From positions 3,414 to 67,413 of the forward strand of contig JBAWZF010000006.1 of NCBI GenBank assembly GCA_037143175.1: a stretch of DNA of 64,000 nt, read 5' to 3'. Both the position numbers and the translations under genes were made by a program. Source of the stretch: a bacterium (lineage in GTDB: Bacteria; Verrucomicrobiota; Kiritimatiellia; CAIKKV01; CAITUY01). The notes beneath the pieces are model-generated. The model searched no databases and was not told the origin of the DNA. It saw only the letters and a program-made list of their open reading frames with translations. Shown here one piece after another: positions 1-64,000 of the stretch (the first letter of the stretch is position 1; every line of letters begins with the position of its first letter).

Positions 1-874
1 CCAGGCCGGCCATATCAGCGGCGTTTTGAGCATCGCGTTTTTTAATGGCATCCTGTATGGCGGTGATTTCATCCCGAATGCCCATCCGGACAAAATCCTG
101 CTCAACTTCGGCGTTACGTTTTTTGGCCGCTAGTTTTTCATCTTCCGCCGCCTTCTGCGCAGCATACTCAGCTTTGGAGGATTCCTCCCAAGCCTTATTC
201 ATTTCATCGAGCGCATCCTGATAATCAGACTTCATTTCCTCGAGCATGATCTTGCGTTCTTTCTGCTCATCCAATGAAATGCCCGAAGCTCTTGATGTGC
301 GCTCAAGTGTTTCTATGCCGGATTCCAGGTAATTCACCTTTTCACCCGGAGACATGCGCTTCATCTTCGCCTTTTCCCGGATGTCGAAAACCTTTGCCCC
401 TATTTCAACGGCGGATTGTATTTCGGCCTCTTGTTGAAGGCGCTTAGCCCGGAGGGACTTATAGAACTTATCCCAGGCATACCCGGCCACCACGGCGGCC
501 CGGTTCCATGCGGCGGCCACCTTGTCAGATATGCCAAACATATCATCGAGAGCCTTTCCGGCCTTCCACCCAGCAGCCAGTGCCGTCGCGATCCCGCCCC
601 CCCATATCAACGCCTTGCCGGTCATACTTTTCATTCCAGCACCCATTCGGGCCTGCATATCCTCAATCGCTCCGGAGAAGTCCCCACGGATGGCCTTGCC
701 GAAAGCCTCCATGAATCCTTTGCCTTGCATTGATTTGTCAGCGCCAGGCTTTCCCCCGAAGAGCCCACCGTCTGAGTTAAGGGTGTTATTGATCCGCCTG
801 GCGCGCGCTTTTGCGTCCTGTTCTACTTGGTCCCATCCTTTGCCGGTGGAGTTCTTCCCGACAATCTCCATTTC
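1..874 (-). CDS. phage structural protein, C-terminally truncated by the window edge; possible tape-measure or minor tail protein N-terminal part (Gly/Ala-rich, coiled-coil)
   Basis: A continuous minus-strand reading frame runs from an ATG at 872-874 (MEMEIVGKNSTGKGW...) to the window edge with no stop. The composition (GGGIATALAAGWKAGK, long helical Lys/Glu/Ala stretches) is typical of tape-measure-type proteins. It lies in a block of phage-like genes. Confidence 0.35.
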
Positions 875-881
875 CATTCGT

Positions 882-1616
882 TCACCCATGGGTTGCCTCC
901 TTTGCTTCGATCAGTTCACGCTCAATCTGGGCCATGATGGACCGGAACGCCACCCCCATGGTGATGTCACGCCCCGTCACGCCTTCCTCATTCTCCCCGT
1001 CAACCGGGCGGGCCATGGCACTGCAGGCGAAATCAAAGGAAACCTGGAAGGCCCAATAATCTGGCATGGTTCCCGGATACTTGGCGCAAAGGGCCAGAAT
1101 GAACGCTCCAAATTCGACCTGATAGGCTCGCTCTTGCGCCTCGGCAATTCTAGGCACGATGGCATCAACTTCAACCATTTCTGAATCTCGCCCTATAAAC
1201 GTATTCAGAACCGCCGAAACTGCCGCTTCAGACGCCGTAATGTGTTTTCGCCATTCACGGACTGCCCGAATAATTTCCCGCCGTTCCGTAAGCCTGGAAA
1301 GCGCGGCCCGATCTTTCGCATGTGCGCACGCGAAGGCTTGAACGAAAGTTTGATTTTGCAGATCCTCATCAAGCATCCGCATCCACTCCATGGCCCCAAT
1401 TGAAAAAGGGTAGAGGGAAACCCCGCCGCATGGAATTGGCCAATCAATTAATTCAGCAATGCGCCTGTCATTTTTACGGCGCATCCGTAAGGCGGCATCC
1501 TGAATCCACAGGACATGGGCGGGTGTGGGGTTTAGTCCCTTTGCCTCAAGGGACTTAATGGCGGCGGCGGCCATTGGATGAAGTTTCGGCTTCTCTGTCA
1601 TTATCGTGTTGCTCAT
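882..1616 (-). CDS. hypothetical phage protein
   Basis: 244-aa minus-strand ORF packed head to tail with its neighbours (4-nt overlap with the next gene). No recognisable motif. Confidence 0.45.
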   Translation of the reverse strand: MSNTIMTEKPKLHPMAAAAIKSLEAKGLNPTPAHVLWIQDAALRMRRKNDRRIAELIDWPIPCGGVSLYPFSIGAMEWMRMLDEDLQNQTFVQAFACAHAKDRAALSRLTERREIIRAVREWRKHITASEAAVSAVLNTFIGRDSEMVEVDAIVPRIAEAQERAYQVEFGAFILALCAKYPGTMPDYWAFQVSFDFACSAMARPVDGENEEGVTGRDITMGVAFRSIMAQIERELIEAKEATHG

Positions 1617-2347
1617 TTTTTAACCATCCTTTTCAATGCATTCTTTGTTTCACTTCTCAACATGTTTCGGGCACGTTCCAGTGCGGACGACACGTCTTTC
1701 TTTCCCCCTTGCAGGGATGAAATTATGTATCCGAGCTCATTAACCATTTTAATAAAAAGCCTTGTTGATCCTGCGCTTTGGGTTGACTCTTTAGCCACAT
1801 TAGTCACACCAGTAATTTCTCTCTGTTTGGCGATCCCTGAGGCCGCGCCGCTTCCAAGTTTTCCCATCATCCAGGTGAAAGACGATCGCGCTAGACCCTG
1901 CTTCTTGATGATTAGTTTTTTGCTTTTTTCGGCTTCTGATACCTTCTCTACTCCGTGCATGGGGAAAAGTTTGTATTCACCGGCGAATCGACGTTTTATT
2001 GCCGCAAATTTAAAGTCTTCGCTTCTCTCGGCTTTCGATGTGTACTGTGATGGATGCAAGGTTCTGCCCGTCTTTTTTTTCGGTGCGCCGTGCTGCTTGT
2101 ACCAATCCTGAATATGATCCTGCATGCGGGTGTGCCGGAAGCGATTATCCATCGACATGGCCTTGGTTTCGTACAAATCCCGCTTCTTTGGAGAGACTTT
2201 TGCCGATGCTCGAAGGGCTACCAGTATCTTCATGCTGGTCTTAGTAAGCGTCTTTCGCATGTCCTCATTCAGGACCCTGGACCGGGCCTGTGCAGAGCGG
2301 CGCAGGCGGTCAAACGTTCCTGGCGAAAATTTAATGTTCATATTCAT
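1613..2347 (-). CDS. hypothetical phage protein, Lys-rich
   Basis: 244-aa ORF in the same co-oriented block. Start and stop overlap the flanking genes. Confidence 0.45.
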   Translation of the reverse strand: MNMNIKFSPGTFDRLRRSAQARSRVLNEDMRKTLTKTSMKILVALRASAKVSPKKRDLYETKAMSMDNRFRHTRMQDHIQDWYKQHGAPKKKTGRTLHPSQYTSKAERSEDFKFAAIKRRFAGEYKLFPMHGVEKVSEAEKSKKLIIKKQGLARSSFTWMMGKLGSGAASGIAKQREITGVTNVAKESTQSAGSTRLFIKMVNELGYIISSLQGGKKDVSSALERARNMLRSETKNALKRMVKK

Positions 2348-2399
2348 CTAAATATTCCTTCTCCGATTCCTGCCGGGGTGGGTTTCATCTGCCGTATAA

Positions 2400-3149
2400 T
2401 CAATCACCGTCTACCTCCCGGGCGTTCGAGCGCTTTCCCGATCTCGCACGCGGTCCACCACCAAGGCCCCAGCCTCCTGCAGGCATTGGCATGAAGATGT
2501 GAAGATCAGATTCATTCAGCAACGGCAACGCCTGGATGATCTTTCGTGCCGCCTTGTAGGTGTCTTTGTAGATGTCCCGGAAGGCGGAAACCGCTTTATC
2601 GGACACGTCGTTTACCATGCCGCTTTTAAGAGCATCATCCCCGGCCTCCGTAATCGAAAACATGACAAGGCCGTACTGGTCGGAATCCGCCGTAATCCAT
2701 CCATGTCCCAAGGCAAACAGAACCTCCGCCCGCACGCTGGGGGTCAAAACAATTGATAACCAAGGGCGGCCTTGCCACCATGCAGCCCGCTTTCGCGCCT
2801 TGTGCATAACCTCTATGACGCTGAATGCCCGATCTATCGAGCAATCCCAGCCAGTCAGCAGGCGCGCCAGGGCGTGCCCGTATGGCGTCAGGCGGATATG
2901 TTCCCGCCTCCGCTCATTCGGTGCCAGGACCATGCCGAAAGCGATCAGTGAGGAAAGGTCACGCTCCGCCTGTTTGGCCGTCCGTTCCGGATCCAGCAGA
3001 GTGGGACGCCAGGGGATCCCGTGAAGGTGGTAATCCTGAACATGTTGCGCCCGCCGGTTTGCCATGCTGTCGCCGCCAGGCGTTTCCCCTGGTTCAGGCA
3101 GGAGAAGGGCATCCATGTAGGCCAGGATTCTGGGTAAGATTTCAGTCAT
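2400..3149 (-). CDS. hypothetical phage protein
   Basis: 249-aa ORF co-oriented with the prophage block. Confidence 0.45.
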   Translation of the reverse strand: MTEILPRILAYMDALLLPEPGETPGGDSMANRRAQHVQDYHLHGIPWRPTLLDPERTAKQAERDLSSLIAFGMVLAPNERRREHIRLTPYGHALARLLTGWDCSIDRAFSVIEVMHKARKRAAWWQGRPWLSIVLTPSVRAEVLFALGHGWITADSDQYGLVMFSITEAGDDALKSGMVNDVSDKAVSAFRDIYKDTYKAARKIIQALPLLNESDLHIFMPMPAGGWGLGGGPRARSGKRSNAREVDGD

Positions 3150-3189
3150 AGACGTGTTTTTGTGTAAAAATTGAAAGTGTCACAGGTTA

Positions 3190-3675
3190 ACGCGATATAG
3201 GATGTCGAGGTCGCCTTGTGCAGTCTTGTGAATTTTTGCTCTGGAAGTACCTAAACCGGGGGAGGGGTCCCCCTGCCTTCCTGCGTGGGGCAGATGCCTC
3301 ATTGATAAAAAGGCTGCGCCATCGCACCATCGCACCCGCGAAGGTTAAAGGCAGTGGAGCACACCACTGGCGAAGGCGCAGCACACAAAGAAGAAGCCAA
3401 GGCAGCAAGCCCCCGCACCCGCGGGAGAGGAGCATAGGAGCCCGAAACCCATTTTGAGCACATCCTCTGGCCGCCGTGGCAAATTGAAACACTGTGAAAC
3501 GAAAGGCCCAGGTGACCGCTTCGCACCCGCGAAGGGAGACGGCGATTGAGCACACGCACGCCGGGCCACCTGGGCCACGCTCGAAAATAGAAACCCCGTT
3601 GCCAGCGTTGACGCCAACACTCGCTGGCGCCCTCTGAGGATTGAACGCTTTGTTTCTGCTGGCAACGGGGTAAAA
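3190..3675. other. about 490-bp GC-rich non-coding region inside the prophage. It has a repeated 15-bp palindromic motif (tcgcacccgcgaagg, at about 3331 and 3516) and a nested long inverted repeat (ccccgttgccagc ... gctggcaacgggg, 3596-3673).
   Basis: There is no consistent long frame (all six frames are broken and overlapping). Direct and inverted repeats are visible in the sequence. It lies between two co-oriented coding genes. Confidence 0.5.
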
Positions 3676-3677
3676 CA

Positions 3678-4313
3678 TCAACCCACCTCACGCATGAAAG
3701 CCGCACGCAACTCTTCCAGTAGTTCGACGCGCAATTCGTCGGACTCACGTGAATCCCAGCGGACAACATGCTCCGGGATAAGCGGACGCTTCATCTCTGA
3801 ATCGTAGACCTGGGCATTGAAGGCCTCGGCCTCTGCCTGTGTGGCCGTCTCGATTTCAACGGCGCGCGCGGCATCACTCAGGCCTTTGAATTGTTCAACC
3901 TTCTTCCGGGCCGCAGCGCGTGCCTTTTCAAGGGCGCCTTTGAGCGCTTCGACGTATGCCTGCCATTCCCGGCGCGCCGTATGCACAAGTGATTCCTGGT
4001 AGCCAAGGACCCGCAATCCCTCAATCGGTAGGCGCAACCGTTCCGCCCGCAGTTCCTCCGCCTTCCGGGTGGCGTCCGTGGCGCTGGCGAAAGTTCCCGG
4101 CATGATCCAACTTTGAACGCCGTTGCCAGTCACCCGGCCATTCCCTACCAGTCGATCAGCCGTTGACGCGGTCTCCCGAATGCGCCCCATGACGATGGCA
4201 TGTTCCTCCCGATCGGCGTTAAGCTGTGCCGCGTCACGATTTGTAGCCTCGATTTTGGTCTGCAGGGCCGCACTCATCCACCCGAGCGTGTTTTGTGTCC
4301 GTAACTTTTTCAT
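3678..4313 (-). CDS. hypothetical phage protein, helical/coiled-coil (scaffold-like)
   Basis: 211-aa ORF rich in Ala/Glu/Arg/Leu heptad-like stretches. Confidence 0.45.
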   Translation of the reverse strand: MKKLRTQNTLGWMSAALQTKIEATNRDAAQLNADREEHAIVMGRIRETASTADRLVGNGRVTGNGVQSWIMPGTFASATDATRKAEELRAERLRLPIEGLRVLGYQESLVHTARREWQAYVEALKGALEKARAAARKKVEQFKGLSDAARAVEIETATQAEAEAFNAQVYDSEMKRPLIPEHVVRWDSRESDELRVELLEELRAAFMREVG

Positions 4314-4512
4314 GTTCCACTTTCCGCCTTGTTAGGCTGTTGCTGTTCACCCGGCCGCACCTTGCGCCCGGAAATTCCTTTTCTCCCCCATGTATCGTGC
4401 CAGTCTGCCCGATTGGGTGAGCCCTTCTTTTCCCGGCGCTCCGGAGAAGGCCCCGTCCATCCCTTCCAGCCAGGAACCGGGACGGCCGCTTGCTCAAAGT
4501 CGGGCATCATGG

Positions 4513-5100
4513 TCAAAGCCCTGCCAACTGCATGGCCTTGCGCACCTCTTTCCGCACAACGGATTCCCGGGGCGTTCCCAGCGCATTAATAAGCCGGTCA
4601 CTGAGTTCGTTGAGCTTCGCCTGTTCCTCTGCCGTGTAGTTCCGGACCGGGGCGGATGTTTGCGAATGTGTAGACTGAGCGGCGGATTGCGGCTTGATGC
4701 CAGCGGGGGCAGTCACGGCCTTAAACTGCAATTCCAGTTCCACAAGCTCCGCTTCGATCCGCCGGGCCTCATCCGCGCCCCAGAAAGTGGCCTGGGCTTC
4801 CTGGAGTTGTCCCAGCAGTGTGATTTTCTTCGTTTGGATTGCAACCGCGTTTTGGAGGTTCTTCAATTCCCCCTCGATCGATCCTAACCTTTCGGTATGC
4901 TGCTTGATGGCCTGTTCCCGAGTCAGGTCCACCGGCTTTTCATGGACGGCGCAGGCCGCCGGCGGATTCTCTTCATCATCGTTGATTAGGCGGGGCGTTG
5001 AGGATAACCAGGAAGGCTTTTTGAATAGTTTTTCCCTGAGCGCCTGCAAAGAATAGGTTTTTGAATTTTTCTGCATCCGTTCAAATCTCGATTCGGTCAT
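4513..5100 (-). CDS. hypothetical coiled-coil protein
   Basis: 195-aa ORF whose stop overlaps the downstream gene. Coiled-coil composition. Confidence 0.45.
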   Translation of the reverse strand: MTESRFERMQKNSKTYSLQALREKLFKKPSWLSSTPRLINDDEENPPAACAVHEKPVDLTREQAIKQHTERLGSIEGELKNLQNAVAIQTKKITLLGQLQEAQATFWGADEARRIEAELVELELQFKAVTAPAGIKPQSAAQSTHSQTSAPVRNYTAEEQAKLNELSDRLINALGTPRESVVRKEVRKAMQLAGL

Positions 5101-5402
5101 TTGATCCTCAATTTCTGTTCATCAAACGACATGATGCCGCCTGAAATGGTTTCTGTTTTTCCTTCGCCCCAAACATCGAAATTCAAGGCTGGTGTAGGAA
5201 CCGGCCTGTATACTTGCCCGCCATGCCGGACCGGCAGCCGTGCTTTGTCGGCTAGGAGCTGCAGCACGCGCGGCACGGCCATCACTACGGCTTCCGGCGC
5301 CGGGTGCCCGATGACTTCAATGTCTACCCTGTTGGCTCCAGGGGTGAGCCGCGCCGTGATTCCGGAGCCAGGCGTCAAGGTGGTAGAGGCTTCGAAGGTC
5401 AT
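5097..5402 (-). CDS. small hypothetical protein, tandem paralog A (LADKARLPVR motif)
   Basis: Start moved to MTFEAST (GGAGG ribosome-binding site upstream). It shares ...LADKARLPVRhgGqVYrPVp... with the adjacent ORF. Confidence 0.4.
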   Translation of the reverse strand: MTFEASTTLTPGSGITARLTPGANRVDIEVIGHPAPEAVVMAVPRVLQLLADKARLPVRHGGQVYRPVPTPALNFDVWGEGKTETISGGIMSFDEQKLRIK

Positions 5403-5650
5403 GTTTCCTCCTCTGGCTGGTGGTGGTCGCTTTGTGCCACCGGGTAATACACCGCACCTTTCCAGCGTACCGGCAACCGGGCCTTGTCCGCCAAGTTCTG
5501 CATCAGGGCAGGGACAGCGGCGTCCAATTCGTTTACATCGGCGCCGCCGCGGCACTCGATCAATGGGCGGTCATGCTTTGTGTCCAGGGTGGCAATGAGG
5601 GACCGTCCGGGGGCAAGTGTCTTTGTTGATTTGAAGATCATAACGCGCAT
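5399..5650 (-). CDS. small hypothetical protein, tandem paralog B (LADKARLPVR motif)
   Basis: 83-aa ORF. It overlaps the start of paralog A by 4 nt (ATGA), suggesting translational coupling. Sequence similarity to paralog A is visible by eye. Confidence 0.4.
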   Translation of the reverse strand: MRVMIFKSTKTLAPGRSLIATLDTKHDRPLIECRGGADVNELDAAVPALMQNLADKARLPVRWKGAVYYPVAQSDHHQPEEET

Positions 5651-5979
5651 CCCTTCAGGTACTCCCTGATTTTTCCCTCTGATTTGTCGCAGGATGAAAG
5701 CGCCTTGCGGGCCTCATCCAGGATAACCAGCGCGTGGTAACTGCTTGTGTCCGCCCTTGAACGGAGAGATTCAAGTGTTCGCCGGGCTTTCGTGAAATCC
5801 TGGTCATCCAAGAAAAACTTACGCATCGACTCGAATACCTCCGCGCGGATCCTGGCTATCTCCGGCACCTCCCCGCCCTCCGTGAACTGAAATTCAGGGG
5901 GCCGGGGAAGATTGCAGGCCGTGACATTCGGGCTTTTTGATGTCGTTACGATGATGTCGTTTGTGGTGTTGCGTTTCAT
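5638..5979 (-). CDS. hypothetical protein
   Basis: 113-aa ORF in the co-oriented block. Its start overlaps the stop of the upstream gene. Confidence 0.4.
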   Translation of the reverse strand: MKRNTTNDIIVTTSKSPNVTACNLPRPPEFQFTEGGEVPEIARIRAEVFESMRKFFLDDQDFTKARRTLESLRSRADTSSYHALVILDEARKALSSCDKSEGKIREYLKGCAL

Positions 5980-7016
5980 GATGTACCTTTGCCTGCCTGG
6001 CGCTTTCGCTTAACGATGTCGAGGGCGTTGTCTATCACGCTCATGCCGTCCTGTTTTGGGATGTCCTTGGTTTTGTCCCGCCAGGTTCGCAGCACGCGCT
6101 GGAATGCCTGATCGTCTTCCCGATGGTTCCAAAGGTCCCGCGCGACCTCCGGGACCAAGTCGTCGTAATTCTTTGCCCTGGGGGCGCTGGGTGTAGAGGC
6201 TGGCGTGATCCCGTGCGCCTTGGCGAATGACGGTTCCCGTACCTTCCAGTTTCGCAGGAGTGATTTAAGGGCGCTGATGGTTCTGCCGGCTTCGTTGCCG
6301 TTGCTATCGACCCAACCTTTAGCGGCGTAGTGGTCAAAACATTTTCGGGCCATGTCCTGGGTGACTGCCACGTCGGGGGATGCTGCTATTTCTAGTACCT
6401 TCCCTAGGTCCCAGCCGTCGTCAGAAAAAGGTGTGCGCGCGGCGGCCCCCTCTCCCTCTTTCCTTTTTTCCCCTTCTTCCCCTTCTTTAATTCTTGTTAG
6501 TCGTTGTTGGCCCGTTGTTCGTCCGTCGTTGGTCCGTCGTTGGCCCGTTGTTGGGGTGTCGTTTTGTCCGTTGTTGTGGGTGGTGTTTGCGTCAAAAATC
6601 ACCGTGTTTATTAAGCGCGCTATGGTTCCTTTGTTCGTTGTCCTGCACGTAATGAAACCCCAAGCGGCAAGCCTTTGCTTAGTGGCCCGGTACTCGCCTT
6701 CAGTAAATCCGCAAGCGTCATAGTCTCCGATCAATGATTCCCCTGGCTTCAGGTTGTGTAGGGAAAACCCGCCTTCACGTCGTGCGCGATAGGCAATCAG
6801 GGCAAGAAGTGTGAAGGCCTTGGGATCTTTCATCAGTTCGACTGTCGCCTCCCCTCGCATTAGTTTCAGGAATCCGGAAGAGGATCCGCCACCGGCCCCA
6901 GCGCCAGAACCGCCCGGTAATGGCGAGGGGTTATCGGTGGCGGAAGGTGTTGGGCGGTTCGAGAGAGGCATTTTAGGCAACGCCTCCAACCCGGAAGCGG
7001 GCAAGCGCCTTGTCAA
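5976..7016 (-). CDS. putative phage replication/DNA-binding protein (N-terminal winged-helix-like domain, low-complexity TTGQ/RRT linker, C-terminal domain)
   Basis: 346-aa ORF. N-terminal ...KDPKAFTLLALIAYRARREGGFSLHNLKPGESLIGDYDACGFTEGEYRATKQRLAAWGFI... resembles replication-initiator/DnaD-like winged-helix domains. The central linker is encoded by imperfect tandem DNA repeats (6465-6565). Confidence 0.4.
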   Translation of the reverse strand: MTRRLPASGLEALPKMPLSNRPTPSATDNPSPLPGGSGAGAGGGSSSGFLKLMRGEATVELMKDPKAFTLLALIAYRARREGGFSLHNLKPGESLIGDYDACGFTEGEYRATKQRLAAWGFITCRTTNKGTIARLINTVIFDANTTHNNGQNDTPTTGQRRTNDGRTTGQQRLTRIKEGEEGEKRKEGEGAAARTPFSDDGWDLGKVLEIAASPDVAVTQDMARKCFDHYAAKGWVDSNGNEAGRTISALKSLLRNWKVREPSFAKAHGITPASTPSAPRAKNYDDLVPEVARDLWNHREDDQAFQRVLRTWRDKTKDIPKQDGMSVIDNALDIVKRKRQAGKGTS

Positions 7017-7188
7017 CGTCTATGGCCTTGATTAGCAGTGTCCGGCGTGTTGGGGCGAAGGCCGGAATGATCCGGCGCTTTATCCAGTCCCGGAGGGTGG
7101 CGTCACAGACGCCGAACCGGGCTGCCGCCTGGGGTACCCGCAAGTATTCCGGCGCTGGCGTTTGGGTTGTGGGTTCAATGGTTTTCAT
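6973..7188 (-). CDS. xis: excisionase/AlpA-family HTH DNA-binding protein
   Basis: Start trimmed to MKTIEPTT. ...YLRVPQAAARFGVCDATLRDWIKRRIIPAFAPTRRTLLIKAIDVDKAL matches the Xis/AlpA-type HTH. It sits beside the repressor and integrase. Confidence 0.6.
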   Translation of the reverse strand: MKTIEPTTQTPAPEYLRVPQAAARFGVCDATLRDWIKRRIIPAFAPTRRTLLIKAIDVDKALARFRVGGVA

Positions 7189-7195
7189 GGTGTAC

Positions 7196-7393
7196 CTACT
7201 GGGTGAAAAGCTCGAATGCCGGTTTACCCAGGACGGTGGCGATCTTGGCTTTGAGGTCCGGCGCTGGTGTGAGCCGTCCGGTCTCGATTTTTGAAATAAC
7301 CGTCTCTGAGCAACCGGCGCGCTTTGCCAGGTCAAACTGATTCAACCCGGCCGCCGTCCTTGCGACTTTCAATCTATGCACGTTGTTTGTCAT
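7196..7393 (-). CDS. XRE-family (Cro/CI-type) HTH transcriptional regulator
   Basis: 65 aa: LNQFDLAKRAGCSETVISKIETGRLTPAPDLKAKIATVLG is a canonical HTH_XRE motif. Confidence 0.8.
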   Translation of the reverse strand: MTNNVHRLKVARTAAGLNQFDLAKRAGCSETVISKIETGRLTPAPDLKAKIATVLGKPAFELFTQ

Positions 7394-7623
7394 CCTGCCA
7401 CCTCCTCTTTTTTTCTTCCGCCACCAGGCCTAAAAAAAGGCCCGCTTCTCTGTGCTGACTGGAACGTCGCACAAGAATGCGGGCGGATGAAAGGGGCGAA
7501 GTCTGCCACATATATAAGCGGCAGAATTTCGGCAAGAGCCTATAAAACAAGGGAAATGAGGGGAGAAAGCGGCTCAATCAGGAAAGCATTTGAGCGCGCG
7601 AAATCGTTACGACCAAAAAAGAA

Positions 7624-7938
7624 TCACGGCGGCGTTGTGGTAGTGGTAATGGTGTATTCACCGGGGTGCATCCGTCCGCGAATGCGGTGGACTGTCCTGA
7701 TGCTTACTCCCGTTAGCCGGTGAATCTCTTTATTCGTTGTCCCGGGATTCGCCTCGTGACAATCGCAAACCTTCTGATATGCGGTGTCCGACTGTTTCCA
7801 TTTTCCGCGCTTCACATTGCGAAGGCGTTTAAGTTCACGCTGTAGGATTCGTTTGTCGGCAAGCGAAACCTCTATGATGGTAATCCCATCCCCGCGCGGG
7901 GTGGATTTAGCTGGGCTTTTCTTGGTGTCTTTTTTCAT
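7624..7938 (-). CDS. small basic HTH DNA-binding protein
   Basis: Start chosen at MKKDTKK (GGAGGTGA ribosome-binding site). C-terminal NKEIHRLTGVSIRTVHRIRGR is HTH-like. Confidence 0.45.
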   Translation of the reverse strand: MKKDTKKSPAKSTPRGDGITIIEVSLADKRILQRELKRLRNVKRGKWKQSDTAYQKVCDCHEANPGTTNKEIHRLTGVSIRTVHRIRGRMHPGEYTITTTTTPP

Positions 7939-8084
7939 CGTCTCACCTCCGTGTAAGGTGCCCGCCGATCCTGGTACACGGCCAGGACCGGCAGGGCTTC
8001 CCCGCTTCATGAGGGCGGGGCGAAATCATCATGCGGTTTTCGTATTCGTGCTGTCAATCGTGGGGTGCTGTAGAGCGCTTGGTT

Positions 8085-8501
8085 TCAAATGCTGGGGCCT
8101 TCCGCATCCCTTCTTTGTTGGCTAAGCCTTTCTGCCTTTTGGCGAATCCACGCAACCTCTGCCTTCACCTTTTCAATGTGCTTCCGCATGGCTTCAATAT
8201 CGACGGAATAAAGGCCCTCCGCGTTCCTGTGCATCATGAATTTGGTTGTCTCACAATCGATTCCCCGTGCCTTTTCACGCTCATGTATTCTGTCCATTAT
8301 CTGTTCGGCATCGGCGGTGCTGGTAAACTCCATGGTTGCGAAAAATGAATGCAGCCAGGTTAAGCCTCTTTCGGGATGTGAAAACCTCCCCATGATTTCC
8401 TGTTCAATAATCCTGGTTGCCAGGTCGCTGGGTTCTAATCCCAAAATGAAAGCGGCCTCTTCCAGCACCTCTACCGTCAGACTGTTAAGCGGGATTTCCA
8501 T
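8085..8501 (-). CDS. hypothetical protein (prophage accessory region)
   Basis: Start chosen at MEIPLNS. No motif recognised. Confidence 0.4.
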   Translation of the reverse strand: MEIPLNSLTVEVLEEAAFILGLEPSDLATRIIEQEIMGRFSHPERGLTWLHSFFATMEFTSTADAEQIMDRIHEREKARGIDCETTKFMMHRNAEGLYSVDIEAMRKHIEKVKAEVAWIRQKAERLSQQRRDAEGPSI

Positions 8502-8679
8502 TTCAGCACCCTTTCTTTCCGGCCTGTTCAAGCTGAAGGCGCCGCGCCAGGCTATTTACATCCTGAATGATCCCGGCGGCCTGCAGGAGGGCGCTGGGTT
8601 TCATGGGGACAATCTCAACCACGAAGTTGAAGACGGGCTTCTTTGATTTCTGCTTCATAATTGCCTTTCTGGTTTGATG

Positions 8680-8958
8680 TTACAATGGGGGTGAAAAGTT
8701 CCTCTTCACAAGCAATGCTTCAAGATCAGCCTCGAAGGCGTCCGGCTCTTCAAGGCGCACCTTCAATCCCTTGAGTGTATCGGCTTGAATCGGGCCGTGC
8801 TTCACAATGGCCTCAGCTACTGCCTGAATGGCATAGAGGGCAATCGTTCGTTCGGGTGACATTGTATCAAGCCATCCGTATGGCTCTGCATTGCAGACGG
8901 TCTTGGCGGCCTCCTCCAAGGCCTTGGCGGTCCCTGCATCAAGTGTGAGTGTCTTCAT
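8680..8958 (-). CDS. hypothetical protein
   Basis: 92-aa ORF overlapping the upstream gene by 4 nt. Confidence 0.35.
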   Translation of the reverse strand: MKTLTLDAGTAKALEEAAKTVCNAEPYGWLDTMSPERTIALYAIQAVAEAIVKHGPIQADTLKGLKVRLEEPDAFEADLEALLVKRNFSPPL

Positions 8959-9248
8959 GCCCGCTTCCTCCCGGATCCGGCCGCATGGATAAACTTGAAA
9001 TCGGGTTCATTCGTTTCCTGAAGCAACTCCCGGAAGCAATCGCCAGCCCAGCAGTCACCGCTGCCACATTTCAGCATCACCAGGGCGGCCACCGTAAGGG
9101 CATCCTCCGGGGTGATGTCGTGCTCCCTTGAAAGCCGCTCAAGGTTGTCAGCCGCCTTTCTGTTCAACTTCACCAGATAGGCCGGGCCGTGAATGGGCAC
9201 CGCGTGCGCGTGCAGCATCCCATCCGAGTCAGTTAGCTTGTTTTCCAT
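8955..9248 (-). CDS. hypothetical protein
   Basis: 97-aa ORF, co-oriented. Confidence 0.35.
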   Translation of the reverse strand: MENKLTDSDGMLHAHAVPIHGPAYLVKLNRKAADNLERLSREHDITPEDALTVAALVMLKCGSGDCWAGDCFRELLQETNEPDFKFIHAAGSGRKRA

Positions 9249-9307
9249 CGCGTGTTTCTCCTGGTAGGGTGTCCCGGCCAGGGCGATCCCGGCCGGGGCG
9301 ATTTCAA

Positions 9308-9946
9308 TCAGGCCACCTTGTGGGAATCATACCGCTTACTCCAACGGCGGGTATCCGCTTTTTCTTTGCGGTATTCGCGGTGTACCAGTTCGCGGCCCTT
9401 GCAGGAAAGTGAGGTATGATAACCGCCTGTTTCGTTCCGCGCATTGACAGCCTCAGCAACGCGCTGCGCCTCTGCGGCGTTCTTATACTTCCACCCATCA
9501 ATGGTTGTCTCCAACATACCCGATGTCGGGTCAAGGTAGCTGTCGAGCTCTTCCCCGACCATCAGGTTTACCAGGTGGACCGGATCAGAGGAAACAAGGT
9601 CAGCCAGTTCCCGCAACTTCCGGGAATTCTCCGCCGTGAGTATTACGACCATCTTGTTTCTTTGCTTCGCCCGGTAAACGGCGGGTTCAAATGGTCCGCC
9701 TTTGGTGAGCAGGCCTATATGGGCGATTACCTTCCTCCAATTTTGCGGCTTCGTGAGGGTTTTGATATATTCCGTCGGCAACGATTCCGGCATCTTCCCC
9801 GGCTCTGGAAAATCGCCCTTCACCACCGTGAACATCTGGAGAGACTCCGGGGCGATCCCGTCCGCCTTCATCAATGCGGCAAGGTATGCCCGCGTCGCCT
9901 GTTCCGCCGCCTTGCCCGCCGTCTTCCGCCGTGCTACTGTCTTCAT
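9308..9946 (-). CDS. hypothetical protein (integrase-proximal cargo)
   Basis: Start chosen at MKTVARRK. No motif recognised. Confidence 0.4.
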   Translation of the reverse strand: MKTVARRKTAGKAAEQATRAYLAALMKADGIAPESLQMFTVVKGDFPEPGKMPESLPTEYIKTLTKPQNWRKVIAHIGLLTKGGPFEPAVYRAKQRNKMVVILTAENSRKLRELADLVSSDPVHLVNLMVGEELDSYLDPTSGMLETTIDGWKYKNAAEAQRVAEAVNARNETGGYHTSLSCKGRELVHREYRKEKADTRRWSKRYDSHKVA

Positions 9947-10064
9947 CGTGAACCGTATCCTTTCTATGCTTGGTGCGGTTCGCACCGCCCTCGGGGTGTT
10001 CTAGCACCTCGGGGGCACCTTCTTTTCATCCCCCGGCGGTCACTGCCGCCAGCGGGAAATTCTT

Positions 10065-11468
10065 TCATCCTGCCTGTGCAATTGTCATCCGGATAATGCC
10101 AGGCTCTTCCGTTGGCATGATAGCCCAATAGGCCTCCGCGTCTTCCTTCGTCACAAGAGCCCGGTAATGGTCAAAGAGCATGGACGTGTCCCGATGGTGC
10201 CCGAGCTCGAAGGCGGTCCGGGCCGGATCCCCGTACATGGCCAGGTGGTGAGACGCGAATGCATGGCGCATCCCGTTGCTAGGCCAGCGTGTCTTTGCCA
10301 GCCTCCGGACGTGATCAAACCGGAAGCGCCACTTATCCCCCTGGGGCGCCACAAAGCCAGCCTGTTCCCTGTGTGGCAATAGCCAGGCGGCCAGGTTGTC
10401 GGAAATGGTCACATGTCGCGCCCGGCGTTTCTTCGCGTAGTGGGGCATGACGGTGATCCGCTTGGCGGCCAGATTGATATCCTTCCAATCCATGCCCCGG
10501 AGTTCAGCCGTCCGCAAGCCGGCAAAGCAGCCGATGGCGAGCGGCGCCACCATGTTGGGCTCGATCTTGGCGGCCGTATTCAAGAGCGCCGTCACGTCCT
10601 GCCAGGTCAAACATTCCGGCATCTTCTCGTCTTCATGGTGCCGGGCGCGCGTTCGCCGGGTGAAGGGGTTTTCAGTGACATATTCTTTGCCGATAGCGAA
10701 ATTGAACAGGCCGCCGCCAAGCACCTGGTAATTCTTCTTCGTGATGTTCGACATTTCGGCGTGATGTTTCTTCTTCCACTTATCCGCGCGGCTTCGGATC
10801 CACTTCTCTACATCGTCACGGGTGATCTCTGTAATTAGGCGGTCTCCGTACACCTCCCGGAAAAGCCCCATCCTGTGTTCAAGGTCCCGTAGAGTGGTGG
10901 GGCGGACGTTTCGGTCTCTGGAATCTGCAAGGTGTTCGTCAATGACTTGTCCCACGGTTCGGCGTACCACCGGCGCCTTGTGCTTTCTGTAGTACCTGGC
11001 GGCCGTCTCCGGGGTGGCCGTGCCTTCGAGAATGGCAACGGTGGCCGCGTAGCTCCTTACCGCCTCCAGGATCGTGGCCGCGCCCCCGAGTGCCTGTGTG
11101 GCACTTATGTGTACTTTTACGGCTTCCCCCATCGTCATATCGGGCATATTGGCGGCAGTGAGCAATTCGGAGGCCTGGACGGCATCCAGACGCTGCCGGT
11201 CTGTCAGATTCATGGCCGCGTGCCCTTCATTCTTCCGGCGCAACTTTTCGGCATACAACCAGGTGCGGGCCTCCGCCTTCGTCTCAAACTGCTTCCGGAT
11301 CCGCTTGCCGTCCGGCGTCTTTCCGGCGTAGGCCTGCCAGGCTATCCGCTCTTCACCGTCCGGCCCCTTCCAGGTACGTTTCAGGAGGCCCTTATCATTT
11401 TTTGGCTTGCCGATATCCGCTTCCGCCCCTACATTCTCGCCATGTTTTTCAGTTCCAAGTTTATTCAT
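10065..11468 (-). CDS. int: tyrosine-type site-specific recombinase / phage integrase
   Basis: Start at MNKLGTEK with a GGAGGG ribosome-binding site. The C-terminal catalytic region (...RHAFASHHLAMYGDPARTAFELGHHRDTSMLFDHYRAL) has the R...H-x-x-R...Y signature. It lies 125 bp from a tRNA gene. Confidence 0.85.
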   Translation of the reverse strand: MNKLGTEKHGENVGAEADIGKPKNDKGLLKRTWKGPDGEERIAWQAYAGKTPDGKRIRKQFETKAEARTWLYAEKLRRKNEGHAAMNLTDRQRLDAVQASELLTAANMPDMTMGEAVKVHISATQALGGAATILEAVRSYAATVAILEGTATPETAARYYRKHKAPVVRRTVGQVIDEHLADSRDRNVRPTTLRDLEHRMGLFREVYGDRLITEITRDDVEKWIRSRADKWKKKHHAEMSNITKKNYQVLGGGLFNFAIGKEYVTENPFTRRTRARHHEDEKMPECLTWQDVTALLNTAAKIEPNMVAPLAIGCFAGLRTAELRGMDWKDINLAAKRITVMPHYAKKRRARHVTISDNLAAWLLPHREQAGFVAPQGDKWRFRFDHVRRLAKTRWPSNGMRHAFASHHLAMYGDPARTAFELGHHRDTSMLFDHYRALVTKEDAEAYWAIMPTEEPGIIRMTIAQAG

Positions 11469-11593
11469 GTGGCACCCTCCGTCTGTTTTGCAGGGATAGA
11501 GGTACACAAAAGTGCCACATGGAGTCAAGCAGCATTCTTTGCCGCTTGCGCGGATTTAGAAAAACCGAGTTTTATTGGGCTTTTATAGCCTTT

Positions 11594-11655
<62 letters not shown>

Positions 11656-11670
<15 letters not shown>

Positions 11671-11892
11671 CTAACGGGACTCCATCAGGAATTTCTGGAG
11701 GCCGGCGCTCAAGCCGTTGAAACCAATACCTTCGGTGTTTCGCGCATTGTGTTTGATGAATACGGCATTGGGGATCGCACCGCGGAAATCAACACCGCTG
11801 CCGTCGCCAATGCCCGTAAGGCCATGGCCGGGCGGTCGGGACGCTATGTCTGCGGCTCGTTGGGCCCCACAACCAAATTGCCGTTGGATTGA
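11656..11892 (+). pseudogene. internal fragment (about 78 codons) of a homocysteine S-methyltransferase (MetH N-terminal/MmuM-type) gene; both ends are missing
   Basis: The translation LHQEFLEAGAQAVETNTFGVSRIVFDEYGIGDRTAEINTAAVANARKA...RYVCGSLGPTTKL matches the conserved ...YLEAGADIIETNTF...AEIN.AA..AR...YVAG.LGPT core of the S-methyltransferase domain. The frame starts inside the tRNA 3-prime end with no plausible start codon, and a stop follows after 78 codons. Confidence 0.55.
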
Positions 11893-11899
11893 GGGTTTT

Positions 11900-12835
11900 C
11901 TATTCCGTGTGGATCGTGCTCAGGTTGAGCAGGTCGCCGAAGCGGCGAGCCGTGAGGGGGGTCTTATGGGTCCAGCGCTTGAACTCTTTACAAAAATAGG
12001 CGTAGTCACGGTAGCCGCTTTCCAGGGCAATTTGTTTGATGGGTAATTCCGTCGTAGTGATCTGGTTCAGCGCACGTTGCAGGCGGAATTGTTGAAGATG
12101 GGCGTGGGGACTAATTCCCACTTCGCGGCGGAACATGCGGGAGAAATGGTGGCGTGAGTATCCGGCCTCCCTTGAAATTTGTTCCAGCGATAACCCAGGA
12201 TCACGATAATCCCGCTCCACCAGTTTCAGCACGCGGTCTACCGCGGGCGAAACCCTGGGCTTTGGCATCCGGTGCGCGCGGAAGAGTTCCATCAGGAATC
12301 GATGGGCCTGAGCGGCCAGTTCGAACTCATCTGGAATTCTTTCTGCCAGGACCTGACGGTGAAGGCCTTTGATCAGGTCGATGGCGAGGTGGGTTGCGGG
12401 GAGTTCCCATAAGTATCCATGCATGCGAACCAACAGGTTGACCAGATCATACGCCATATCACCTGCGATAATGATGTAACAAAATTCCCATTCCGTTCCG
12501 GGGGCAAGCCAATAGCGGGTGGGGGAGGGAAACGGAACCAGAAATCCCATTCCGGGCGTGAGTCGAGTGGTTTTGCCGCCCGGCAGGCTCTGGAATCTAC
12601 CCTCCCCTGAGAAAGTATATTGGAACAGGCAGGAGTTGTGCCGTTTCCGGTTGTCGTAGTCGTACTCGCGCTGGCCACGTTCCTGCACAATGCCTTCAGC
12701 CACGATATCGCAACGATGTTTAGGGTAGCTGGTGATACGGCTGAATCCTGTTTCCCGCAACGGCAATCCGGCCTTGAGCACGATTCTTATGTTTTTTAGC
12801 GCGGAATCACCATCAATTTGAATACAATCACTCAT
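11900..12835 (-). CDS. AraC-family transcriptional regulator (N-terminal cupin-like sensor plus C-terminal AraC HTH)
   Basis: C-terminal ...IKQIALESGYRDYAYFCKEFKRWTHKTPLTARRF is the AraC HTH signature. It is divergent from a GH4 gene. Confidence 0.8.
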   Translation of the reverse strand: MSDCIQIDGDSALKNIRIVLKAGLPLRETGFSRITSYPKHRCDIVAEGIVQERGQREYDYDNRKRHNSCLFQYTFSGEGRFQSLPGGKTTRLTPGMGFLVPFPSPTRYWLAPGTEWEFCYIIIAGDMAYDLVNLLVRMHGYLWELPATHLAIDLIKGLHRQVLAERIPDEFELAAQAHRFLMELFRAHRMPKPRVSPAVDRVLKLVERDYRDPGLSLEQISREAGYSRHHFSRMFRREVGISPHAHLQQFRLQRALNQITTTELPIKQIALESGYRDYAYFCKEFKRWTHKTPLTARRFGDLLNLSTIHTE

Positions 12836-12924
12836 ATGGGTGTGTATGATAGAGCGTAATTCTTCAATTGAAAACCAGAAATTGAGGAAGGGGTATTAAG
12901 TTTCAACAACAGGAGCGAATCAAA

Positions 12925-14502
12925 ATGTCGGTTAAGATTGCGGTTATTGGGGCGGGAAGTATCGGGTTTACACGCGGACTGATGAAGGACACCTTGTCGG
13001 TTCCGGAATTGCGTGATGCCGAGTTCAGGTTCATGGACATCAATGCCCAGAATCTTGACATGATCACACAATTGGCCCGTCGCGACATCAAGGCCAATAA
13101 GCTGCCTGCAAAAATCATTACCACGAATAACCGGCGCAAAGCTGTCGATGGCGCGGATTTCGTAATCAATACGACACGTATCGGCGGGTTGGATGCCTTC
13201 AAGCTGGATGTTGATATCCCGCTCAAGTACGGCGTGGATCAATGTGTGGGTGACACGCTTTGCACCGGTGGGATCATGTACGGGCAGCGCAACATTCCGC
13301 AGATTCTGGCCTTCTGTAAAGATATCCGCGAGGTCGCTGCCCCGGACTGTCTGTTCATGAATTATGCCAACCCGAATGCCATGAATACCTGGGCGGCGAT
13401 TGAATATGGTGGTGTGCCTACGCTTGGCTTGTGCCACGGAGTGCATGGCGGGCATTGGCAGATTACCGAGGTGATCAAGCTTTTGGTCAATGATAACAAG
13501 AAGCCTGATCAGAAGGGTTACGTCAATATCGACATAAAGGATGTGGATATCATCTGTGCCGGTATTAACCACCAGACCTGGTACGTTCAGGTGATCTATA
13601 AGGGTGAAGACTGGACCAGCCGGCTTCTGGAGGGATTCGAGAAGCATCCCGCCTTCAGTCAGTCTGAGAAAGTCCGCATCGATATGCTCAAGCGGTTTGG
13701 GTACTACACGACCGAATCCAACGGGCACGTTTCGGAATATGTTGCCTGGTACCGGAAGCGCCCTGCAGAGCTGAACAAATGGATCGACATGGGGAGCTGG
13801 ATCAATGGTGAGACCGGTGGTTATCTGCGGGTTTGCACCGAAGGTCGGAACTGGTTTGAAACAGATTTCCCCAACTGGATCAAAGGTGAACCCACGGTCT
13901 TCTCGGCGGCTAACCGTAGTCATGAGCACTGCAGTTACATCATCGAAGCGTTGAAGACGGGCCGCGTCTATCGCGGACACTTCAATCTGCAAAATAACGG
14001 GTGTATCACTAATCTGCCTGATGACTCGATTGTGGAGGTGCCGGTATATGTTGATCGCAATGGACTCAGCGTTCCTCAGGTCGGGGATCTTCCGCTGGGT
14101 TGTGCGGCCGTTTGCAATGCATCCATCTCGGTGCAGCGGCTTGCGGTTGAGGCGGCGGTTCATGGGGATGTTAACCTTCTCAAGCAGGCGGTTCTGATGG
14201 ATCCTCTCACCTCCGCGGTGTGTAACCCGCCGGAAATTTCCCAGATGGTGGATGAAATGCTGGTGGCGCAGGCCCGGTGGTTGCCGCAGTATAAGCAGGC
14301 GATTCCGGCGGCTAAGGCCCGGTTTGCCTCAGAGGAAAAACTCGGGGTTCACAGCACCGAAGGCGCGGCTCGGCTCAAGACCAAGACCGTGGAAGAGATG
14401 AAGCAGAATCAAGATGAGGCCCGCCGCAATGCGGATGCCGCCGATAAAGCGATGGCCCAGCGTAAGCAGTCCGTTGCCGCCACGGTCAAAAAGAAGAAAT
14501 AA
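12925..14502 (+). CDS. glycoside hydrolase family 4 (NAD+/Mn2+-dependent alpha-glucosidase/alpha-galactosidase-like) with a Lys-rich C-terminal tail
   Basis: N-terminal MSVKIAVIGAGSIGFTRGL Rossmann motif. The family signature motifs (...GLCHGV..., NPNAMNTWA) are present. 525 aa including an extra charged tail (...AATVKKKK). Confidence 0.75.
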   Translation: MSVKIAVIGAGSIGFTRGLMKDTLSVPELRDAEFRFMDINAQNLDMITQLARRDIKANKLPAKIITTNNRRKAVDGADFVINTTRIGGLDAFKLDVDIPLKYGVDQCVGDTLCTGGIMYGQRNIPQILAFCKDIREVAAPDCLFMNYANPNAMNTWAAIEYGGVPTLGLCHGVHGGHWQITEVIKLLVNDNKKPDQKGYVNIDIKDVDIICAGINHQTWYVQVIYKGEDWTSRLLEGFEKHPAFSQSEKVRIDMLKRFGYYTTESNGHVSEYVAWYRKRPAELNKWIDMGSWINGETGGYLRVCTEGRNWFETDFPNWIKGEPTVFSAANRSHEHCSYIIEALKTGRVYRGHFNLQNNGCITNLPDDSIVEVPVYVDRNGLSVPQVGDLPLGCAAVCNASISVQRLAVEAAVHGDVNLLKQAVLMDPLTSAVCNPPEISQMVDEMLVAQARWLPQYKQAIPAAKARFASEEKLGVHSTEGAARLKTKTVEEMKQNQDEARRNADAADKAMAQRKQSVAATVKKKK

Positions 14503-14593
14503 TTCAAGCAGGGTGATAGAGCCACTACGAAACACGCGGAATGCACGAAACTAGTTTTTCGTGTGTTTTGCGTGTTCAGTAGTTTAGTTCTTT

Positions 14594-15502
14594 TTAGAGT
14601 AAAGCGCGGTGGGCATTTTTGTGCCAGCGTTCTAAGTCGTTCTCGGAAATATACCAGAAGAGCGGATAAATGAGTTTCTGGTAGGTTACCAAATCCATGG
14701 ACGCCAGGGATTCGGGCGTTAACTGGCTGGCGACGGAATCGATCCATGGGGCGGGCTCAAGTGCTTTCCATTTTCCATGATTCATGGGGCAGGCATTCTG
14801 GCAGTCATCACACCCATAGATCCAGGGCCCCATTTTATTCCACAATTCCTGCGGAATGGGCAACGACTCCTCATAGGTCAGATAGGCAATACAGCGTTTC
14901 ATATCCACGACATAGGGTTCCGTCAAGGCACACGTACGGCAGGCGTCCAGACAGGCCTTGCAGCCAGTTGGGCAGGGGGCCTCCGGGGGTGAAGGTGCGT
15001 CGGGCTCCAGTTCGGTGTCGATAAGCCAGGCCTCGATATTGAGCCATGAGCCGCATCCGTCGGCATAGGCGAACCCATTCCGACCAATTTTCACGAGTCC
15101 GGCCCGGACCGCCGCCTCGCGGCAGGGGATGCCGCCGATTTTAACCCGGTTTCCCAGCGCGATGAGCCCCTGCTTCATGCGTTTTGGCAGAGTATTATCC
15201 GGACACGCTTTAATGCGGCGATCGCACAGATAATTGCGGCCGATATGGCGGGTAATGGATTCAGGAATATCATATTTGCCGTAGCGGCGGACGGCCACGA
15301 CAATGGACTTCGCCCAAGGCGCGAAGGTGGCGGGATTGATGCGACGCTCCATGTCATGGTAGAGCGTTGCCGCATCGGGGAAGCGCTCGGCGTTTTCCTT
15401 GAGCGCTGTCTGATAGTCATCAAACGGCTGCATCCCTGTGATGCCACAAGCGTGGTATCCAAGTTCAGTGGCAAGCGCCTTGATTTGTGCCTTTATGGTC
15501 AT
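14594..15502 (-). CDS. queG: QueG-like 4Fe-4S protein (epoxyqueuosine reductase family)
   Basis: N-terminal DUF1730-like region. Cys clusters CPTGCKACLDACRTC and YGCDDCQNACPMN match the two ferredoxin-type motifs of QueG. At 302 aa it is shorter than canonical QueG. Confidence 0.5.
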   Translation of the reverse strand: MTIKAQIKALATELGYHACGITGMQPFDDYQTALKENAERFPDAATLYHDMERRINPATFAPWAKSIVVAVRRYGKYDIPESITRHIGRNYLCDRRIKACPDNTLPKRMKQGLIALGNRVKIGGIPCREAAVRAGLVKIGRNGFAYADGCGSWLNIEAWLIDTELEPDAPSPPEAPCPTGCKACLDACRTCALTEPYVVDMKRCIAYLTYEESLPIPQELWNKMGPWIYGCDDCQNACPMNHGKWKALEPAPWIDSVASQLTPESLASMDLVTYQKLIYPLFWYISENDLERWHKNAHRALL

Positions 15503-15598
15503 GAGTCACTGGGAGAATAGCGGAAGTACTGGATTGTGACAAACATATCGCTTTTTCGAGAGGGCCTATTTATCTTTCGTTTACGAGGTGATCGCCGA

Positions 15599-17149
15599 AT
15601 GAATCGTCAATCCAGAGTGATTCGTGAAATGCTGAATTTGGCCGTGAGGGTCAGTGCTGTCGCAATGGCGGCAGGGGTCATGGCGTCGGATAGCCCCGTC
15701 GTGACGCCGCGAATGATCGTTGATTTTGAAGATGCCCGGGCGATACGGCTCAGTCCGGACCAAGCTCAGGCCTCCCTAGTCCCCGCCAAGGAGGGCCAGG
15801 CATTACAAATAACCACCGAGGCCCAAGCCAACTGGCCCGGGGTGCTGATCGCCCCTCGCCAAGGCGTTTGGGACTTGGCAGGGTACGATGCGGTTGAAAT
15901 GGATGTCCGGAACCCGGAAGACGTGCCAATCCGTGTTTTGCTCAGTATTAACAATCCGGGTTCGGATGGAGAGAAGTTCTGTAACGTCGCGTCCGTTACG
16001 GTTTCGGAACAAGGGAAGGCCGTGCTCGTCGTGCCCTTCGGGATGTGGCATGGCACTGCCGGCCACCCCATGGATCTCACCAAAATCGTCTCGATGCGCG
16101 TGCTATTGGATCGCCCCGGCCGTGCTCATCGCTTTGAGGTCGACTCGATTCGTGCGGTTACTGTGGAGCGCATTGATCTGGCGAAAATCATGGCAGATCC
16201 ATTCTTCCGGCAACTGAAGCCGCTGCCAGGCCGTGGTGTGAATCTCGGAAATGCATTGGAGGCCCCCGCTGATGGAGCTTGGGGGGTGATGCTCAAGGAG
16301 TCATACTTTGCGCAGATCAAGGACGCCGGCTTTGATACCGTGCGAATTCCCGTGCGGTGGTCGGCTTTTGCCGACGCCACACCTCCATACCGCATTGATC
16401 CAAAATTCTTTGCCAAGGTGGACTGGGCTGTCCATCAAGCACTCAAACAACAGCTTCACACGGTCCTGAACATGCACCACTACGACGAGTTGCTGGATCA
16501 GCCGGAGGCACACCGCGCCCGCTTTCTGGCGCTGTGGAAACAAATAGCCGAACACTATAAAAATGAGCCGCCTGAATTGCTGTTTGAATTGCTGAATGAA
16601 CCTAGAGGTAATTTGCTGGCCGACAAGTGGAACCGGTTGTTAGTCGAGACCTTGGCGGTCGTCAGGCCGTCGAACCCAACCCGGGAGATTGTGATTGGTC
16701 CGGTTGGCTGGAATGGCATCAGCGAATTGAAGGACCTGGTTCTGCCAGAGCAGGACCGCCACTTGATTGTCACCTTCCACTACTACAGTCCGTTTGCGTT
16801 TACTCATCAGGGGGCGAGTTGGGTTGGTCCTGATGCGAAACAATGGTTGGGAACCCGGTGGACCGGGACGACAGCGGAGAAACAGGCGATTGAACACGAT
16901 TTCGATGTCGCGATCGCCTGGGCGGTCGAACATCGTCGGCCTTTGTATCTGGGAGAATTTGGCGCCTTCAACAAGGCCCCAATGGAATCGCGGGAAAGAT
17001 GGACGCGTTTTGTCGCGGCTACTGCGATGAAGCGAAAGATGGGGTACACCTATTGGGAATTTTGTTCCGGGTTTGGTGTATACGATCCCGCCAAGGACTG
17101 CTGGATACAGCCGCTAAAAGGGGCTTTGTTGCCACGCGTTCTCAAATAG
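15599..17149 (+). CDS. secreted glycoside hydrolase family 5 (cellulase/mannanase-type) with an N-terminal accessory (carbohydrate-binding-like) domain
   Basis: Signal peptide MNRQSRVIREMLNLAVRVSAVAMAAGVMA. GH5 hallmarks are present: RGVNLGNALEAP, NEP catalytic acid (FELLNEP), nucleophile region LGEFGA. Confidence 0.75.
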   Translation: MNRQSRVIREMLNLAVRVSAVAMAAGVMASDSPVVTPRMIVDFEDARAIRLSPDQAQASLVPAKEGQALQITTEAQANWPGVLIAPRQGVWDLAGYDAVEMDVRNPEDVPIRVLLSINNPGSDGEKFCNVASVTVSEQGKAVLVVPFGMWHGTAGHPMDLTKIVSMRVLLDRPGRAHRFEVDSIRAVTVERIDLAKIMADPFFRQLKPLPGRGVNLGNALEAPADGAWGVMLKESYFAQIKDAGFDTVRIPVRWSAFADATPPYRIDPKFFAKVDWAVHQALKQQLHTVLNMHHYDELLDQPEAHRARFLALWKQIAEHYKNEPPELLFELLNEPRGNLLADKWNRLLVETLAVVRPSNPTREIVIGPVGWNGISELKDLVLPEQDRHLIVTFHYYSPFAFTHQGASWVGPDAKQWLGTRWTGTTAEKQAIEHDFDVAIAWAVEHRRPLYLGEFGAFNKAPMESRERWTRFVAATAMKRKMGYTYWEFCSGFGVYDPAKDCWIQPLKGALLPRVLK

Positions 17150-17157
17150 GTCTGAAT

Positions 17158-17190
17158 TGATCTCAAGCCCTGCTGGAGGGCTTGAGATCA
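17158..17190. terminator. perfect 12-bp-stem hairpin (gatctcaagccc-tgctgga-gggcttgagatc) between convergent genes; probably a bidirectional terminator
   Basis: Perfect inverted repeat seen directly in the 51-bp gap between the GH5 stop and the stop of the 1046-aa hydrolase gene. Confidence 0.6.
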
Positions 17191-17200
17191 AGATTGTCTA

Positions 17201-20200
17201 TCAGCCGCGTACAATCAACTCAGGTTCTGCCATGAGGCCGCAGGGTACAAGTTGGTATCCGTCAAACCAACTGTCGGGGCCCCGGGTGAACTCACCCGGA
17301 CCGGTCCATTGCGGCCATTTTTCCTTCAGATGGAACGGGCCATGAGAGTTCCGGCGGTGGCCGATAAGCTGGATCTGCACGTCCGCAAGCCCTTCGGCGA
17401 GCCCCGTGACTTCCACCTCGTTCGGCTCCCAGGCGGCAATTCCGGCTTCCTTGCCATTGACCAGTACCCGCACTGCGACGCCCCGGTATTCCTGCACGCG
17501 GATGAATAGACGCTGTCCTGGGGCCGCCTTCAGATCGATAGAGCGTCGATAGCTGACGGATCCGGAGTAGAAGGTCAACCCCTGCGGCACCCAGTCACCC
17601 AGTTGAAGCTTGGTAGGCAGGGCGGTAATGGCGACGTCTGTTCCATTGACCGCTGTGCCGAAGTTGCCGAGCAGGTAAACGATTTCGAGTCCGGGATGCG
17701 TCTCTTCATAGTCGCATTCCAATGTCAGCTCATTCTTTCCCAGTCTTAACAGGGCCGTATCCAACGGCAGCTTGCGCAGGGACAAGTCAACCCACCAACC
17801 ACTCTCAGCCGTTTGATTCACCGGAACACCATTCAGTGATACACGGAACGTTTGAGGCTGCTCCAGGGCGACGAACAGATCGCCTGATGGCAAAGCCTGG
17901 CAGTCGAACGTGTACGTCAAGGAGACTGGAGTCCGCTTCGGGTTCGGTTTGTGGGGCTGCGCCCAAGGCTGAACCATATTCCCGGAACGGTGCTGAATGC
18001 CTAACGAACTCCGCACGGCGCGGTCGATCCGCAGGATTTCATCGGCGTTCTGCCAGTCGCCTTTGCCGATTCTGTACCGCGGCCGATCCAGGACCAGATT
18101 CGCGCACTCGGAAAGGGTGATATCCCAGGCCTCGCCTCCGAGTTTGTCGGTTCGCAACGTTTTGAGCGTCGGTGTCGACACGGCTGGAATACTGGTTTGC
18201 GTAACCTTCGGAATCAAGAACATGCGGCTACCCAAGGCGGGCAGGCTGGTCCGAATTTCGAAGCCGTTTCCGTTGCGGCTGAACTCGGAGGCGGAGGTGG
18301 CTCCCGTCTCGGGGTTCAACTCAACAGGCGTTCCGGTGCAACCGGCAAACCCGCGGATGCGTACATCGGCAAAGGCCAACTTGCGGTCGCGGACCAGAGG
18401 CTGGTTCATGGAATGTCCGGGTGCGTTGACGAAATCTTCACTGGTATTGCAGACAAACAGGAAGAAGCTGTCACGATCTTCGCGGAGCAGATAGAGGGCA
18501 ACCCCGATTTCGTTCCCGGCCGCATCCGAAATCGATACGCGGCGACAGGATTTTTCCAGGGGGGCGGCAACTTCCGCACCGGTGGCGGGAACCTGCGGAC
18601 AGCTTGTGGCCAATTGGGCAACGTCTTCGGACTTCAGGGCATCCACATAACCAGCTGGCGTTCCGGCAAACACTACCGTTCCGCCTGCAGTCTTAAACTT
18701 CTTGAGTAAGGCGAGGGTAGAGCGGCGCATGGTTTTGAGCTGGGGCACCAGGACAGCCTTGTAGGTCGCCTTGCCGAGACGCAGGATCGGGGTACCGCCC
18801 TGCTTGGCCACTTTGCCGAGGCGGCCAAGATGTTCCTCGTCGCCGAAGTCGAAGTCCAGATGCTGGGCCAGCAGGTTTTCGGTTAATTTCGAATGCAGGG
18901 TGTCCATCGCATGGGTTTCGGGATTACCACGCCAGCCGATCTTAACCTGCATCCACATGCTCTCCACGGGATGAACCACGAGTAGGTCCCGTACTTCCTC
19001 GCCGCGGGTCATGACGGCGTGGATACGGGCGAAGTAATCTTCCACTTTCGGATAGAGCTGCCACCAGGGGGACTGATAGAAAATGCCCGCCGGGTAGTCC
19101 CGCTTCGCCTCGCCTTCCATGGTGTACCAGGCAAGGTGTTGGCAGCGCAGATTAATGCCCATCGCCACCTGCCAGTCGCCCAGGGCTTTGTGTCCGGCGA
19201 ACGGGAAGTCCCAGCCGGTACAACCGTAGGTCTCGGTCAGCCGCCACTTGGCGCCGAACTGCCGTGCCCCCGAAGTGACCTGTTTGGCGGTGTTGAAAAC
19301 GCGCCAGTGCTCGGTCAGCAGATCCATACCCGGGGCCTGCATAAACTCGTAGTTCCGGATACAGCTACCGACCATGTTGGTCTGGCTGGAGAGGGTGTCT
19401 TCCTCGAGCTGGTGACCGGTGAATTTGAGATTGTTCTTCTGGCACCACTCAAAAATCTGGCGGCCAAAGGCATCCACATACAGATGGGTTACACAGTCGT
19501 GATAATTCAGGCGAGCCGGGTGCATCCCTGTTCCGTCCACATCAAAGACCAGTTCCACGAGGTGTGGCACCAGATCATACCCATATCGTTTTTGGAAGGT
19601 CTTGAGCAGGGAGCCGGTCCAGGGAAGGCCGCCGGGGTTACCCGTGTTATTGTCGTGGCCGAGTTTATTGCCGTGGTTGGGTTCATCGGTGAACATGCCC
19701 GGGATGGTTTTGCCGAATTCCTTTCCGTTGTGTTTTTTGTAGGCCTCGTGCGTGACCTTGATGAAGGCCTTTACGGCCTCGTGGCTGAGGGTGTCAAGAT
19801 AGGTGAAGCCGTTATACCAGTTGCTGCAGCCCTGCAGTTCGATGACGAACACGATCAGTTTTTCGCCTGCGGCTAATTTCGGGGCGGCCTTCCCTTTTGG
19901 TAAACGACGGACTTGGCTGGCCGACGTCCCATCAATCTTCGCGGTAAAGGCGGCGACGGTATCCGAGGTCCACTTCAGGTCCGAGGCTTTCTCGGAAATT
20001 TTCGGGACCAGGCTGCGCATGCGATATTTTTGGTCTTTGGTGACCAGGCCCCCTGCGGCACCGGAAGGCCAGCGGTCTTCATCGTAAAGCCAGGCGTCCA
20101 TGCCTAATTTTTTGGCTTCGTCCACACAGGCATCAATACAGGAGAACCACTCCGGGGAGAGATAGGAGGTGGCAAGGCCGATCCGGGAGTGCATGAAAAA

Positions 20201-20341
20201 GCCACCCAGGCCCATCTGTTGCATGACCTGGATTTGGCGGCGCAATTCAGCGGGATCGAGTTTGCCGTTCCAGGCCCAGAAGGGGGCACCTCGATATTCG
20301 GCACCGGGACTCTTAAAATCATTAAGCAAAGTGTTTTTCAT
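17201..20341 (-). CDS. 1046-aa glycoside hydrolase (TIM-barrel; N-terminal YRGAPFWAWNGKLD...GGFFMHSR region; family uncertain, possibly GH106-like)
   Basis: 1046-aa ORF with strong consistent coding signal. The N-terminal motif resembles large glycoside hydrolases found in polysaccharide-utilisation clusters. It is preceded by an AraC regulator and sits in a cluster with GH4, GH5 and GH18 genes. Confidence 0.55.
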   Translation of the reverse strand: MKNTLLNDFKSPGAEYRGAPFWAWNGKLDPAELRRQIQVMQQMGLGGFFMHSRIGLATSYLSPEWFSCIDACVDEAKKLGMDAWLYDEDRWPSGAAGGLVTKDQKYRMRSLVPKISEKASDLKWTSDTVAAFTAKIDGTSASQVRRLPKGKAAPKLAAGEKLIVFVIELQGCSNWYNGFTYLDTLSHEAVKAFIKVTHEAYKKHNGKEFGKTIPGMFTDEPNHGNKLGHDNNTGNPGGLPWTGSLLKTFQKRYGYDLVPHLVELVFDVDGTGMHPARLNYHDCVTHLYVDAFGRQIFEWCQKNNLKFTGHQLEEDTLSSQTNMVGSCIRNYEFMQAPGMDLLTEHWRVFNTAKQVTSGARQFGAKWRLTETYGCTGWDFPFAGHKALGDWQVAMGINLRCQHLAWYTMEGEAKRDYPAGIFYQSPWWQLYPKVEDYFARIHAVMTRGEEVRDLLVVHPVESMWMQVKIGWRGNPETHAMDTLHSKLTENLLAQHLDFDFGDEEHLGRLGKVAKQGGTPILRLGKATYKAVLVPQLKTMRRSTLALLKKFKTAGGTVVFAGTPAGYVDALKSEDVAQLATSCPQVPATGAEVAAPLEKSCRRVSISDAAGNEIGVALYLLREDRDSFFLFVCNTSEDFVNAPGHSMNQPLVRDRKLAFADVRIRGFAGCTGTPVELNPETGATSASEFSRNGNGFEIRTSLPALGSRMFLIPKVTQTSIPAVSTPTLKTLRTDKLGGEAWDITLSECANLVLDRPRYRIGKGDWQNADEILRIDRAVRSSLGIQHRSGNMVQPWAQPHKPNPKRTPVSLTYTFDCQALPSGDLFVALEQPQTFRVSLNGVPVNQTAESGWWVDLSLRKLPLDTALLRLGKNELTLECDYEETHPGLEIVYLLGNFGTAVNGTDVAITALPTKLQLGDWVPQGLTFYSGSVSYRRSIDLKAAPGQRLFIRVQEYRGVAVRVLVNGKEAGIAAWEPNEVEVTGLAEGLADVQIQLIGHRRNSHGPFHLKEKWPQWTGPGEFTRGPDSWFDGYQLVPCGLMAEPELIVRG

Positions 20342-20466
20342 AACTTAACCTTTCATCATGAATGGGCCTGTTGAGCCGCGTGCTTTTCCGGGCAACGCGG
20401 AGGGGACTATGTCACAGGGTGGGTTTATCCGCCATGACAGAAACACCAAGCAGTAGCACAAAACCG

Positions 20467-21348
20467 TCAGGCTTTACTGCTGTTTCTGGCGCGGTAGGCG
20501 GCGGGGGAGAGGCCGGTACGTTTTTTGAATTGGCGGGCGAAGTAATTACTGTCGGAAAACCCCGTTTGAAAGGCGATAGTGGTGATTTTGTCGGGAGAGG
20601 TGGCCAGCAAGTTGCGGGCGTGGTTGATCCGGATGGTGAGCAGGTAGTCGTGAGGGGAGGTGCCGACTGTCTCATGAAACATTCGTAACAGGGAACTTTC
20701 TGAAAGGTGGGCGATGCGGCAGAGTTCGGCGGTGGTGATGGCCCTGTCAAAATGGCGCTCAATATGGCTGAACACCGCGCCAGCATCCATCAGTCGCCTT
20801 GAGGGGGCCGATACCATCTCCCCATAGCCTTGCGATAGGATCCCCACGAGTTGCATGAAGAGGGATAGCTGAATGAAGTCATGGCCGGGCTGTACGGACT
20901 GCTTATGCTGATACATCCGGGCGAGTAGGGGGGATACCTCCTTGAGTTGTTTGGAGTCGAGTTTGAGGCGGCTTTCGAATGCATGCTCGTGCCGGTAGTG
21001 GGGTTCAAGGCGGAAGAGGGCGTGGAATCCCGGAGATTCCGCCAGATCCACCAGCGGGATGCTCAGGCGATCAAAATTGAAGAGAATATTGATCAATGAC
21101 AGATTGTGGGTGTCGCGGTAGCCGTGGGCCAAGCCGGGATCAATCACGAACACATCGCCGGTTGATACCGGGAATTTCCCCGTTTCCGTGAAATGGTTAC
21201 CATGACCTCCGGTGATGATTACCAGTTCTGAAAATTCATGGGCATGAAGTTCTATATTGGACTGTTGGCTCAACTTCAGCAGGACGACGACATCCATCCT
21301 TTTGGAGAAGTAATCCACTCGGCGCGTAGTAGGGGTTCCATTGGGCAT
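20467..21348 (-). CDS. AraC-family transcriptional regulator with N-terminal cupin domain
   Basis: C-terminal ...ITTIAFQTGFSDSNYFARQFKKRTGLSPAAYR is the AraC HTH. It lies directly upstream of, and co-oriented with, the 1046-aa hydrolase gene. Confidence 0.8.
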   Translation of the reverse strand: MPNGTPTTRRVDYFSKRMDVVVLLKLSQQSNIELHAHEFSELVIITGGHGNHFTETGKFPVSTGDVFVIDPGLAHGYRDTHNLSLINILFNFDRLSIPLVDLAESPGFHALFRLEPHYRHEHAFESRLKLDSKQLKEVSPLLARMYQHKQSVQPGHDFIQLSLFMQLVGILSQGYGEMVSAPSRRLMDAGAVFSHIERHFDRAITTAELCRIAHLSESSLLRMFHETVGTSPHDYLLTIRINHARNLLATSPDKITTIAFQTGFSDSNYFARQFKKRTGLSPAAYRARNSSKA

Positions 21349-21460
21349 GGCGCCAAGATTCCCCTGAAAGCATCCGGCAAGTCAAGAAAGGAGTCCGGAG
21401 GGGCGCATCTCCGATTGGCACCAGGAGGGCTGAAGAGTTGGGTGTAAGACGATGAGTTAA

Positions 21461-21537
21461 TGTGGGGCGGATGTCCCCATCCGCCTCTCTGCTGGCCCCA
21501 CTGTCAACTAGGCGGATGGGACATCCGCCCCACAACA
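21461..21537. terminator. long inverted repeat (about 23-bp arms: gtggggcggatgtccccatccgcc / ggcggatgggacatccgccccac); probably a transcript-end hairpin downstream of the GH18 gene
   Basis: Inverted repeat visible in the intergenic space between the GH18 stop (21562) and the AraC start (21348). Confidence 0.5.
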
Positions 21538-21561
21538 AGAGCCAAAACAGAGTGATGTTCC

Positions 21562-23094
21562 CTATGGCGTAGACCTGATAAACATCTGGTCTACATATAT
21601 GGTGTCCAGGGAGGTGCTGCCTGCCTTTTGATTGGTATCCTGAACCCGGATATAAACCTTCCCCTTCAGAGCGGGCGGAAGGGGGCAGGTTTGTGTGCTG
21701 TTGTCGTCCAGTGTTTTGGTAACCGTCAGCATGGAGGTGAAATTCACATTATTTGTTGAATAGGAGAAAGCAAAATGGTCGGTCTCGCGGTTGGCTGAGT
21801 GATAGGCCTGCACATTGAATGTCACTGCACTGCCGCCGGTGACAGTGAACGTCCAGACATGACTCAGGTAGGAATACCGTTTTCTGGAGGTTCCGCCTGA
21901 AAGCCCTTCTTTGATGGACTCATAAACATTATCAGACGAGAGCAGGGATGACCGGCTGCCTGAGATGGTGCCGACGCTCGGGATTTCGCCGGTAGCGTAA
22001 TCATCTGTGGGCGGGGTGGAGGGAGGCGGCGGTTGGACTGCCAGCATCTCTGTCCCAATGGTGCTGAGAAGAGGTTGGTTCCCGATGCTGAGTACATCCT
22101 GACTGATTTCCCAGAGCATGACCCCAGCCAGGCCTTGGGCTTTGGCATACTGACATTTCAAACGAACGGAAACTGGATCTTCAGTCCCAACGAAGGTCCC
22201 GCCGTTTAGCGTGGAAGTGAGAAATGGGACCTGGGATACACTGTCCCAGTTGTAGGTGTAGTTAAGGACAGCGGCATCCTTATAGTAGATGGGATCCCCG
22301 CCGCTGGCAGGCTGATACAGTTGTGTGGTTCCGGTAAATACCAAGCCGTAAAAAGGGATGCCCGCAACCAGTTTATTATAGGGGACACCCCGCTGGTCAT
22401 GGAAATACTGGCGGATGCTTTCATCGGTGGAGCCCGCGGCGAGAGGATCGCGTGGGTCGGAATAAAGCGGGGCATTATGGCCGGAATATCCTGACCAGGA
22501 ACCATAATAACAGTAGGTCATCACTCCGATCCAATCTAACAGCGGGTGAAGTGTGGTGACATCGTAATATCTTCCGCGCCAATCCGAAGCATCTATGGTC
22601 ATCGTCAACATCAGGGTTGGCGCCACCTGGTTCCAGTGAGTGCGAATATCCTGAACCAGAAGGTTCAGGTTTTGCCGATCCGTGGTGTTTTCCGGGAATT
22701 CCCAATCCAAGTCAGCGCCATCATAGTGATTTGTCAGGCATAACGCCGTGAGGTTGGATACAAACTTAGCACGAGCGGTTGCACTCGCCGCCATGGGCGA
22801 AAACCCCAGTGAGTCTGTATAGCCCCCCATTGAAATTAAGACTTTTTTACCAGCCGTATGGGCGCGCTGTGTGAGATCCGGCACAGGTGTAAGGAATCCC
22901 GACGGATATGAAATACTGCCATCGGCATTTGGCCAGGCAAAGGCATGAATGATGTGGGTCAGATTCTGCATCGGAATCGCTGAGGGGGGATAGCGGTTAA
23001 CGGTCCATTCAGCATAATAACCGGCTACGACCTGACTGTTAACCGTCAGCGCCGTTACGCTCAGAAACAACGCGCCCATGATCATTTTTTTCAT
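21562..23094 (-). CDS. secreted GH18 chitinase-like glycoside hydrolase with a C-terminal accessory domain
   Basis: Signal peptide MKKMIMGALFLSVTALTVNS. Catalytic motif DGADLDWEFP (DxxDxDxE). About 510 aa. Confidence 0.75.
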   Translation of the reverse strand: MKKMIMGALFLSVTALTVNSQVVAGYYAEWTVNRYPPSAIPMQNLTHIIHAFAWPNADGSISYPSGFLTPVPDLTQRAHTAGKKVLISMGGYTDSLGFSPMAASATARAKFVSNLTALCLTNHYDGADLDWEFPENTTDRQNLNLLVQDIRTHWNQVAPTLMLTMTIDASDWRGRYYDVTTLHPLLDWIGVMTYCYYGSWSGYSGHNAPLYSDPRDPLAAGSTDESIRQYFHDQRGVPYNKLVAGIPFYGLVFTGTTQLYQPASGGDPIYYKDAAVLNYTYNWDSVSQVPFLTSTLNGGTFVGTEDPVSVRLKCQYAKAQGLAGVMLWEISQDVLSIGNQPLLSTIGTEMLAVQPPPPSTPPTDDYATGEIPSVGTISGSRSSLLSSDNVYESIKEGLSGGTSRKRYSYLSHVWTFTVTGGSAVTFNVQAYHSANRETDHFAFSYSTNNVNFTSMLTVTKTLDDNSTQTCPLPPALKGKVYIRVQDTNQKAGSTSLDTIYVDQMFIRSTP

Positions 23095-23331
23095 AATTGC
23101 GAAATGCTTTGATAGGCGAAGAATTGTTTGTGTTTTGATAGACAAATCCTGATTAATTGAGTTTAACCCGATTTGCATGCCTGATTTCATTGATCCGTGC
23201 CCCCTGGCGATGATGCTCTGAATCTGTGTTTTGTTTAGCATGCAATGATCAATAGCAGTTCGCGTGCCGACTTGCGTACATGGTCTTTCGCCGATCTTGA
23301 CATCACTGGGCAGTACTGGCAGGTTTCATTC

Positions 23332-24714
23332 ATGAATTCCGTACTATATATTCTGTTGGGACTGGCAATTGGCGGTTTGTTTGGTGGACTGATTGGCTGG
23401 TTGTTTGGCCAGCGCCGTGCTTCTGCCTCTCCGCCCGATAGCCGTATTGAGAATGAGCTTCGACAGCAAATCGCTCAACGCGAATCTGAATTGTCGCAAA
23501 TTCGCGCAGGGCTTACGCAATCGCAGACCGCCCGCGCTTCTGCTGAAGCCAACTATGCCGCTGCGGAAAACCTGATTGCTGAGCAACGGCAGCGTCATGA
23601 CCAGGCCTTAAAAGAGGCGCGTCTGGCGCAGGACAAGGCCATTGCCGATTTGCGTGAAGCGTTTAAGGCCTTGAGTGCTGATGCGCTGAAGCAGACTCAG
23701 CCTGAGTTTTTGCGGCTCGCTAACGAAACGCTCGCCAAGTTCCAGGAATCCGCCAAAGGCGATCTGGCCCAGCGCCAGCAGTCCATTGCCACGCTCGTCA
23801 AACCGCTGGAAGAACAGCTGAAGAACTATCAGCAACGCCTGCAGCAAAGCGAGGCTTCGCAATCCACCACGCTCGGGGAAGTGAAGAAGCATCTTGAAAC
23901 GCTAGCCCTGCAAAGTCAGTCCCTTTCGAACGAAACCCTGCAACTCCGGCGCGTGCTCAGCTCGAATCAGGCGCGTGGGCGTTGGGGTGAGGAGACGTTG
24001 CGCCGTGTGGTTGAAGCCGCCGGCATGAGTGCCCATTGCGATTTTGTTGAACAGGCACAGTCTGGTGATAGCAAGCCGGACCTTATCGTCCGGCTGCCGG
24101 GCGAACGTATGATCATTGTGGATGCCAAGGTGCCGGATCTTGATTTTCTGGATGCGATGGAAGCGGCCGATCCCGTGAAGCGGGCCGAGGCGCTCTCTAT
24201 TCATGCAGCGAAATTGAAAGGTACCATCAAGGCCCTTGCGGATCGTGATTATCCGCATCAGTTTCCGGCCGCGCTGGATTATGTCGTGCTTTTTCTCCCT
24301 GCGGAATCCTTGTTCAGTGCCGCACTTGAAGGGGATCGCGATCTGATTGTTTGGGCTGCCGGCAAACAAATTATGCTGGCCACGCCGGCTTCGCTCATCG
24401 CCTTGCTCCGTTCCGTGAGTGTGAGCTGGCAGCAATATGCCCAGACCGAGAATGCCCAGGCGATTGCTGAGGCGGCGCAGGAGCTTTTCTCACGGGTAAC
24501 CAAGTTTACCGAACATTTCGAGCGCATCCGGTATGGCTTGGACAAGGCCAATAATGCCTTTAATGATGCCGTCGGCAGTTATGAGCGCATGGTCCGGCCC
24601 AGTGGCGAGAAGCTCCTGAAACTGGGTGGGGGAATAACCGGCAAAGTCCTTGCCGATGTGCCGCTCCTGAATGCCTCCCTGCGCCTGCCGCCTTCGACGT
24701 CATCGCCCGCGTGA
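23332..24714 (+). CDS. rmuC: DNA recombination protein RmuC
   Basis: N-terminal TM segment, a long coiled-coil, then conserved RmuC core (...RMIIVDAKVPDLDFL...DYVVLFLPAESLFSAAL...). Confidence 0.8.
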   Translation: MNSVLYILLGLAIGGLFGGLIGWLFGQRRASASPPDSRIENELRQQIAQRESELSQIRAGLTQSQTARASAEANYAAAENLIAEQRQRHDQALKEARLAQDKAIADLREAFKALSADALKQTQPEFLRLANETLAKFQESAKGDLAQRQQSIATLVKPLEEQLKNYQQRLQQSEASQSTTLGEVKKHLETLALQSQSLSNETLQLRRVLSSNQARGRWGEETLRRVVEAAGMSAHCDFVEQAQSGDSKPDLIVRLPGERMIIVDAKVPDLDFLDAMEAADPVKRAEALSIHAAKLKGTIKALADRDYPHQFPAALDYVVLFLPAESLFSAALEGDRDLIVWAAGKQIMLATPASLIALLRSVSVSWQQYAQTENAQAIAEAAQELFSRVTKFTEHFERIRYGLDKANNAFNDAVGSYERMVRPSGEKLLKLGGGITGKVLADVPLLNASLRLPPSTSSPA

Positions 24715-24719
24715 TCGTG

Positions 24720-25208
24720 TTACGACGTCAAAACAGAAGGTTCTGATTTCGCGCTGCGCTTTTTGCGGAAGAAATCCTGAAGCATGGTGCGACACGGGCT
24801 TTCCAGAATACCCTGAATTACCACGGGTCGATGGTTCAGTTGAGGATGATTGAGGATATTGAAGACGGAAACCGCCCCGCCCCGCAGCGGATCTGCAACG
24901 CCGAACACGACCATCGGAATGCGAGCCAGGACAATTGCCCCTGCGCACATCGGGCAGGGTTCCTTGGTCACATAGAGGACGGTATCGGTAAGGCGCCAGT
25001 CGCCGACGGCGGAGGCCGCCTGGGTAATGGCGATCATTTCCGCATGTGCCGTCGGGTCTTTTAGCAGTTCTGTCTGGTTGTGAGCTCGCCCGATGATGGC
25101 ACCAGCCTTAACGATAATGGCGCCCACCGGAACCTCATCACTATCGGCCGAAAGTTGCGCTTCCCGCAGCGCTAACTGCATGTAATGCTCATGGGTCGGT
25201 TCAAACAT
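24720..25208 (-). CDS. tadA: tRNA adenosine(34) deaminase TadA
   Basis: CMP/dCMP-deaminase zinc motifs HAEM...PCPMCAGA. 162 aa. Confidence 0.85.
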   Translation of the reverse strand: MFEPTHEHYMQLALREAQLSADSDEVPVGAIIVKAGAIIGRAHNQTELLKDPTAHAEMIAITQAASAVGDWRLTDTVLYVTKEPCPMCAGAIVLARIPMVVFGVADPLRGGAVSVFNILNHPQLNHRPVVIQGILESPCRTMLQDFFRKKRSAKSEPSVLTS

Positions 25209-26197
25209 CAGGCTTCCGTCATCTCGTCATAAAACTTCACGATATCGGAGCTATCGCCCTTTTCCATAAATTCCATGGCTTCGCGGGGATGCCGATTTAG
25301 GATACCGCTGATCATATAAGGGATACTGAAGCCCCAGAAGAAATCCTTCCGGAGGGGCTCAATATCCTCCTGAATACATTTCAGCAGCGGACGCATTCGG
25401 TATTTCGGGTTATGAAGGAACCCAAGCAACAGTTCCATCTGGCAATTGCCAGCACCGCGCCCGAGGCCTGCCAGGCTGGCGTCCAGATAATTCGCACCGC
25501 AGATAATGGCTTCGATGGTATTGGCGTAAGCCAGATTACAGTTGTTGTGAGTGTGAATCCCAACTTCCTTGCCGCCCACTTTGGCGAACTTATGGAACTT
25601 GTGCATTAATGCGCTGATTTGTTCGCTGTAAAGGGTGCCGAAACTATCCACCAGATACATGATATCAACTTCCGACAGGCTGAGGACTTCCAGAGCCCCG
25701 TCGAGTTCGGATTCCGGAACCGTGGAGATGGCCATCAGGTTGATACAGGTTTCATAGCCCTTGTCATGGGCATCCTTGATCATTTCCAGTGCGGTGGGAA
25801 TCTGGTGGATATAGGAGGCGACGCGGATCATATCAATGGCGCTTTTTTCGCGCGGGAGGATGTCGGTGTGGTAATCCGTACGTTCGGCATCCGCCATGAC
25901 GGAGATTTTGGTGCCGCCCGTTTTTTCGCCGACAACCTGGCGGAGGATATCCTCGTCGCAGAATTTCCAGAGCCCGTGTTCCGTCTGGGAGAAGATTTTT
26001 TTGGAGCCCTTGTAGCCTACTTCCATGTAGTCAATACCGGCATCACAGGCTGTTTGATAAACGGATTTGACGAGGCTGATATCGAACTTGTGATTGTTCA
26101 TCAAGCCGCCGTCGCGGATGGTAACATCCATAACCTTGATTTCAGGACGGTACGAGATCCATCCCTTGGTGCCGCTCATCTGTTCAGTGTTTGCCAT
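25208..26197 (-). CDS. HMGL-like (DRE-TIM metallolyase) aldolase, DmpG/BphI 4-hydroxy-2-oxovalerate aldolase-like
   Basis: MDVTIRDGG, HTHNN (H-x-H metal site) and DASLAGLGRGAGNCQMELL motifs match the catalytic domain of the DmpG family. Its stop overlaps the tadA start codon. Confidence 0.6.
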   Translation of the reverse strand: MANTEQMSGTKGWISYRPEIKVMDVTIRDGGLMNNHKFDISLVKSVYQTACDAGIDYMEVGYKGSKKIFSQTEHGLWKFCDEDILRQVVGEKTGGTKISVMADAERTDYHTDILPREKSAIDMIRVASYIHQIPTALEMIKDAHDKGYETCINLMAISTVPESELDGALEVLSLSEVDIMYLVDSFGTLYSEQISALMHKFHKFAKVGGKEVGIHTHNNCNLAYANTIEAIICGANYLDASLAGLGRGAGNCQMELLLGFLHNPKYRMRPLLKCIQEDIEPLRKDFFWGFSIPYMISGILNRHPREAMEFMEKGDSSDIVKFYDEMTEA

Positions 26198-26532
26198 AAA
26201 TTATATCCTGTTCTTGTTAACCAAGCCACCCTAGGCCGTCCGAAGGGCGGTATTCAGGCTGTTTTTAGGTCATTTGTCAATGCGGGAAAATATTAAGCCT
26301 ATTCATCTGCAGGGGCATCGCGCTGGTGATCGTCTCTGCATCCGGCTTGCCAGCACTTATCATGGTCTCCAATTTCGTGAGAATGGCGACAATCTCACCT
26401 ATACTGCATTCTTAATATGTAAAATATTTAACCAGCATCCCTGTAAAAAACGGTTCCGTTTTGGGGATAAGGTGTTAAAATCGTTGCTCTTTGTGTTTTC
26501 TGTAACATAACAACGGTATTGATTTCTCAGGT

Positions 26533-27579
26533 GTGATAATGAGTGCAGCACAGGCGAAATTACTTGTAACTAGTTGGAGTACAATTCGTTACGAATTGCT
26601 TAATACCCGCATTTGTGATCTATCGCTATCGGTCAAGGGGTCTCCGCTTGAAGCCATGATCCAGCAGGTAACTCGTGAACTTCAGGCTAAAGGACTCAAT
26701 TTCATCCCTGAATTTTATCTGACAGACAGCTGGGGTTGTCCAGATGAGGTTCCTGCGGTAGGGGTGCCTTTTTATCTGGCAGACCGGCGTTTGGCACGAA
26801 TTGAAGAAGAACAGACAGGGGAAATTGAAGATGCCCGTACCACCATGATGTATTTGCGTCATGAGATTGGGCACGCTCTGAACTATGCCTATCGTTTGTG
26901 GGAATGGCCGGGCTGGACCGACATTTTTGGAAAATTTTCCAAACCATATCGCGATGTATTTCTGCCAGATCCTTCCAGTCGTGATTTCGTCCGGCATCTG
27001 GTTCATAGCCAGTATGGGCGAAACTATGCCCAGAAGCATCCAGATGAGGATTTTGCGGAGACGTTTGCCATCTGGTTGACCCCCCGTTCAGGTTGGCAAC
27101 GCAAATACCGGTTTTGGCCGGCGATGCGGAAGTTAATGTTTGTCTCGAAATTGATGAAAAGTCTGAAACGGCAAGCTACGCCGGTGGTGGCTTCGGGGCC
27201 GTTGCTGAATCCCGTGACGGAAATGAATATGCTCCTGGCTGAGCATTACGGACAGCGGGCCGAGCGTTATCGTGAGGCTGCCCAGGGCTATGTGGATGAC
27301 AAACTGCGGCAGGTTTTTCCCAAGGTGCGTGCGGAGTCTCAAAGTACGGCTTGTTCTTTTATCCGGCAGCATCGGAATCGCCTGGCCTCAAGTATCAGTA
27401 TCTGGTCAGGATTGGATTCCGAGGAAGTTACGACGATTATTGAGAAGCTGGCGGATCGTTCCAAGTTCCTGAACTTACGGATGCCCCGGCGTAAAGGAAC
27501 CGAAAAACTGGTTGAGATTACCTCGCTGGCCACTTCATTGGCCAAGGATTTCGCCTATACCGGGCGGTTTACGGGGTAG
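26533..27579 (+). CDS. putative zinc-binding metallopeptidase (zincin, HExxH), of the type found next to ATP-grasp ligases
   Basis: HEIGHALNY motif in LRHEIGHALNYAYRLWEWPGW. About 348 aa. No signal peptide. Confidence 0.55.
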   Translation: MIMSAAQAKLLVTSWSTIRYELLNTRICDLSLSVKGSPLEAMIQQVTRELQAKGLNFIPEFYLTDSWGCPDEVPAVGVPFYLADRRLARIEEEQTGEIEDARTTMMYLRHEIGHALNYAYRLWEWPGWTDIFGKFSKPYRDVFLPDPSSRDFVRHLVHSQYGRNYAQKHPDEDFAETFAIWLTPRSGWQRKYRFWPAMRKLMFVSKLMKSLKRQATPVVASGPLLNPVTEMNMLLAEHYGQRAERYREAAQGYVDDKLRQVFPKVRAESQSTACSFIRQHRNRLASSISIWSGLDSEEVTTIIEKLADRSKFLNLRMPRRKGTEKLVEITSLATSLAKDFAYTGRFTG

Positions 27580-28635
27580 TTACATCATCGGTACGCCCAC
27601 GTCGAACGAGGGGCCTTCCATGGCCGTTTTGACGATCTGCTGGAGCAGGTGCGGATAGTCGATTCCCGCTTTCTCCGCCGAGCGGGCGAGTGCCACGCTC
27701 TCATCCAGAGACGGATTGCAGTTGACCTCAAGGACGCGGGGTTGACCAACTTCGTCGAGGCGGATGTCCACACGCCCATAGCCCCAGCCGCCGACCGCAC
27801 GAAAGGCGCGGAGCGCAATCGCACTGATCTCTCGCGCCAGGTAGGGTTCCACCTCTGCCGGACAGATGACGGATGTTTTCTGGTACTCCACGCTGTCTTC
27901 CATCCATTTGGCGGCATAGGACATGATCTGGGGAATTTCCGCGGGGAGTCGGGTGTAGTCCACTTCGGCCAGGGGGAGAACTGTCAATTTGCGCCCCCCC
28001 AGAATGCCGACATTGAACTCACGGCCGGGGAGAAAATGCTGGGCCAGGGCAGGCTGATGGTAGTGCTTAAGAATTTCGCGCACTTTAACTTTCAGGGCTG
28101 ACTTGGTGGATACCACGGAATCGCGGGAGAGCCCGATGCCGGCATGTTCGCGGCTGGGCTGCACAATGATCGGGAAATTCCATTTGACGCGGTCCACGTC
28201 GCCGATGCGCTCGATAATTTCGGTTTTGGGCGGCATGGGAATTCCCGCACCCTGGAGCAAACTGGCGGACATGTATTTGTAGCGACTCAGCCCCAGCGCG
28301 AGGGCGGGGGAGCCGGTGATCGGGAATCCCATCATCTGGACGAGAGCGGCCACGCGCATTTCGTACAAGGCGCCATGAACGACGTCGTCATACTGATTAA
28401 ATACAACATCAGGACGGAGGCGTCGCAGTTTGCGCTGGAATGCAAGCAGGTCGTTGGCGAGGGGGACAATCGTGACCTTGTATCCGACTTTGCGAAGCAC
28501 ATGGGCCATACGGCGGATCATCTTGCGTAAGTCATCTGTACTTCCCGTATCTTCTGGGACCTCAGGGGAAGCGGATGCTCCTGCGTTATACACCAGGGCC
28601 ACATGGTAACGTGTCGAATGCTTCATCTGCTTCAT
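27580..28635 (-). CDS. ATP-grasp ligase, D-Ala-D-Ala ligase-like/RimK-like amidoligase
   Basis: Ddl-like N-terminal domain. ATP-grasp C-terminal motifs ...YGRVDIRLDEVGQPRVLEVNCNP.... Confidence 0.7.
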   Translation of the reverse strand: MKQMKHSTRYHVALVYNAGASASPEVPEDTGSTDDLRKMIRRMAHVLRKVGYKVTIVPLANDLLAFQRKLRRLRPDVVFNQYDDVVHGALYEMRVAALVQMMGFPITGSPALALGLSRYKYMSASLLQGAGIPMPPKTEIIERIGDVDRVKWNFPIIVQPSREHAGIGLSRDSVVSTKSALKVKVREILKHYHQPALAQHFLPGREFNVGILGGRKLTVLPLAEVDYTRLPAEIPQIMSYAAKWMEDSVEYQKTSVICPAEVEPYLAREISAIALRAFRAVGGWGYGRVDIRLDEVGQPRVLEVNCNPSLDESVALARSAEKAGIDYPHLLQQIVKTAMEGPSFDVGVPMM

Positions 28636-28714
28636 AATAATCTCCAGTTCAATCGTCGTGCTTTTAGCAATCTAAAGGATGATGAGGGATAAAGCAACAG
28701 ACAGATTTTACGGG

Positions 28715-30328
28715 TCAGGCTGGCGCGGTGGCATGGGGCGATAAGGTATGGAGTTCTACGCCCGGATGCTCTTTGAGAAAGTATTCAACGGCCCATTTAT
28801 CAGGGAAGAGAATGACATACTGGCCGCGGATATCCGTGGCGATTTTGACGCCGGTGCCTAAATAGATTTTGTCCAGGGCTTCGCGGGTGATACTGGGAGA
28901 AAACCAGCGAATTTGATTGAACGGCGCCGGTTCCATCCGGGGGTCGGCCCCATATTCGGCCTGGAGGCGGTAGGCGACAACCTCAAATTGAAGCTGGCCG
29001 ACTGCGCCCAGTAGCGGGGCCGTCTGAAAGTCATTGACCAGTTCAAAGGACTGAATGACCCCTTCCTGTAACAATTGGTCGAGCCCCTCTCGTAATTGCT
29101 TCTGTTTGGAGGCACCTGAGTTACGGATGAAGGAAAAGGCTTCAGGCGGGAACCGGGGGATTTCGTCATAGCGAATAGCCGGATTGCTTGTCAGGGTGTC
29201 ACCAATGCGAAATGCTTTATGGGTGACCAGACCGACGATGTCGCCCGGATAGGCGATTTCCAGAGATTCCCGATCCTGGCCGAATAATTTCTGGGGGTAG
29301 GAGAGTCGGACGGGTTTTCCACTTTCGGGGTCATTGACCACCATGTCCTTCACAAATTTCCCGGAGCAAACTCGGACAAAGGTAAGCCGATCGCGATGTC
29401 GGGGGTTCATATTGGCCTGAACCTTGAATACGAATCCTGAGAAGTCAGGGTGATCTGGTGCAATGGGGCCGCTACTTGAAATGCGCGGCTGAGGAGGCGC
29501 ACCGTGTTGCACAAAATAGTCGAGGAGGAGTTTCACTCCGAAATTAGTCATACCGCTTCCAAAGAAAACCGGAGTGATTTCACCACGAAGCACCTGTTGT
29601 TCATCAAAACTTTCACCCGCGGCGCTAAGCATCTCCAGCTCTTCGAGCCAAGGATCACGAATATGAGGAGGAATCTGGTCCAGAAGGACACGATCATGGA
29701 TACCTGAAACCTGTTCAGGTGCGCGATGGGCATTATGAGCGGTCCGTTCAAATAGATGCAGTTTCTTCGTCAACCGGTCATAAACACCTTTGAATTCCAC
29801 GCCACTGCCAAGGGGCCAGGTTACCGGGAACGCGCCGATACCGAGGACTTTCTCCAATTCGTCCACGAGGGCGAGGGGATCTTGTGCCGGACGATCCATT
29901 TTATTCATGAACGTGAAAATGGGAATCCCGCGCAGACGGCAAATTTCGAAGAGTTTACGCGTGCGTTCCTCGATACCTTTGGCGGCGTCAATGACCATGA
30001 TGACGCTGTCAACGGCGGTGAGCACGCGGTAGGTATCTTCGCTGAAATCCTTATGGCCTGGGGTGTCAAGCAGGTTGATGACGCACCCTTCATAGTCAAA
30101 CTGAAGCAGAGTTGAGGAAATTGAAATGCCGCGTTCTTTTTCCAATTCCATCCAGTCGGAACTGGTGTTTTTGCGATCCCGACGTGAGCGGACCGAGCCC
30201 GCCAACTGGATGGCGCCCCCATACAGCAGGAGCTTTTCAGTCAGGGTCGTTTTGCCGGCATCCGGATGAGAGATGATGGCAAACGTTCGGCGTCGTGCAA
30301 TTTCAGCAAGCATGGAAGGATCAGACAT
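28715..30328 (-). CDS. prfC: peptide chain release factor 3
   Basis: GTPase motifs AIISHPDAGKTTLTEKLL, DTPGH, NKMDR, and RF3-specific domains. 537 aa. Confidence 0.9.
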   Translation of the reverse strand: MSDPSMLAEIARRRTFAIISHPDAGKTTLTEKLLLYGGAIQLAGSVRSRRDRKNTSSDWMELEKERGISISSTLLQFDYEGCVINLLDTPGHKDFSEDTYRVLTAVDSVIMVIDAAKGIEERTRKLFEICRLRGIPIFTFMNKMDRPAQDPLALVDELEKVLGIGAFPVTWPLGSGVEFKGVYDRLTKKLHLFERTAHNAHRAPEQVSGIHDRVLLDQIPPHIRDPWLEELEMLSAAGESFDEQQVLRGEITPVFFGSGMTNFGVKLLLDYFVQHGAPPQPRISSSGPIAPDHPDFSGFVFKVQANMNPRHRDRLTFVRVCSGKFVKDMVVNDPESGKPVRLSYPQKLFGQDRESLEIAYPGDIVGLVTHKAFRIGDTLTSNPAIRYDEIPRFPPEAFSFIRNSGASKQKQLREGLDQLLQEGVIQSFELVNDFQTAPLLGAVGQLQFEVVAYRLQAEYGADPRMEPAPFNQIRWFSPSITREALDKIYLGTGVKIATDIRGQYVILFPDKWAVEYFLKEHPGVELHTLSPHATAPA

Positions 30329-30340
30329 GGTAGGGGACCG

Positions 30341-31219
30341 TTAGCGGTATTTAGCAAGAAGAGGCACTAGTGCCTCCAGTGTGGCGGGTGGCACGGTCTT
30401 CATATCAGTCATGATGGCGTTTTTCAGTGCCTGCTGACAGGAGCACTCGTGTTTCGCGGGAAGTTGCGCGACAAAGCGGCGAATGATTTCTTTTGCCAGA
30501 GCGGTGTTGGCGGTGAGGGTCTGGATGATCATATCAACCGAAACTTCCTCTTCGCTGACGCGCCAGCAGTCGTAATCGGTGGCCATCGCCATGGGCAGGT
30601 AGCAGAGTTCAGCCTCCCGGCATAGCTTGGCTTCCGGCAGGCTGGTCATGCCAATGATATCAAAGCCCATCTGGCGGTAGGAGTTCGATTCCGCCCGGGT
30701 TGAGAAGGCGGGCCCCTCCATGTTCACATACGTACCCCCTTTATGAAGGCGTACGATATCACCCAGTTTCAGCGAACTGACGACTTCGACGGCAACCTTG
30801 GCCATGAGTTCCCGGAGTTTGTGGCAGGTGGGATCACCGAAAGAAACATGGCCGACGATGCCGTTCCCGAAGAAGGTGTGGTTCAGGGACCCTTTGGTAC
30901 GGTCAAAATATTGGTCGGGCAAAACAATGTCACGCGGGCGGATGCCTTCACGCAGACTGCCGACAGCGCTGACTGACATGACGAGATCCATACCAAGTTT
31001 TTTAAAGCCCCAGATATTGGCCTTGTGATTGATTTCGGCCGGAAGGATCCGGTGTCCCCGGGCGTGGCGTGGCAGGAAATAAATGTCAATGCCGCTTAAG
31101 GTGCCATGGATATAAGCATCGGAGGGCTGGCCGAAGGGGGTGGTCAGGGAAATTTCGTTAACATTCTCGAGTCCTTCGAGTTGATATAAACCGCTGCCGC
31201 CAATGATTCCGAATTTCAT
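30341..31219 (-). CDS. mtnP: S-methyl-5'-thioadenosine phosphorylase
   Basis: MKFGIIGGSGLY..., PNP/MTAP family motifs, about 290 aa. Confidence 0.85.
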   Translation of the reverse strand: MKFGIIGGSGLYQLEGLENVNEISLTTPFGQPSDAYIHGTLSGIDIYFLPRHARGHRILPAEINHKANIWGFKKLGMDLVMSVSAVGSLREGIRPRDIVLPDQYFDRTKGSLNHTFFGNGIVGHVSFGDPTCHKLRELMAKVAVEVVSSLKLGDIVRLHKGGTYVNMEGPAFSTRAESNSYRQMGFDIIGMTSLPEAKLCREAELCYLPMAMATDYDCWRVSEEEVSVDMIIQTLTANTALAKEIIRRFVAQLPAKHECSCQQALKNAIMTDMKTVPPATLEALVPLLAKYR

Positions 31220-31283
31220 GGGTGTCCTTATCAGTAAAGTGTTTTCTACTTTATGTTCAGTATCTGAACATCCTGTAAAGGGG

Positions 31284-31359
31284 TGGTAGGCCGTGTGGGA
31301 TTCGAACCCACGACCCCAACATTAAAAGTGTCGTGCTCTACCAACTGAGCTAACGGCCT
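31284..31359 (-). tRNA. tRNA-Lys (anticodon TTT), CCA encoded
   Basis: Manual fold of the reverse complement. Acceptor aggccgt/acggcct. D stem gctc/gagc. Anticodon loop cttttaa. T stem gtggg/cccac with TTCGAAT loop. Confidence 0.8.
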
Positions 31360-31491
31360 GCGAAAAAGTCGCGTTACAATAGAGAAACGCCGAAGCGATG
31401 TCAACGGCGTATCGACAAAAAGGTGAGGCACGGGTATATATACCGAAAAGCCAGTATGCAGTAAGCAGTTGGCCGGGTGAGCGGAGATTCG

Positions 31492-32259
31492 ATGCCTTTT
31501 ACACTTTCACATGTGGCGGTGGCTGCGCCTTTGGCCCGACTGGGCTTGATTATGTCGGCCCTGGTCGTCGGCAGCATGGCTCCGGATTTTCTGTATTATT
31601 TGCGTCTTTCGACTAACAATAACTGGGGGCATTCGCCGGAGGGGATCGTATTTTTTACCCTGCCATTGGCCCTATTTGTCCTGTGGGGATTTCACGCTTT
31701 CATAAAAAGGCCTCTCTTATATCTGGTTCCTCTGGCCCATCGCCGCCGATTAGTACCCTATGCGGGCCATTTTGGATTCTGGCCGCTGAAACGGTTTTTT
31801 CTCATTCTTATTTCGGTGGTGATCGGCATCCTTATCCACTTGCTGCTGGATAGTTTCACCCATGATTATGGCCTGCTCGCCGAACGGCTTCCCTTTTTGA
31901 GGGAACCGGTATTGCAGGTGTATGGTCGGGCGATGCCGCTGTGTGACCTGCTCCAGTTCGTCATGTCATTTGGCCTGTTGCTGGTGCTGGTCACGCAATA
32001 TGTGCGCTGGTTTTTTCTGAACCGGACTGGGGCGAGTCTTGCCACTTTTCTTGATTTCAGGACTCATTTGCCCTTGTACGTGGTGTTGTTGTTGATCGCC
32101 ACGATTTCGGCAGTGCTTTATGCAAATTATTCCATCCCGATTGTCAGCGATTTGCGGACCCTGCGCCTTTTTGCAGGCCGGCTTATCCTGTTTCAGATGT
32201 CCGCACTCGTGCTGGAAATTCTGATCCTCATCGCTTACCGAAACCGGGTCAGGCTTTGA
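31492..32259 (+). CDS. DUF4184-like polytopic membrane protein
   Basis: N-terminal MPFTLSHVAVAAPL...GSMAPD followed by multiple hydrophobic helices and conserved His residues. Confidence 0.55.
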   Translation: MPFTLSHVAVAAPLARLGLIMSALVVGSMAPDFLYYLRLSTNNNWGHSPEGIVFFTLPLALFVLWGFHAFIKRPLLYLVPLAHRRRLVPYAGHFGFWPLKRFFLILISVVIGILIHLLLDSFTHDYGLLAERLPFLREPVLQVYGRAMPLCDLLQFVMSFGLLLVLVTQYVRWFFLNRTGASLATFLDFRTHLPLYVVLLLIATISAVLYANYSIPIVSDLRTLRLFAGRLILFQMSALVLEILILIAYRNRVRL

Positions 32260-32572
32260 ATGAGCAGATGTATTCGGCGATACCGGATTCTACGGTAATG
32301 TCGAACTTGGAATTTCCCGGCACATCGAACTGAGTGCCTGCGGCATAGGGAGTCCAGGAAGCGACGCCTGCTTGCCGGGCTTTACAGGTGCCGGCAATGA
32401 TCTTCATTTCTTCCGGAGCCCCGGTATTGAACGTGTAGGTGCCTGGATAGATCAGGCCCAGTGTTTTCTTGGTGCCATCGGGAAGGACCAGGGTGTGGCT
32501 CACCACTTTGCCGTCGAAGTAGATATTGGCTTTTGCCGTTACAGAAGCATTTTCAAAGGTGATCGCGCTCAT
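32249..32572 (-). CDS. ppnP: pyrimidine/purine nucleoside phosphorylase PpnP (DUF1255, cupin)
   Basis: ...ANIYFDGKVVSHTLVLPDGTKKTLG...YTFNTGAPEEMKIIAG...FDVPGNSKFDI is similar to E. coli PpnP/YaiE. Start trimmed to MSAITFEN. Confidence 0.7.
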   Translation of the reverse strand: MSAITFENASVTAKANIYFDGKVVSHTLVLPDGTKKTLGLIYPGTYTFNTGAPEEMKIIAGTCKARQAGVASWTPYAAGTQFDVPGNSKFDITVESGIAEYICSFKA

Positions 32573-32720
32573 GGTGAAATTCCTATTCTGACAGAATTTA
32601 GCATTTTCAAATATTGGCCCGCCCCATATAGGAGGGCAATCCGCGCAAAATATCATGCCTGAGATTGGATGCAAGAAAGTCTTTGTGTTTTCTCTTTAAG
32701 ATCATTATACGAGTAACCCT

Positions 32721-34139
32721 ATGAAATCATTTATACATGACGATTTTATCCTGAAATCCAAAACAGCTCGCCGTTTGTATCATGAGGTGGCTGCCGTTCA
32801 GCCGATTATTGACTATCACTGCCATCTGCCTCCAGCTCTGATTGCGAGCAATCATCAGTTTCGTAATTTATATGAAATCTGGTTGGCCGGAGACCACTAC
32901 AAATGGCGTGCGTTACGATCCAACGGGGTTGCCGAACGGTTTATTTCAGGCGATGCCACGGATTATGAAAAATTCATGGCCTGGGCCGGAACGGTGCCTT
33001 ACACCCTGCGCAATCCCCTCTATCATTGGACCCACTTGGAATTGAAGCGTTACTTTGGCATCGATGAACTGCTGGATGAAAAGTCGGCGCCCCGCATCTG
33101 GGAAAAAGCTAATGAGGCTCTACAACAGCCTTATATGAGTGTCCGGGGCTTGTTGGAAAAGAGCTGCGTTGAGGTGGTATGCACAACGGATGACCCCATT
33201 GATTCACTGGAGCATCATCGTGAAATTCAGAAGTCAGGACTGACCACTAAGGTCTACCCCACTTTCCGTCCCGATAAGGCACTTTGGATTGATACACCTG
33301 CCTTTAATGGCTGGGTGGATGCCCTGGAGCGCGCCAGTGGCCTGACATGTGTGAGGTTGACTGATTTCCTGGCCGCGTTGGATAAACGACATGCGTTTTT
33401 CCATAAGATGGGGTGCAGGTTATCTGATCACGGTATTGAACGGTGTTACGCCGAGCCTTGCACCGAGGTCGATGCCAGTGTCATTTTTGATACGGCAAGG
33501 GCGGGTAAAAATGTTTCACGGGAAGCGGCGGACAAATACCGGTCATTCATGATGTTATTTTTCGGACGTCTTGATTATACACGGGGTTGGGTCAAGCAGT
33601 TACACTTCGGCGTGCTGCGCAACAATAATTCCAGGATGATGAAACAACTGGGGCCCGACACGGGGTTTGATGCCATTGGAGATTTCGAGCAGGCGAAGGC
33701 TCTTGTCGGATATTTAAATGCTCTGGATCAGGAAGGGCATTTACCCAAAATGATCATCTATAACATCAATCCGTCCGATAACCATGTGATCGGCACGGTA
33801 ATGGGATGTTTTCAGGATAGTACGACGCCGGGCAAGATTCAGTTGGGCAGCGGGTGGTGGTTCCTGGATCAAAAAGATGGGATGGAGGCCCAGCTTAATG
33901 CGTTGTCTAACTTGGGCTTACTGCGCCGGTTTGTCGGGATGCTGACGGATTCCCGGAGTTTTCTCTCCTACACACGTCATGAATATTTTAGAAGAATCTT
34001 GTGCCAGATGATTGGACAGGATGTGGACCGGGGCGAATTACCTGATGCCCCGGAACTGATCGATTCGATGGTTAAAGATATCTGTTATGGAAATGCGAGT
34101 CGTTATTTTTCGTTTTCGTCATCAAAGTCGCAGTCATAA
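32721..34139 (+). CDS. uxaC: glucuronate isomerase
   Basis: N-terminal ...IIDYHCHLPP..., the conserved signature of UxaC. 472 aa. Confidence 0.85.
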   Translation: MKSFIHDDFILKSKTARRLYHEVAAVQPIIDYHCHLPPALIASNHQFRNLYEIWLAGDHYKWRALRSNGVAERFISGDATDYEKFMAWAGTVPYTLRNPLYHWTHLELKRYFGIDELLDEKSAPRIWEKANEALQQPYMSVRGLLEKSCVEVVCTTDDPIDSLEHHREIQKSGLTTKVYPTFRPDKALWIDTPAFNGWVDALERASGLTCVRLTDFLAALDKRHAFFHKMGCRLSDHGIERCYAEPCTEVDASVIFDTARAGKNVSREAADKYRSFMMLFFGRLDYTRGWVKQLHFGVLRNNNSRMMKQLGPDTGFDAIGDFEQAKALVGYLNALDQEGHLPKMIIYNINPSDNHVIGTVMGCFQDSTTPGKIQLGSGWWFLDQKDGMEAQLNALSNLGLLRRFVGMLTDSRSFLSYTRHEYFRRILCQMIGQDVDRGELPDAPELIDSMVKDICYGNASRYFSFSSSKSQS

Positions 34140-34169
34140 GATGTAAAGTATTGAAGGAGATTATTTATC

Positions 34170-35249
34170 ATGAAAATTGAACTGAAAAAAAACTGTAAGT
34201 ACTCCCTGTTGGTTCCTACGAGCATGGGCATCCGGATCACGCCAGTGAATGGTCAACCGGTACACTGCGGGGGTACGTTCATGATGCAGCCGACCAGCGC
34301 TGAAACGAATGTCGCCAGCGTTGTTTCGTATCTCGGTTTGCCGGTCAAAGTGTTGACGACGTTTGTGAAGGGTAGTCCTATCGCCCAACTCATCAAGGAT
34401 AATCTGCGCGCCCGCAACATGGATTTCGAAGGTGCTGAGGTTGCGCAGGGTGGGCCCTGGGGGCACCGTCATCAGATTAACATCGCGGACAGCGGGTTCG
34501 GGTCACGAGGGCCGCGTGTATGGAATGACCGAGCGGGCGAGGTCGGCCGTACACTGAATGTGAAGGATTTTGATCTGGATCGAATCTTTGGCAAAGAGGG
34601 TGTGCAGATTGTCCACCTGTCCGGCTTGATTGGAGCACTTTCCCCGGAAACAAGTACATTTTGTCTGGAGCTGGCGCGTGCCGCGAAGAAGCATGGTACC
34701 AAGATCTCGTTTGACCTGAATTACCGCGCGTCGTTTTGGAAAGGACGCGAGAAAGAGCTTTCGGCCATTTTCGCCGAAATTGCCAGTGTGGCTGACATCC
34801 TGGTCGGTAATGAAGAGGACTTCCAGTTGTGTCTTGGTGTTCAGGGACCCGAAGCGGGGGGCAAGGACATTAAGGCGAAGATTGATGGGTTCAAGGGAAT
34901 GATTGAGCGTGTGAAAAAGGCGTATCCCAATGCCCAGACGTATGGCACCACGCTTCGTGAGGTTGAGGATGCCAACAATCACCTGTGGGGTGCCTTGGTG
35001 GCCGCTGGCAGCGAGTGGTATGTTGTTGAACCTCGCCATATTACCGTGCTTGACCGCATTGGCGGTGGCGACGGATTCGTCGGGGGGATGCTCTATGCGA
35101 TCCTCAAGGGGTGGGAACCCGAGAAGTGGATTCAGTTCGGCTGGGCGACTGGCGCCCTGGCAACCACTTTGCTGACCGATTACGGTCAACCTGCGGATGA
35201 GGACCAAGTGTGGAGTATTTGGAAGGGCAATGCCCGCGTTCAACGTTAA
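34170..35249 (+). CDS. kdgK: PfkB-family sugar kinase, 2-dehydro-3-deoxygluconokinase-like
   Basis: C-terminal DRIGGGDGFVGGMLYAIL (DTxGAGD-type) motif. Adjacent to uxaC (hexuronate pathway context). Confidence 0.6.
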   Translation: MKIELKKNCKYSLLVPTSMGIRITPVNGQPVHCGGTFMMQPTSAETNVASVVSYLGLPVKVLTTFVKGSPIAQLIKDNLRARNMDFEGAEVAQGGPWGHRHQINIADSGFGSRGPRVWNDRAGEVGRTLNVKDFDLDRIFGKEGVQIVHLSGLIGALSPETSTFCLELARAAKKHGTKISFDLNYRASFWKGREKELSAIFAEIASVADILVGNEEDFQLCLGVQGPEAGGKDIKAKIDGFKGMIERVKKAYPNAQTYGTTLREVEDANNHLWGALVAAGSEWYVVEPRHITVLDRIGGGDGFVGGMLYAILKGWEPEKWIQFGWATGALATTLLTDYGQPADEDQVWSIWKGNARVQR

Positions 35250-35362
35250 GGGAGTTTCAACTCAATAATCATATTCCGTATTTCTACGCTTTCAGCAAGC
35301 AAGATAATAAGGAGCCATCTGCCCATCAAAAGCAGATTTTTGGCTGGCCACTCGGTTGAAGA

Positions 35363-37324
35363 TCAGGCGGTCAACAGCACATCCCGAACTTTATGAGCGA
35401 GCTCGTTGCGGGAGAATGGTTTGGCCATGAAGGCTGTGTTTTGTTCCAGCACACCGCGCTGGGCTATTACATCGGCCGTATATCCCGACATATACAAAAC
35501 CTTGATAGAAGGCCTGGTTGCACAGATACGTTGTGCCAGTTGTTTTCCATCCATACCGGGCATGACCACGTCCGTTAACAGTAAGTGAATATCAGTCGCA
35601 TACTGTCCTGACAATTCTATTGCTTCCTCCGGAGTGTTTGCCGACAGGACTTTATACCCATAAGTTTCCAGGAACAGGCTGCACGTCACTCGCAGTGAAT
35701 TTTCGTCTTCAACCAGTAGAATCGTCTCCCCGTGGCCTTTGGGGGCTTCTGCGGCGATAGCCTCGGCTGCTTCAGCAGTAGAGTTCATAACCTGCGGGAA
35801 ATAGATCTTGAACGTGGTCCCCTTGCCCGGTTCGCTATAGGCGTTTATAAAACCATGATTTTGTTTAACAATGCCGTATACAGTTGCAAGCCCCAGTCCT
35901 GTACCGCTGCCAACGCCTTTCGTGGTAAAGAATGGCTCAAAGATATGCGTCAGTGTTTCAGGGTCCATGCCACACCCATCGTCGCTTACTGCCAGAAACA
36001 CATAGGAGCCGGGAGTTGCGTCCACATGCCCATTGCAATACATCTCGTCAATGGCGATGTTTCCTGTTTCGAGAGAGATGGTCCCAAGCCCTCCCATGGC
36101 ATCACGGGCATTGAGGCAGAGGTTGGCAAGGATCTGGTCAGCCTGTGATGGGTCGAGCATAACAGGCCGAAGGGCAGGGCAGGGGTGCCAGGCCAGCTTG
36201 ATGCCTTCGCCGATCAGGTGTTGCAGAAGTTTGAGCATGCCAGCCACAGCATCATTAAGATTCAGGATCTTAGGCGCGATAGTCTGTTTGCGGGCAAAGG
36301 CGAGAAGTTGATGTGTAATCTCCGCGGAACGTTGGGCTACGTTGGTGATTTCGTCAAGCCATTGGCGGCTCGGATGTCCGATGTCGATGTGATCCCGGCA
36401 TAGTTCGGTGTAACCCATAATGCCCATGAGCAGGTTGTTGAAGTCGTGTGCTACGCCTCCTGCCAAGCGGCCAATTGCTTCCATCTTCTGAGCCTGGCGG
36501 AGTTGGTTTTCGAGTTGGACCTCATGAGTGACATCGTGTTTGGATGCCACATAGTTTACGACCTTGCCAGTGGCATCGCGTACGGGGGAAATGGACGCCT
36601 CTTCCTCGTAAAGTTTGCCGTCTTTGCGTTTATTGATAAAATGGCCGCGCCATACTTCCCCACGATTCAGTATCGCCCACATCTGCTGGTAAAACTCCGG
36701 ATCTTGTTTGCCGCTTTGCAGGATACGTGGGTTCTGGCCAATCGCTTCCTCGCGGGTGTATCCCGTTGTGGTCTCAAACGCGGGATTGGCATATAGAATT
36801 ATGCCATCTTTGTTGGTAATCACGATTGTATCTGCAGTCTGTTCAACCGCGGTCGCCAAGCGGGTGCGGACTTCCCCCGCCCGTTTACGTTCGGTGATAT
36901 CGCGGATATTGCACTGGATGACCTTCTTTTGATCCACAAAGTAAACATTGCTGATGAATTCAACGTCAACACGGCGTCCATTAAACGTTTCCAGCGGCAG
37001 GTCATCATAGCGGACATATTCCTTCAGCTGTAATTCAAGGAAATTTTCCCAACTGGCGATGGTGTCTTTCAGGAATCCTAGTTCCCAGATGGCCTGTCCG
37101 ATGATTTGATCGTGGGAGTAGCCTAGCAAATTGAGCAGGAATGGATTTGCGTCCACGACCGTTCCTGTAGCGGCATCTAAGATTAATATGCCATCCCTGG
37201 CTGTCTCAAAGAGCCGTCTATAACGAAGTTCTGAGGCAGCTAACTCAACCGCCGGAGTTTGAGCGGAAGCAATGTCAACTAACTTCATCTCAGGGGTTGC
37301 GGGTATGATGGGTCCCTCAGTCAT
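35363..37324 (-). CDS. hybrid sensor histidine kinase (PAS domains, HisKA, HATPase_c, C-terminal receiver)
   Basis: HDFNNLL H-box. GTGLGLATVYGIVKQ G-box. C-terminal ...ILLVEDENSLR...LLLTDVVMPGMDG receiver domain. Confidence 0.85.
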   Translation of the reverse strand: MTEGPIIPATPEMKLVDIASAQTPAVELAASELRYRRLFETARDGILILDAATGTVVDANPFLLNLLGYSHDQIIGQAIWELGFLKDTIASWENFLELQLKEYVRYDDLPLETFNGRRVDVEFISNVYFVDQKKVIQCNIRDITERKRAGEVRTRLATAVEQTADTIVITNKDGIILYANPAFETTTGYTREEAIGQNPRILQSGKQDPEFYQQMWAILNRGEVWRGHFINKRKDGKLYEEEASISPVRDATGKVVNYVASKHDVTHEVQLENQLRQAQKMEAIGRLAGGVAHDFNNLLMGIMGYTELCRDHIDIGHPSRQWLDEITNVAQRSAEITHQLLAFARKQTIAPKILNLNDAVAGMLKLLQHLIGEGIKLAWHPCPALRPVMLDPSQADQILANLCLNARDAMGGLGTISLETGNIAIDEMYCNGHVDATPGSYVFLAVSDDGCGMDPETLTHIFEPFFTTKGVGSGTGLGLATVYGIVKQNHGFINAYSEPGKGTTFKIYFPQVMNSTAEAAEAIAAEAPKGHGETILLVEDENSLRVTCSLFLETYGYKVLSANTPEEAIELSGQYATDIHLLLTDVVMPGMDGKQLAQRICATRPSIKVLYMSGYTADVIAQRGVLEQNTAFMAKPFSRNELAHKVRDVLLTA

Positions 37325-37365
37325 ATTTCACCCCGTTAAGGAGCGTTTCAGTTTTCTCACCCAAT

Positions 37366-37458
37366 TCACCCAATTGTGAGTAAGCGACATCCGGCAAGAC
37401 CGCAAATTGCGATAATGACCGCAAGCTGAAAGCTCCACATCACTAATTTGTAGAACAT
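37366..37458 (-). CDS. possible 30-aa hydrophobic micro-protein (MFYKLVMWSFQLAVIIAICGLAGCRLLTIG)
   Basis: Short ORF with a GGAGA ribosome-binding site 7 nt upstream, immediately upstream of and co-oriented with the hybrid kinase. Too short for the ORF track; purely sequence-based. Confidence 0.25.
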   Translation of the reverse strand: MFYKLVMWSFQLAVIIAICGLAGCRLLTIG

Positions 37459-37497
37459 GTTTTTTCTCCTGGTGACACTCATGCTAGACTGAATTAT

Positions 37498-37878
37498 TCA
37501 ATTGATCGCATCCTTCAGCATTTTAGTGGCGCCTGATTTCTCCATCCAAGTCTTCTCGTTCATGGCCGCACGGAGCAATAAGCCGCCTCCTATCACGTAG
37601 ATCAGGCCCAGGGAAATGCCGAGAACCGCTTTGGTTTCAACGGTCCACGGCAGAAGGAGGAAGAGTCCAACGTGAATAAGTACCAGTCCCATGCAGATAA
37701 GCCCGATGACGAGCCCCATCCCCATTAGACCTATTGCCGACATCCTGGCGGCCTTTACGCCCTGCAAATAGGCCTTTGCGGCCTCAATCTTAAGCAGTTG
37801 GAGCGACAGATTCCGGTAGTTGTCCATCATTTTGATCGCGACAACCGAAAGAATCCCCTTAAACAGGTTTTTGAACAT
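37498..37878 (-). CDS. YqjE-like small inner-membrane protein (DUF1469/phage-holin-like fold)
   Basis: Start at MFKNLFKG (AGGTGGG ribosome-binding site). Two hydrophobic helices. Downstream of an ElaB/YqjD-family gene, as in the E. coli yqjD-yqjE cluster. Confidence 0.55.
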   Translation of the reverse strand: MFKNLFKGILSVVAIKMMDNYRNLSLQLLKIEAAKAYLQGVKAARMSAIGLMGMGLVIGLICMGLVLIHVGLFLLLPWTVETKAVLGISLGLIYVIGGGLLLRAAMNEKTWMEKSGATKMLKDAIN

Positions 37879-37900
37879 AATCCCACCTTGATTTATGGAG

Positions 37901-38242
37901 TTATTTACGATTGCGTCCAAGCAGATAACCAAGCGCCAACCCGACGGCCGCTGTTCCCGCGATGTAGGCCCACGGATTATGATGAACACTTTTGTTCACA
38001 TCATCGGCCATCTCCCTGGCCTTTTCGATGCTGACGTCCTTGGCATGCGATACCGCATCAATGGCATGATCCTTTTTGTTGATCAATGCTTTCATAAGGC
38101 TGCTTTCGTTCTCAATAATCATATCTCTCAGATTTGTATATTTATCCGACATGACTGTGCGCAATTCATCCTTTTTCTGCTTGGCGGCCTCTTCAAGAAG
38201 TTTCAGTGCTTCGGCAATCTTTTCGTTACTTGTGTGATCCAT
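37901..38242 (-). CDS. ElaB/YqjD/DUF883-family membrane-anchored stress protein
   Basis: C-terminal ...NPWAYIAGTAAVGLALGYLLGRNRK is the family signature anchor. Confidence 0.75.
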   Translation of the reverse strand: MDHTSNEKIAEALKLLEEAAKQKKDELRTVMSDKYTNLRDMIIENESSLMKALINKKDHAIDAVSHAKDVSIEKAREMADDVNKSVHHNPWAYIAGTAAVGLALGYLLGRNRK

Positions 38243-38257
38243 ATGAATCCTCTTTCT

Positions 38258-39037
38258 TTACTTTACTTTCGCTGCTTCAACCGTCATCTCGTTTTTTACT
38301 GTGTTCACGCCTTGGATGTCGCTGACCAATTTGGTTACCAGGGATTTTTCAGCTTCATTTTTAGCTATACCGGTCAACGTGACCTCGCCGAGCAGTGTCT
38401 CGACCTTGGTTTTCATGGAGCTGGTTGAAAGATGCGTCAGCAACGCTGTTTTGACCTGAGCGGTGATCGAGGCGTCATCCATTTTCTCGCCTGCGGTTCG
38501 CTCAGCCAATACAGGAGTTGAAGCCACCGTCATTTCATTCTTCAGCTCTTTCACGCCTTCAATATCCTTGGCGTATTCGGACGTCAGTTCCTTTTGGGCT
38601 GCGCTTGATGCTTCACCCTTAAGCGTGACGACCCCATCCTTAACTTCAACCGTGGTCTTGCTGATATTGACGTTGCGATGGAATAACAAGGCGATCTTCA
38701 CCTTCCGGCCAATCCACATATCCGCTGTTTCGGCGGCGACTTCAGCTTTGGTCGCCAGCTGATTGTCAACACGGGTAACCCCGCGAAGATTGGCAGCTGT
38801 TTCCTGCGCCAAGGTCTTGCGATAATCTTCGGCTACCGTTCCGGTCAGTGTGGCAACGCCGTCCTTTGCATTTATCTTAACTACATCGTTGATGAGATAG
38901 GTCTTATAGACGTAGGTTTGTTTGAACGACGACTCAATCCGATCATCGCTCTCTGACGCACGCACCACAGAACTCGTGATGACTAGGGTGGCCGACGCCG
39001 CGGTAAATGCCAAGGTTAGTAATGCTTTCCGTTTCAT
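38258..39037 (-). CDS. periplasmic BON-domain protein (OsmY-like, three BON repeats)
   Basis: Signal peptide. Repeated ...V.V.DGVVTLTG.V... BON units. Confidence 0.7.
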   Translation of the reverse strand: MKRKALLTLAFTAASATLVITSSVVRASESDDRIESSFKQTYVYKTYLINDVVKINAKDGVATLTGTVAEDYRKTLAQETAANLRGVTRVDNQLATKAEVAAETADMWIGRKVKIALLFHRNVNISKTTVEVKDGVVTLKGEASSAAQKELTSEYAKDIEGVKELKNEMTVASTPVLAERTAGEKMDDASITAQVKTALLTHLSTSSMKTKVETLLGEVTLTGIAKNEAEKSLVTKLVSDIQGVNTVKNEMTVEAAKVK

Positions 39038-39187
39038 AATTTCACTCCATCTCTTTCTTTTTCGGGGGTAACCCCCACTCGTTGACTCATTTTGTTTAAC
39101 TCACTTCTGGAAGCAGGATATCCCCTGGTTCCGGCTTCAGCTATGGGGTATTACCCTGCCACAACTGAAGGTGATCAGCACAGGGAG

Positions 39188-40306
39188 TTAACCTGGTACT
39201 GCTTGTGTGAGGGTCTCCATGAGTTTATCGAATGGCCAGCAGAATTTCTCGACGCCTTCATCTTCGAGTTGTTGCGTAATCTGTTCGATGCTGATTCCGA
39301 GCAGTGGCAAGTGTTTTAATAAGCGTGCCGCTTCGGCAACATCCTTCTCAAGGGTGGCGCCCGGCTCTCCGTGATCACGGTAGGCGTCAAGGGTCTCAAC
39401 AGGGAAGGTGTTAACCGTATCGGGCCCGATAAGTGCTTCGACGTATTTAATATCACTGTAGGCTGGATTTTTTGTGCCGGTACTGGCCCACAGGAGTCGC
39501 TGGACATGAGCGCCTTGATCCGCCAACTTCTTGAAGCGGTCGCTATCGAAGATCTCTTTGAAGATTTGATAGGCCATTTTTGCACTGGCGATAGCAGCCT
39601 GCCCACGAATGTTTTTTGCAGAATCTGCTGATTTTGTGTTGTGGAGTGCAGAAGCCTCCAGCAATGGATCAATCACCGTATCAATACGACTCAGGAAGAA
39701 GCTCGCTACGGAAGCGACCCGCTTCACACTCTTGCCTTGGGCAATACGCGCTTCGAGCCCGCTGAGGAAAGCCTCCGCGACCTGCCGGTAACGCGGCAAT
39801 CCGAAAAGCAGGGTCACATTGATGTTGATGCCCTCGCAAATAAGTTGCTGAATGGCCGGCACCCCTTCAGTAGTTGCTGGCACCTTGATGAAGACATTGG
39901 GGCGGTTCAGGGCTTTCCACAATCGGCGGGCTTCCTGAATAGTGCCCTGGGTGTCATGGGCTAAGTGGGGATTGACCTCCAGGCTGACATATCCGCTTTG
40001 GCCGTCGGTTTTGTTGTAGAGCGGACGAAACTCATCGGCGGCGCTCTGCACATCGCTCTGGCTGAGGGTTTCGTAAATGACTTTGGCTTCTTTCCCTTTT
40101 TGGGTCATGGACTTAATATCTGCATTATAAAGCTGGCTTTCCACAATCGCCTTTTCAAAGATTGCGGGATTCGAGGTCATGCCCTGTAATCCGTCTTCCT
40201 CGATAAGTCGGCGCAGTTCGCCGCTGGTAATCAGATCGCGACGGATATAATCCAGCCAGATGGATTGGCCGAGTGTTTCCAATTGTTTGAGAGAATTATT
40301 TTTCAT
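39188..40306 (-). CDS. tal: transaldolase
   Basis: ...LGQSIWLDYIRR...TSNPAIF...FIKVPAT... conserved transaldolase motifs. 372 aa. Confidence 0.85.
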   Translation of the reverse strand: MKNNSLKQLETLGQSIWLDYIRRDLITSGELRRLIEEDGLQGMTSNPAIFEKAIVESQLYNADIKSMTQKGKEAKVIYETLSQSDVQSAADEFRPLYNKTDGQSGYVSLEVNPHLAHDTQGTIQEARRLWKALNRPNVFIKVPATTEGVPAIQQLICEGININVTLLFGLPRYRQVAEAFLSGLEARIAQGKSVKRVASVASFFLSRIDTVIDPLLEASALHNTKSADSAKNIRGQAAIASAKMAYQIFKEIFDSDRFKKLADQGAHVQRLLWASTGTKNPAYSDIKYVEALIGPDTVNTFPVETLDAYRDHGEPGATLEKDVAEAARLLKHLPLLGISIEQITQQLEDEGVEKFCWPFDKLMETLTQAVPG

Positions 40307-40654
40307 GTGCGTATACCACTGTTGTTTAAAACTGGTTTCGCAACTCCTGTATTGTTGCGAAAAAGGCCAATTTTGTAATATAGGGTATTATCCCACCTCT
40401 GAGGATAGACTGATTCCATGAGGGCGCAAGGTGGAGAAACCTGATTTCTCTATCAGGTAAGTCCTGATAGCCCGGGGAGAGGGGGGGGGAGGCCAGTACT
40501 TCGAATTGGTGCTATCTCCTTTTTATGCTTGCGCTGCAAGGGGTTATTGAGGATTATCCGCAGTTCTTAGTCGGTGGGTAGTGGAGTTTTTCGGGGGTGT
40601 CTCCGGTTCCGCTGGCCCGTGTAACTGAGTGAAAATAACAACGAAAAGTAAGAT

Positions 40655-42421
40655 ATGGCTAAAAAGCACAAGAAGAGCACTGCGCCGGTGGTTGTCGAAG
40701 ACGCCGCCCGGGTTCAGATGTCTCAGATGTACGAAGAAACCCTGAAAACATTCACCGAAGGATCGATTATTCCCGGCAAAGTCCTGGAAGTCCGCGGGGA
40801 TGGAGTCCTTGTGGACATCGGGTACAAATCAGAGGGTATGATTCACGCCAGTGAATTTCCCGATATCTCCGTGGTCAAGCCCGGTGATGTGTTTAATGTC
40901 CTGCTCGAGGGCATTGAAGATGATGAAGGTATGGTCATGCTCAGCAAGAGCAGAGCCGAACAACAGGAACACTGGAATCAGGTTCTGGATACCTACAAAG
41001 AAGGCAGCATCGTCAATGGTGATGTCCGCAGTCGCGTCAAGGGCGGATTCATTGTGGATGTGGGCGGCGTGGAATCCTTCCTCCCCGGTTCACAGGTTGA
41101 CGTTACCCCGGTTCATGATCCGGATGCCCTCGTCGGCAAGACGCTCGAATTTAAGATTATCAAGATCAATGACGATCGCCGCAACATCGTGTTGTCGCGC
41201 CGTGAGCTGATGGAAGACCGTCGCCGCGACCGTAAACGCGAATTGCTGACCGAGATCAAGGTCGGCCAGGTCCGTAAGGGCTCGGTCAAGAATATCACCG
41301 ACTTCGGTGTGTTCGTGGATCTTGACGGTATGGACGGCTTGCTGCATATCACGGATATGAGCTGGGGCCGTATCAACCATCCGACCGAATTGGTCAAGGT
41401 GGGCGACGAACTCGAAGTCGTCATTCTGGACGTCAATCTCGAGAAGGAACGTGTTTCGCTTGGCTTGAAGCAACGGAGCAACAATCCCTGGGAAAATATT
41501 CAGGCGAAGTATCCCGTGGGCAGCCGTCTGCGTGGCAAAGTGGTCAACTTGGTTCCTTATGGCGCGTTCGTCGAAATCGAACAGGGCGTCGAGGGCTTGG
41601 TCCACGTGTCCGAAATTTCCTGGACCAAACGTATCGCGCGCGCTTCCGATGTCCTTACCGTTGGACAGGAAGTGGATGTCGTGGTGCTGAACGTCAACCG
41701 CGAAGAGCAAAAGATCGCGCTGGGCATCCGTCAGACTGAGGAGAATCCCTGGGATGGCGTCCGTATGCGTTATCCGATCGGTGCCCGCGTCAGCGGCAAG
41801 GTGCGTAACCTGACCTCCTATGGTGCCTTTGTGGAACTTGAAGAAGGTATTGACGGAATGGTTCACGTGTCCGATATGTCCTGGACCCGCAAGATCAATC
41901 ATCCCTCTGAAGTTTTGAAGAAGGGTGAGGAAGTTGCGGCCGTGGTATTGGAAGTCGATCCTGACAATCAACGCATCAGCCTTGGCCTCAAGCAGGCCCA
42001 GGAAGATCCCTGGTCTACGATTGCCGCCCGCCTGAAAATTGGCCAGATGGTCAAGGGTAAGGTCACCAAGCTGGCATCATTTGGTGCCTTCGTGGAGATC
42101 GAGGAAGGCATTGACGGGCTCGTTCACATCTCGCAGATCAGCGATGATCGCGTTGAGAAGGTGAAGGATGTGCTCAAGGTCGGCCAGGAAGTCGAAGCCC
42201 GTATCGTTCGTATTGACCAGGTTGATCGCAAGATCGGTCTGAGCATCAAGGCGGCGAGCGTGTCCGATGAAGACTTTGTCGTGAAAGACGAGATGCTCGA
42301 AGGGCTCCGCCCGGGTGAGGATCTGGTCGATCTCGCAGGTGCCTTCGACGCCGCCTTCGGCGCCAGGGACGAGGAATGGCGCCCGGGTGAGAAATCCGGT
42401 GGCCGAGACCGCGACCGGTAG
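40655..42421 (+). CDS. rpsA: 30S ribosomal protein S1 (six S1 domains)
   Basis: Six repeated S1 domains (G.V..I..FGAFV.....GL.H.S) and an acidic C-terminal tail. 588 aa. Confidence 0.9.
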   Translation: MAKKHKKSTAPVVVEDAARVQMSQMYEETLKTFTEGSIIPGKVLEVRGDGVLVDIGYKSEGMIHASEFPDISVVKPGDVFNVLLEGIEDDEGMVMLSKSRAEQQEHWNQVLDTYKEGSIVNGDVRSRVKGGFIVDVGGVESFLPGSQVDVTPVHDPDALVGKTLEFKIIKINDDRRNIVLSRRELMEDRRRDRKRELLTEIKVGQVRKGSVKNITDFGVFVDLDGMDGLLHITDMSWGRINHPTELVKVGDELEVVILDVNLEKERVSLGLKQRSNNPWENIQAKYPVGSRLRGKVVNLVPYGAFVEIEQGVEGLVHVSEISWTKRIARASDVLTVGQEVDVVVLNVNREEQKIALGIRQTEENPWDGVRMRYPIGARVSGKVRNLTSYGAFVELEEGIDGMVHVSDMSWTRKINHPSEVLKKGEEVAAVVLEVDPDNQRISLGLKQAQEDPWSTIAARLKIGQMVKGKVTKLASFGAFVEIEEGIDGLVHISQISDDRVEKVKDVLKVGQEVEARIVRIDQVDRKIGLSIKAASVSDEDFVVKDEMLEGLRPGEDLVDLAGAFDAAFGARDEEWRPGEKSGGRDRDR

Positions 42422-42444
42422 AAGACCTGTTGTAAGTAATGAAG

Positions 42445-42490
42445 TGACGAGGCGCGCCGGACCACCAACGGGGCGCCTCGTTTTTTTAGT
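42445..42490 (+). terminator. rho-independent terminator after rpsA (gaggcgcgccgg...ggcgcctcg followed by a T7 run)
   Basis: GC-rich hairpin immediately followed by TTTTTTT, 25 nt after the rpsA stop. Confidence 0.7.
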
Positions 42491-42503
42491 GGGAGTGTTT
42501 TCC

Positions 42504-43772
42504 ATGATGAATGCCATTGATGTATTGAAGGGGCGGGGGCTATTTGATGCCGTCACCAGCCCTGATATTATGAAGCAGGTGGAATCGTCCACCGCCGTGT
42601 ATGCCGGTTTTGATCCCACCTCCAATAGTTTGCAGGTCGGTAATTTCGTCACCATCATGGGCTTGGCCCATTTTCAGCGGGCCGGGCATAAAGTGATTGC
42701 ACTGGCCGGTGGAGCCACCGGAATGATCGGCGATCCCTCCGGAAAATCCAGCGAGCGGAATCTCCTTTCGCATGAGGATGTCGAGCGTAACCTGGTGGGC
42801 GTGAAGGAGAACCTGTCGCGCTTTTTGGATTTCGATTGCGAAATTGCGCCGGCGAAGATTGTAAACAACAACGATTGGATCGGGCGGTTCAGCTATATCG
42901 AATTCCTGCGTGACGTGGGCAAGCATTTCCGCATGGGTGCGATGCTGGGCAAGGAAAGCGTCCGAGCCCGCATGGAGAGTGAAGCGGGGATGAGCTATTG
43001 CGAGTTCAGTTACCAGCTCATTCAAGCGTATGACTTTTTACATCTCTGGGACACGGAGGATTGCCGCATTCAGATCGGCGGCTCTGACCAGTGGGGGAAT
43101 ATCACAGCTGGAACGGACTTGATCCGTAAATTGCGCGGGGGTGAAGCGTTTGGCATGACTTTCCCGATCATTTGCGACAGCAGCGGTCAGAAGTTCGGCA
43201 AGAGCGCGGGCAATGCGGTCTATCTGGACCACAATCGCACTTCGTATTATGACTTCTATCAGTTCTTTGTCCGGACAGAAGACGCGGATGTGATCCGGTT
43301 CCTGAAGATTTTTACTTTTCTGCCTTTGAGCCAGATCGATGAAATTGCCCGCGAAATGGCGGCCGCTCCGGAGAAACGGCTGGCCCAGAAAACCCTTGCG
43401 GAAGATATGACCCGGACCATCCATGGCCCCGAGGGTCTGGCGATCGCCCTGCGTGCCAGTGAGGTGCTGTTCGGTGGATCCATGGAGGGTATGAAGGCGG
43501 GAGATTTGATCACAGTTTTCGCCAACGTACCGTCACGTGAACTGCCTCTGGCCTCTGTCAAGGAGGCCGGGCTGCTGGATGTGGCCGTTGCAGCGGGTTT
43601 GTGCAAGAGCAAGGGTGATGCCCGCCGGTTGGTGACTGAGGGTGGTTTCTACGTAAACAATGTCCGCATGACCGATGCCGCAATGCGGATTGGCGGTGAC
43701 ATGCTGATCGAGGGGCGCGTCATGGTTCTGCGCGCTGGAAAGAAGAACTACTGCCTGGTCAAGGTGGTCTAG
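42504..43772 (+). CDS. tyrS: tyrosine--tRNA ligase
   Basis: Start at MMNAIDVLK. HIGH-region analogue, KFGKS (KMSKS) motif, C-terminal S4 domain. The 3-prime roughly 390 nt appear to be island-derived (see findings). Confidence 0.85.
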   Translation: MMNAIDVLKGRGLFDAVTSPDIMKQVESSTAVYAGFDPTSNSLQVGNFVTIMGLAHFQRAGHKVIALAGGATGMIGDPSGKSSERNLLSHEDVERNLVGVKENLSRFLDFDCEIAPAKIVNNNDWIGRFSYIEFLRDVGKHFRMGAMLGKESVRARMESEAGMSYCEFSYQLIQAYDFLHLWDTEDCRIQIGGSDQWGNITAGTDLIRKLRGGEAFGMTFPIICDSSGQKFGKSAGNAVYLDHNRTSYYDFYQFFVRTEDADVIRFLKIFTFLPLSQIDEIAREMAAAPEKRLAQKTLAEDMTRTIHGPEGLAIALRASEVLFGGSMEGMKAGDLITVFANVPSRELPLASVKEAGLLDVAVAAGLCKSKGDARRLVTEGGFYVNNVRMTDAAMRIGGDMLIEGRVMVLRAGKKNYCLVKVV

Positions 43773-44266
43773 CCAGATTGGCGGATTTGACGTATCGTTT
43801 CCCGGTAAAGCTCCACGGATATCCGTAAATGATGTTCTGTGACCAGTTCATCAACGGCTTTGATCGCCTCCGATTGGGAAATAAATTTGGCTCGTGCAGC
43901 CCTGATCATGATGCCCAGTGTGCCTGCAACGGGAAGTCCTTCGGCTGAGGCGATGCGTCGTACCAGGCTGTCGTCGGTTAGGATGAGCGATGGGCGGTGT
44001 TTTTTCGCCAGCGTCAGGACATGTCGGTCAGCCATGCTCAAGGCCGAGGCCGGGAAGAGTGAACTCTGTACGGTCTCGATACGACAATGTTTGAGGAATT
44101 CCCGAATGCGCTGCTGTTCATTAAATGGGATAGTATTTTGGGTGAGTTCGCGCCAAACGCTTTTAGGCAACAAAACCGTTCCGGGGAATACATTTCGGAT
44201 GAGCGCTAACTGATCCAATTTGGCCAGAAATATTACCGGGCAGGCGTCCGCCACAACAACATTCAT
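43769..44266 (-). CDS. PIN-domain protein of the DUF3368 family (putative toxin)
   Basis: 165 aa, N-terminal MNVVVADACPVIFLAKLDQLAL... PIN-like acidic residues. Overlaps the upstream UPF0175 gene by 4 nt. Confidence 0.6.
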   Translation of the reverse strand: MNVVVADACPVIFLAKLDQLALIRNVFPGTVLLPKSVWRELTQNTIPFNEQQRIREFLKHCRIETVQSSLFPASALSMADRHVLTLAKKHRPSLILTDDSLVRRIASAEGLPVAGTLGIMIRAARAKFISQSEAIKAVDELVTEHHLRISVELYRETIRQIRQSG

Positions 44267-44559
44267 GAGGCCAATTCCCTGCGAAGATCATCCGCCGTAA
44301 GATTTAGTTGCAGGCCGTTCTCCGGGAAACGGGTCAACAGGTCGTAGAGACTCATGTCGGCCATTTCCGCCGCGCGGGATAGTGTGACTTCACCACGGCG
44401 GTACGCAGCACATGCGGTTTCGCAGCGATAATCGGCATACCCCCGGCGCAGAAGACGTTTAAGCAACGATGACCGATCCAAGCCATCTTGGGCAGCCGCC
44501 TGATCCAGTAATTTGACTTCATCGGCATTCAGGCGAAGGGATAATGTCATAGTTTTCAT
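44263..44559 (-). CDS. UPF0175-family putative antitoxin
   Basis: 98 aa, ...LDQAAAQDGLDRSSLLKRLLRRG... Its pairing with a DUF3368 PIN protein is a known two-gene module. Confidence 0.55.
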   Translation of the reverse strand: MKTMTLSLRLNADEVKLLDQAAAQDGLDRSSLLKRLLRRGYADYRCETACAAYRRGEVTLSRAAEMADMSLYDLLTRFPENGLQLNLTADDLRRELAS

Positions 44560-44705
44560 TATGTATACGATTTCCTTATCTGTACACAGTTAATCAAAAT
44601 GGGCTTCATATGACAAGGAATCAATGTCATGGACGGATCCTGTCTAGTCAAGGTGGTCTAATCCATTTGCCCGAGCTAGTACGAGTGTGCTAGGTTTCTG
44701 CCAAC

Positions 44706-44880
44706 ATGAGCGGAAATATTTACCAGGAACTGACGCAGGCCTTTAACGCGGGACGGCTGCGAGCCATTCTGAGCAGTGGGCAGGCCGTCGTGATGCATCG
44801 GCTGGCCGTCATGAGCAAGGATGGCGATTGGATTCTGGGCGAGACGCCCGCTGTCCTTGTCTCACGTGCCGAAGGCCGGT
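44706..44880 (+). pseudogene. truncated gene fragment (N-terminal about 58 codons of an unidentified protein, then out-of-frame sequence)
   Basis: MSGNIYQELTQAFNAGRLRAILSSGQAVVMHRLAVMSKDGDWILGETPAVLVSRAEG reads like a real N-terminus. Beyond it the frame becomes Pro/Arg-rich nonsense overlapping other frames. Confidence 0.35.
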
Positions 44881-44992
44881 TGCCATTTCAAGACTGTTTG
44901 CTAATGCCGCCGAGACGTCGGCATCCACCTCGGAGGCCAAAGGCGCAAATTCGACACCTGGTGGGATATCCATTGACGGCGTGGACACGGGT

Positions 44993-45394
44993 TCAGGGAC
45001 GACCACCGGTACCGGGTCGGGTGTCGGCATTGGATCCATTACGGGCGATTCGTGATCTGCGCCGCTGCCTGCCCGCAATGCTTCGCATAGCGATGCAGGC
45101 GGGGGGATAGCGGCTACTACAACTTGAATTGGCACCAGACTGATATCCCGTCCCTAAGCGGACCTTCATCATGGCTACCCCTGCGCCTTGCCAGAGAACA
45201 AAGACCGGGCGTTGATTGGCGATGGCTGTCGAGACTGGCGCATAGACACTCGGACAGCAAATGATCCCCAAGCACTCCAGGATCAATCTGGCAATACGCT
45301 GACGCCCCGCCTCGGCTTCGGGTGGGAGTGTCACCACGACCAGTTTCAGGCCGCCACGAGCAAGAACCGGCTCCAGCTCCGGGATGAGTGACAA
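44993..45394 (-). pseudogene. degraded copy of the repeat-encoded gene (the homolog of 46523..46999 loses frame after ...GAGVAMMK)
   Basis: Shares ...SLIPELEPVLARGGLKLVVVTLPPEAEAGRQRIARLILECLGIICCPSVYAPVSTAIANQRPVFVLWQGAGVAMMK with the downstream copy. Its continuation is found in a different frame (ORF 44809..45135). Confidence 0.4.
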
Positions 45395-45410
45395 AGTGGA
45401 GGTGGGGCTA
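45163..45410. repeat. 248-bp direct repeat, copy A (100% identical to 46675..46922)
   Basis: Base-by-base comparison of the two stretches shows identity over 248 bp. Confidence 0.9.
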
Positions 45411-45552
45411 ACGGTAACTGTTTGTCTGTCCCGCCGCGCAATTCACGTACGGCAGAATATCGTTCTGCGAAACAATATGATAATCAATTCCATTGACTCG
45501 GAACGAGGTGGGTAGCATTATTTATGCAGATTTAATGAAAAGCTAAATTGCA

Positions 45553-45789
45553 ATGCCGACTGTACTAATTATAGGGCCATATCGGTTTTTCTTTTACGCA
45601 AGCGATCACGGGGAACCCCCTCATGTTCATATTGAGCGGGAGGACTGTGTGGCAAAGTTTTGGATTAATCCAGTTCGTTTAGAGCGTAGTGGGGGATTCA
45701 GTGGGCATGAGATATCGAAATTATGTCGCATGGTTGCTATACATGAATCGCTTCTGATGGAGAAATGGAATGAATACTTCAGCGCTTGA
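45553..45789 (+). CDS. DUF4160-family small protein
   Basis: MPTVLIIGPYRFFFYASDHGEPPHVHIERED... is the DUF4160 signature. Confidence 0.7.
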   Translation: MPTVLIIGPYRFFFYASDHGEPPHVHIEREDCVAKFWINPVRLERSGGFSGHEISKLCRMVAIHESLLMEKWNEYFSA

Positions 45790-46225
45790 GTTGCCGGGTT
45801 TGACCGCGGAAAAAGTTGCCGTAAATGACGAGAGCCTGATCGTGGATCTTTCTGATGGTCGTGTATTAAGCGTGCCGTTGGCGTGGTATCCCCGGTTATT
45901 ACATGGGACCCGGGCGGAGCTTCATCGGTGGCGGTTGATTGGGCGTGGATCAGGGATCCATTGGCCCGATTTGGATGAGGATATAAGCGTTGATGGGCTT
46001 TTGCGTGGTGCGAAATCTGGGGAGAGCCAAGCCTCCCTCTCGAAATGGTTGGTTGCCCGTCGGGATGTGGGGCCCATGGGGAAGAGGCGAAATATCCGGT
46101 TATCTGCAAATGAGTATACTCCTGCGAGCGCAGCAAAAGGTGTGCGTCGAGTGGCCGAGGGGTCGGCAGTTTATGGGAAGCCCTACAGGAAACCCAGATT
46201 GACAAAATCTGGAACAGTGCAATGA
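45770..46225 (+). CDS. DUF2442-family protein
   Basis: ...VAVNDESLIVDLSDGRVLSVPLAWYPRLLHGTRAELHRWRLIGRGSGIHWPDLDEDISVDGLL is DUF2442-like. Overlaps the DUF4160 gene (a typical two-gene module). Confidence 0.65.
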   Translation: MNTSALELPGLTAEKVAVNDESLIVDLSDGRVLSVPLAWYPRLLHGTRAELHRWRLIGRGSGIHWPDLDEDISVDGLLRGAKSGESQASLSKWLVARRDVGPMGKRRNIRLSANEYTPASAAKGVRRVAEGSAVYGKPYRKPRLTKSGTVQ

Positions 46226-46522
46226 GGCCAAAATTCCCGTCTGCGGCGGCGTTATCAGTTGATGGGTTATCAAGATGCTGAGGCGCCAAATGAAAGTCCA
46301 GCCGGAGAATCCTTAACGTCTTTTCCCGTTGTAGTAGCCGCTGTCCCCAGGCCCGCCCTCTGCCTCCTCGCCCCTTGCGGGAGAGGATTGAGGTGAGGGG
46401 TTTATAGCAACCGGTTCGTCCCTCTCAGTGCGCTCTGGTCAGGGACTGTCACTTTAGTCTGCGCAATACTGGTAAAGCGCATTGTGCAAAGAGTTAAGCC
46501 GATGATTTTGAGGATAGATTTT

Positions 46523-46999
46523 CTATCCCAGAGGGCTCTGCTCCGAAGGTGGCATCACCGGCGAGAGTGGTGGTTCGGTCATCGTAGGCGGTGTCACAAC
46601 GGGAGGCGGCACGAAGGCCGGTGCGGACACCGGTTCGACTTCTACTGGCGTAACATTTGACGAAAGGCGGAGTGCCTTCATCATGGCTACCCCTGCGCCT
46701 TGCCAGAGAACAAAGACCGGGCGTTGATTGGCGATGGCTGTCGAGACTGGCGCATAGACACTCGGACAGCAAATGATCCCCAAGCACTCCAGGATCAATC
46801 TGGCAATACGCTGACGCCCCGCCTCGGCTTCGGGTGGGAGTGTCACCACGACCAGTTTCAGGCCGCCACGAGCAAGAACCGGCTCCAGCTCCGGGATGAG
46901 TGACAAAGTGGAGGTGGGGCTATGCGTTGAAATCACCAGGCTGATCTCCTTAGATCCCGGAGTTGCAGACAAAGCCGGGGCTATGGCTAGTTTGGCCAT
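46523..46999 (-). CDS. hypothetical protein encoded across repeat copy B (Pro-rich C-terminus); family not recognised
   Basis: 158-aa ORF containing the same conserved segment as the degraded copy upstream. Confidence 0.4.
   Translation of the reverse strand: MAKLAIAPALSATPGSKEISLVISTHSPTSTLSLIPELEPVLARGGLKLVVVTLPPEAEAGRQRIARLILECLGIICCPSVYAPVSTAIANQRPVFVLWQGAGVAMMKALRLSSNVTPVEVEPVSAPAFVPPPVVTPPTMTEPPLSPVMPPSEQSPLG
46675..46922. repeat. 248-bp direct repeat, copy B
   Basis: Identical to 45163..45410. Confidence 0.9.
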
Positions 47000-47016
47000 C
47001 TTGGTAAACCGTATAT

Positions 47017-47490
47017 TTGCCGCCCGCCGATATCCCTGCGGATAATTTGTCTGTCCCTAAAGGCTCCCTGGAACTGGCCACGGCACCTGAGAAACGTCTC
47101 GCTCAACTCACGTTGGCGGATGAGATGACCAGGACTGTACACGGGGCGGAGGGGCTCGCCATAGCGCAACGCGCCAGCCAGGTGTTGTTCGGTGGCTCAA
47201 TGGAGGGGATGAAGGCGGATGATCTGATCAAAGTGTTTGCGAATGTGCCCTCGCGTGAGTTATCCTTGGATTCAGTTCGGGATGCCAGCTTCCTGGATGT
47301 GGCAGTGGTGTCAGGGCTCTGCAAGAGCAAGGGCGACGCGCGGCGGCTTGTGAACGAAGGCGGTTTTTACATCAATAACATCCGGATTACGGAACCTGCG
47401 GGGAAGATCACTGGCGACATGTTGGTGGATGGGCGTGTGCTGGTCATGCGGGCGGGAAAAAAGAACTATTGCCTGGTCAAGGTCGTCTGA
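47017..47490 (+). pseudogene. displaced 3-prime remnant of tyrS (C-terminal about 140 codons including the S4 domain; roughly 75% identical in protein to the live tyrS C-terminus)
   Basis: ...APEKRLAQLTLADEMTRTVHGAEGLAIAQRASQVLFGGSMEGMKADDLIKVFANVPSRELSLDSV...LCKSKGDARRLVNEGGFYINNIRI...GRVLVMRAGKKNYCLVKVV aligns residue for residue with TyrS 43370..43772. It has no N-terminal catalytic domain and no proper start. Confidence 0.8.
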
Positions 47491-47515
47491 GACAATCAAA
47501 AATAAGGATGGGATA

Positions 47516-48655
47516 ATGAGTACAATAAGATATTTTTCAACGGTATGGGCCGGTGTTGCGTTGCTTGCTTTATCAATGATTACGGCACGCGCGGAAGACA
47601 ATGGTGCCGAACATCCCTGGACAGTTAGTTTTGGACTTGGCAAACTCGACACTGAGGGCGATGCGATTGTCAATGACGCCAGCTTTTGCACGCTGTCGTT
47701 GGATTATTCCCTGTCGCACAGGTTCTCAATCGAAGGATCATTGACCTGGGTGCCACGGTTAACCGGAAATACTTTCACTGATTACTCATCCGGTTCACCG
47801 GAAACAGTTGATCGTCTGGAAGCCGAAACCGGCGCATCTGATACCTGGGCGGTGGGCGCCGCCGTTGATGTTTTATATCATATTTCCAGCGGGCAGAGGG
47901 TGGACCCGTATCTGTCCCTCGGTTATGGCGTTCTCCGCTATGGCGAAGAGATCGGCGAAAATGACTGTTACGATACGACACCGCGGGCCGGTGCCGGCCT
48001 GTTTTATCACCTCTCTGACTCAGTGGCCGTTCGTGCTGATTATGGCTATTACCTGAATGGAGACTGGCGGAAGAGTAATTCAAATTCAAAATTCGGGATC
48101 GGTCTTGCCTGGACCTTTGGTGCCAACAAGCCAGTGGTTTTGCCGCAATCGGTCGCAAGGCCGGGTGTTGAGGCATCCGTGATCCCCCCTGCGGGCGGCG
48201 AGGCCACCACGCGGGTGGCTGCACCAGTGGTTGTCGATTCGAAAAACAAATCTGACGATCGCGAGAAGTATGTATTGCACATAGAATTTGCCGAGGGCAG
48301 TTCAAAACTCATGGCGCAATACTATGAACATCTGGATGTGATCGGAACAATCTTGAAAGACACGCCGGACGTCACTGTGCGAATCGAAGGGCATTGCGAA
48401 CAGCTTGCATCCTCTTCCGAGCGTCAGGCTAAAAGCCTGACACAAAAGCGGGCCGAGGCTATCCGTGATTATTTGGCAGGCGACAAATGGAATATCGCCA
48501 AAAAACGCATGGAAGCCGTAGGGTGTGGATTTAGCATGCCGATTGAAAAACCGGATTTGATCAACGGCAACCTGGCAAATCGCCGGATTGAAATCTACAT
48601 CAACCGTCCTGCCGCATCCGCGAAGCAGGGGACTGTCACTCCGGCAGACAAATAA
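47516..48655 (+). CDS. OmpA-family outer-membrane protein (N-terminal beta-barrel plus C-terminal OmpA/Pal-like peptidoglycan-binding domain)
   Basis: Signal peptide MSTIRYFSTVWAGVALLALSMITARA. Alternating barrel strands. C-terminal ...TVRIEGHCEQLASSSERQAKSLTQKRAEAIRDYL...NRRIEIYI is an OmpA_C-like domain. Confidence 0.75.
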   Translation: MSTIRYFSTVWAGVALLALSMITARAEDNGAEHPWTVSFGLGKLDTEGDAIVNDASFCTLSLDYSLSHRFSIEGSLTWVPRLTGNTFTDYSSGSPETVDRLEAETGASDTWAVGAAVDVLYHISSGQRVDPYLSLGYGVLRYGEEIGENDCYDTTPRAGAGLFYHLSDSVAVRADYGYYLNGDWRKSNSNSKFGIGLAWTFGANKPVVLPQSVARPGVEASVIPPAGGEATTRVAAPVVVDSKNKSDDREKYVLHIEFAEGSSKLMAQYYEHLDVIGTILKDTPDVTVRIEGHCEQLASSSERQAKSLTQKRAEAIRDYLAGDKWNIAKKRMEAVGCGFSMPIEKPDLINGNLANRRIEIYINRPAASAKQGTVTPADK

Positions 48656-48662
48656 AAGTCTG

Positions 48663-51600
48663 TCACTGTTTGTAGAACGGCAGGTAGCGGTAGTATACTT
48701 CCAGGCATAATGCCGCCGTGGCGGTGGTGTACACCCGCCCGCCACGTTCGCCCAGCACGCACACCGGATCCCAACTGCCCTTGGCGGCACCTTTCATAAC
48801 CTGCCCGGTCAGCAGCGCCTGGACCAGGGCCTTGTTCCATGTGACAAACTCAGGGGCCCCCGACATGTGCAGCGCAAGCGTGGTGTAATACCAGAAATAC
48901 AGGTTCACGGTATGGTCCTTCGGCGACCACACCGGTAAACGGGCCATGAGATAGGGGATGGTCTCGCCCTGGCCGCGCATGCGGGTATTTTCTTTCATCA
49001 TTAACTGGCAGAACCAGCCTTCGGCTGTCATGGTGGGCGTTCCTGCATGCCCCGGCATATAGGCATAGAGCCCCTCTTCGTTTCCGCGTCGAACACAATC
49101 CAGCCATTTTTCAACCCACTGGAAATGCTGCGGGGGGATCTTGAAGCCGGCAATCATGGCGCTCTTCAGGGCCAGCACCTGCCAACCAGTCACGGACGTG
49201 TCACTGTCTTTCCGTGGTTCATATCGCCAACCAGCCCCGGGATTTTGTGCCTTCAAGATGAAGTCTACCGCCTTTTTAATGGGTTCATTCAGGCGTTGAT
49301 CACCCGTCATGGAATAGGATTCGCACAGGGCCGCAGTGGCCATTGCCTGGCCATACATCTGTCCTTCCCGTTGCAGGTTGCCGTCTTCCTTCTGTCCGTC
49401 GACAAGCCAGTTCAGTGCCTTGCGCACCGACTCCTTGTGCTCGCCCTTCACATGCGTATACCCGGCGCCCAGATAGGATAGCAGGCACAAGCCGGTGAGC
49501 GCCACATCATCATCACTGCGGTCACCACCTCCACCACAACGGGAGATGGTTTTGAATCCATCCACATCCCAGCGACCATCATCGCTTTGTGCCTTGGCTA
49601 GCCAGATGAGTGCCTCTTCGACAGCCTGTTCGGTTCTGACGGATCCGCCTAGCTCACGGATGATGTCCTTGCGTTTTTCCGGAGTTCTGAGTTTGTACAG
49701 CGCTTTTTCTGGAACGGTCTTCGGCACGGAAGCCAATTCATCCGATATCAGCAACCGTGGCGTCTCCTTGCCACTGAACCCTAACACTGGCTGAGCGGAA
49801 TGCCCCCTCTGTCCATCGCCCCCGGCCTTCAAATCAATATCCATCCTTGTATGCGGCCTGCCTGCGGAAGAAGACATACTTGCGGAATCAAAATCCATCA
49901 ATCCGCCACCGGCTGGTGCGCTATCCGGCATGAATTGTCCGCCCGCCTTGGTGACAATAATCTCTGCCGCCGTCTTTGGTCCCGTGGAAACGGTTGCGCT
50001 GTCACCTTGGCCCATGCCTTCCGCGGCCAGTTCCCTGCCGGTTTCGCCAAATGACAAGCGCACGTCATTTCCGACCGCAGATCCGGATCTTATCAATGAT
50101 ACTGAATCCTGCCCGATGCCGCTCCCCTTCGTGCCGCGGGGTTGTGCCGCAGGGAGGGCGTCCACATCCGCCAGGCTTACGTTGATGTTGCCTCCCATCG
50201 ACGAGGTCGGCAGTGAAAGCTGCGACCGTGAGCCCTGTTCGCCCGTCTGCGAAATTCCAGCATCAGCCTTTTCAGGCTTGAGGCCGATGCGGGCGAGTGC
50301 CGACTGAATTTCATTGCCACTGGAAAGTGTGCCTGTGTCCGCCGTGGCCATTGCCGGGGCCAGCCCGGCAAGGATATCAGCCACTTTTGCGCCAGCCCCT
50401 GCAGCGGAGCCCGGATTCTCAATTTTTGTTGCATCAACATCAGCCGCCATAGAGCCGGACAAGCCTCCTATCAGTACTTCAGTTGCTTTGCCAGCTAGCG
50501 AGTTGTGTGTGCCTGCCGCCCCGGAAAGAACGCGCCCAGCGTTCAGTCGTTGCGAAAAAGCCGCATCGTCAGGCTGTCCCCAACTTCCGGCGGCCTGGCT
50601 CTTGCCGGTTGTCAAGGCATACCGCAGTTTGTCAATTCCGCGGAGAGATCTCACCTCTTCGCTGGCACTACCCGATGAAATGGTCGCCGCCGGTGCCGCG
50701 GCGCCACCCATATCCACCATTGCTATTGCCATTGAGCGCGAAACAGCCGATGTGAGTTCACTCGTGTCTCCTGCGGGGCGCGTGGTAGTCTGTGCCTGTG
50801 CTCCCGGAACGTCAAAGGGGGTGCGCTCACCGGCGCCGGCTGTGTGATTTTCGGATGTTGTCAAATCGACTGAGTGTCGTGCCACCCATCCACTGTTTAC
50901 GTCCGGAATGTCTCCCGTGGTCAATCCGCTCTTTACAGCTGCAATAGATTCAAAAGCATCACGACCATTCAATTGTGCTGGCATGGACGATTGTGTGCGC
51001 TCAACCTGAATTCCCGCTGCGGATCCACCTACATCCACGAGGGGGTGGGTGCCGGTTTCACCCATTGTTACCAGTAACCGGTCCTGTAGGGCGAGGCGGT
51101 CAGCGCCCGCGGGAGCTGTCTCTTTTGTGGAAGTGACTCTAAATTTGGTATTCTCAGCCGCCGGACGTCTTTCCAGCGTAATTGACGCTTTGGACCGGTT
51201 CAGTGGGGCCTCTTGCATCGCGGATGTTTGTCCGCTCCGTAAGGTTCTGACCTCTTTTTGGGTGTCAAAGACGGGTTCAGCTGCCAGCGCAGCGGCAGCT
51301 GGGCCAACCACGGGGCGTTGCGTGTCGGTCATCCGGACTGGTGCGCTCAGGAATTGTGCATGACTCGTTTCGCGTTGTTGGGGCGTTGTATCCACCCGCG
51401 GTTGTGATTTCCGGGTTATGGGGGTGGCATCGGACAGGCTGGCAGCGGCCACTCTGGCCATTGTGCCTTTCAACTCGCGCGACAACATTGCCGCCGCCGG
51501 CGCATCGGGTGCCGATGTTCCCTGGTGAGCGACATCCATGGCGTGTGATGGCTCACCTGTACGCTTTATTTCCATCCGGCCGGGTGCCTCTGCATCCTGG

Positions 51601-52523
51601 ATTTGTTTCGCCTTCAAGTTCAATGCTTCGATTTTACCGGCGCTACCGCTGGTCCGCAGTATATCGTCCGTTTTTCGCCCGCCGTGCTGTATGGGTTCAA
51701 TTTTTACGGTATCCCGCGTGAGTGTCCGCTGCATTTCATTCCTAGTCACATTCCGGTGGTCATTAATTGGAGCGGCCAGGGTATCGATCTGCAGTTTTTG
51801 GGGCATCTGCCCAGGCAGTTCCCGGGGCGATGGTTTCACTGGAGCGGTTTCGCCGGCATTCTTGATCTGGGCGAGGGCGACCAGTTTAGTCTTGTTGATA
51901 TCGGGAATCGTCTCTTCAGTCCTGGTGAGCGCTTCCTGAAGCTGCGCTTTGGCCCGTGAAGCCTCAACGGGCTTCATTTTTTCCTGCATGGGCTCCGGTG
52001 GCGGCCCGTGCTTCAGTTCCAGCATTAGCTGCGCCGCCCTGGCTTCAATGGGATCCACCAGTGATTCCTTTTTGACGGATAGTTCCCGGAGATCGGGCTT
52101 TGTGGTTGCGGTAAACTGTGCCCGCATATCCTGGCTTAACTGGCTTTCCGTCATCGGGGGGACACTCGATGACAACTCCAACCTGCCTGCGGTCATGTCA
52201 ACTTCGGGCACCGGGGTGCTCAAGACAAACAGACCGAACAACGAGGCCGTCAACATGTGTGCCACGATGCTGATGAACATGCCGAGCGCGACAAAGCCAG
52301 AGGTCTGACGACGCCCGGCGGCCAGCAGTGAAATCACCAGAAGACCGACAGCTGTCAGGATGGCCGCCAACAGGGGGAAGCCGAATCGCGCCAGGACATA
52401 ATGCCAGTATTGCGCCCAGCTGACAGGCGCCAGAAAACTGGTCGCGACAGCGGCGACAAGGCCTGCGGCAATCAGCACCCACATCCAGGGCTGCAACGCT
52501 GATCCTCGTACGTTACCCTTCAA
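48663..52523 (-). CDS. 1286-aa polytopic membrane protein: three N-terminal TM helices, an about 850-aa low-complexity Ala/Thr/Ser/Gly/Pro-rich region, and a C-terminal prenyltransferase/squalene-cyclase-type alpha/alpha-toroid repeat domain. It occupies the TolA/TonB position after exbB-exbD.
   Basis: One uninterrupted ORF. N-terminal hydrophobic segments (WMWVLIAAGLVAAVATSF, FGFPLLAAILTAVGLLVISLLAA, FVALGMFISIVAHMLTASLFGLFVL). C-terminal repeats with DDGRW / GWRYEP / QNPGAGW-type motifs typical of Prenyltrans/SQHop_cyclase repeats. It starts 32 nt after the exbD stop. Confidence 0.7.
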   Translation of the reverse strand: MKGNVRGSALQPWMWVLIAAGLVAAVATSFLAPVSWAQYWHYVLARFGFPLLAAILTAVGLLVISLLAAGRRQTSGFVALGMFISIVAHMLTASLFGLFVLSTPVPEVDMTAGRLELSSSVPPMTESQLSQDMRAQFTATTKPDLRELSVKKESLVDPIEARAAQLMLELKHGPPPEPMQEKMKPVEASRAKAQLQEALTRTEETIPDINKTKLVALAQIKNAGETAPVKPSPRELPGQMPQKLQIDTLAAPINDHRNVTRNEMQRTLTRDTVKIEPIQHGGRKTDDILRTSGSAGKIEALNLKAKQIQDAEAPGRMEIKRTGEPSHAMDVAHQGTSAPDAPAAAMLSRELKGTMARVAAASLSDATPITRKSQPRVDTTPQQRETSHAQFLSAPVRMTDTQRPVVGPAAAALAAEPVFDTQKEVRTLRSGQTSAMQEAPLNRSKASITLERRPAAENTKFRVTSTKETAPAGADRLALQDRLLVTMGETGTHPLVDVGGSAAGIQVERTQSSMPAQLNGRDAFESIAAVKSGLTTGDIPDVNSGWVARHSVDLTTSENHTAGAGERTPFDVPGAQAQTTTRPAGDTSELTSAVSRSMAIAMVDMGGAAAPAATISSGSASEEVRSLRGIDKLRYALTTGKSQAAGSWGQPDDAAFSQRLNAGRVLSGAAGTHNSLAGKATEVLIGGLSGSMAADVDATKIENPGSAAGAGAKVADILAGLAPAMATADTGTLSSGNEIQSALARIGLKPEKADAGISQTGEQGSRSQLSLPTSSMGGNINVSLADVDALPAAQPRGTKGSGIGQDSVSLIRSGSAVGNDVRLSFGETGRELAAEGMGQGDSATVSTGPKTAAEIIVTKAGGQFMPDSAPAGGGLMDFDSASMSSSAGRPHTRMDIDLKAGGDGQRGHSAQPVLGFSGKETPRLLISDELASVPKTVPEKALYKLRTPEKRKDIIRELGGSVRTEQAVEEALIWLAKAQSDDGRWDVDGFKTISRCGGGGDRSDDDVALTGLCLLSYLGAGYTHVKGEHKESVRKALNWLVDGQKEDGNLQREGQMYGQAMATAALCESYSMTGDQRLNEPIKKAVDFILKAQNPGAGWRYEPRKDSDTSVTGWQVLALKSAMIAGFKIPPQHFQWVEKWLDCVRRGNEEGLYAYMPGHAGTPTMTAEGWFCQLMMKENTRMRGQGETIPYLMARLPVWSPKDHTVNLYFWYYTTLALHMSGAPEFVTWNKALVQALLTGQVMKGAAKGSWDPVCVLGERGGRVYTTATAALCLEVYYRYLPFYKQ

Positions 52524-52555
52524 TGATCATTTTCCGTTCGCGAAATAGCTTCACC

Positions 52556-52969
52556 TTATTTGTCGCCTTGGTTGGTCGTGAGATAGGTATGTTTCACGCT
52601 GTGTTTTTCGCACAGGTCCAGAATATTCACGGCGAACTGGAGTACTGCGCGTTTGTCGCCACGGATGACCACGGCCTGATCGGGATTCTCTGATTTTGCC
52701 ATGCCGATAAGCCGGTCAACCTCCTCAGTCTGTCGTACTTGTCCGCCAATGACGAATTGTCCATCCTGGCCAACATTGACCACCATTTCCCGTGGCATGG
52801 CCATCATGGGCCTGGCATTGCGGCTGTCCGGCGGTTTCACGCGGACATCCCGCTCAATATCAGCGAACTTCGTGGCCATCAGGAAAAAAACCAGGAGGAA
52901 CATCATCGTGTCGATCATGGGGATCACGTTGATGCCGAAAAAATCATGTTCGGGAATTTTTATTCGCAT
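52556..52969 (-). CDS. exbD: ExbD/TolR-family biopolymer transport protein
   Basis: 137 aa, single TM (INVIPMIDTMMFLLVFFLM) plus periplasmic domain. Directly follows exbB. Confidence 0.8.
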   Translation of the reverse strand: MRIKIPEHDFFGINVIPMIDTMMFLLVFFLMATKFADIERDVRVKPPDSRNARPMMAMPREMVVNVGQDGQFVIGGQVRQTEEVDRLIGMAKSENPDQAVVIRGDKRAVLQFAVNILDLCEKHSVKHTYLTTNQGDK

Positions 52970-52983
52970 CGTGGGGCCCAGTC

Positions 52984-53787
52984 TCAGCTTTTGGAAGCCA
53001 GTTTTTCAGCCAGTTCCGTCGCGGTATAGTCAATTTCGCTCACCAGCCGCTCTACCCGTTCCTGGAAGAAGAAATACATGACCAGGGCCGCGATGGCGAT
53101 CGTCAACCCCACTGCCGTTGCCACAAGGGCCTCATAAATGCCCCCGGCAAGGAGTTCCGTCCGGCCCAGCGCGTCTTCCGATGCGGCCACGGTCATGAAC
53201 GTGCGGATAATACCTGTGGCCGTCCCCAGCAACCCGAGCAGCGGAGCCACACTCGCCACGGCGGACAGCACACGGTTATTCCGCTGGAGCTTGGAGACCT
53301 CTTTGGCGGCCGTGTCCTCCATGGCCTTTTCCACTTCCATGATGGGGCGGTTTGCACGGCGTATGCCAGCCGCCACGATGCGTGCGAGGGGACTTGTCGC
53401 ACCTTCCAGTTGTGCCTGCAAGGCCTGGGCATTGAAGGTGTCCCCGGGTTGGTCCAAGGCTGTGCGCAGTTGCAGCACGGTTTGTGGTGGCGACACCACC
53501 CGGTTGCGAAGGGTGAAGAGGCGTTCAAAAGCGAATCCCAGCGCAAGAATGCTGCAGAGATAGAGCGGGTACATGACAGGTCCGCCTTTTTGCAGGAGCT
53601 GAATCATGGTCAGGTCACGCATGTCAGGGGCGGTGCCTGTTGTTTCCTTGCTCGTCACTACCGTTCCGGTTTGTTGCCCCATGCCGGTCGCTGCTCGTGG
53701 CGCTGGCTGTTTATCGGCCTGCGCCATGGTCACGCCCGCACACAACATAATGATACCCATCACACAAACAAACCTGTACTTGGTCAT
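52984..53787 (-). CDS. exbB: MotA/TolQ/ExbB-family proton channel
   Basis: ...MYPLYLCSILALGFAFERLFTLR..., ...SAVASVAPLLGLLGTATGIIRTF..., conserved three-TM core. Has an N-terminal signal-like extension. Confidence 0.8.
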   Translation of the reverse strand: MTKYRFVCVMGIIMLCAGVTMAQADKQPAPRAATGMGQQTGTVVTSKETTGTAPDMRDLTMIQLLQKGGPVMYPLYLCSILALGFAFERLFTLRNRVVSPPQTVLQLRTALDQPGDTFNAQALQAQLEGATSPLARIVAAGIRRANRPIMEVEKAMEDTAAKEVSKLQRNNRVLSAVASVAPLLGLLGTATGIIRTFMTVAASEDALGRTELLAGGIYEALVATAVGLTIAIAALVMYFFFQERVERLVSEIDYTATELAEKLASKS

Positions 53788-53832
53788 GAAACACTCCTCT
53801 TGTAGTTATCGAGATTCGGACACGTCAATGGG

Positions 53833-56800
53833 TCATTTTGCGCTACGCCGTTCCGTTGCGGGTTTGGCCCATTTCGTGTCGCTGAAGTTTTTGATAATAT
53901 CGTTGTATGAGTTCAATGCTTGCGCCTTATCGCCCAGCGCCTCATAACATTTGGCGCTCTCAAACATGGCCCCCGCCACCCATTCGCGATGTTCACGGTA
54001 GAGGGCAATGACCCGCAGGTAAGCCATGATGGCAGCTTTATAATCGCTCTTGGCCTGCGATATCTGACCGATACAGAACTGTGCTTCCGCACCGGTTTCA
54101 GTCTTGGTGCGCTTAGTCACTTCCAGGAAGCTCTCCTCGGCGTCCGGGTATTTACCGAGGTTGAACCGGGCTTTCCCCAGCAGGAAATGGGCCTGGACGA
54201 GGATGCGATCATCGGGACTTTTCCTGATCAGGGTTTCGAGCGGATTGATCGCCTCCGCATACTTGTCAGTGATGATGAGGCAATTGGCCAGCCCCAGGCA
54301 GGCATCGGGCAAGAATTCATGTGTCGCCGACCGCTTGTCGACAATGAACTGGCGGAAGCGCTCAATAGCCAGCGCGGTCTGTCCGTTCCTGGCATGGGCC
54401 TGCGCCGCCTGCAGAAGGGCATCAGGGAACAGTTCGTTATCAGGGAAATCCTTCACCATGCAGTCGAATTCCACGGCCGCCTTCGCATAGCGGTCCATCA
54501 GCCAATAGCACCAGCCCATGCGGAAACGGGCCTTGTCCGCGAGGCGTTTGTCCTTGGAGGTGTCCAGCACCTTGCCGTAAAGGTCTAGAGCCCCGTCGAG
54601 TCGCCTGGTGCGGGCTTCAGGTTTTTCGCCGGCGGCTTCCTCCGGCTTTATTTTGTATGTGGCCTCGGCCAGGTAGAAATAGGCGTCTGCGGCTAGCGCA
54701 TCCTTCGGGAATATATCGGCGAGCTGCCGGAACACACGGAGGGCGTCATTATCCTTTCCTGCCTGCCGCCAGGACCAGGCCTGCTCATACAGGATGCGGA
54801 CCCTGTCATCTGCCGCAGGGTAGTTTTCATCCAGCGTCTTGTATGTTGCCGCTGCTTCCGCCCATTTCTGCTGTTCCTGCTGGCAGGTGCCAACCGCTAA
54901 CAGGGCTGTGCGCGCGAGATCGTGTTTCGGGAAGGCGGTGAGGACTGCGGTGGCGGCCTGTTCCCCCTCAGACCATTTTTTCATTTTGATGAGGCTTCTG
55001 GCCTTGCGATATAACGCCTGCGCGGTCAGGTCCGCAGCGGGGTATTTCGCGGCCATTTTGTCGAATGCCTGCACCGCCTCATTCCATTGTTCCCGGTCGT
55101 AGTAACACAGGCCGATGCCGAACAGCGCGTAGGGGGTGAGCTCATCCGCTTTTTCGCGACTGGCCACCAGTGTATATTTATCCACCGCCTTCTCATAGGC
55201 TTTCTGGTCGTAGTAGCACTCCGCAAGTTGATATTGAACCTGGGGGAGCAATTCACTGGCGGGATAGTCTTTGAGGAAACGTTCCAGGTGTTTGGCGGCG
55301 CCAGCCTTTTTGTCCTGCTTCATGTCGGCCACTGCCAGTTTCAGGAGGGCATCATCACCGAACCGGCTATGCTCCGGGGTATCGAGGTAGGCGGTCAGGG
55401 CCTTGCCCACCAGATCGTATTTTGCCATTTCGAACAGGCAGAGACCCTCAAGATAAAGCATCTCGGAGGCAATCGAAGCGCCGGCCGCCTTCGCGTCGAT
55501 GATCTTGAGTTCATCGAGTGCCTCCTTGTTACGCTTTTCGTAGTGGTGCACCCAGGCCAGCCGGTAGTGGGCGCGGGCCACGCGATCCAATGCCTTGTCC
55601 CCTTTCTGCAGGAACTCCTGGTAACGTTCAGCAGCGCGGGCGTATTGCTTGAGCAGGAACCGGTTTTCACCGCTCAGAAACAGCACTGGAGGAAGCAGAT
55701 CGTTCTTGCCGAACTTATCGCGGAAGGAGTCGCACAGGGCGTCGGAATCGGCATACTTATCGGCGCGATGCAGTGCGGCACAGGCTGAATACAGGGCGCG
55801 CGGCGCCTGGTCGTTTTTCTCAAAGGCCGCGGCATACTCCTTGAAGGCCCCGGCCGCCTCCTCAAATTTATTCCTTGCCAGCCGGGCATCCGCCAGGCCG
55901 AGGTGCATGTCGCCTGCCATGGATGACTGCGGAAAATCATGCAGGGAATCGCTCAGTACCTTTTCGGCCTCTTCAGCCCTGTCAGATTTCAGCAGGCTCA
56001 TCGCGACCCAGTACGAAGCCTCGTCAGCCAATTCCTTTTTGTTTTTCCGCACGGGGTCAAGCCGCTCAATGGCATTCTTGTAGTCGCCGGCCTCAAAGAG
56101 GGCGGTGCCGGAGTACAGCCGCGCCTTGGCCGCCTGTGGGCTCTGTGGAAAACGGCTGGCCAGCTGTTCAAATGCGACGGCAGCCTCTTTCAGTTTGCCA
56201 GCCTTGTAGAGGGCCAGTCCGCGTTCATACCCGGCGGCCTCGGAAAATTTTCCACTTCCCTCCGTGACCGATTCATAGGCCGCTGCGGCCTTAGCATAGG
56301 CATCCTGCCTGTAGAGTGACTGGGCCAGGCGGAAACGCGCCTCCTCATGCAGTTCGCTTTTGGGATACTTCGCGAGGAACCGCTCGAACGATTTCTGCGC
56401 CTCGCTGAAACGATTCTGATTGAACTGCGCAAAGGCATAATTGAAGAGGCTGCGTTCGATGAGGTTCAGAAAGGCCTCACCAGCCTTGATCCCGGCGGCA
56501 TCAAGCTTTTGCAGCATGGCCTTCGTTTCCGGTGTGCTGTCTCCCTCATACTTGTCGACGTACAGTTTTAGCAGGTCTTCAGCTTCCTTGTTCTTCTCCA
56601 TGCTGATTAGGCAGGCGGCCTGGCGGGCCATGGCCCAATCAGCAAGGTAGTGAGTTGCATATTTTTCGCGGATCTGCGCGAACAGTGCAACCGCATCGTT
56701 GAATCTGCCAAGCGCCACATAGGTCTGGCCGAGTTGGAACAGCATTTCGGCGGATTGCGGAAAGTTGGGACTGTCGGTGCGGACCTGCTCATACGCTTTG

Positions 56801-57072
56801 GCGGCCTGTTCAAACTTGTCGGTATGGAACAGCGCCTGGGCCAGGCCAAACTGCGCATCAGCCTTGTGTGCATGGTCAGGATAATTCTTCAGGAACGCAT
56901 TATAGGAATCCGCAGCCATGTCATACTTGCCGCTGTTATACAGCCAGACGGCAAAATTGTAGTCATCCACCGCTTTGGTGGCCGTCTTGTCCATGGCGGC
57001 CGTGAGTGACATTACGGCGCCGAGGCTGACAAGGCAAAACAGGGCCGCAATCTTTTTTGTGACAAAATGCAT
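53833..57072 (-). CDS. 1078-aa TPR-repeat protein with N-terminal signal/anchor and a C-terminal CpoB/YbgF-like TPR module
   Basis: Start at MHFVTKKIAALFCLVSLGAVMSLTAA. Dozens of TPR units (A..Y.....Y..A). The C-terminal end resembles the Tol-Pal-associated YbgF/CpoB TPR domain. It is the first gene of the exbB-exbD-giant-protein operon. Confidence 0.7.
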   Translation of the reverse strand: MHFVTKKIAALFCLVSLGAVMSLTAAMDKTATKAVDDYNFAVWLYNSGKYDMAADSYNAFLKNYPDHAHKADAQFGLAQALFHTDKFEQAAKAYEQVRTDSPNFPQSAEMLFQLGQTYVALGRFNDAVALFAQIREKYATHYLADWAMARQAACLISMEKNKEAEDLLKLYVDKYEGDSTPETKAMLQKLDAAGIKAGEAFLNLIERSLFNYAFAQFNQNRFSEAQKSFERFLAKYPKSELHEEARFRLAQSLYRQDAYAKAAAAYESVTEGSGKFSEAAGYERGLALYKAGKLKEAAVAFEQLASRFPQSPQAAKARLYSGTALFEAGDYKNAIERLDPVRKNKKELADEASYWVAMSLLKSDRAEEAEKVLSDSLHDFPQSSMAGDMHLGLADARLARNKFEEAAGAFKEYAAAFEKNDQAPRALYSACAALHRADKYADSDALCDSFRDKFGKNDLLPPVLFLSGENRFLLKQYARAAERYQEFLQKGDKALDRVARAHYRLAWVHHYEKRNKEALDELKIIDAKAAGASIASEMLYLEGLCLFEMAKYDLVGKALTAYLDTPEHSRFGDDALLKLAVADMKQDKKAGAAKHLERFLKDYPASELLPQVQYQLAECYYDQKAYEKAVDKYTLVASREKADELTPYALFGIGLCYYDREQWNEAVQAFDKMAAKYPAADLTAQALYRKARSLIKMKKWSEGEQAATAVLTAFPKHDLARTALLAVGTCQQEQQKWAEAAATYKTLDENYPAADDRVRILYEQAWSWRQAGKDNDALRVFRQLADIFPKDALAADAYFYLAEATYKIKPEEAAGEKPEARTRRLDGALDLYGKVLDTSKDKRLADKARFRMGWCYWLMDRYAKAAVEFDCMVKDFPDNELFPDALLQAAQAHARNGQTALAIERFRQFIVDKRSATHEFLPDACLGLANCLIITDKYAEAINPLETLIRKSPDDRILVQAHFLLGKARFNLGKYPDAEESFLEVTKRTKTETGAEAQFCIGQISQAKSDYKAAIMAYLRVIALYREHREWVAGAMFESAKCYEALGDKAQALNSYNDIIKNFSDTKWAKPATERRSAK

Positions 57073-57384
57073 GGCGATTTTCTCCGAAGACGCACGGAAC
57101 GAACGGTTTTGCACACGATCCATTCGTGCATGGAATTATATGGATAAGAAGTCTCTTTTCGGACGGCACGGACACTTGCCCGTTGTAACCCCCTTTGAAA
57201 CAACAATTTCCTAAGGAATGCTGTCAAAATAGAAATGTAAAAGCAAGCCCAAGGACGAGTTTGTCAAACCATAATATTTGATTTTTGACCGGGCTTGGGC
57301 GGTTGAAGTCGTTCGGCGTGTGCTGCAACAACTGGAGCGGGAGATGCGATGAATCTCCTTTTCGCGCGTACACGTCTCCGCGAT

Positions 57385-59595
57385 CTACTGCTTGAGAGAG
57401 TGTTTGTGAGCCATGACCATGCGCAGGGCGCGGTAGTCGTATTTTTCACCGAACGCCTCCTTGATGGGCAACAGCAACTCCGTGCCCAGTTTCTCGGAGC
57501 AGGCAATAATTTCATTCACATCAGCCTGTGGCATCAATTTATGGATTGGTACGAGGCCTTGTCGAATACCCCAGGTAAGATGGTCTTGTACGGTCGAAAC
57601 CTTTATGTCCTGCTTGAGGGCGATCTGATCAATGCTCTCTCCTGTAAGGAATAGCAGGGAACTGTGTAATTTCGGGTTTTTTGGCGGTTTTGGCTTCTTG
57701 ATCGCCATGGGCATCACCGGTTTCAGCTGGGGGGGCAGACTAAGTTCTTTGATGCTCTCGCGGGTAAATTCCTTGTCGGCGATGACCGCTTCCACCATGG
57801 CGAGCGATTTGTACATGCCCTGTTGCGCGGCGGCGCATACGGAGGCCAGTTCCTTCAGTTCGGTCTGGTAAGCCTTGGTGCCTTTTACGGCCGCCACGGT
57901 CCCTAGCTGCACTTCAAATTTACGGCGATACTGCGCAAAAAGCGGATCGAAATAGTGAAGGGCCGCTTTGAGCCGGTCGGTAAGAAATTTGAAATCGATG
58001 GGCCGCTGTGCGGTGATTTTTCTCAGTTGGGCCACAAATTTGTCCGCTACGGCTTTCGTTTCGGATCCCTGTTGTGCCAGATCGTTTGCCCAGGGGGCAA
58101 ATTTCTGTTTGGCCGAAATCGATTCGTCTTTGTCGTAGGTCATCGCATGGTTGCTGAGCTGCCACTCAAAATTGCTGAGGTCGAAGGCCTCCGTGACATA
58201 ACTGCCGAGGTATTCCGAGGCCGCCATGCGGAGATCGCTCATGATGGCGCTTGTTTCGAGCTGCTTGTCCTGGACAAAGTCGGTAACCGCTGTATCCGTG
58301 TTGAAGGATTGCGCGCCAAAAGGTGCAGAAAGAACCAAGCCTCCCAAGCCTGTCAGCCGTGAAAGTGCCACGTAAACCTGTCCGGGCGCAAATGCCCCGG
58401 AGACATCCAGAATGGCGCGCTCAAAGGTTAAGCCCTGGCTTTTGTGGATGGTGATAGCCCAGGCCAACTTGATGGGGTAGTGCTTAAAAGTACCGATAAT
58501 ATCTTCTTCAATGATATTTTCTGCATTGAGCTTGAAGCGTTTGTTCTCCCACACATACGGCTCGACAGTCACGTCGGGACTGCCGTCAGAAAATCTGACG
58601 GTAATGTTGTTCAGGTCCAATTCTGAAACGGTGCCTAATTTGCCGTTGAAGAAACCTCCCTGACCGCTCGGATCGTTTTTGATAAACATGACTTGGGCAT
58701 GTTTCTTCAGCTTGAGGATTTCTTCAACAGGGTAGTTGTTGGGCTGGAACTCGCCGTCCACTTCCGCCCGGTATTCGTAGGTTTTGCCCTCCAGTTCAGC
58801 CAATTCTGAACTGTTGATGCGGTCGGCTTTGTAATTGTGCGTGGTCAAGTTGATGTACGGCTTACCTGACTGTGGCCGGAAATCGGGGTTGTAGTAACGG
58901 TTCAGGAGGGCGATATCTTCCTTGCTAATCCGGTTATCGCGCAGCTTGTTGAGCAGGCTGATGAAGGTGGGGTCGCTCTGCCGGTAGATTTTATTCAGTT
59001 CAAGATAAACCAGCTGGACTTTACTGATGACACGGGCAGCAAAGAAATACTGGCTGGCATAATATTTCTTAAGGTAAGGCCATTCGTCATCTTTTACGAC
59101 GGGTGGTAACTGGAGCAGGTCGCCGATGAAGAGCATCTGCACGCCGCCGAAGGGGCTGTCTTTGCGGCGGATTTTGCGAAGTACGGTGTCGATGGCGTCG
59201 AGCAGGTCGGCCCGCAGCATACTGACCTCGTCGATGATCAGAAGTTCGATGGCCCGGATCATTTCGCGTTTCCGGCCGTTCATCTGCAGGTTGGTCATCA
59301 TACTTTTCGGCGTATTCAGTTGCGTGGTGATGTCGCCTTCGAGCTGCGGGTTGTCTTCGGGCAGGAAGGCGCCAAAGGGGAGCTGAAGCAGCGAATGCAA
59401 TGTCACCCCGCCGGCATTGATGGCCGCAATGCCTGTTGGGGCCGCTATCACCGTGTTCTTGTGTGTAAATCGGGCAATGTTACGCAGAAACGTGGTTTTG
59501 CCAGTGCCAGCCTTCCCGGTTAAGAAAATATGCCTTTTTGTGGTGCTGATATACTTCCGGGCAAACTCGGCAATCTGATTCAATTCTTCCGGCAT
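57385..59595 (-). CDS. Pif1/RecD-like ATP-dependent DNA helicase with C-terminal helix-turn-helix domain
   Basis: Walker A GKAGTGKTT, Walker B LIIDEVSM, Q/arginine-finger regions, C-terminal ...TVQDHLTWGIRQGLV... HTH. Confidence 0.8.
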   Translation of the reverse strand: MPEELNQIAEFARKYISTTKRHIFLTGKAGTGKTTFLRNIARFTHKNTVIAAPTGIAAINAGGVTLHSLLQLPFGAFLPEDNPQLEGDITTQLNTPKSMMTNLQMNGRKREMIRAIELLIIDEVSMLRADLLDAIDTVLRKIRRKDSPFGGVQMLFIGDLLQLPPVVKDDEWPYLKKYYASQYFFAARVISKVQLVYLELNKIYRQSDPTFISLLNKLRDNRISKEDIALLNRYYNPDFRPQSGKPYINLTTHNYKADRINSSELAELEGKTYEYRAEVDGEFQPNNYPVEEILKLKKHAQVMFIKNDPSGQGGFFNGKLGTVSELDLNNITVRFSDGSPDVTVEPYVWENKRFKLNAENIIEEDIIGTFKHYPIKLAWAITIHKSQGLTFERAILDVSGAFAPGQVYVALSRLTGLGGLVLSAPFGAQSFNTDTAVTDFVQDKQLETSAIMSDLRMAASEYLGSYVTEAFDLSNFEWQLSNHAMTYDKDESISAKQKFAPWANDLAQQGSETKAVADKFVAQLRKITAQRPIDFKFLTDRLKAALHYFDPLFAQYRRKFEVQLGTVAAVKGTKAYQTELKELASVCAAAQQGMYKSLAMVEAVIADKEFTRESIKELSLPPQLKPVMPMAIKKPKPPKNPKLHSSLLFLTGESIDQIALKQDIKVSTVQDHLTWGIRQGLVPIHKLMPQADVNEIIACSEKLGTELLLPIKEAFGEKYDYRALRMVMAHKHSLKQ

Positions 59596-59966
59596 GTCTG
59601 CGTTTTCTCCACTCGACGTTAAGAGGGCATCGCGTCATCAGTCAACGACTTGCCGCGTGTTATGGCCAGTGATCCTATAAACAGCATACCCCTCCGCCGC
59701 ACAAGGCACTGCGGGCTTTATGGGCGGCTTCCTTCATATTTCTCCAATGCCATCAGAATACTCTGTCTCTCATTCGGCCGCAAGCCTGCCCACGCGGCTC
59801 ACGCAAGGTTCGCCCTCCAGCAGAATAATCTTTAGCTTCTCGATCTTTCTTTTTGGAGGGCGAAGCTTGCCTGAGCCGCGTTGAACGTGGCTCTGGTCGC
59901 CAGTTCCGAACTCCGGGAAATCCGAACTCGACGCGTGCTGCAGGAATTCGTACGCTAGATGCCCTT

Positions 59967-62810
59967 ATGAGTCGTGATCACATTATTATTGCAGGTGCCC
60001 GTGAGCACAATTTGCAGAACATCACGGTCCGCATCCCCCGTGACAGTTTTACGGTCATTACCGGGCTGAGCGGCTCGGGAAAGTCCTCTTTAGCCTTCGA
60101 CACCCTGTTCGCCGAGGGGCAGCGCCGGTATGTCGAAAGCCTTTCAGCCTATGTCCGCCAGTTTCTGGACCAGATGCAAAAACCGGATGTCGATTATGTG
60201 GAAGGGTTGTCACCGGCTATCTCCATCGAACAAAGGACGGCTGGCTCCAATCCCCGCTCGATTGTGGCGACCACGACTGAAATTCACGATTATCTCCGTT
60301 TGCTTTATGCCAACGTAGGCCATCCGCATTGCCCGCACTGCGGCAAGCCGATTTCAGGGCAATCTGCGGAAGTGATTGTGGATCAGTTGTTGACTCTTCC
60401 GGAGAAGTCCAAGGTGGCGTTGCTGGCTCCGCTCTTGCGAAGTAAGAAAGGCCTGCATGAGGCCGTCTTTGAGAAAATCCAGAAGCAGGGATTCGTGCGT
60501 GTCCGAGTGGATGGTGAAATGGTCGAAATCGACAAGATCCCCAAGCTGGATAAGAAAAAAGCCCACAATGTAGATGTGGTGATCGACCGCCTGGTGATGG
60601 GAAATAAGATCCGGTCCCGTCTGACGGATTCGGTCGAGCTGGCATTGAAGGAAGGAAACGGGGTTTTGATTGCCCTCACGCAGGCAGGAAACGAAGCCAC
60701 AGTCTGGGCGGAACGCCTGTATTCCGAAAAGCACGCCTGTGCCGATTGTGGCGTCAGTTTCGAGAAGCTCACCGCCCGGCATTTTTCATTCAATAATCCG
60801 TATGGGGCCTGTCCGGATTGTTCCGGCCTGGGAACCCAGATGATTTTTGATGAACAACTGGCCGTGCCCAATCAGGAACTCTCTATTGATGGGGGGGCGA
60901 TTACGGCCTGGCGACGGGGTGGCCGCCGCTTGCTGATCTACTATAAGGCCCAACTTCGTACGGTAGCCAAGGAGTGCGGGTTCAGTTTGGATACTCCCTA
61001 CAAGGATCTTCCTGAAGATATTCGAAATCTGTTGATGCAGGGTTCAGGTGACAAGGACATGACGTTTGGCTATTGGCGTGGTGGGGCGCGACGCCACTAC
61101 GAGAAACCATTTGAAGGAGTTCTTCCAAATCTGGCCCGGCGCTATAAGGAAACGGATAGCGATTTTGTCCGGCAGCGGCTGCGCGACTACATGAGCAAGA
61201 TGGTCTGCCCAACCTGTGGCGGGGCGCGCTTGCGTCCGGAAGTGCTGGCCTGCACGGTCGTTGCAAAATCCATTGTGGATCTGACCCGGCTTTCTGTCAG
61301 GAATGCTTTGGAATTTTTCAAGACGCTGGTTTTGTCGGAGCAGGAGAAGAAGATTGCGGGAGATGTGATCAAGGAAATTCAGGAACGGCTCCAGTTTCTG
61401 GCGGATGTCGGGCTGGATTATCTCACGTTGGATCGTGAAAGTGGTTCGCTCTCGGGCGGTGAGGCGCAGCGCATTCGTCTGGCAACGCAAATCGGCTCAC
61501 GTTTAGTGGGGGTATTGTATGTACTGGATGAGCCCAGTATCGGGTTACATTACCGTGATAATGAGCGGTTGATCAACACCTTGAAGCAACTGCGGGATCT
61601 GGGCAATACAGTGGTCGTGGTGGAACACGATGAAGAAACGATTCGAGCTGCCGATTATGTCATTGATCTGGGCCCCGGGGCCGGGCGTCACGGCGGACAG
61701 GTGATACATCAGGGAACGGTGCCGGAATTACTGGCCAACCCCAAATCGCTTACTGCCCAATACATGAATGGTGAGTTGACGATTCCCGTGCCCGAGAAAC
61801 GTGTAGAGCCGGGGGAGCACTGGCTCCAGCTGATGGGGTGCACGGAAAACAATCTCAAGAATCTGTCGGTGCGGATCCCGCTGGGTTTACTGGTGTGCAT
61901 TACAGGGGTTTCGGGAAGCGGCAAAAGCACGCTGGTCGATGATATTCTGCGTCGCGCCTTATTTCGTAAATTTTATGGCTCAAAAGAGATTCCCGGGGCG
62001 CACCGCCGCCTGCTCGGGGCGGATAAACTGGACAAGGTGATCGTGATTGATCAGTCCCCGATCGGGCGGACTCCGCGGAGCAATCCCTCGACTTATACGG
62101 GTGCCTTTGGCCCGATTCGGGACATCTTTGCTTCTTTGCCCATGTCGAAGGTGCGGGGATACGGGCCTGGCCGATTCAGTTTTAATGTCAAGGGGGGGCG
62201 ATGCGAAACCTGTAAAGGCGATGGGATTATCCGCCTGGAGATGCATTTTCTGCCGGATGTGTATGTCCCCTGCGAGCAGTGTCACGGTTTGCGTTATAAC
62301 AAAGAGACGCTTGAGGTCCATTATAACGGCAAAAGCATCTCTGATGTTCTGGCCTTGACCATTGATGAAGCCCTGGACTTTTTCAAACACATTCCTGCCA
62401 TTGAACGTAAGGTCCGTACGTTGTCCGAAGTTGGTCTGGGGTATATCCAGCTTGGGCAGTCGGCAACCACCCTTTCCGGAGGTGAGGCGCAACGCATGAA
62501 GCTCGCCTCCGAGTTGAGCCGGAAAGCGACTGGCAAGACGCTTTATTTATTGGATGAGCCGACGACCGGTCTGCATTTCGCTGATATTCAGCGGTTGATG
62601 CATGTGTTGGAGCGGTTGCGAGCCTCAGGCAATACCGTATTGGTGATTGAACATAATCTCGACGTGATAAAACGGAGCGATTACATTATTGACCTCGGTC
62701 CTGAAGGGGGCGATGGCGGGGGCCAGATTGTTGCAGAGGGCACCCCCGAGGAAGTTTCCCGGTGTGATGCATCGCACACGGGGCAGGCATTACGACTCCA
62801 CTTGAAATGA
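59967..62810 (+). CDS. uvrA: excinuclease ABC subunit A
   Basis: Start at [18 protein letters not shown]. Two ABC ATPase modules ([14 protein letters not shown]; [11 protein letters not shown]). Zinc-finger Cys pairs. 947 aa. Confidence 0.9.
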
Positions 62811-62812
62811 TC

Positions 62813-64000
62813 ATGAAACAGAATTTAATTAATTCGCTTTCGCTGTTGGTGGTGGCTTTTGTATTGGTCGCGAGAGGGGTGTTGGCCGAGGGGGGGGCGG
62901 CCCCCGTGCAGACCCACTCCAATTCTCCTTTTGATACCCTGGGTGCAGCCCAGACCGCGTTGGAAGACGGCTTCTGCGAGTTGGCTCAAAAGCAGGCTGA
63001 AGCCGTTTTGAAAGATGAGGCGCTGCCGCCTTCACTGCGGGGGGAGGCGACGATCGTTTTGGCTCGGGCTCTATATGGCCAACGGCGGTTCAAGGAGATG
63101 GCCGCACAAATCGAAGCGGCTGGCCTGACTTTACCTGCTACACAGGCGGGGGCCATGGTTTATTGGCATGCTGTGGCGCAGTATGAATCCGGCAATATCC
63201 GTTTGGCACTCGATGAACTTCGCAATTTTGAAGGGCGATTCCCCGGCAGTCCCTTGATTTCGAGAGCATCCCGTCTCGAGGCCTGGGCGAATCTTAAGGA
63301 AGGCCGCCAGGCCGAAGCGTTGGCGGTATTCGAACGCTTTGATCGCCAGTTTGGAGTCACCGACGAGGGGTCTGACAATTTGTTGGACTGGGGACAAGCC
63401 TTGCTCGATTCTGGGAACGTCACGGCGGCACGGGGCATTTTGGAAAGATTGGTTACACGACAGGCAGAATTGGCGTCTGTTCAGGATGGCAAGTTGTTGC
63501 TGGCGAAAGCCCTGGTGGTGGATGGGAAATGGGAGTCGGCCTGGAATATCCTGACGCTGATGGCGGGCGATCCGATGGTGCGACTGGATCGGCGGGCGTT
63601 GGCATTGTTGACTATCAGCGAGGTGAATGCCGCCCAAACTAATTATGCGGCAGCGGTAACCTCGGCGTCAAAAGCCGTTGATTTGGCGCCCACCACGGGT
63701 CTTAAAAATAGAGGCCGAGCCTTGTGGGGCAAGTGGTTACTTCGACAAAAGAAAATTGCCGAGGGGGCGGAGTTGTTGCGTCCCGTGATCGCTCAACTCA
63801 CGGATGATCCGGTTTCCGGCGAACTGCAGTTGGAATTGGCGGCAGGCTATTATGATTTGAAACAATTCGAAAAAGCGGCCCAGGAATTCCAATACTATCT
63901 GGAAACTTTTAAGATTCCCGACGGGCGTTTGGTGGCCTTTAAGGGGCGCGGGCTCGCCTTGTGGGAACTGCAACGTTATGCCGAGGCCGCTACGATGTTT
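62813..64000 (+). CDS. TPR-like repeat protein with signal peptide; 3-prime truncated by the window end
   Basis: ATG at 62813 (2 nt after the uvrA stop). MKQNLINSLSLLVVAFVLVARGVLA signal peptide. Ala/Leu-rich TPR-like repeats run to the window edge with no stop. Confidence 0.6.
   Translation, partial: MKQNLINSLSLLVVAFVLVARGVLAEGGAAPVQTHSNSPFDTLGAAQTALEDGFCELAQKQAEAVLKDEALPPSLRGEATIVLARALYGQRRFKEMAAQIEAAGLTLPATQAGAMVYWHAVAQYESGNIRLALDELRNFEGRFPGSPLISRASRLEAWANLKEGRQAEALAVFERFDRQFGVTDEGSDNLLDWGQALLDSGNVTAARGILERLVTRQAELASVQDGKLLLAKALVVDGKWESAWNILTLMAGDPMVRLDRRALALLTISEVNAAQTNYAAAVTSASKAVDLAPTTGLKNRGRALWGKWLLRQKKIAEGAELLRPVIAQLTDDPVSGELQLELAAGYYDLKQFEKAAQEFQYYLETFKIPDGRLVAFKGRGLALWELQRYAEAATMF

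Follow-up and report, generated by a model that had tools for sequence, protein, structure and literature searches.

Several integrative elements supply a replacement 3' end to the gene that they enter (phage 21 and e14 in icd, SGI1 in trmE, and ICESt1/ICESt3 in fda), and CIMEs are integrase-less derivatives of such 3'-end-inserting elements. C-terminal (3'-end) displacement in rhs, CDI, and T6SS effector loci was reportedly attributed by Jackson et al. in 2009 to homology-facilitated illegitimate recombination (HFIR), which is rare in experiments. The same process has been invoked for orphaned 3' ends at rhs and T6SS loci (Kirchberger et al. 2017, PMC5361080). Here, we describe a tyrS locus from an uncultured freshwater bacterium (Kiritimatiellia) that bears a closer resemblance to a common recombination scar at a hotspot of gene exchange than to the decayed remains of a mobile element with an integrase.

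The window, a 64,000-nucleotide stretch of DNA analyzed as one strand, contains the features listed in Table 1; the live tyrS was given a plausible start at 42504, and its open reading frame (ORF) ends at 43772. Handles beginning with L denote related loci, and those beginning with P denote proteins.

Table 1. Features of the tyrS locus, in window coordinates
Feature	Position	Strand	Basis
Live tyrS, intact, 422 aa	42504-43772	+	Pfam tRNA-synt_1b (3e-77), SYY_C-terminal, S4
Imported L091-like tract within live tyrS	43218-43772	+	Informative sites and L091 tail identity
Replacement tail A, part of imported tract	43353-43772	+	95% aa identity to L091 tail
Discrete ~845-nt TA cassette	43775-44618	-	Pfam, PADLOC, L149 copy
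PIN/DUF3368 toxin gene	43769-44266	-	Pfam
UPF0175/RHH antitoxin gene	44263-44559	-	Pfam
Third tyrS-end remnant (last 6 codons + stop, 21 nt)	44640-44660	+	Synonymous differences only
Gene debris (134-aa ORF; Pro-rich frame on minus strand)	44661-45162		No family match
R1, proximal copy of 248-bp perfect direct repeat	45163-45410	-	Internal segment of LacI-like gene
DUF4160/DUF2442 pair, DhiT/DhiA-like TA module	45553-46225	+	Pfam (1.3e-17 and 8.1e-23)
DUF4160	45553-45789	+	Pfam
DUF2442	45770-46225	+	Pfam
5'-truncated LacI-HTH-family gene fragment, contains R2	46540-47036	-	Alignment to L141 1306-1802
R2, distal copy of 248-bp perfect direct repeat	46675-46922	-	Inside LacI-HTH-family gene fragment
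Right edge of island, 33 nt	47037-47069		L141 1079-1111, 97% match
Displaced resident tyrS tail B (139 codons + stop), inside ORF 47017-47490	47071-47490	+	Pfam, L016 identity
OmpA-like gene, resident downstream neighbor of tyrS	47519-48655	+	Pfam OMP_b-brl and OmpA

A sequence-only reading of the window had proposed that a second, diverged copy of the tyrS tail, with its S4 domain intact and no catalytic domain, lies beyond the end of the live gene, and that this copy is the displaced original, the live gene carrying an imported end; all of this held up. The two tails aligned without gaps over 139 codons, with 107 identical residues (77%; BLASTP, E = 1e-75), and nucleotide homology extended over 43352-43772 and 47068-47490 (~70% identity). 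The ORF that holds tail B is uninterrupted and matches Pfam SYY_C-terminal and S4, the catalytic domain being absent. Because tails A and B are saturated at synonymous sites (pS 0.78, pN 0.13), they diverged as working genes in separate lineages. Tail B is the old resident tyrS end, and the live tail is of foreign origin: tail B shares 92-100% nucleotide identity with the tyrS tail of L016 (pS 0.08, pN 0.015), the tyrS tail of L002 has 93.5% amino acid identity to tail B (pS 0.25) and 76% to the live tail, and the closest tail to tail A is that of L091. Comparison with island-free relatives, which the sequence-only reading had suggested, was made with L002, where tyrS is followed directly by the ompA-like gene and positions 4539-5605 are colinear with window positions 47071-48137 (89% identity); no same-species genome with an empty site was found.

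The live tyrS is a mosaic by synonymous divergence per segment, its 3' third being L091-like and its 5' part equidistant from several relatives; pS between all relatives is 0.47-0.86 for the catalytic part, versus 0.08-0.25 for tail B. In S1 and the S1-tyrS spacer, native-like informative sites outnumber donor-like ones by 23 to 4. Between 43218 and 43343, 12 sites are donor-like versus 2 native-like, and beyond 43343 nearly all are donor-like; two native-like sites (43277 and 43280) break the donor-like run. The left edge of the imported tract is approximate (somewhere in 43140 to 43302), having been placed via the proxies L002, L016, and L091, each itself mosaic; with these proxy genomes, the donor-like tract starts at least 50 nt upstream of 43352, the duplication boundary. 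A resident segment equivalent to ~43220-43351 is absent from the distal tyrS copy. An att core had been expected to emerge from alignment of the two tails, and none did: no identical run of at least 7 nt was found at the boundary, the first shared 8-mer lying ~20 nt inside it. Since S1 and the spacer are native and donor sites occur upstream of 43352, the pattern points to a homologous crossover on the left, a separate joint on the right, and a small recipient deletion, not to a reciprocal one-core exchange.

On the right, the island is fused directly to tyrS codon 284 with microhomology of at most 3 nt (three-way junction alignment). In the sister strain L141, the 33 nt at this edge stand upstream of the LacI-like gene, an ordinary chromosomal gene that lies upstream of the TPR/ExbBD block in both L141 and L142. 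The copy in the island is without the HTH-encoding 194 nt and is 97% identical to a full-length homologue (P0024; 246 aa, PF00356). Judged from these alignments, the right end of the island is ordinary sister-strain chromosomal DNA, cut at an arbitrary point.

Between the tails lie 3.3 kb, for which the cargo listed by the sequence-only reading (a PIN[DUF3368]/UPF0175 pair, a DUF4160/DUF2442 pair, gene fragments, and a 248-bp perfect repeat) was recovered in full. The PIN/UPF0175 cassette, whose PIN stop codon overlaps that of tyrS, corresponds to the PADLOC candidate system PDC-S70 (1.9e-26 and 5.7e-8), and a solitary copy with 88% nucleotide identity occurs at an unrelated locus (L149). The DUF4160/DUF2442 module gave a weak NCBIfam match to DhiT. 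With adjacent small genes that overlap by 4 nt (PIN/DUF3368 and UPF0175/RHH) and 20 nt (DUF4160 and DUF2442), both pairs have the architecture of predicted type II TA modules. The DUF4160/DUF2442 pair sits in a 1,512-bp unit that only part of the population carries; in L082, exactly 1,512 bp are missing and the remainder is 100% identical. Beside the first cassette is a remnant that the sequence-only reading had overlooked, encoding C-L-V-K-V-V-stop and differing at one position from the native tyrS end of L091; the number of such matches expected by chance is zero. The debris that follows had zero matches in Pfam, NCBIfam, and PADLOC. A six-frame Pfam scan of 43700-47100 found only the two TA pairs and no integrase or transposase domain, in agreement with the earlier remark that no integrase remains. 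The island had no match in plasmid and phage collections.

The survey of ~100 related loci covered 345 ORFs downstream of tyrS, none of which was an integrase or recombinase by phmmer with XerC, XerD, lambda Int, gamma-delta resolvase, and the window's own integrase as queries; the same screen did detect the window's own tRNA-Arg-linked integrase. The tyrS-uvrA interval ranges from 0 to ~16 kb of variable genes across relatives, being empty in L010, L012, and L092 and holding various TA modules (e.g., AbiEii and ParE) in L003/L005/L006 and L014. Remnants of tyrS ends begin at four different codons, namely -139 (window), -92 (P0016/L087), -78 (L088), and -7 (44640-44660), a comparison of four cases only, in which later deletions could have trimmed the boundaries. 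L088 carries a 3.5-kb island of independent origin that has its own tyrS-tail remnant and different cargo; its tail copies are 100% identical across the 107 nt that the contig end leaves visible, which fits in situ duplication or Campbell-type insertion as well as HFIR.

We read the locus, with moderate confidence, as a 3'-end displacement produced by a one-sided homologous crossover and an illegitimate joint at a variable, TA-collecting tyrS-uvrA interval. Features of HFIR found here are a homologous crossover in a conserved anchor (sites pass from native-like through mixed to donor-like, from 43218-43302 on, inside tyrS), an illegitimate joint downstream of the anchor with loss of recipient DNA (47066-47069), and a joint position that varies among independent events (4 cases). 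The comparisons show directly the resident or foreign origin of the DNA, the offset of the breakpoints, the nature of the right edge, the lack of recombinases, and the indel within the population; from these we infer HFIR as the mechanism, one event as the history, and the way in which the DNA entered. The starting arrangement would have been S1, tyrS with tail B, and ompA, as in L002. Incoming DNA from a related Kiritimatiellia lineage, with an L091-like 3' third of tyrS, would have carried tail A, the PIN/UPF0175 cassette abutting the tyrS stop, the older 21-nt scar, and more cassette and gene debris, its far end lying near a LacI-like gene. Homologous recombination inside tyrS (~43140-43300) would have joined its left end, and an illegitimate joint at codon 284 of the resident tyrS (window 47066-47069) its right end, with ~50-150 nt of resident tyrS lost. 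The essential gene would thereby have been completed by the incoming tail and the resident 139-codon tail stranded 3.3 kb downstream; later, recombination between the 248-bp repeats would have begun to remove the DUF4160/DUF2442 unit in part of the population. Extra events are needed under this reading for the 21-nt scar, the adjacent 20-nt spacer, and the 248-bp perfect repeat.

A possible but doubtful alternative is that an element whose attP contained a 420-nt tyrS tail entered tyrS by site-specific integration, perhaps twice in tandem, and that its integrase and much of its cargo were then deleted, leaving a CIME-like, att-flanked state without recombination genes and with the 21-nt and 420-nt remnants. 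The architecture is the classical one (an element-borne 3' end restores an essential gene, whose old end comes to lie on the far side), three serial tyrS ends resemble tandem accretion, L088 offers a second independent island with a tyrS-tail remnant, and the site is empty in L002. Integrase loss is conceivable because the island has suffered clear deletions (e.g., 194 nt of the LacI-like gene). Set against this are the lack of a recombinase remnant in six frames and of a recombinase beside tyrS in the ~100 related loci, the absence of any tyrS-tail-bearing contig in IMG/VR and of a match to the island in plasmid or phage collections, and literature searches that turned up no mention of tyrS serving as an att site; among the loci examined, no contig carried the predicted circle junction. 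Att-type repeats do exist (420 nt, ~70%) but without an identical core of at least 7 nt at the boundary; the donor tract reaches at least 50 nt upstream of that boundary (measured with proxy genomes, and so not absolute), the four remnant boundaries differ, and the right edge is ordinary sister-strain chromosomal DNA. Of the claim that the locus is the footprint of an integrase-type integrative element, the replacement of the 3' end by incoming DNA stands, and the integrase-type origin is not borne out, there being no recombinase remnant, no core, and offset breakpoints. Displacement by recombination accounts better for these points, and an integrase origin overlaid by decay and subsequent recombination is the less probable course.

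It is unlikely that the tails arose by Campbell-type insertion-duplication, in which a circle bearing a tyrS 3' fragment (e.g., a cassette circle excised by repeat-repeat recombination) would have entered by a single RecA-dependent crossover, duplicating the homologous segment, and the distal copy would later have been trimmed. Long, near-identical direct repeats do flank other modules (248 bp around DUF4160/DUF2442, 77 nt around the LacI-like cassette of L141, and the tails in L088), and the repeat-mediated loss of the 1,512-bp unit in L082 would release such a circle. However, the ~70% identity of tails A and B includes no identical stretch of the length that homologous exchange would need to be efficient, and the distal copy is already native-like at its first bases, which would require a crossover at the extreme edge or an extra deletion. 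We hold equally little confidence in the idea that, in freshwater Kiritimatiellia, small cassettes without an integrase (TA pairs, LacI-like gene) have dedicated attachment points at the 3' ends of tyrS and some other genes, the cassettes being moved by an unrecognized recombinase in trans or a cassette-borne activity and retained by joining an essential gene's end; the LacI-like cassette bordered by 77-nt repeats in L141 would be another instance.

Compatible with any origin, but very improbable, is that the distal ORF is retained as a functional stand-alone S4-domain protein. It is uninterrupted, has a possible TTG start, is called as a 147-157-aa gene in several assemblies, encodes intact S4 and SYY_C-terminal domains, and shows few nonsynonymous changes relative to L016 (pN 0.015); yet a pS of 0.08 to L016 leaves too little time for decay to be expected, the first 18 codons are junction sequence, and no such family was found, short tyrS-tail proteins in the database being mostly contig-end truncations. 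A chimeric assembly of two strains with differing tyrS tails, conceivable in a metagenome-type assembly with repeats in the region, is scarcely credible, since the same structure recurs at 99.9-100% identity in independent samples and assemblers (ENA, JGI, and Logan contigs L081-L086) and the left neighbor of the distal tail is non-tyrS sequence, not a catalytic domain.

Among described systems, the proposed recombinational 3'-end displacement at tyrS is close to the rhs/CDI/T6SS loci: a conserved 5' part serves as the homologous anchor, incoming DNA brings a new 3' end and small adjacent genes, the old 3' end is orphaned downstream, serial events leave strings of remnants, and no dedicated recombinase takes part. 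Unlike those loci, tyrS is not a polymorphic toxin gene but encodes an essential housekeeping aminoacyl-tRNA synthetase, its new tail is an orthologous replacement (77% aa) that brings no new function, and its passengers are TA cassettes, not cognate immunity genes; the displacement was probably a neutral side effect, without selection for diversity. With 3'-end-inserting elements the locus shares a gene function saved by an imported end, a displaced end on the far side, an empty site in relatives, and possible tandem remnants; it differs in that neither it nor any of the related loci surveyed showed an integrase next to tyrS, no core is shared at the boundary, the breakpoints are offset, the remnant boundaries vary, and the edge is ordinary chromosomal DNA. 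Like TA-collecting hotspots and defense islands between core genes, the tyrS-uvrA interval holds PIN/UPF0175 (PDC-S70), DUF4160/DUF2442, AbiEii, and ParE, and its flanking core gene tyrS is a recombination mosaic; unlike at the usual TA hotspot, the exchange here reached into the essential gene at the flank and left two copies of its tail behind.

The live tyrS and a diverged distal copy of its tail were both recovered, as the sequence-only reading had described them, together with the PIN(DUF3368)/UPF0175 pair, the DUF4160/DUF2442 pair, the fragments and the perfect 248-bp repeat that lie between the tails. The tails align gap-free with 107 of 139 residues identical (77%; E = 1e-75) and a nucleotide identity of about 70%. 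Synonymous divergence between the two has reached saturation (pS 0.78) at a pN of 0.13, so each tail evolved in its own lineage as the end of a working gene, and the pair is no local duplicate in decay. A third remnant of a tyrS end, 21 nt long and absent from the earlier reading, encodes Cys-Leu-Val-Lys-Val-Val-stop with synonymous differences only (0 expected by chance) and matches the native gene end in L091 at all but one base, L091 being the relative whose tail resembles the live one.

Features of the tyrS locus and of other parts of the window
Feature	Position (nt)	Strand	Basis or remark
Tandem array, at least 4 copies	6502-6563		11-nt period (CGTTGTTGGCC-like); repeat scan, first 24 kb
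Tyrosine integrase (Phage_integrase)	10068-11555	minus	Pfam, 1.3e-11
tRNA-Arg(TCT)	11594-11670	plus	
tyrS, intact, 422 aa	42504-43772		Pfam tRNA-synt_1b (3e-77), SYY_C-terminal, S4
PIN(DUF3368)/UPF0175-RHH pair	43769-44559	minus	Pfam
PIN/UPF0175 cassette, about 845 nt	43775-44618		
Third tyrS-end remnant	44640-44660		
34-nt inverted repeat	45095-45128 and 46323-46356		82% complementary
248-bp perfect direct repeat	45163-45410 and 46675-46922		
DUF4160/DUF2442 pair	45553-46225		Pfam
LacI-like fragment	46540-47036	minus	97% identity to full-length homologue P0024 (246 aa)
Island end, 33 nt	47037-47069		
Second copy, last 139 codons of tyrS	47071-47490		Inside ORF 47017-47490
Unassignable fragments	between the tyrS tails, one at 44661-45162		
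PIF1-like helicase with HTH_40 domain	57385-59595	minus	
Fused PIN-gene start and partner end	59649-59790		

By sequence comparison, the tail native to this locus is the distal fragment, which still adjoins its resident neighbour; the end of the live gene is imported. One genome per species was scanned, giving 80 tyrS loci, all in freshwater or anoxic Kiritimatiellia/PVC MAGs. In the relative L002, the ompA-like gene directly follows tyrS with no island, positions 4539-5605 are colinear with window 47071-48137 at 89%, and the tail shares 93.5% amino acid identity with the distal copy and 76% with the live tail. A second relative, L016, has a tail 92-100% identical to the distal copy at the nucleotide level (60-nt windows; pS 0.08), and in L104 the same tail runs on into ompA and a large downstream gene (93%). 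The closest tail to the live one is that of L091 (95% amino acid identity; pS about 0.3-0.4). Because L002, L016 and L104 match the distal copy and L091 the live tail, the displaced original tyrS tail proposed from sequence alone is upheld; in none of the related genomes was the segment ancestral, with the fragment belonging to another gene.

The catalytic part of tyrS (42504-43352) is near-saturated at synonymous sites between all relatives (pS 0.47-0.86), against values of 0.22-0.33 in S1, the adjoining upstream gene, and 0.08-0.26 in close tyrS tails. L016 and L002 fall within that catalytic range, and their tails differ by only 0.26. Since the catalytic part is near-saturated even where S1 or the tail is close, the comparison points to repeated recombination within tyrS. 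A search for an empty-site genome of the same species gave none, and sites informative for the breakpoint were scored with L091 as donor proxy and L002/L016 as resident proxies, all of them mosaic themselves. Native-like sites outnumber donor-like sites by 23 to 4 in S1 and the spacer and by 16 to 9 in tyrS 42509-43139; the ratio is 2 to 12 in 43218-43343 and donor-like thereafter, with two native-like sites (43277 and 43280) interrupting the donor-like run. By these counts the putative foreign tract starts at least 50 nt, and probably some 135 nt, upstream of the equivalent of 43352, at which the resident tail takes over again; the distal copy lacks the resident segment between the two points. 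Breakpoints should coincide after a conservative exchange at a single core; if the left side crossed over by homology and the right side was joined separately, exactly such an offset should result, with a little recipient DNA deleted.

Neither the tail alignment nor the junction alignment contained an identical run of at least 7 nt at the boundary. The 5' boundaries of the remnants differ (n = 4), lying at -139 codons in the window, -7 in the internal scar, -78 in contig L088 and -92 in the lone tail of P0016 (L087). L088 (= L114, Ga0194063_10005239; positions 1-4756) is an independent case: a 3.5-kb island with genes for a multihaem cytochrome, an iron-dependent repressor and two unknowns lies between a tyrS end and a 78-codon tail remnant, and a different DUF4160/DUF2442 pair and uvrA come next. 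Apart from the last 8 nt, its two copies of the tail are 100% identical, with 107 nt visible at the contig end. Other short tyrS-tail proteins in the databases were considered as lone tails and mostly rejected as contig-end truncations or a frameshifted scaffold (L089, L090, L152 and L153), leaving L088 and the P0016 contig as the only true ones. No tyrS-end repeat with at most 4 mismatches was found downstream of tyrS in the 80 related loci.

Within the island, the PIN/UPF0175 pair forms a discrete cassette whose PIN stop codon overlaps that of tyrS and which a 20-nt spacer separates from the 21-nt scar. Both of its proteins match the PADLOC candidate system PDC-S70. The cassette has 88% nucleotide identity to a solitary copy in locus L149, amid unrelated glycoside-hydrolase genes and with no recombinase nearby; a tie between cassette and tyrS was rejected because the nearest PIN homologue (85% amino acid identity) sits in a glycoside-hydrolase cluster. 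The 248-bp repeat is part of a LacI-HTH-family gene, of which the window copy lacks the 194 nt encoding the HTH. The sister strains L141 and L142 carry this gene at a distance of about 10 kb, on the upstream side of the TPR/ExbB/ExbD block. The 33 nt at the island's end, found upstream of the LacI-like gene in L141, run straight into codon 284 of tyrS, the two sequences sharing no more than 3 nt, and the right edge of the island is ordinary chromosomal DNA of the sister strains, cut at an arbitrary point.

The DUF4160/DUF2442 unit is polymorphic in the population, with contig L082 lacking exactly 1512 bp (one 248-bp repeat and the unit; window 45411-46922) between flanks of 100% identity. The two-repeat form is read as the older because the natural C terminus of the LacI-like gene falls inside the segment absent from L082, which on this sequence evidence is a deletion through repeat-repeat recombination. 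Single SNPs tell the two repeat copies apart in other samples. The 34-nt inverted repeat brackets the proximal repeat copy and the DUF4160/DUF2442 pair, both arms lying in similar short coding pieces (VVVAA-I/V-P). The LacI-HTH protein, with a Pro-rich tail and 246 aa when complete, occurs whole or as fragments in several variable regions (the window, L141, L142 and L143-L148), one of them an Abi_2/Fic/SLFN defence-like cluster. In L141, the gene stands between 77-nt direct repeats (943-1018 and 1869-1946) that are the 3' end of a neighbouring 70-aa gene, partner of a PIN-domain gene, and so repeats the pattern of a gene end duplicated around an insert at a different locus.

The tyrS-uvrA interval is empty in L010, L012 and L092, where the genes are adjacent, and contains AbiEi/AbiEii in L003, L005 and L006 and ParE in L014. 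In the window it spans about 16 kb (43772-59967) and holds the island, ompA, a 1286-aa protein, ExbD, ExbB, a TPR protein and a helicase, the site of which is empty in both sister strains. Beside the helicase and just upstream of uvrA, a PIN gene reduced to its first 8 codons is fused to the last ~20 codons of its partner; judged against L141, where it is intact, this is a deleted TA pair. The idea of the 12-kb ompA-to-TPR block with its terminal LacI-like gene as a mobile unit, the LacI/tail junction being a circle or tandem junction, was weakened by LacI-like copies in unrelated variable regions (L143-L148) and by the lack of any tyrS remnant near uvrA. A tyrS-uvrA inversion was considered and dropped: the TPR/ExbB/ExbD genes that follow uvrA in relatives are of other sizes and probably paralogous.

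No integrase, resolvase or transposase domain came up when 43700-47100 was scanned against Pfam in six frames, in agreement with the sequence-only reading that no integrase is left in the island. Recombinases were absent from the 345 ORFs (at least 170 aa each) that about 100 related loci contain in the 7 kb downstream of tyrS, and across 1.6 Mb of related loci the only hit was one resolvase-like ORF (L076); outside the island, the screen used a handful of seed sequences and flanks of at most 10 kb. The same screen detected the window's own integrase, which Pfam confirmed. This gene adjoins tRNA-Arg(TCT) about 32 kb from tyrS, and the two probably represent a separate integrative island; a tRNA-Arg fragment or tRNA 3'-end repeat to delimit it was not found in window 1-24000. 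An IMG/VR scan gave no viral contig carrying a tyrS tail, the island DNA had no match in plasmid and phage collections, and literature searches returned nothing relevant on tyrS as an attachment site.

We give about an even chance to homologous recombination on one side combined with an illegitimate joint on the far side (homology-facilitated illegitimate recombination, HFIR) as the origin of the arrangement. Donor DNA from a related lineage would have paired with resident tyrS upstream of ~43220-43300, bringing its own tyrS tail, a PIN/UPF0175 cassette next to that tail with an older scar, and more debris. Ligation of the donor's non-homologous end to codon 284 of the resident gene would then have stranded the resident tail, and the incoming one would have kept the essential gene complete.

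The footprint of an integrase-borne element, as first proposed, is a possible but rather unlikely source: the architecture is classical, deletions are evident in the island, and later recombination could have blurred the breakpoints of a now decayed element while deletions trimmed its remnants. Against it stand the missing recombinase in the island and downstream of tyrS, the offset breakpoints, the lack of a shared core with remnant boundaries that differ, the sister-strain chromosomal DNA at the right edge and the absence of viral, plasmid or phage matches. Entry of a circular cassette through one Campbell-type crossover is improbable: it suits the long near-identical repeats that surround other modules (248 bp in the window, 77 nt in L141, the L088 tails over 107 nt), and the tyrS tails, only 70% identical, fit it poorly; we are similarly doubtful that gene 3' ends are dedicated docking sites for integrase-less cassettes. 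That the distal ORF is a functional stand-alone S4 protein is very improbable. An assembly chimera has next to no likelihood and the two-tail arrangement is not an artefact, because independent contigs from other samples and assemblers (L081-L086) show it too, 99.9-100% identical.

Should the recombinational reading hold, this is a clean natural case of a displaced gene tail, a process familiar from rhs and T6SS toxin loci, in an essential housekeeping gene of an uncultured PVC-group lineage; island exchange at a hotspot can then cut into and remodel a flanking core gene, and the tyrS mosaicism among close relatives is explained. A duplicated gene tail beside small cargo genes is not by itself evidence for an integrase-borne element, so repeat-based island prediction can mislabel recombination scars. 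Islands that use the 3' ends of icd, trmE or fda as insertion sites bring a replacement end, and the tyrS case resembles them in that the 3' end of the gene is replaced by an incoming one, but neither the recombinase nor the shared core that define such islands was found. HFIR has been proposed as the source of strings of orphaned 3' ends at rhs and T6SS loci (PMC5361080). Functionally, C-terminal displacement in polymorphic-toxin loci comes nearest; the tyrS case differs in that an essential synthetase is affected, an orthologous sequence serves as replacement and TA cassettes are the passengers. Tidy and recurrent in the clade, it holds no surprise for a specialist: it is taken as a recombination scar of a known kind at a cassette-collecting hotspot and no new kind of system.

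Follow-up and report, generated by a model that had tools for sequence, protein, structure and literature searches.

The window, a stretch of 64,000 nucleotides, encodes a 1286-aa toroid-headed protein whose gene closes a conserved four-gene putative operon of Planctomycetes-type (PVC) bacteria. With its ExbB/ExbD motor, this operon seems to encode a so far undescribed variety of the systems that supply energy to the bacterial outer membrane. The four genes probably form one module that acts as a Ton/Tol machine with a different head and most likely serves, in an energy-driven manner analogous to Tol-Pal, to tether or maintain the outer envelope (probability of about 0.6). The core of the original prediction, which had been made from the sequence alone, holds, and its interpretation is partly supported overall.

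Organization of the locus

The minus strand carries four tightly packed genes in the ORF listing, for a TPR protein, ExbB/TolQ, ExbD/TolR and the giant protein, and an OmpA-family gene converges on them from the plus strand.

53833..57072, minus strand: periplasmic TPR protein, first gene of the module (TPR_6, TPR_16 and TPR_2 matches, E 1e-52 to 1e-74)
52984..53787, minus strand: ExbB/TolQ-type proton-channel subunit, 267 aa (PF01618, E 8e-30)
52556..52969, minus strand: ExbD/TolR-type subunit, 137 aa (PF02472, E 2e-20)
48663..52523, minus strand: giant protein in the TolA/TonB position, 1286 aa, putative force transducer (ORF listing; follows ExbD)
48643..48664, no strand assigned: hairpin between the two convergent stop codons (terminator-like site in a pattern scan; consensus match only)
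47516..48655, plus strand: OmpA-family protein, convergent (OMP_b-brl, E 2e-16; OmpA, E 3e-13)

All five open reading frames were confirmed where the original prediction had placed them. The gaps within the module are 45, 14 and 32 nt, the last of which separates ExbD from the giant gene. The stop codons of the giant and OmpA-family genes are 7 nt apart, and the hairpin between them is a possible shared terminator. The start codon of the giant gene is uncertain and could be TTG 52523, TTG 52496 (GAGGA 6 nt upstream) or ATG 52484. The TPR protein is about 1079 aa long from the Met at 57072, which precedes a signal-peptide-like segment; the ORF reaches 57123, giving 1096 aa from the first ATG. 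Glycoside hydrolases are abundant in the window.

The toroid head

The giant protein ends in the following domain.

48666..49706, minus strand: C-terminal (alpha/alpha)6 toroid head with QW-type repeats, residues about 940-1286 (profile match, predicted fold)

The C-terminal ~350 aa match SQHop_cyclase_C at 24.4 bits, just below the threshold of 26.1, and are predicted with confidence as a 12-helix toroid (pLDDT 89.2, pTM 0.90). Judged from this model, the head is an alpha/alpha toroid of the terpene-cyclase/prenyltransferase superfamily, as had been proposed. Six-hairpin glycosidases and epimerases score nearly as high as terpene cyclases against it, and the toroid family comprises about 9,500 clusters at 50% identity.

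Among 30 aligned heads, the catalytic signature DxDD is absent from 29, and DDxxD and CGEQ are absent from all 30; the toroid of the giant protein itself has none of the three. The head also scores far under the enzyme cutoffs (SHC, 23 bits against 431; pectate lyase, 18.5 against 190), and what it shares in sequence with squalene-hopene cyclase falls in the QW repeats rather than around the active site. Acidic residues are nevertheless kept in at least 26 of the 30 heads (E46, D63, D87, D128, E149, D156, D189, E249 and E356). Three of them (E46, D189 and E356) show no variation at all, and conservation is also seen at E249, C253 and H300. Invariant aromatics stand at the starts of the inner helices, and the mouth of the toroid holds invariant acidic and aromatic residues.

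These residues would also suit an enzyme, which counts against a force transducer. The toroid could be an active periplasmic enzyme that the motor and tether position or gate, with no structural pulling; examples are a glycan hydrolase, lyase or epimerase with peptidoglycan or polysaccharide as its substrate, or an enzyme that processes polyprenyl lipids. The many glycoside hydrolases in the window are consistent with this reading. However, the missing signatures of the fold, the scores below all enzyme family cutoffs and the location of the cyclase similarity argue against catalysis, making it the best of the alternatives and still unlikely.

The TPR protein

The TPR protein is made of TPR units along its whole length; the YbgF-type TPR model TIGR02795 matches it at 364 bits over 12 stretches, the best of which is residues 53-161. 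The CpoB/YbgF likeness that had been placed at the C-terminus is therefore genuine as a repeat type but not limited to that end. The CpoB model covers only the TPR part and reaches 136 bits, short of its cutoff of 383. Of the 49 related loci with enough flank, 29 have a homologous TPR gene (~1050 aa) upstream of ExbB, and this large periplasmic protein is probably a scaffold.

The component types (motor, TPR proteins, OmpA-like barrel) are also those of an engine for surface motility or adhesion like Agl-Glt of Myxococcus, in which a TolQR-type motor with TPR and OmpA-like proteins would drive the movement of an adhesin or a surface structure instead of maintaining the envelope. A gliding role has been proposed for the vWA-headed transducers by the authors who described them (PMC12204202), and the TPR protein GltC weakly matches the TPR protein of the window. 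Its 33 bits compare with a cutoff of 450, however, and other Glt-like genes are not conserved around the module, where only four genes recur. Since the module also occurs in very diverse PVC lineages, an engine of this kind is improbable.

The motor and the membrane end of the giant protein

The ExbB/TolQ protein has a signal-like N-terminal segment and an extension, and it scores 83 bits against the TIGR tolQ model and 63 bits against exbB, both below cutoff. When aligned to E. coli TolQ and ExbB from the PDB, it keeps the Thr in 'GLLGTATGI' and the Glu and Thr in 'GIYEALVATAVGL'. Asp20 of ExbD/TolR corresponds to Asp25 of E. coli ExbD and Asp23 of TolR. By alignment, then, the motor residues (ExbB Thr/Glu/Thr and ExbD Asp) are intact.

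Four features precede the head in the giant protein.

52218..52523, minus strand: N-terminal membrane region, residues 1-102, three predicted TM helices (hydropathy and AlphaFold)
52257..52271, minus strand: Ser-x3-His motif S85-I-V-A-H89 in the last TM helix (alignment of relatives; comparison with E. coli TolA and TonB)
52161..52187, minus strand: candidate 'motor box' GRLELSSSV, residues 113-121 (short alternating segment ~25 residues past His89)
49719..52208, minus strand: disordered periplasmic linker, residues about 106-935, ~730-830 aa (composition, low identity, pLDDT)

The three TM helices and long low-complexity linker of the original prediction are borne out by hydropathy, composition and AlphaFold. 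Hydropathy peaks at residues 9-27, 51-69 and 83-101, and the AlphaFold helices span 10-30, 36-71 and 76-101. The predicted topology is N-in, C-out after the third helix, since the positive-inside rule would place the RR72-73 loop on the cytoplasmic side. TolA and TonB have one TM helix, and the three found here count against a transducer.

The linker is poor in aromatics (W 0.2%, Y 0.1%, F 1.3%) and contains 41% A/G/S/T. AlphaFold models residues 201-927 at a pLDDT below 50 and nearly devoid of secondary structure, and identity to Victivallales orthologues is 10-20% in the linker against 60-70% in the head. The proximal linker (residues 101-280) is moderately Pro-rich at 10-12% Pro. The whole protein is 3.1 times the length of E. 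coli TolA (421 aa) and 5.4 times that of TonB (239 aa), well short of the tenfold excess that had been claimed.

Across the first 940 aa, 17 full-length relatives (26-68% identity) share no invariant residue except M1, S85 and H89. The E. coli counterparts are SAVLH in TolA and SVCIH in TonB. SxxxH falls within a hydrophobic segment in 38 of the 41 motor-adjacent orthologues without a PD40 propeller, and one further orthologue has AxxxH, which keeps the His. At the Leu and second Ser positions of the classical SHLS motif, the giant protein instead has F96 and V100. SxxxH is absent from the Phycisphaerae orthologues in the same operon (0/14); therefore, the module can exist without it.

In the orthologues, an alternating segment that aligns and is conserved lies 24-28 residues past the His (e.g. 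PPIRVRVIE and RFELAVGL). The spacing equals that of TolA (H22 to SIDAVMVD 48-55) and TonB (H20 to PISVTMV 43-49). The AlphaFold monomer has no strand at residues 113-121, so the candidate motor box is tentative. A profile of the N-terminus retrieves neither TolA nor TonB from the PDB. At the sequence level the front end thus appears TolA/TonB-like in a two-residue motif, its spacing and the gene position. The invariant SxxxH and the motor-box-like segment at TolA/TonB spacing go beyond the evidence of the original prediction.

A true TonB/TolA orthologue, energising TolB-Pal or TonB-dependent transporters and bearing the toroid as an addition peculiar to its lineage, would account for the exbB-exbD-X order, the SxxxH in a TM helix and the Pro content of the proximal linker. 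However, the giant protein has no TonB_C, TolA_bind_tri or TonB_2 match in Pfam or NCBIfam at E 0.01, and the toroid is the end of the protein, leaving no space for a TonB or TolA C-terminal domain, which the head replaces as predicted. The conserved neighbourhood also lacks TolB, a Pal lipoprotein and a TonB-dependent transporter. An ordinary Ton/Tol system is already disfavoured and seems very improbable.

Conservation in PVC genomes

The same TPR-ExbB-ExbD-toroid order is found in Victivallales, Phycisphaerae and Planctomycetia (Pirellulales, Planctomycetaceae and Isosphaeraceae). ExbB and ExbD are directly upstream of the toroid gene in 39 of 64 loci, and in a further 8 there is a single motor gene or a fused call. 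Since the same order is found in dozens of distant genomes, the arrangement is far beyond chance. Conservation of the neighbourhood is confined to the four genes. The gene order is thus conserved in related genomes, the head does reach cyclase models and fold, and no canonical tonB or tolA could fit beside these exbBD genes.

That the toroid protein is an independent membrane protein adjoining exbBD with no functional link is hardly credible: 17 of the 64 loci lack adjacent motor genes (six of these adjoin a MoxR ATPase gene) and an Aeoliella paralogue also lies away from exbBD, but adjacency is kept over phylum-level distances with a median ExbD-to-toroid gap of 3 nt, survives where only ExbD (Gimesia-type loci) or TPR-ExbB (Isosphaeraceae) is left, and the invariant SxxxH would go unexplained.

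The OmpA-family protein has a signal peptide, a beta-barrel, a Pro-rich linker and an OmpA-like peptidoglycan-binding domain. In four related loci (L002, L086, L088 and L089) its orthologue is convergent directly past the toroid gene; L087 has it close by, and in L005 it is found upstream of the TPR gene. This neighbour is conserved in the clade of the window and is likely a partner of the module in that lineage only.

Proposed mechanism

The reading preferred here is a motor-driven tether. For the coupling of the giant protein to the motor, the binding partner of the toroid and the physiological role, we infer the following. ExbB and ExbD would assemble a proton-driven inner-membrane motor, on which the giant protein would dock in the fashion of TolA and TonB, using the last TM helix with Ser85/His89 together with a short strand immediately past the membrane. 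The disordered tether of ~800 residues would span the periplasm, and the toroid head would grip a partner at the peptidoglycan/outer-membrane layer so that motor action pulls it. The TPR protein would be a fixed fourth component, probably a scaffold, and for this lineage the best candidate for an outer-membrane anchor or target is the OmpA-type barrel protein. The modelled build of TM anchor, disordered tether and globular head matches that of TolA and TonB. Links to a peptidoglycan/outer-membrane tether come from the OmpA-type neighbour in the clade and from a PD40 propeller that is fused into the toroid protein in Phycisphaerae orthologues and whose best matches are the 'OmpA-like outer membrane integrity' proteins PorE and CHU_0125.

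Comparison with known systems

The nearest published counterparts are the vWA-headed 'force transducers' found in PVC and other bacteria (Williams-Jones et al. 2025, Mol Biol Evol, PMC12204202). There, the gene after TPR-tolQ-tolR(-tolR) encodes a transducer that carries SHLS and a vWA head. These come from the same superphylum, with Tichowtungia of the Kiritimatiellota as an example. They differ in having a vWA head instead of an (alpha/alpha)6 toroid, a heterologous tolR/exbD pair instead of a single gene, one TM helix instead of three, and a linker of ~100 aa instead of ~800. Since TolA/TonB-like transducers with such heads next to TPR-tolQ-tolR were published in 2025, the idea of an alternative head is not wholly new, and the claim of an undescribed architecture stands only for the toroid head, which appears undescribed: 'toroid', 'prenyl' and 'cyclase' are not mentioned in that paper, and no published description of a toroid-headed transducer was found.

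Compared with class II terpene cyclase-like single-domain proteins and squalene-hopene cyclase (8paj, 8pak, 1gsz and 3sqc), the head has an identity of only 16-18%, nearly always lacks DxDD, and is periplasmic and tethered. The module shares with ExbB-ExbD-TonB the conserved motor Asp and Thr, a transducer gene adjoining exbD, the Ser-x3-His helix and a partly Pro-rich proximal linker. It differs in having no TonB C-terminal domain or nearby TonB-dependent transporter, and in an unrelated head fold.

The E. coli Tol-Pal order is ybgC-tolQ-tolR-tolA-tolB-pal-cpoB. The Q-R-A order is shared, as are the SxxxH helix with an equally spaced motor-box-like strand (tentative here), the YbgF/CpoB-type TPR units and an OmpA/Pal-type peptidoglycan-binding protein next door. 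The mirroring that had been claimed is loose, however, since the TPR protein is encoded first rather than last, is four times the size of CpoB and lacks the CpoB N-terminal part. The module also lacks TolA domain III. TolB is absent from the operon of the window, as noted originally, whereas a PD40 propeller is fused in the Phycisphaerae orthologues only. The neighbour that had been called Pal-like does have the peptidoglycan-binding domain, but it is a barrel on the other strand with no lipobox and not a lipoprotein (Pal model, 33.9 bits against a cutoff of 125).

The PorE/CHU_0125 OmpA-like proteins of Bacteroidota combine TPR, PD40 propeller, carboxypeptidase-regulatory-like and OmpA peptidoglycan-binding domains, which are spread here over the module and its orthologues. 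In PorE/CHU_0125 they sit in one lipoprotein with no motor, whereas here they are divided between proteins and combined with ExbBD and a toroid.

Gene organization of the module

The minus strand at 47.5-57.1 kb carries four consecutive ORFs that form the module, and a plus-strand gene converges on the last of them:

53833..57123, minus strand, TPR protein, 1096 aa from the first ATG
52984..53787, minus strand, ExbB/TolQ homologue, 267 aa
52556..52969, minus strand, ExbD/TolR homologue, 137 aa
48663..52523, minus strand, giant ORF, 1286 aa
47516..48655, plus strand, OmpA-family protein, 379 aa, with a signal peptide, a beta-barrel and an OmpA-like domain

Pfam and NCBIfam bear out the assignments of the module and its neighbour, and the anatomy of the gene set in the original prediction stands. 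The TPR protein has 1079 aa when counted from the Met at 57072, which is followed by a signal-peptide-like segment. The intergenic gaps along the module are 45, 14 and 32 nt, the last of which separates exbD from the giant gene. The start codon of the giant gene is uncertain, with the best Shine-Dalgarno sequence at TTG 52496, and its stop codon lies 7 nt from the end of the OmpA-family gene. A promoter and terminator pattern scan gave promoter matches at shuffle level. The surrounding genes are unrelated to the module: a PIF1-like helicase and UvrA are found upstream, and a small island followed by tyrS and an S1 protein downstream.

Motor subunits and TPR protein

The ExbB homologue belongs to the PF01618 family, with a domain match and with the TM2 Thr and TM3 Glu/Thr kept as in E. 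coli TolQ/ExbB. The ExbD homologue belongs to PF02472, with a domain match and a transmembrane Asp; this residue, Asp20, aligns with D25 of ExbD and D23 of TolR. By score the pair is intermediate between the Tol and Ton types (ExbB homologue, 51 bits to TolQ and 46 bits to ExbB; ExbD homologue, 38.7 bits to ExbD and 22 bits to TolR) and falls under every equivalog cutoff, so that the ExbB homologue is placed at family level and in no subfamily. The N-terminus of the ExbB homologue (52984..53787) is also signal-peptide-like, and ~60 extra aa precede the first channel helix, which resembles the 'long ExbB' forms reported from Serratia (PMC9008036).

The TPR protein is a 1080-aa array of YbgF-type TPR units. 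Its YbgF/CpoB-type similarity, originally placed at the C-terminus, is present but occurs in 12 stretches throughout the protein, the best at 53-161. The CpoB model is matched only at model positions 134-261 of 263 (136 bits; cutoff 383), and the CpoB/YbgF layout of an N-terminal coiled coil with one TPR domain is absent from the protein.

Membrane anchor and linker of the giant protein

Three TM helices are predicted within residues 1-102 of the giant protein. The loop containing RR72-73 suggests an N-in, C-out topology, which would place the remainder in the periplasm. The last TM helix bears S85-IVA-H89, and in an alignment with 16 full-length relatives (26-68% identity) S85 and H89 are the only invariants besides the initiator Met within the first 940 positions. 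An SxxxH occurs in the corresponding hydrophobic segment of 38 of the 41 motor-adjacent orthologues without PD40 (Victivallales, Planctomycetia), and one more has AxxxH with the His retained. E. coli has SAVLH (TolA) and SVCIH (TonB) in the equivalent place; both proteins bind the motor through the Ser and His of this 'SHLS' motif (PMC12204202). The giant protein keeps the Ser-x3-His part of the motif, with the Leu and the second Ser replaced (F96, V100).

About 25 residues past the His, a short segment of alternating character is common to the orthologues (GRLELSSSV in the window, RFELAVGL in Victivallales, PPIRVRVIE in Planctomycetia), at a distance matching that of the motor boxes SIDAVMVD (TolA) and PISVTMV (TonB). 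Since the AlphaFold monomer gives coil with pLDDT <50 across residues 98-122, which contain this segment, its assignment as a motor box is tentative. TolA and TonB were not retrieved from the PDB by a profile of 30 N-terminal segments or by the single TM segment, which gave only chance TM matches; therefore, sequence homology of the anchor cannot be claimed. The N-terminal profile found only 5 frameshift-like fragments in a database of 5.8 billion proteins.

The linker (residues ~106-935) has nearly no aromatics and is rich in A, G, S and T, with a moderate enrichment of Pro confined to its start. Its identity to the nearest orthologues is 10-20%, versus 60-70% for the head. AlphaFold with a shallow 17-sequence alignment gives residues 201-927 a pLDDT <50, with no secondary structure and nothing folded, and the linker has no hidden domain matching Pfam or NCBIfam. 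It is predicted to be a very long disordered tether of about 730-830 aa. We estimate from standard polymer scaling for disordered chains that a relaxed coil of ~830 residues would have an end-to-end distance of ~20 nm. Since this is about one periplasm width, the length of the linker need not be excessive. E. coli TolA has 421 aa and TonB 239 aa, so that the giant protein is longer than them by a factor of 3-5, and not of ten as originally stated.

Toroid head

The AlphaFold model of the head (residues ~940-1286) is a single 12-helix (alpha/alpha)6 toroid with a pLDDT of 89.2 and a pTM of 0.90, as the original prediction had anticipated from sequence. The (alpha/alpha)6 barrel and QW-type repeats are those of the terpenoid cyclase/prenyltransferase toroid superfamily at the level of the fold, and Foldseek gives a ranking in agreement with that of the fold comparison:

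Fold comparison of the head with known structures (score)
Single-domain myxobacterial terpene cyclase (8paj): 24.9
Lanosterol synthase: 24.4
Drimenyl diphosphate synthase: 23.4
Cellobiose 2-epimerase, GH76 mannanases, AprG: 21-22
Prenyltransferase beta subunits: about 18-19
Thioester domains (C4, CD109): about 17.5

The head belongs to this superfamily because the head-family profile aligns to residues 398-591 of squalene-hopene cyclase, its QW-repeat region, with an E-value of 1.5e-14. The expected match to cyclase models was thus obtained for the QW region, but the PF13243 score of 24.4 bits is under its threshold of 26.1. The scores for TIGR01507 (23 bits, cutoff 431) and TIGR01787 (32 bits, cutoff 323) and for all other enzyme families are far under cutoff. 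The DxDD motif is absent from the window head and from 29 of 30 aligned sequences; none of the 30 has DDxxD or CGEQ. Since it lacks DxDD and scores far below threshold, the head is not a class II terpene cyclase; the two-domain beta-gamma build of those enzymes is also absent, the head being a single toroid. On these motifs and scores, membership in the terpene cyclase, prenyltransferase or thioester enzymes was rejected, although ancestry of the fold was not.

The starts of the inner helices, the usual ligand-binding place in toroid proteins, carry invariant acidic and aromatic residues, among them D87, D189, E249, R344, Y138, W195, Y290, Y293, Y294 and Y346. This suggests a conserved putative binding or catalytic mouth. 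Such a mouth, and the near-equal fold likeness to glycosidases and epimerases, would suit a motor-tethered enzyme whose head acts on glycan or lipid, but the known catalytic motifs are all missing, and it is unlikely that the giant protein is such an enzyme.

Relatives and synteny

The head has more than 3,300 relatives in a 90%-clustered database, and 22,049 matches at E 1e-3 and 9,502 at E 1e-30 in a 50%-clustered database. Named matches are from Planctomycetota, Phycisphaerae and Kiritimatiellota and carry no annotation beyond 'prenyltransferase/squalene oxidase repeat-containing' or 'terpene cyclase/mutase family'. Scanning one genome for each species gave 80 loci, the best being from uncultured Victivallales (64% and 59% identity). 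Synteny was scored by comparing six-frame ORFs of the loci with the window proteins using phmmer, followed by HMMs built from the matches.

Genes accompanying the toroid gene (motor genes, 64 loci with at least 1.5 kb upstream; TPR gene, 49 loci with at least 5.2 kb)
ExbB and ExbD directly upstream on the same strand: 39/64
One motor gene or a fused call: 8/64
No motor gene: 17/64
TPR gene of ~1050 aa also present: 29/49

The order exbB-exbD-giant gene, whose conservation the original prediction wanted checked, is kept among PVC relatives, and the four-gene module is real, conserved and widespread. The median gap between ExbD and the toroid gene is 3 nt. All-against-all clustering did not find a fifth conserved gene around the locus.

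Among the eight partial loci, two kinds are informative. Gimesia-type loci retain ExbD and the toroid gene beside unrelated transporters, and Isosphaeraceae, including Singulisphaera, retain TPR-ExbB-toroid with no room for ExbD. At two of the numbered loci, L066 and L076 (Singulisphaera sp. Ch08, 7864..11194), the gap between ExbB and the toroid gene is 82-97 nt, and therefore no ExbD is encoded there. These loci recall the published tolQ-only vWA family, whose transducer may itself insert into the pentamer.

Six of the 17 motor-less loci adjoin a divergent MoxR ATPase gene (L026, L028, L029, L052, L054 and L079). The SxxxH helix is still present in 11 of 24 orthologues without an adjacent motor gene. 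The paralogous toroid proteins that lack exbBD, found at these six loci and at L001, have ~600-780 aa with a TM helix at 140-220 and often SxxxH; P0120, the Aeoliella homologue, belongs to this set. They may share a motor encoded elsewhere. The L001 locus (Aeoliella mucimassa) also has a large VWA-domain protein ~6 kb upstream. The best-scoring family representatives, proteins P0126-P0137, range from 1100 to 2279 aa, and in many of them two or three toroids are matched separately, so multi-toroid giants exist.

In the clade of the window itself (3 TM helices, 1250-1480 aa) an orthologue of the OmpA-type barrel protein recurs. Its gene is convergent directly past the toroid gene in the window and at L002, L086, L088 and L089, lies close by at L087 beyond an IS and toxin-antitoxin insertion, and is divergent and upstream of the TPR gene at L005; it is missing at L091 and none was seen at L004. 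The OmpA-like domain of the window protein (47516..48655) has 'GHCE' in place of the usual 'GHTD' peptidoglycan-contact motif, the L089 orthologue reads 'AYCD' there, and the NRRIEI motif is retained. From these residues, peptidoglycan binding by the neighbour may be modified.

The Phycisphaerae proteins at the operon position of the giant gene have one TM helix and show SxxxH in 0 of 14. Their TM helix is followed by a PD40 beta-propeller (Pfam E 1e-19 to 1e-32), which best matches PorE and CHU_0125 'OmpA-like outer membrane integrity' proteins and only weakly TolB, and then by a linker, the toroid and sometimes a carboxypeptidase-regulatory-like domain. A gene of this type follows ExbD at L007, L009-L014, L016, L017, L021, L023, L025, L040 and L057. 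The L016 protein has an added CarboxypepD_reg domain, and that of L040 seemingly has two toroid domains.

Other features of the window

Between the OmpA gene and tyrS (42315..43772) is an island of ~3.2-3.7 kb at 43769..47490. Features of the island and of the more distant part of the window are:

43769..44266, DUF3368, paired with a UPF0175/RHH gene at 44263..44559
45770..46225, DUF2442 ORF; further ORFs of the island are uncharacterised
47017..47490, island end, second copy of the tyrS 3' end with SYY_C-terminal and S4 domains
10065..11528, phage-integrase-family ORF
12832..14163, minus strand, without a Pfam match, in a long overlapping antisense pair with 12925..14502, plus strand

Since tyrS abuts the OmpA gene directly in L002, a metagenome contig that is 96% identical, it seems that in the window a replacement gene end was brought in or duplicated by an insertion into the 3' end of tyrS. 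Carbohydrate-active genes are abundant at 15536..23241 and 32721..34139 (GH5 cellulase-like, GH106-like, GH18, glucuronate isomerase). This content fits a PVC bacterium of Victivallales or Kiritimatiellota type that degrades polysaccharides.

Proposed function

The main idea of the original prediction, motor genes with a toroid-ended protein in the TolA/TonB position, is upheld by the fold and the synteny. Because its three-domain anatomy fits and its gene sits exactly at the tolA/tonB place, the giant protein is probably a motor-coupled force transducer (probability of roughly 0.6). The ExbB-ExbD motor would act on it through the Ser85/His89 helix and the adjacent strand, and the tether would pass this action on to the toroid head, which would hold a partner within the layer of peptidoglycan and outer membrane. 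In the periplasm the TPR protein would also take part, as an obligatory partner. Judged by the OmpA-type neighbour and by the fusions to a PorE-like propeller, the role is probably envelope tethering or integrity. Against a transducer stand the anchor without detectable sequence homology to TolA/TonB, its three TM helices instead of one, the Phycisphaerae form without SxxxH, and the paralogues without adjacent motor genes.

A bolder and quite speculative reading, spanning Planctomycetota, Lentisphaerota and Kiritimatiellota, is a third, PVC-wide class of proton-driven trans-envelope transducer standing in for Tol-Pal and/or Ton. The head would hold on to peptidoglycan glycan or an OmpA-type tether, or cut it, and the motor would actively hold or remodel the outer membrane over a periplasm of large or variable width, with linkers of 100-1000 residues tuned to envelope geometry. 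That the module replaces Tol-Pal or Ton in these phyla is doubtful.

A gliding or adhesion engine of the Agl-Glt kind is improbable, as other Glt genes are not conserved at the locus. An ordinary Ton or Tol system is very improbable, since the expected C-terminal domain, TolB, Pal and transporter are missing. Chance adjacency of the toroid gene and exbBD is hardly credible in view of the synteny and the invariant motif.

PVC bacteria have unusual envelopes. Planctomycetes have only reduced Tol-Pal sets according to a published survey (PMC8871954), and in some PVC members TolA/TonB is not recognisable (PMC12204202). The toroid module is a concrete and very widespread candidate for the coupling of inner-membrane energy to the PVC outer membrane, and the majority of the best-matching genomic loci are motor-linked. 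Ser85, His89 and ExbD Asp20 are directly testable residues. The module also offers a possible function for a large family of 'prenyltransferase/squalene oxidase repeat-containing' and 'terpene cyclase/mutase family' proteins, whose enzyme-like names probably mislead metabolic annotation.

Comparison with known systems

A Zorya defence reading was rejected, as PADLOC gave only weak generic matches: the ExbB homologue (MotA family) to ZorA with 26.6 bits, the OmpA-family neighbour to ZorB with E 0.0033 and 15.1 bits, and none for the remaining three module proteins.

The likeness to Tol-Pal suggested by the gene order is loose. The window operon and its flanks have no TolB propeller, as originally noted, and PD40 repeats are confined to the Phycisphaerae orthologues of the giant gene. 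The OmpA-type neighbour is not a Pal lipoprotein but a barrel protein with a signal peptide that lacks a lipobox (TIGR02802, 33.9 bits versus 125). Since TolB, a Pal lipoprotein and a true CpoB are all absent, the module is not a Tol-Pal system.

By the three-domain definition of TolA/TonB-type force transducers (PMC12204202), the giant protein fits the scheme with a putative motor-binding helix, a predicted tether across the periplasm and a globular head, and it is likewise encoded beside ExbB/TolQ and ExbD/TolR genes. However, its periplasm-spanning linker is far longer than in known members, and it has three TM helices in contrast to the one of TolA/TonB. The TonB_C/TolA domain III fold, which binds its partner by strand addition, is absent: Pfam and NCBIfam gave no match to it, and the C-terminus is an all-helical toroid, in agreement with the original prediction. 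The giant protein therefore falls outside the TolA and TonB families, although it probably works like their members.

The closest described system is the vWA transducer module of PVC bacteria, which consists of a TPR gene, tolQ, two tolR and an SHLS protein in which a disordered linker leads to a vWA head (Williams-Jones et al. 2025, PMC12204202). The logic is common to both, but the toroid module differs in its toroid head, single ExbD, three TM helices and far longer linker. No VWA match was found in the giant protein with Pfam or NCBIfam, and toroid, prenyl or cyclase domains are not mentioned in PMC12204202. The architecture had been proposed as undescribed; this seems to hold for the toroid head, for which no description was found in openly accessible full texts and no capturing model in NCBIfam release 20 or Pfam, but the vWA-headed counterpart is published. 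The toroid module extends the emerging idea of 5:2 proton motors with interchangeable heads (TonB_C, TolA domain III, vWA and alpha/alpha toroid), and is best described as a toroid-headed variant within the recently recognised alternative TolA/TonB-like force transducers.
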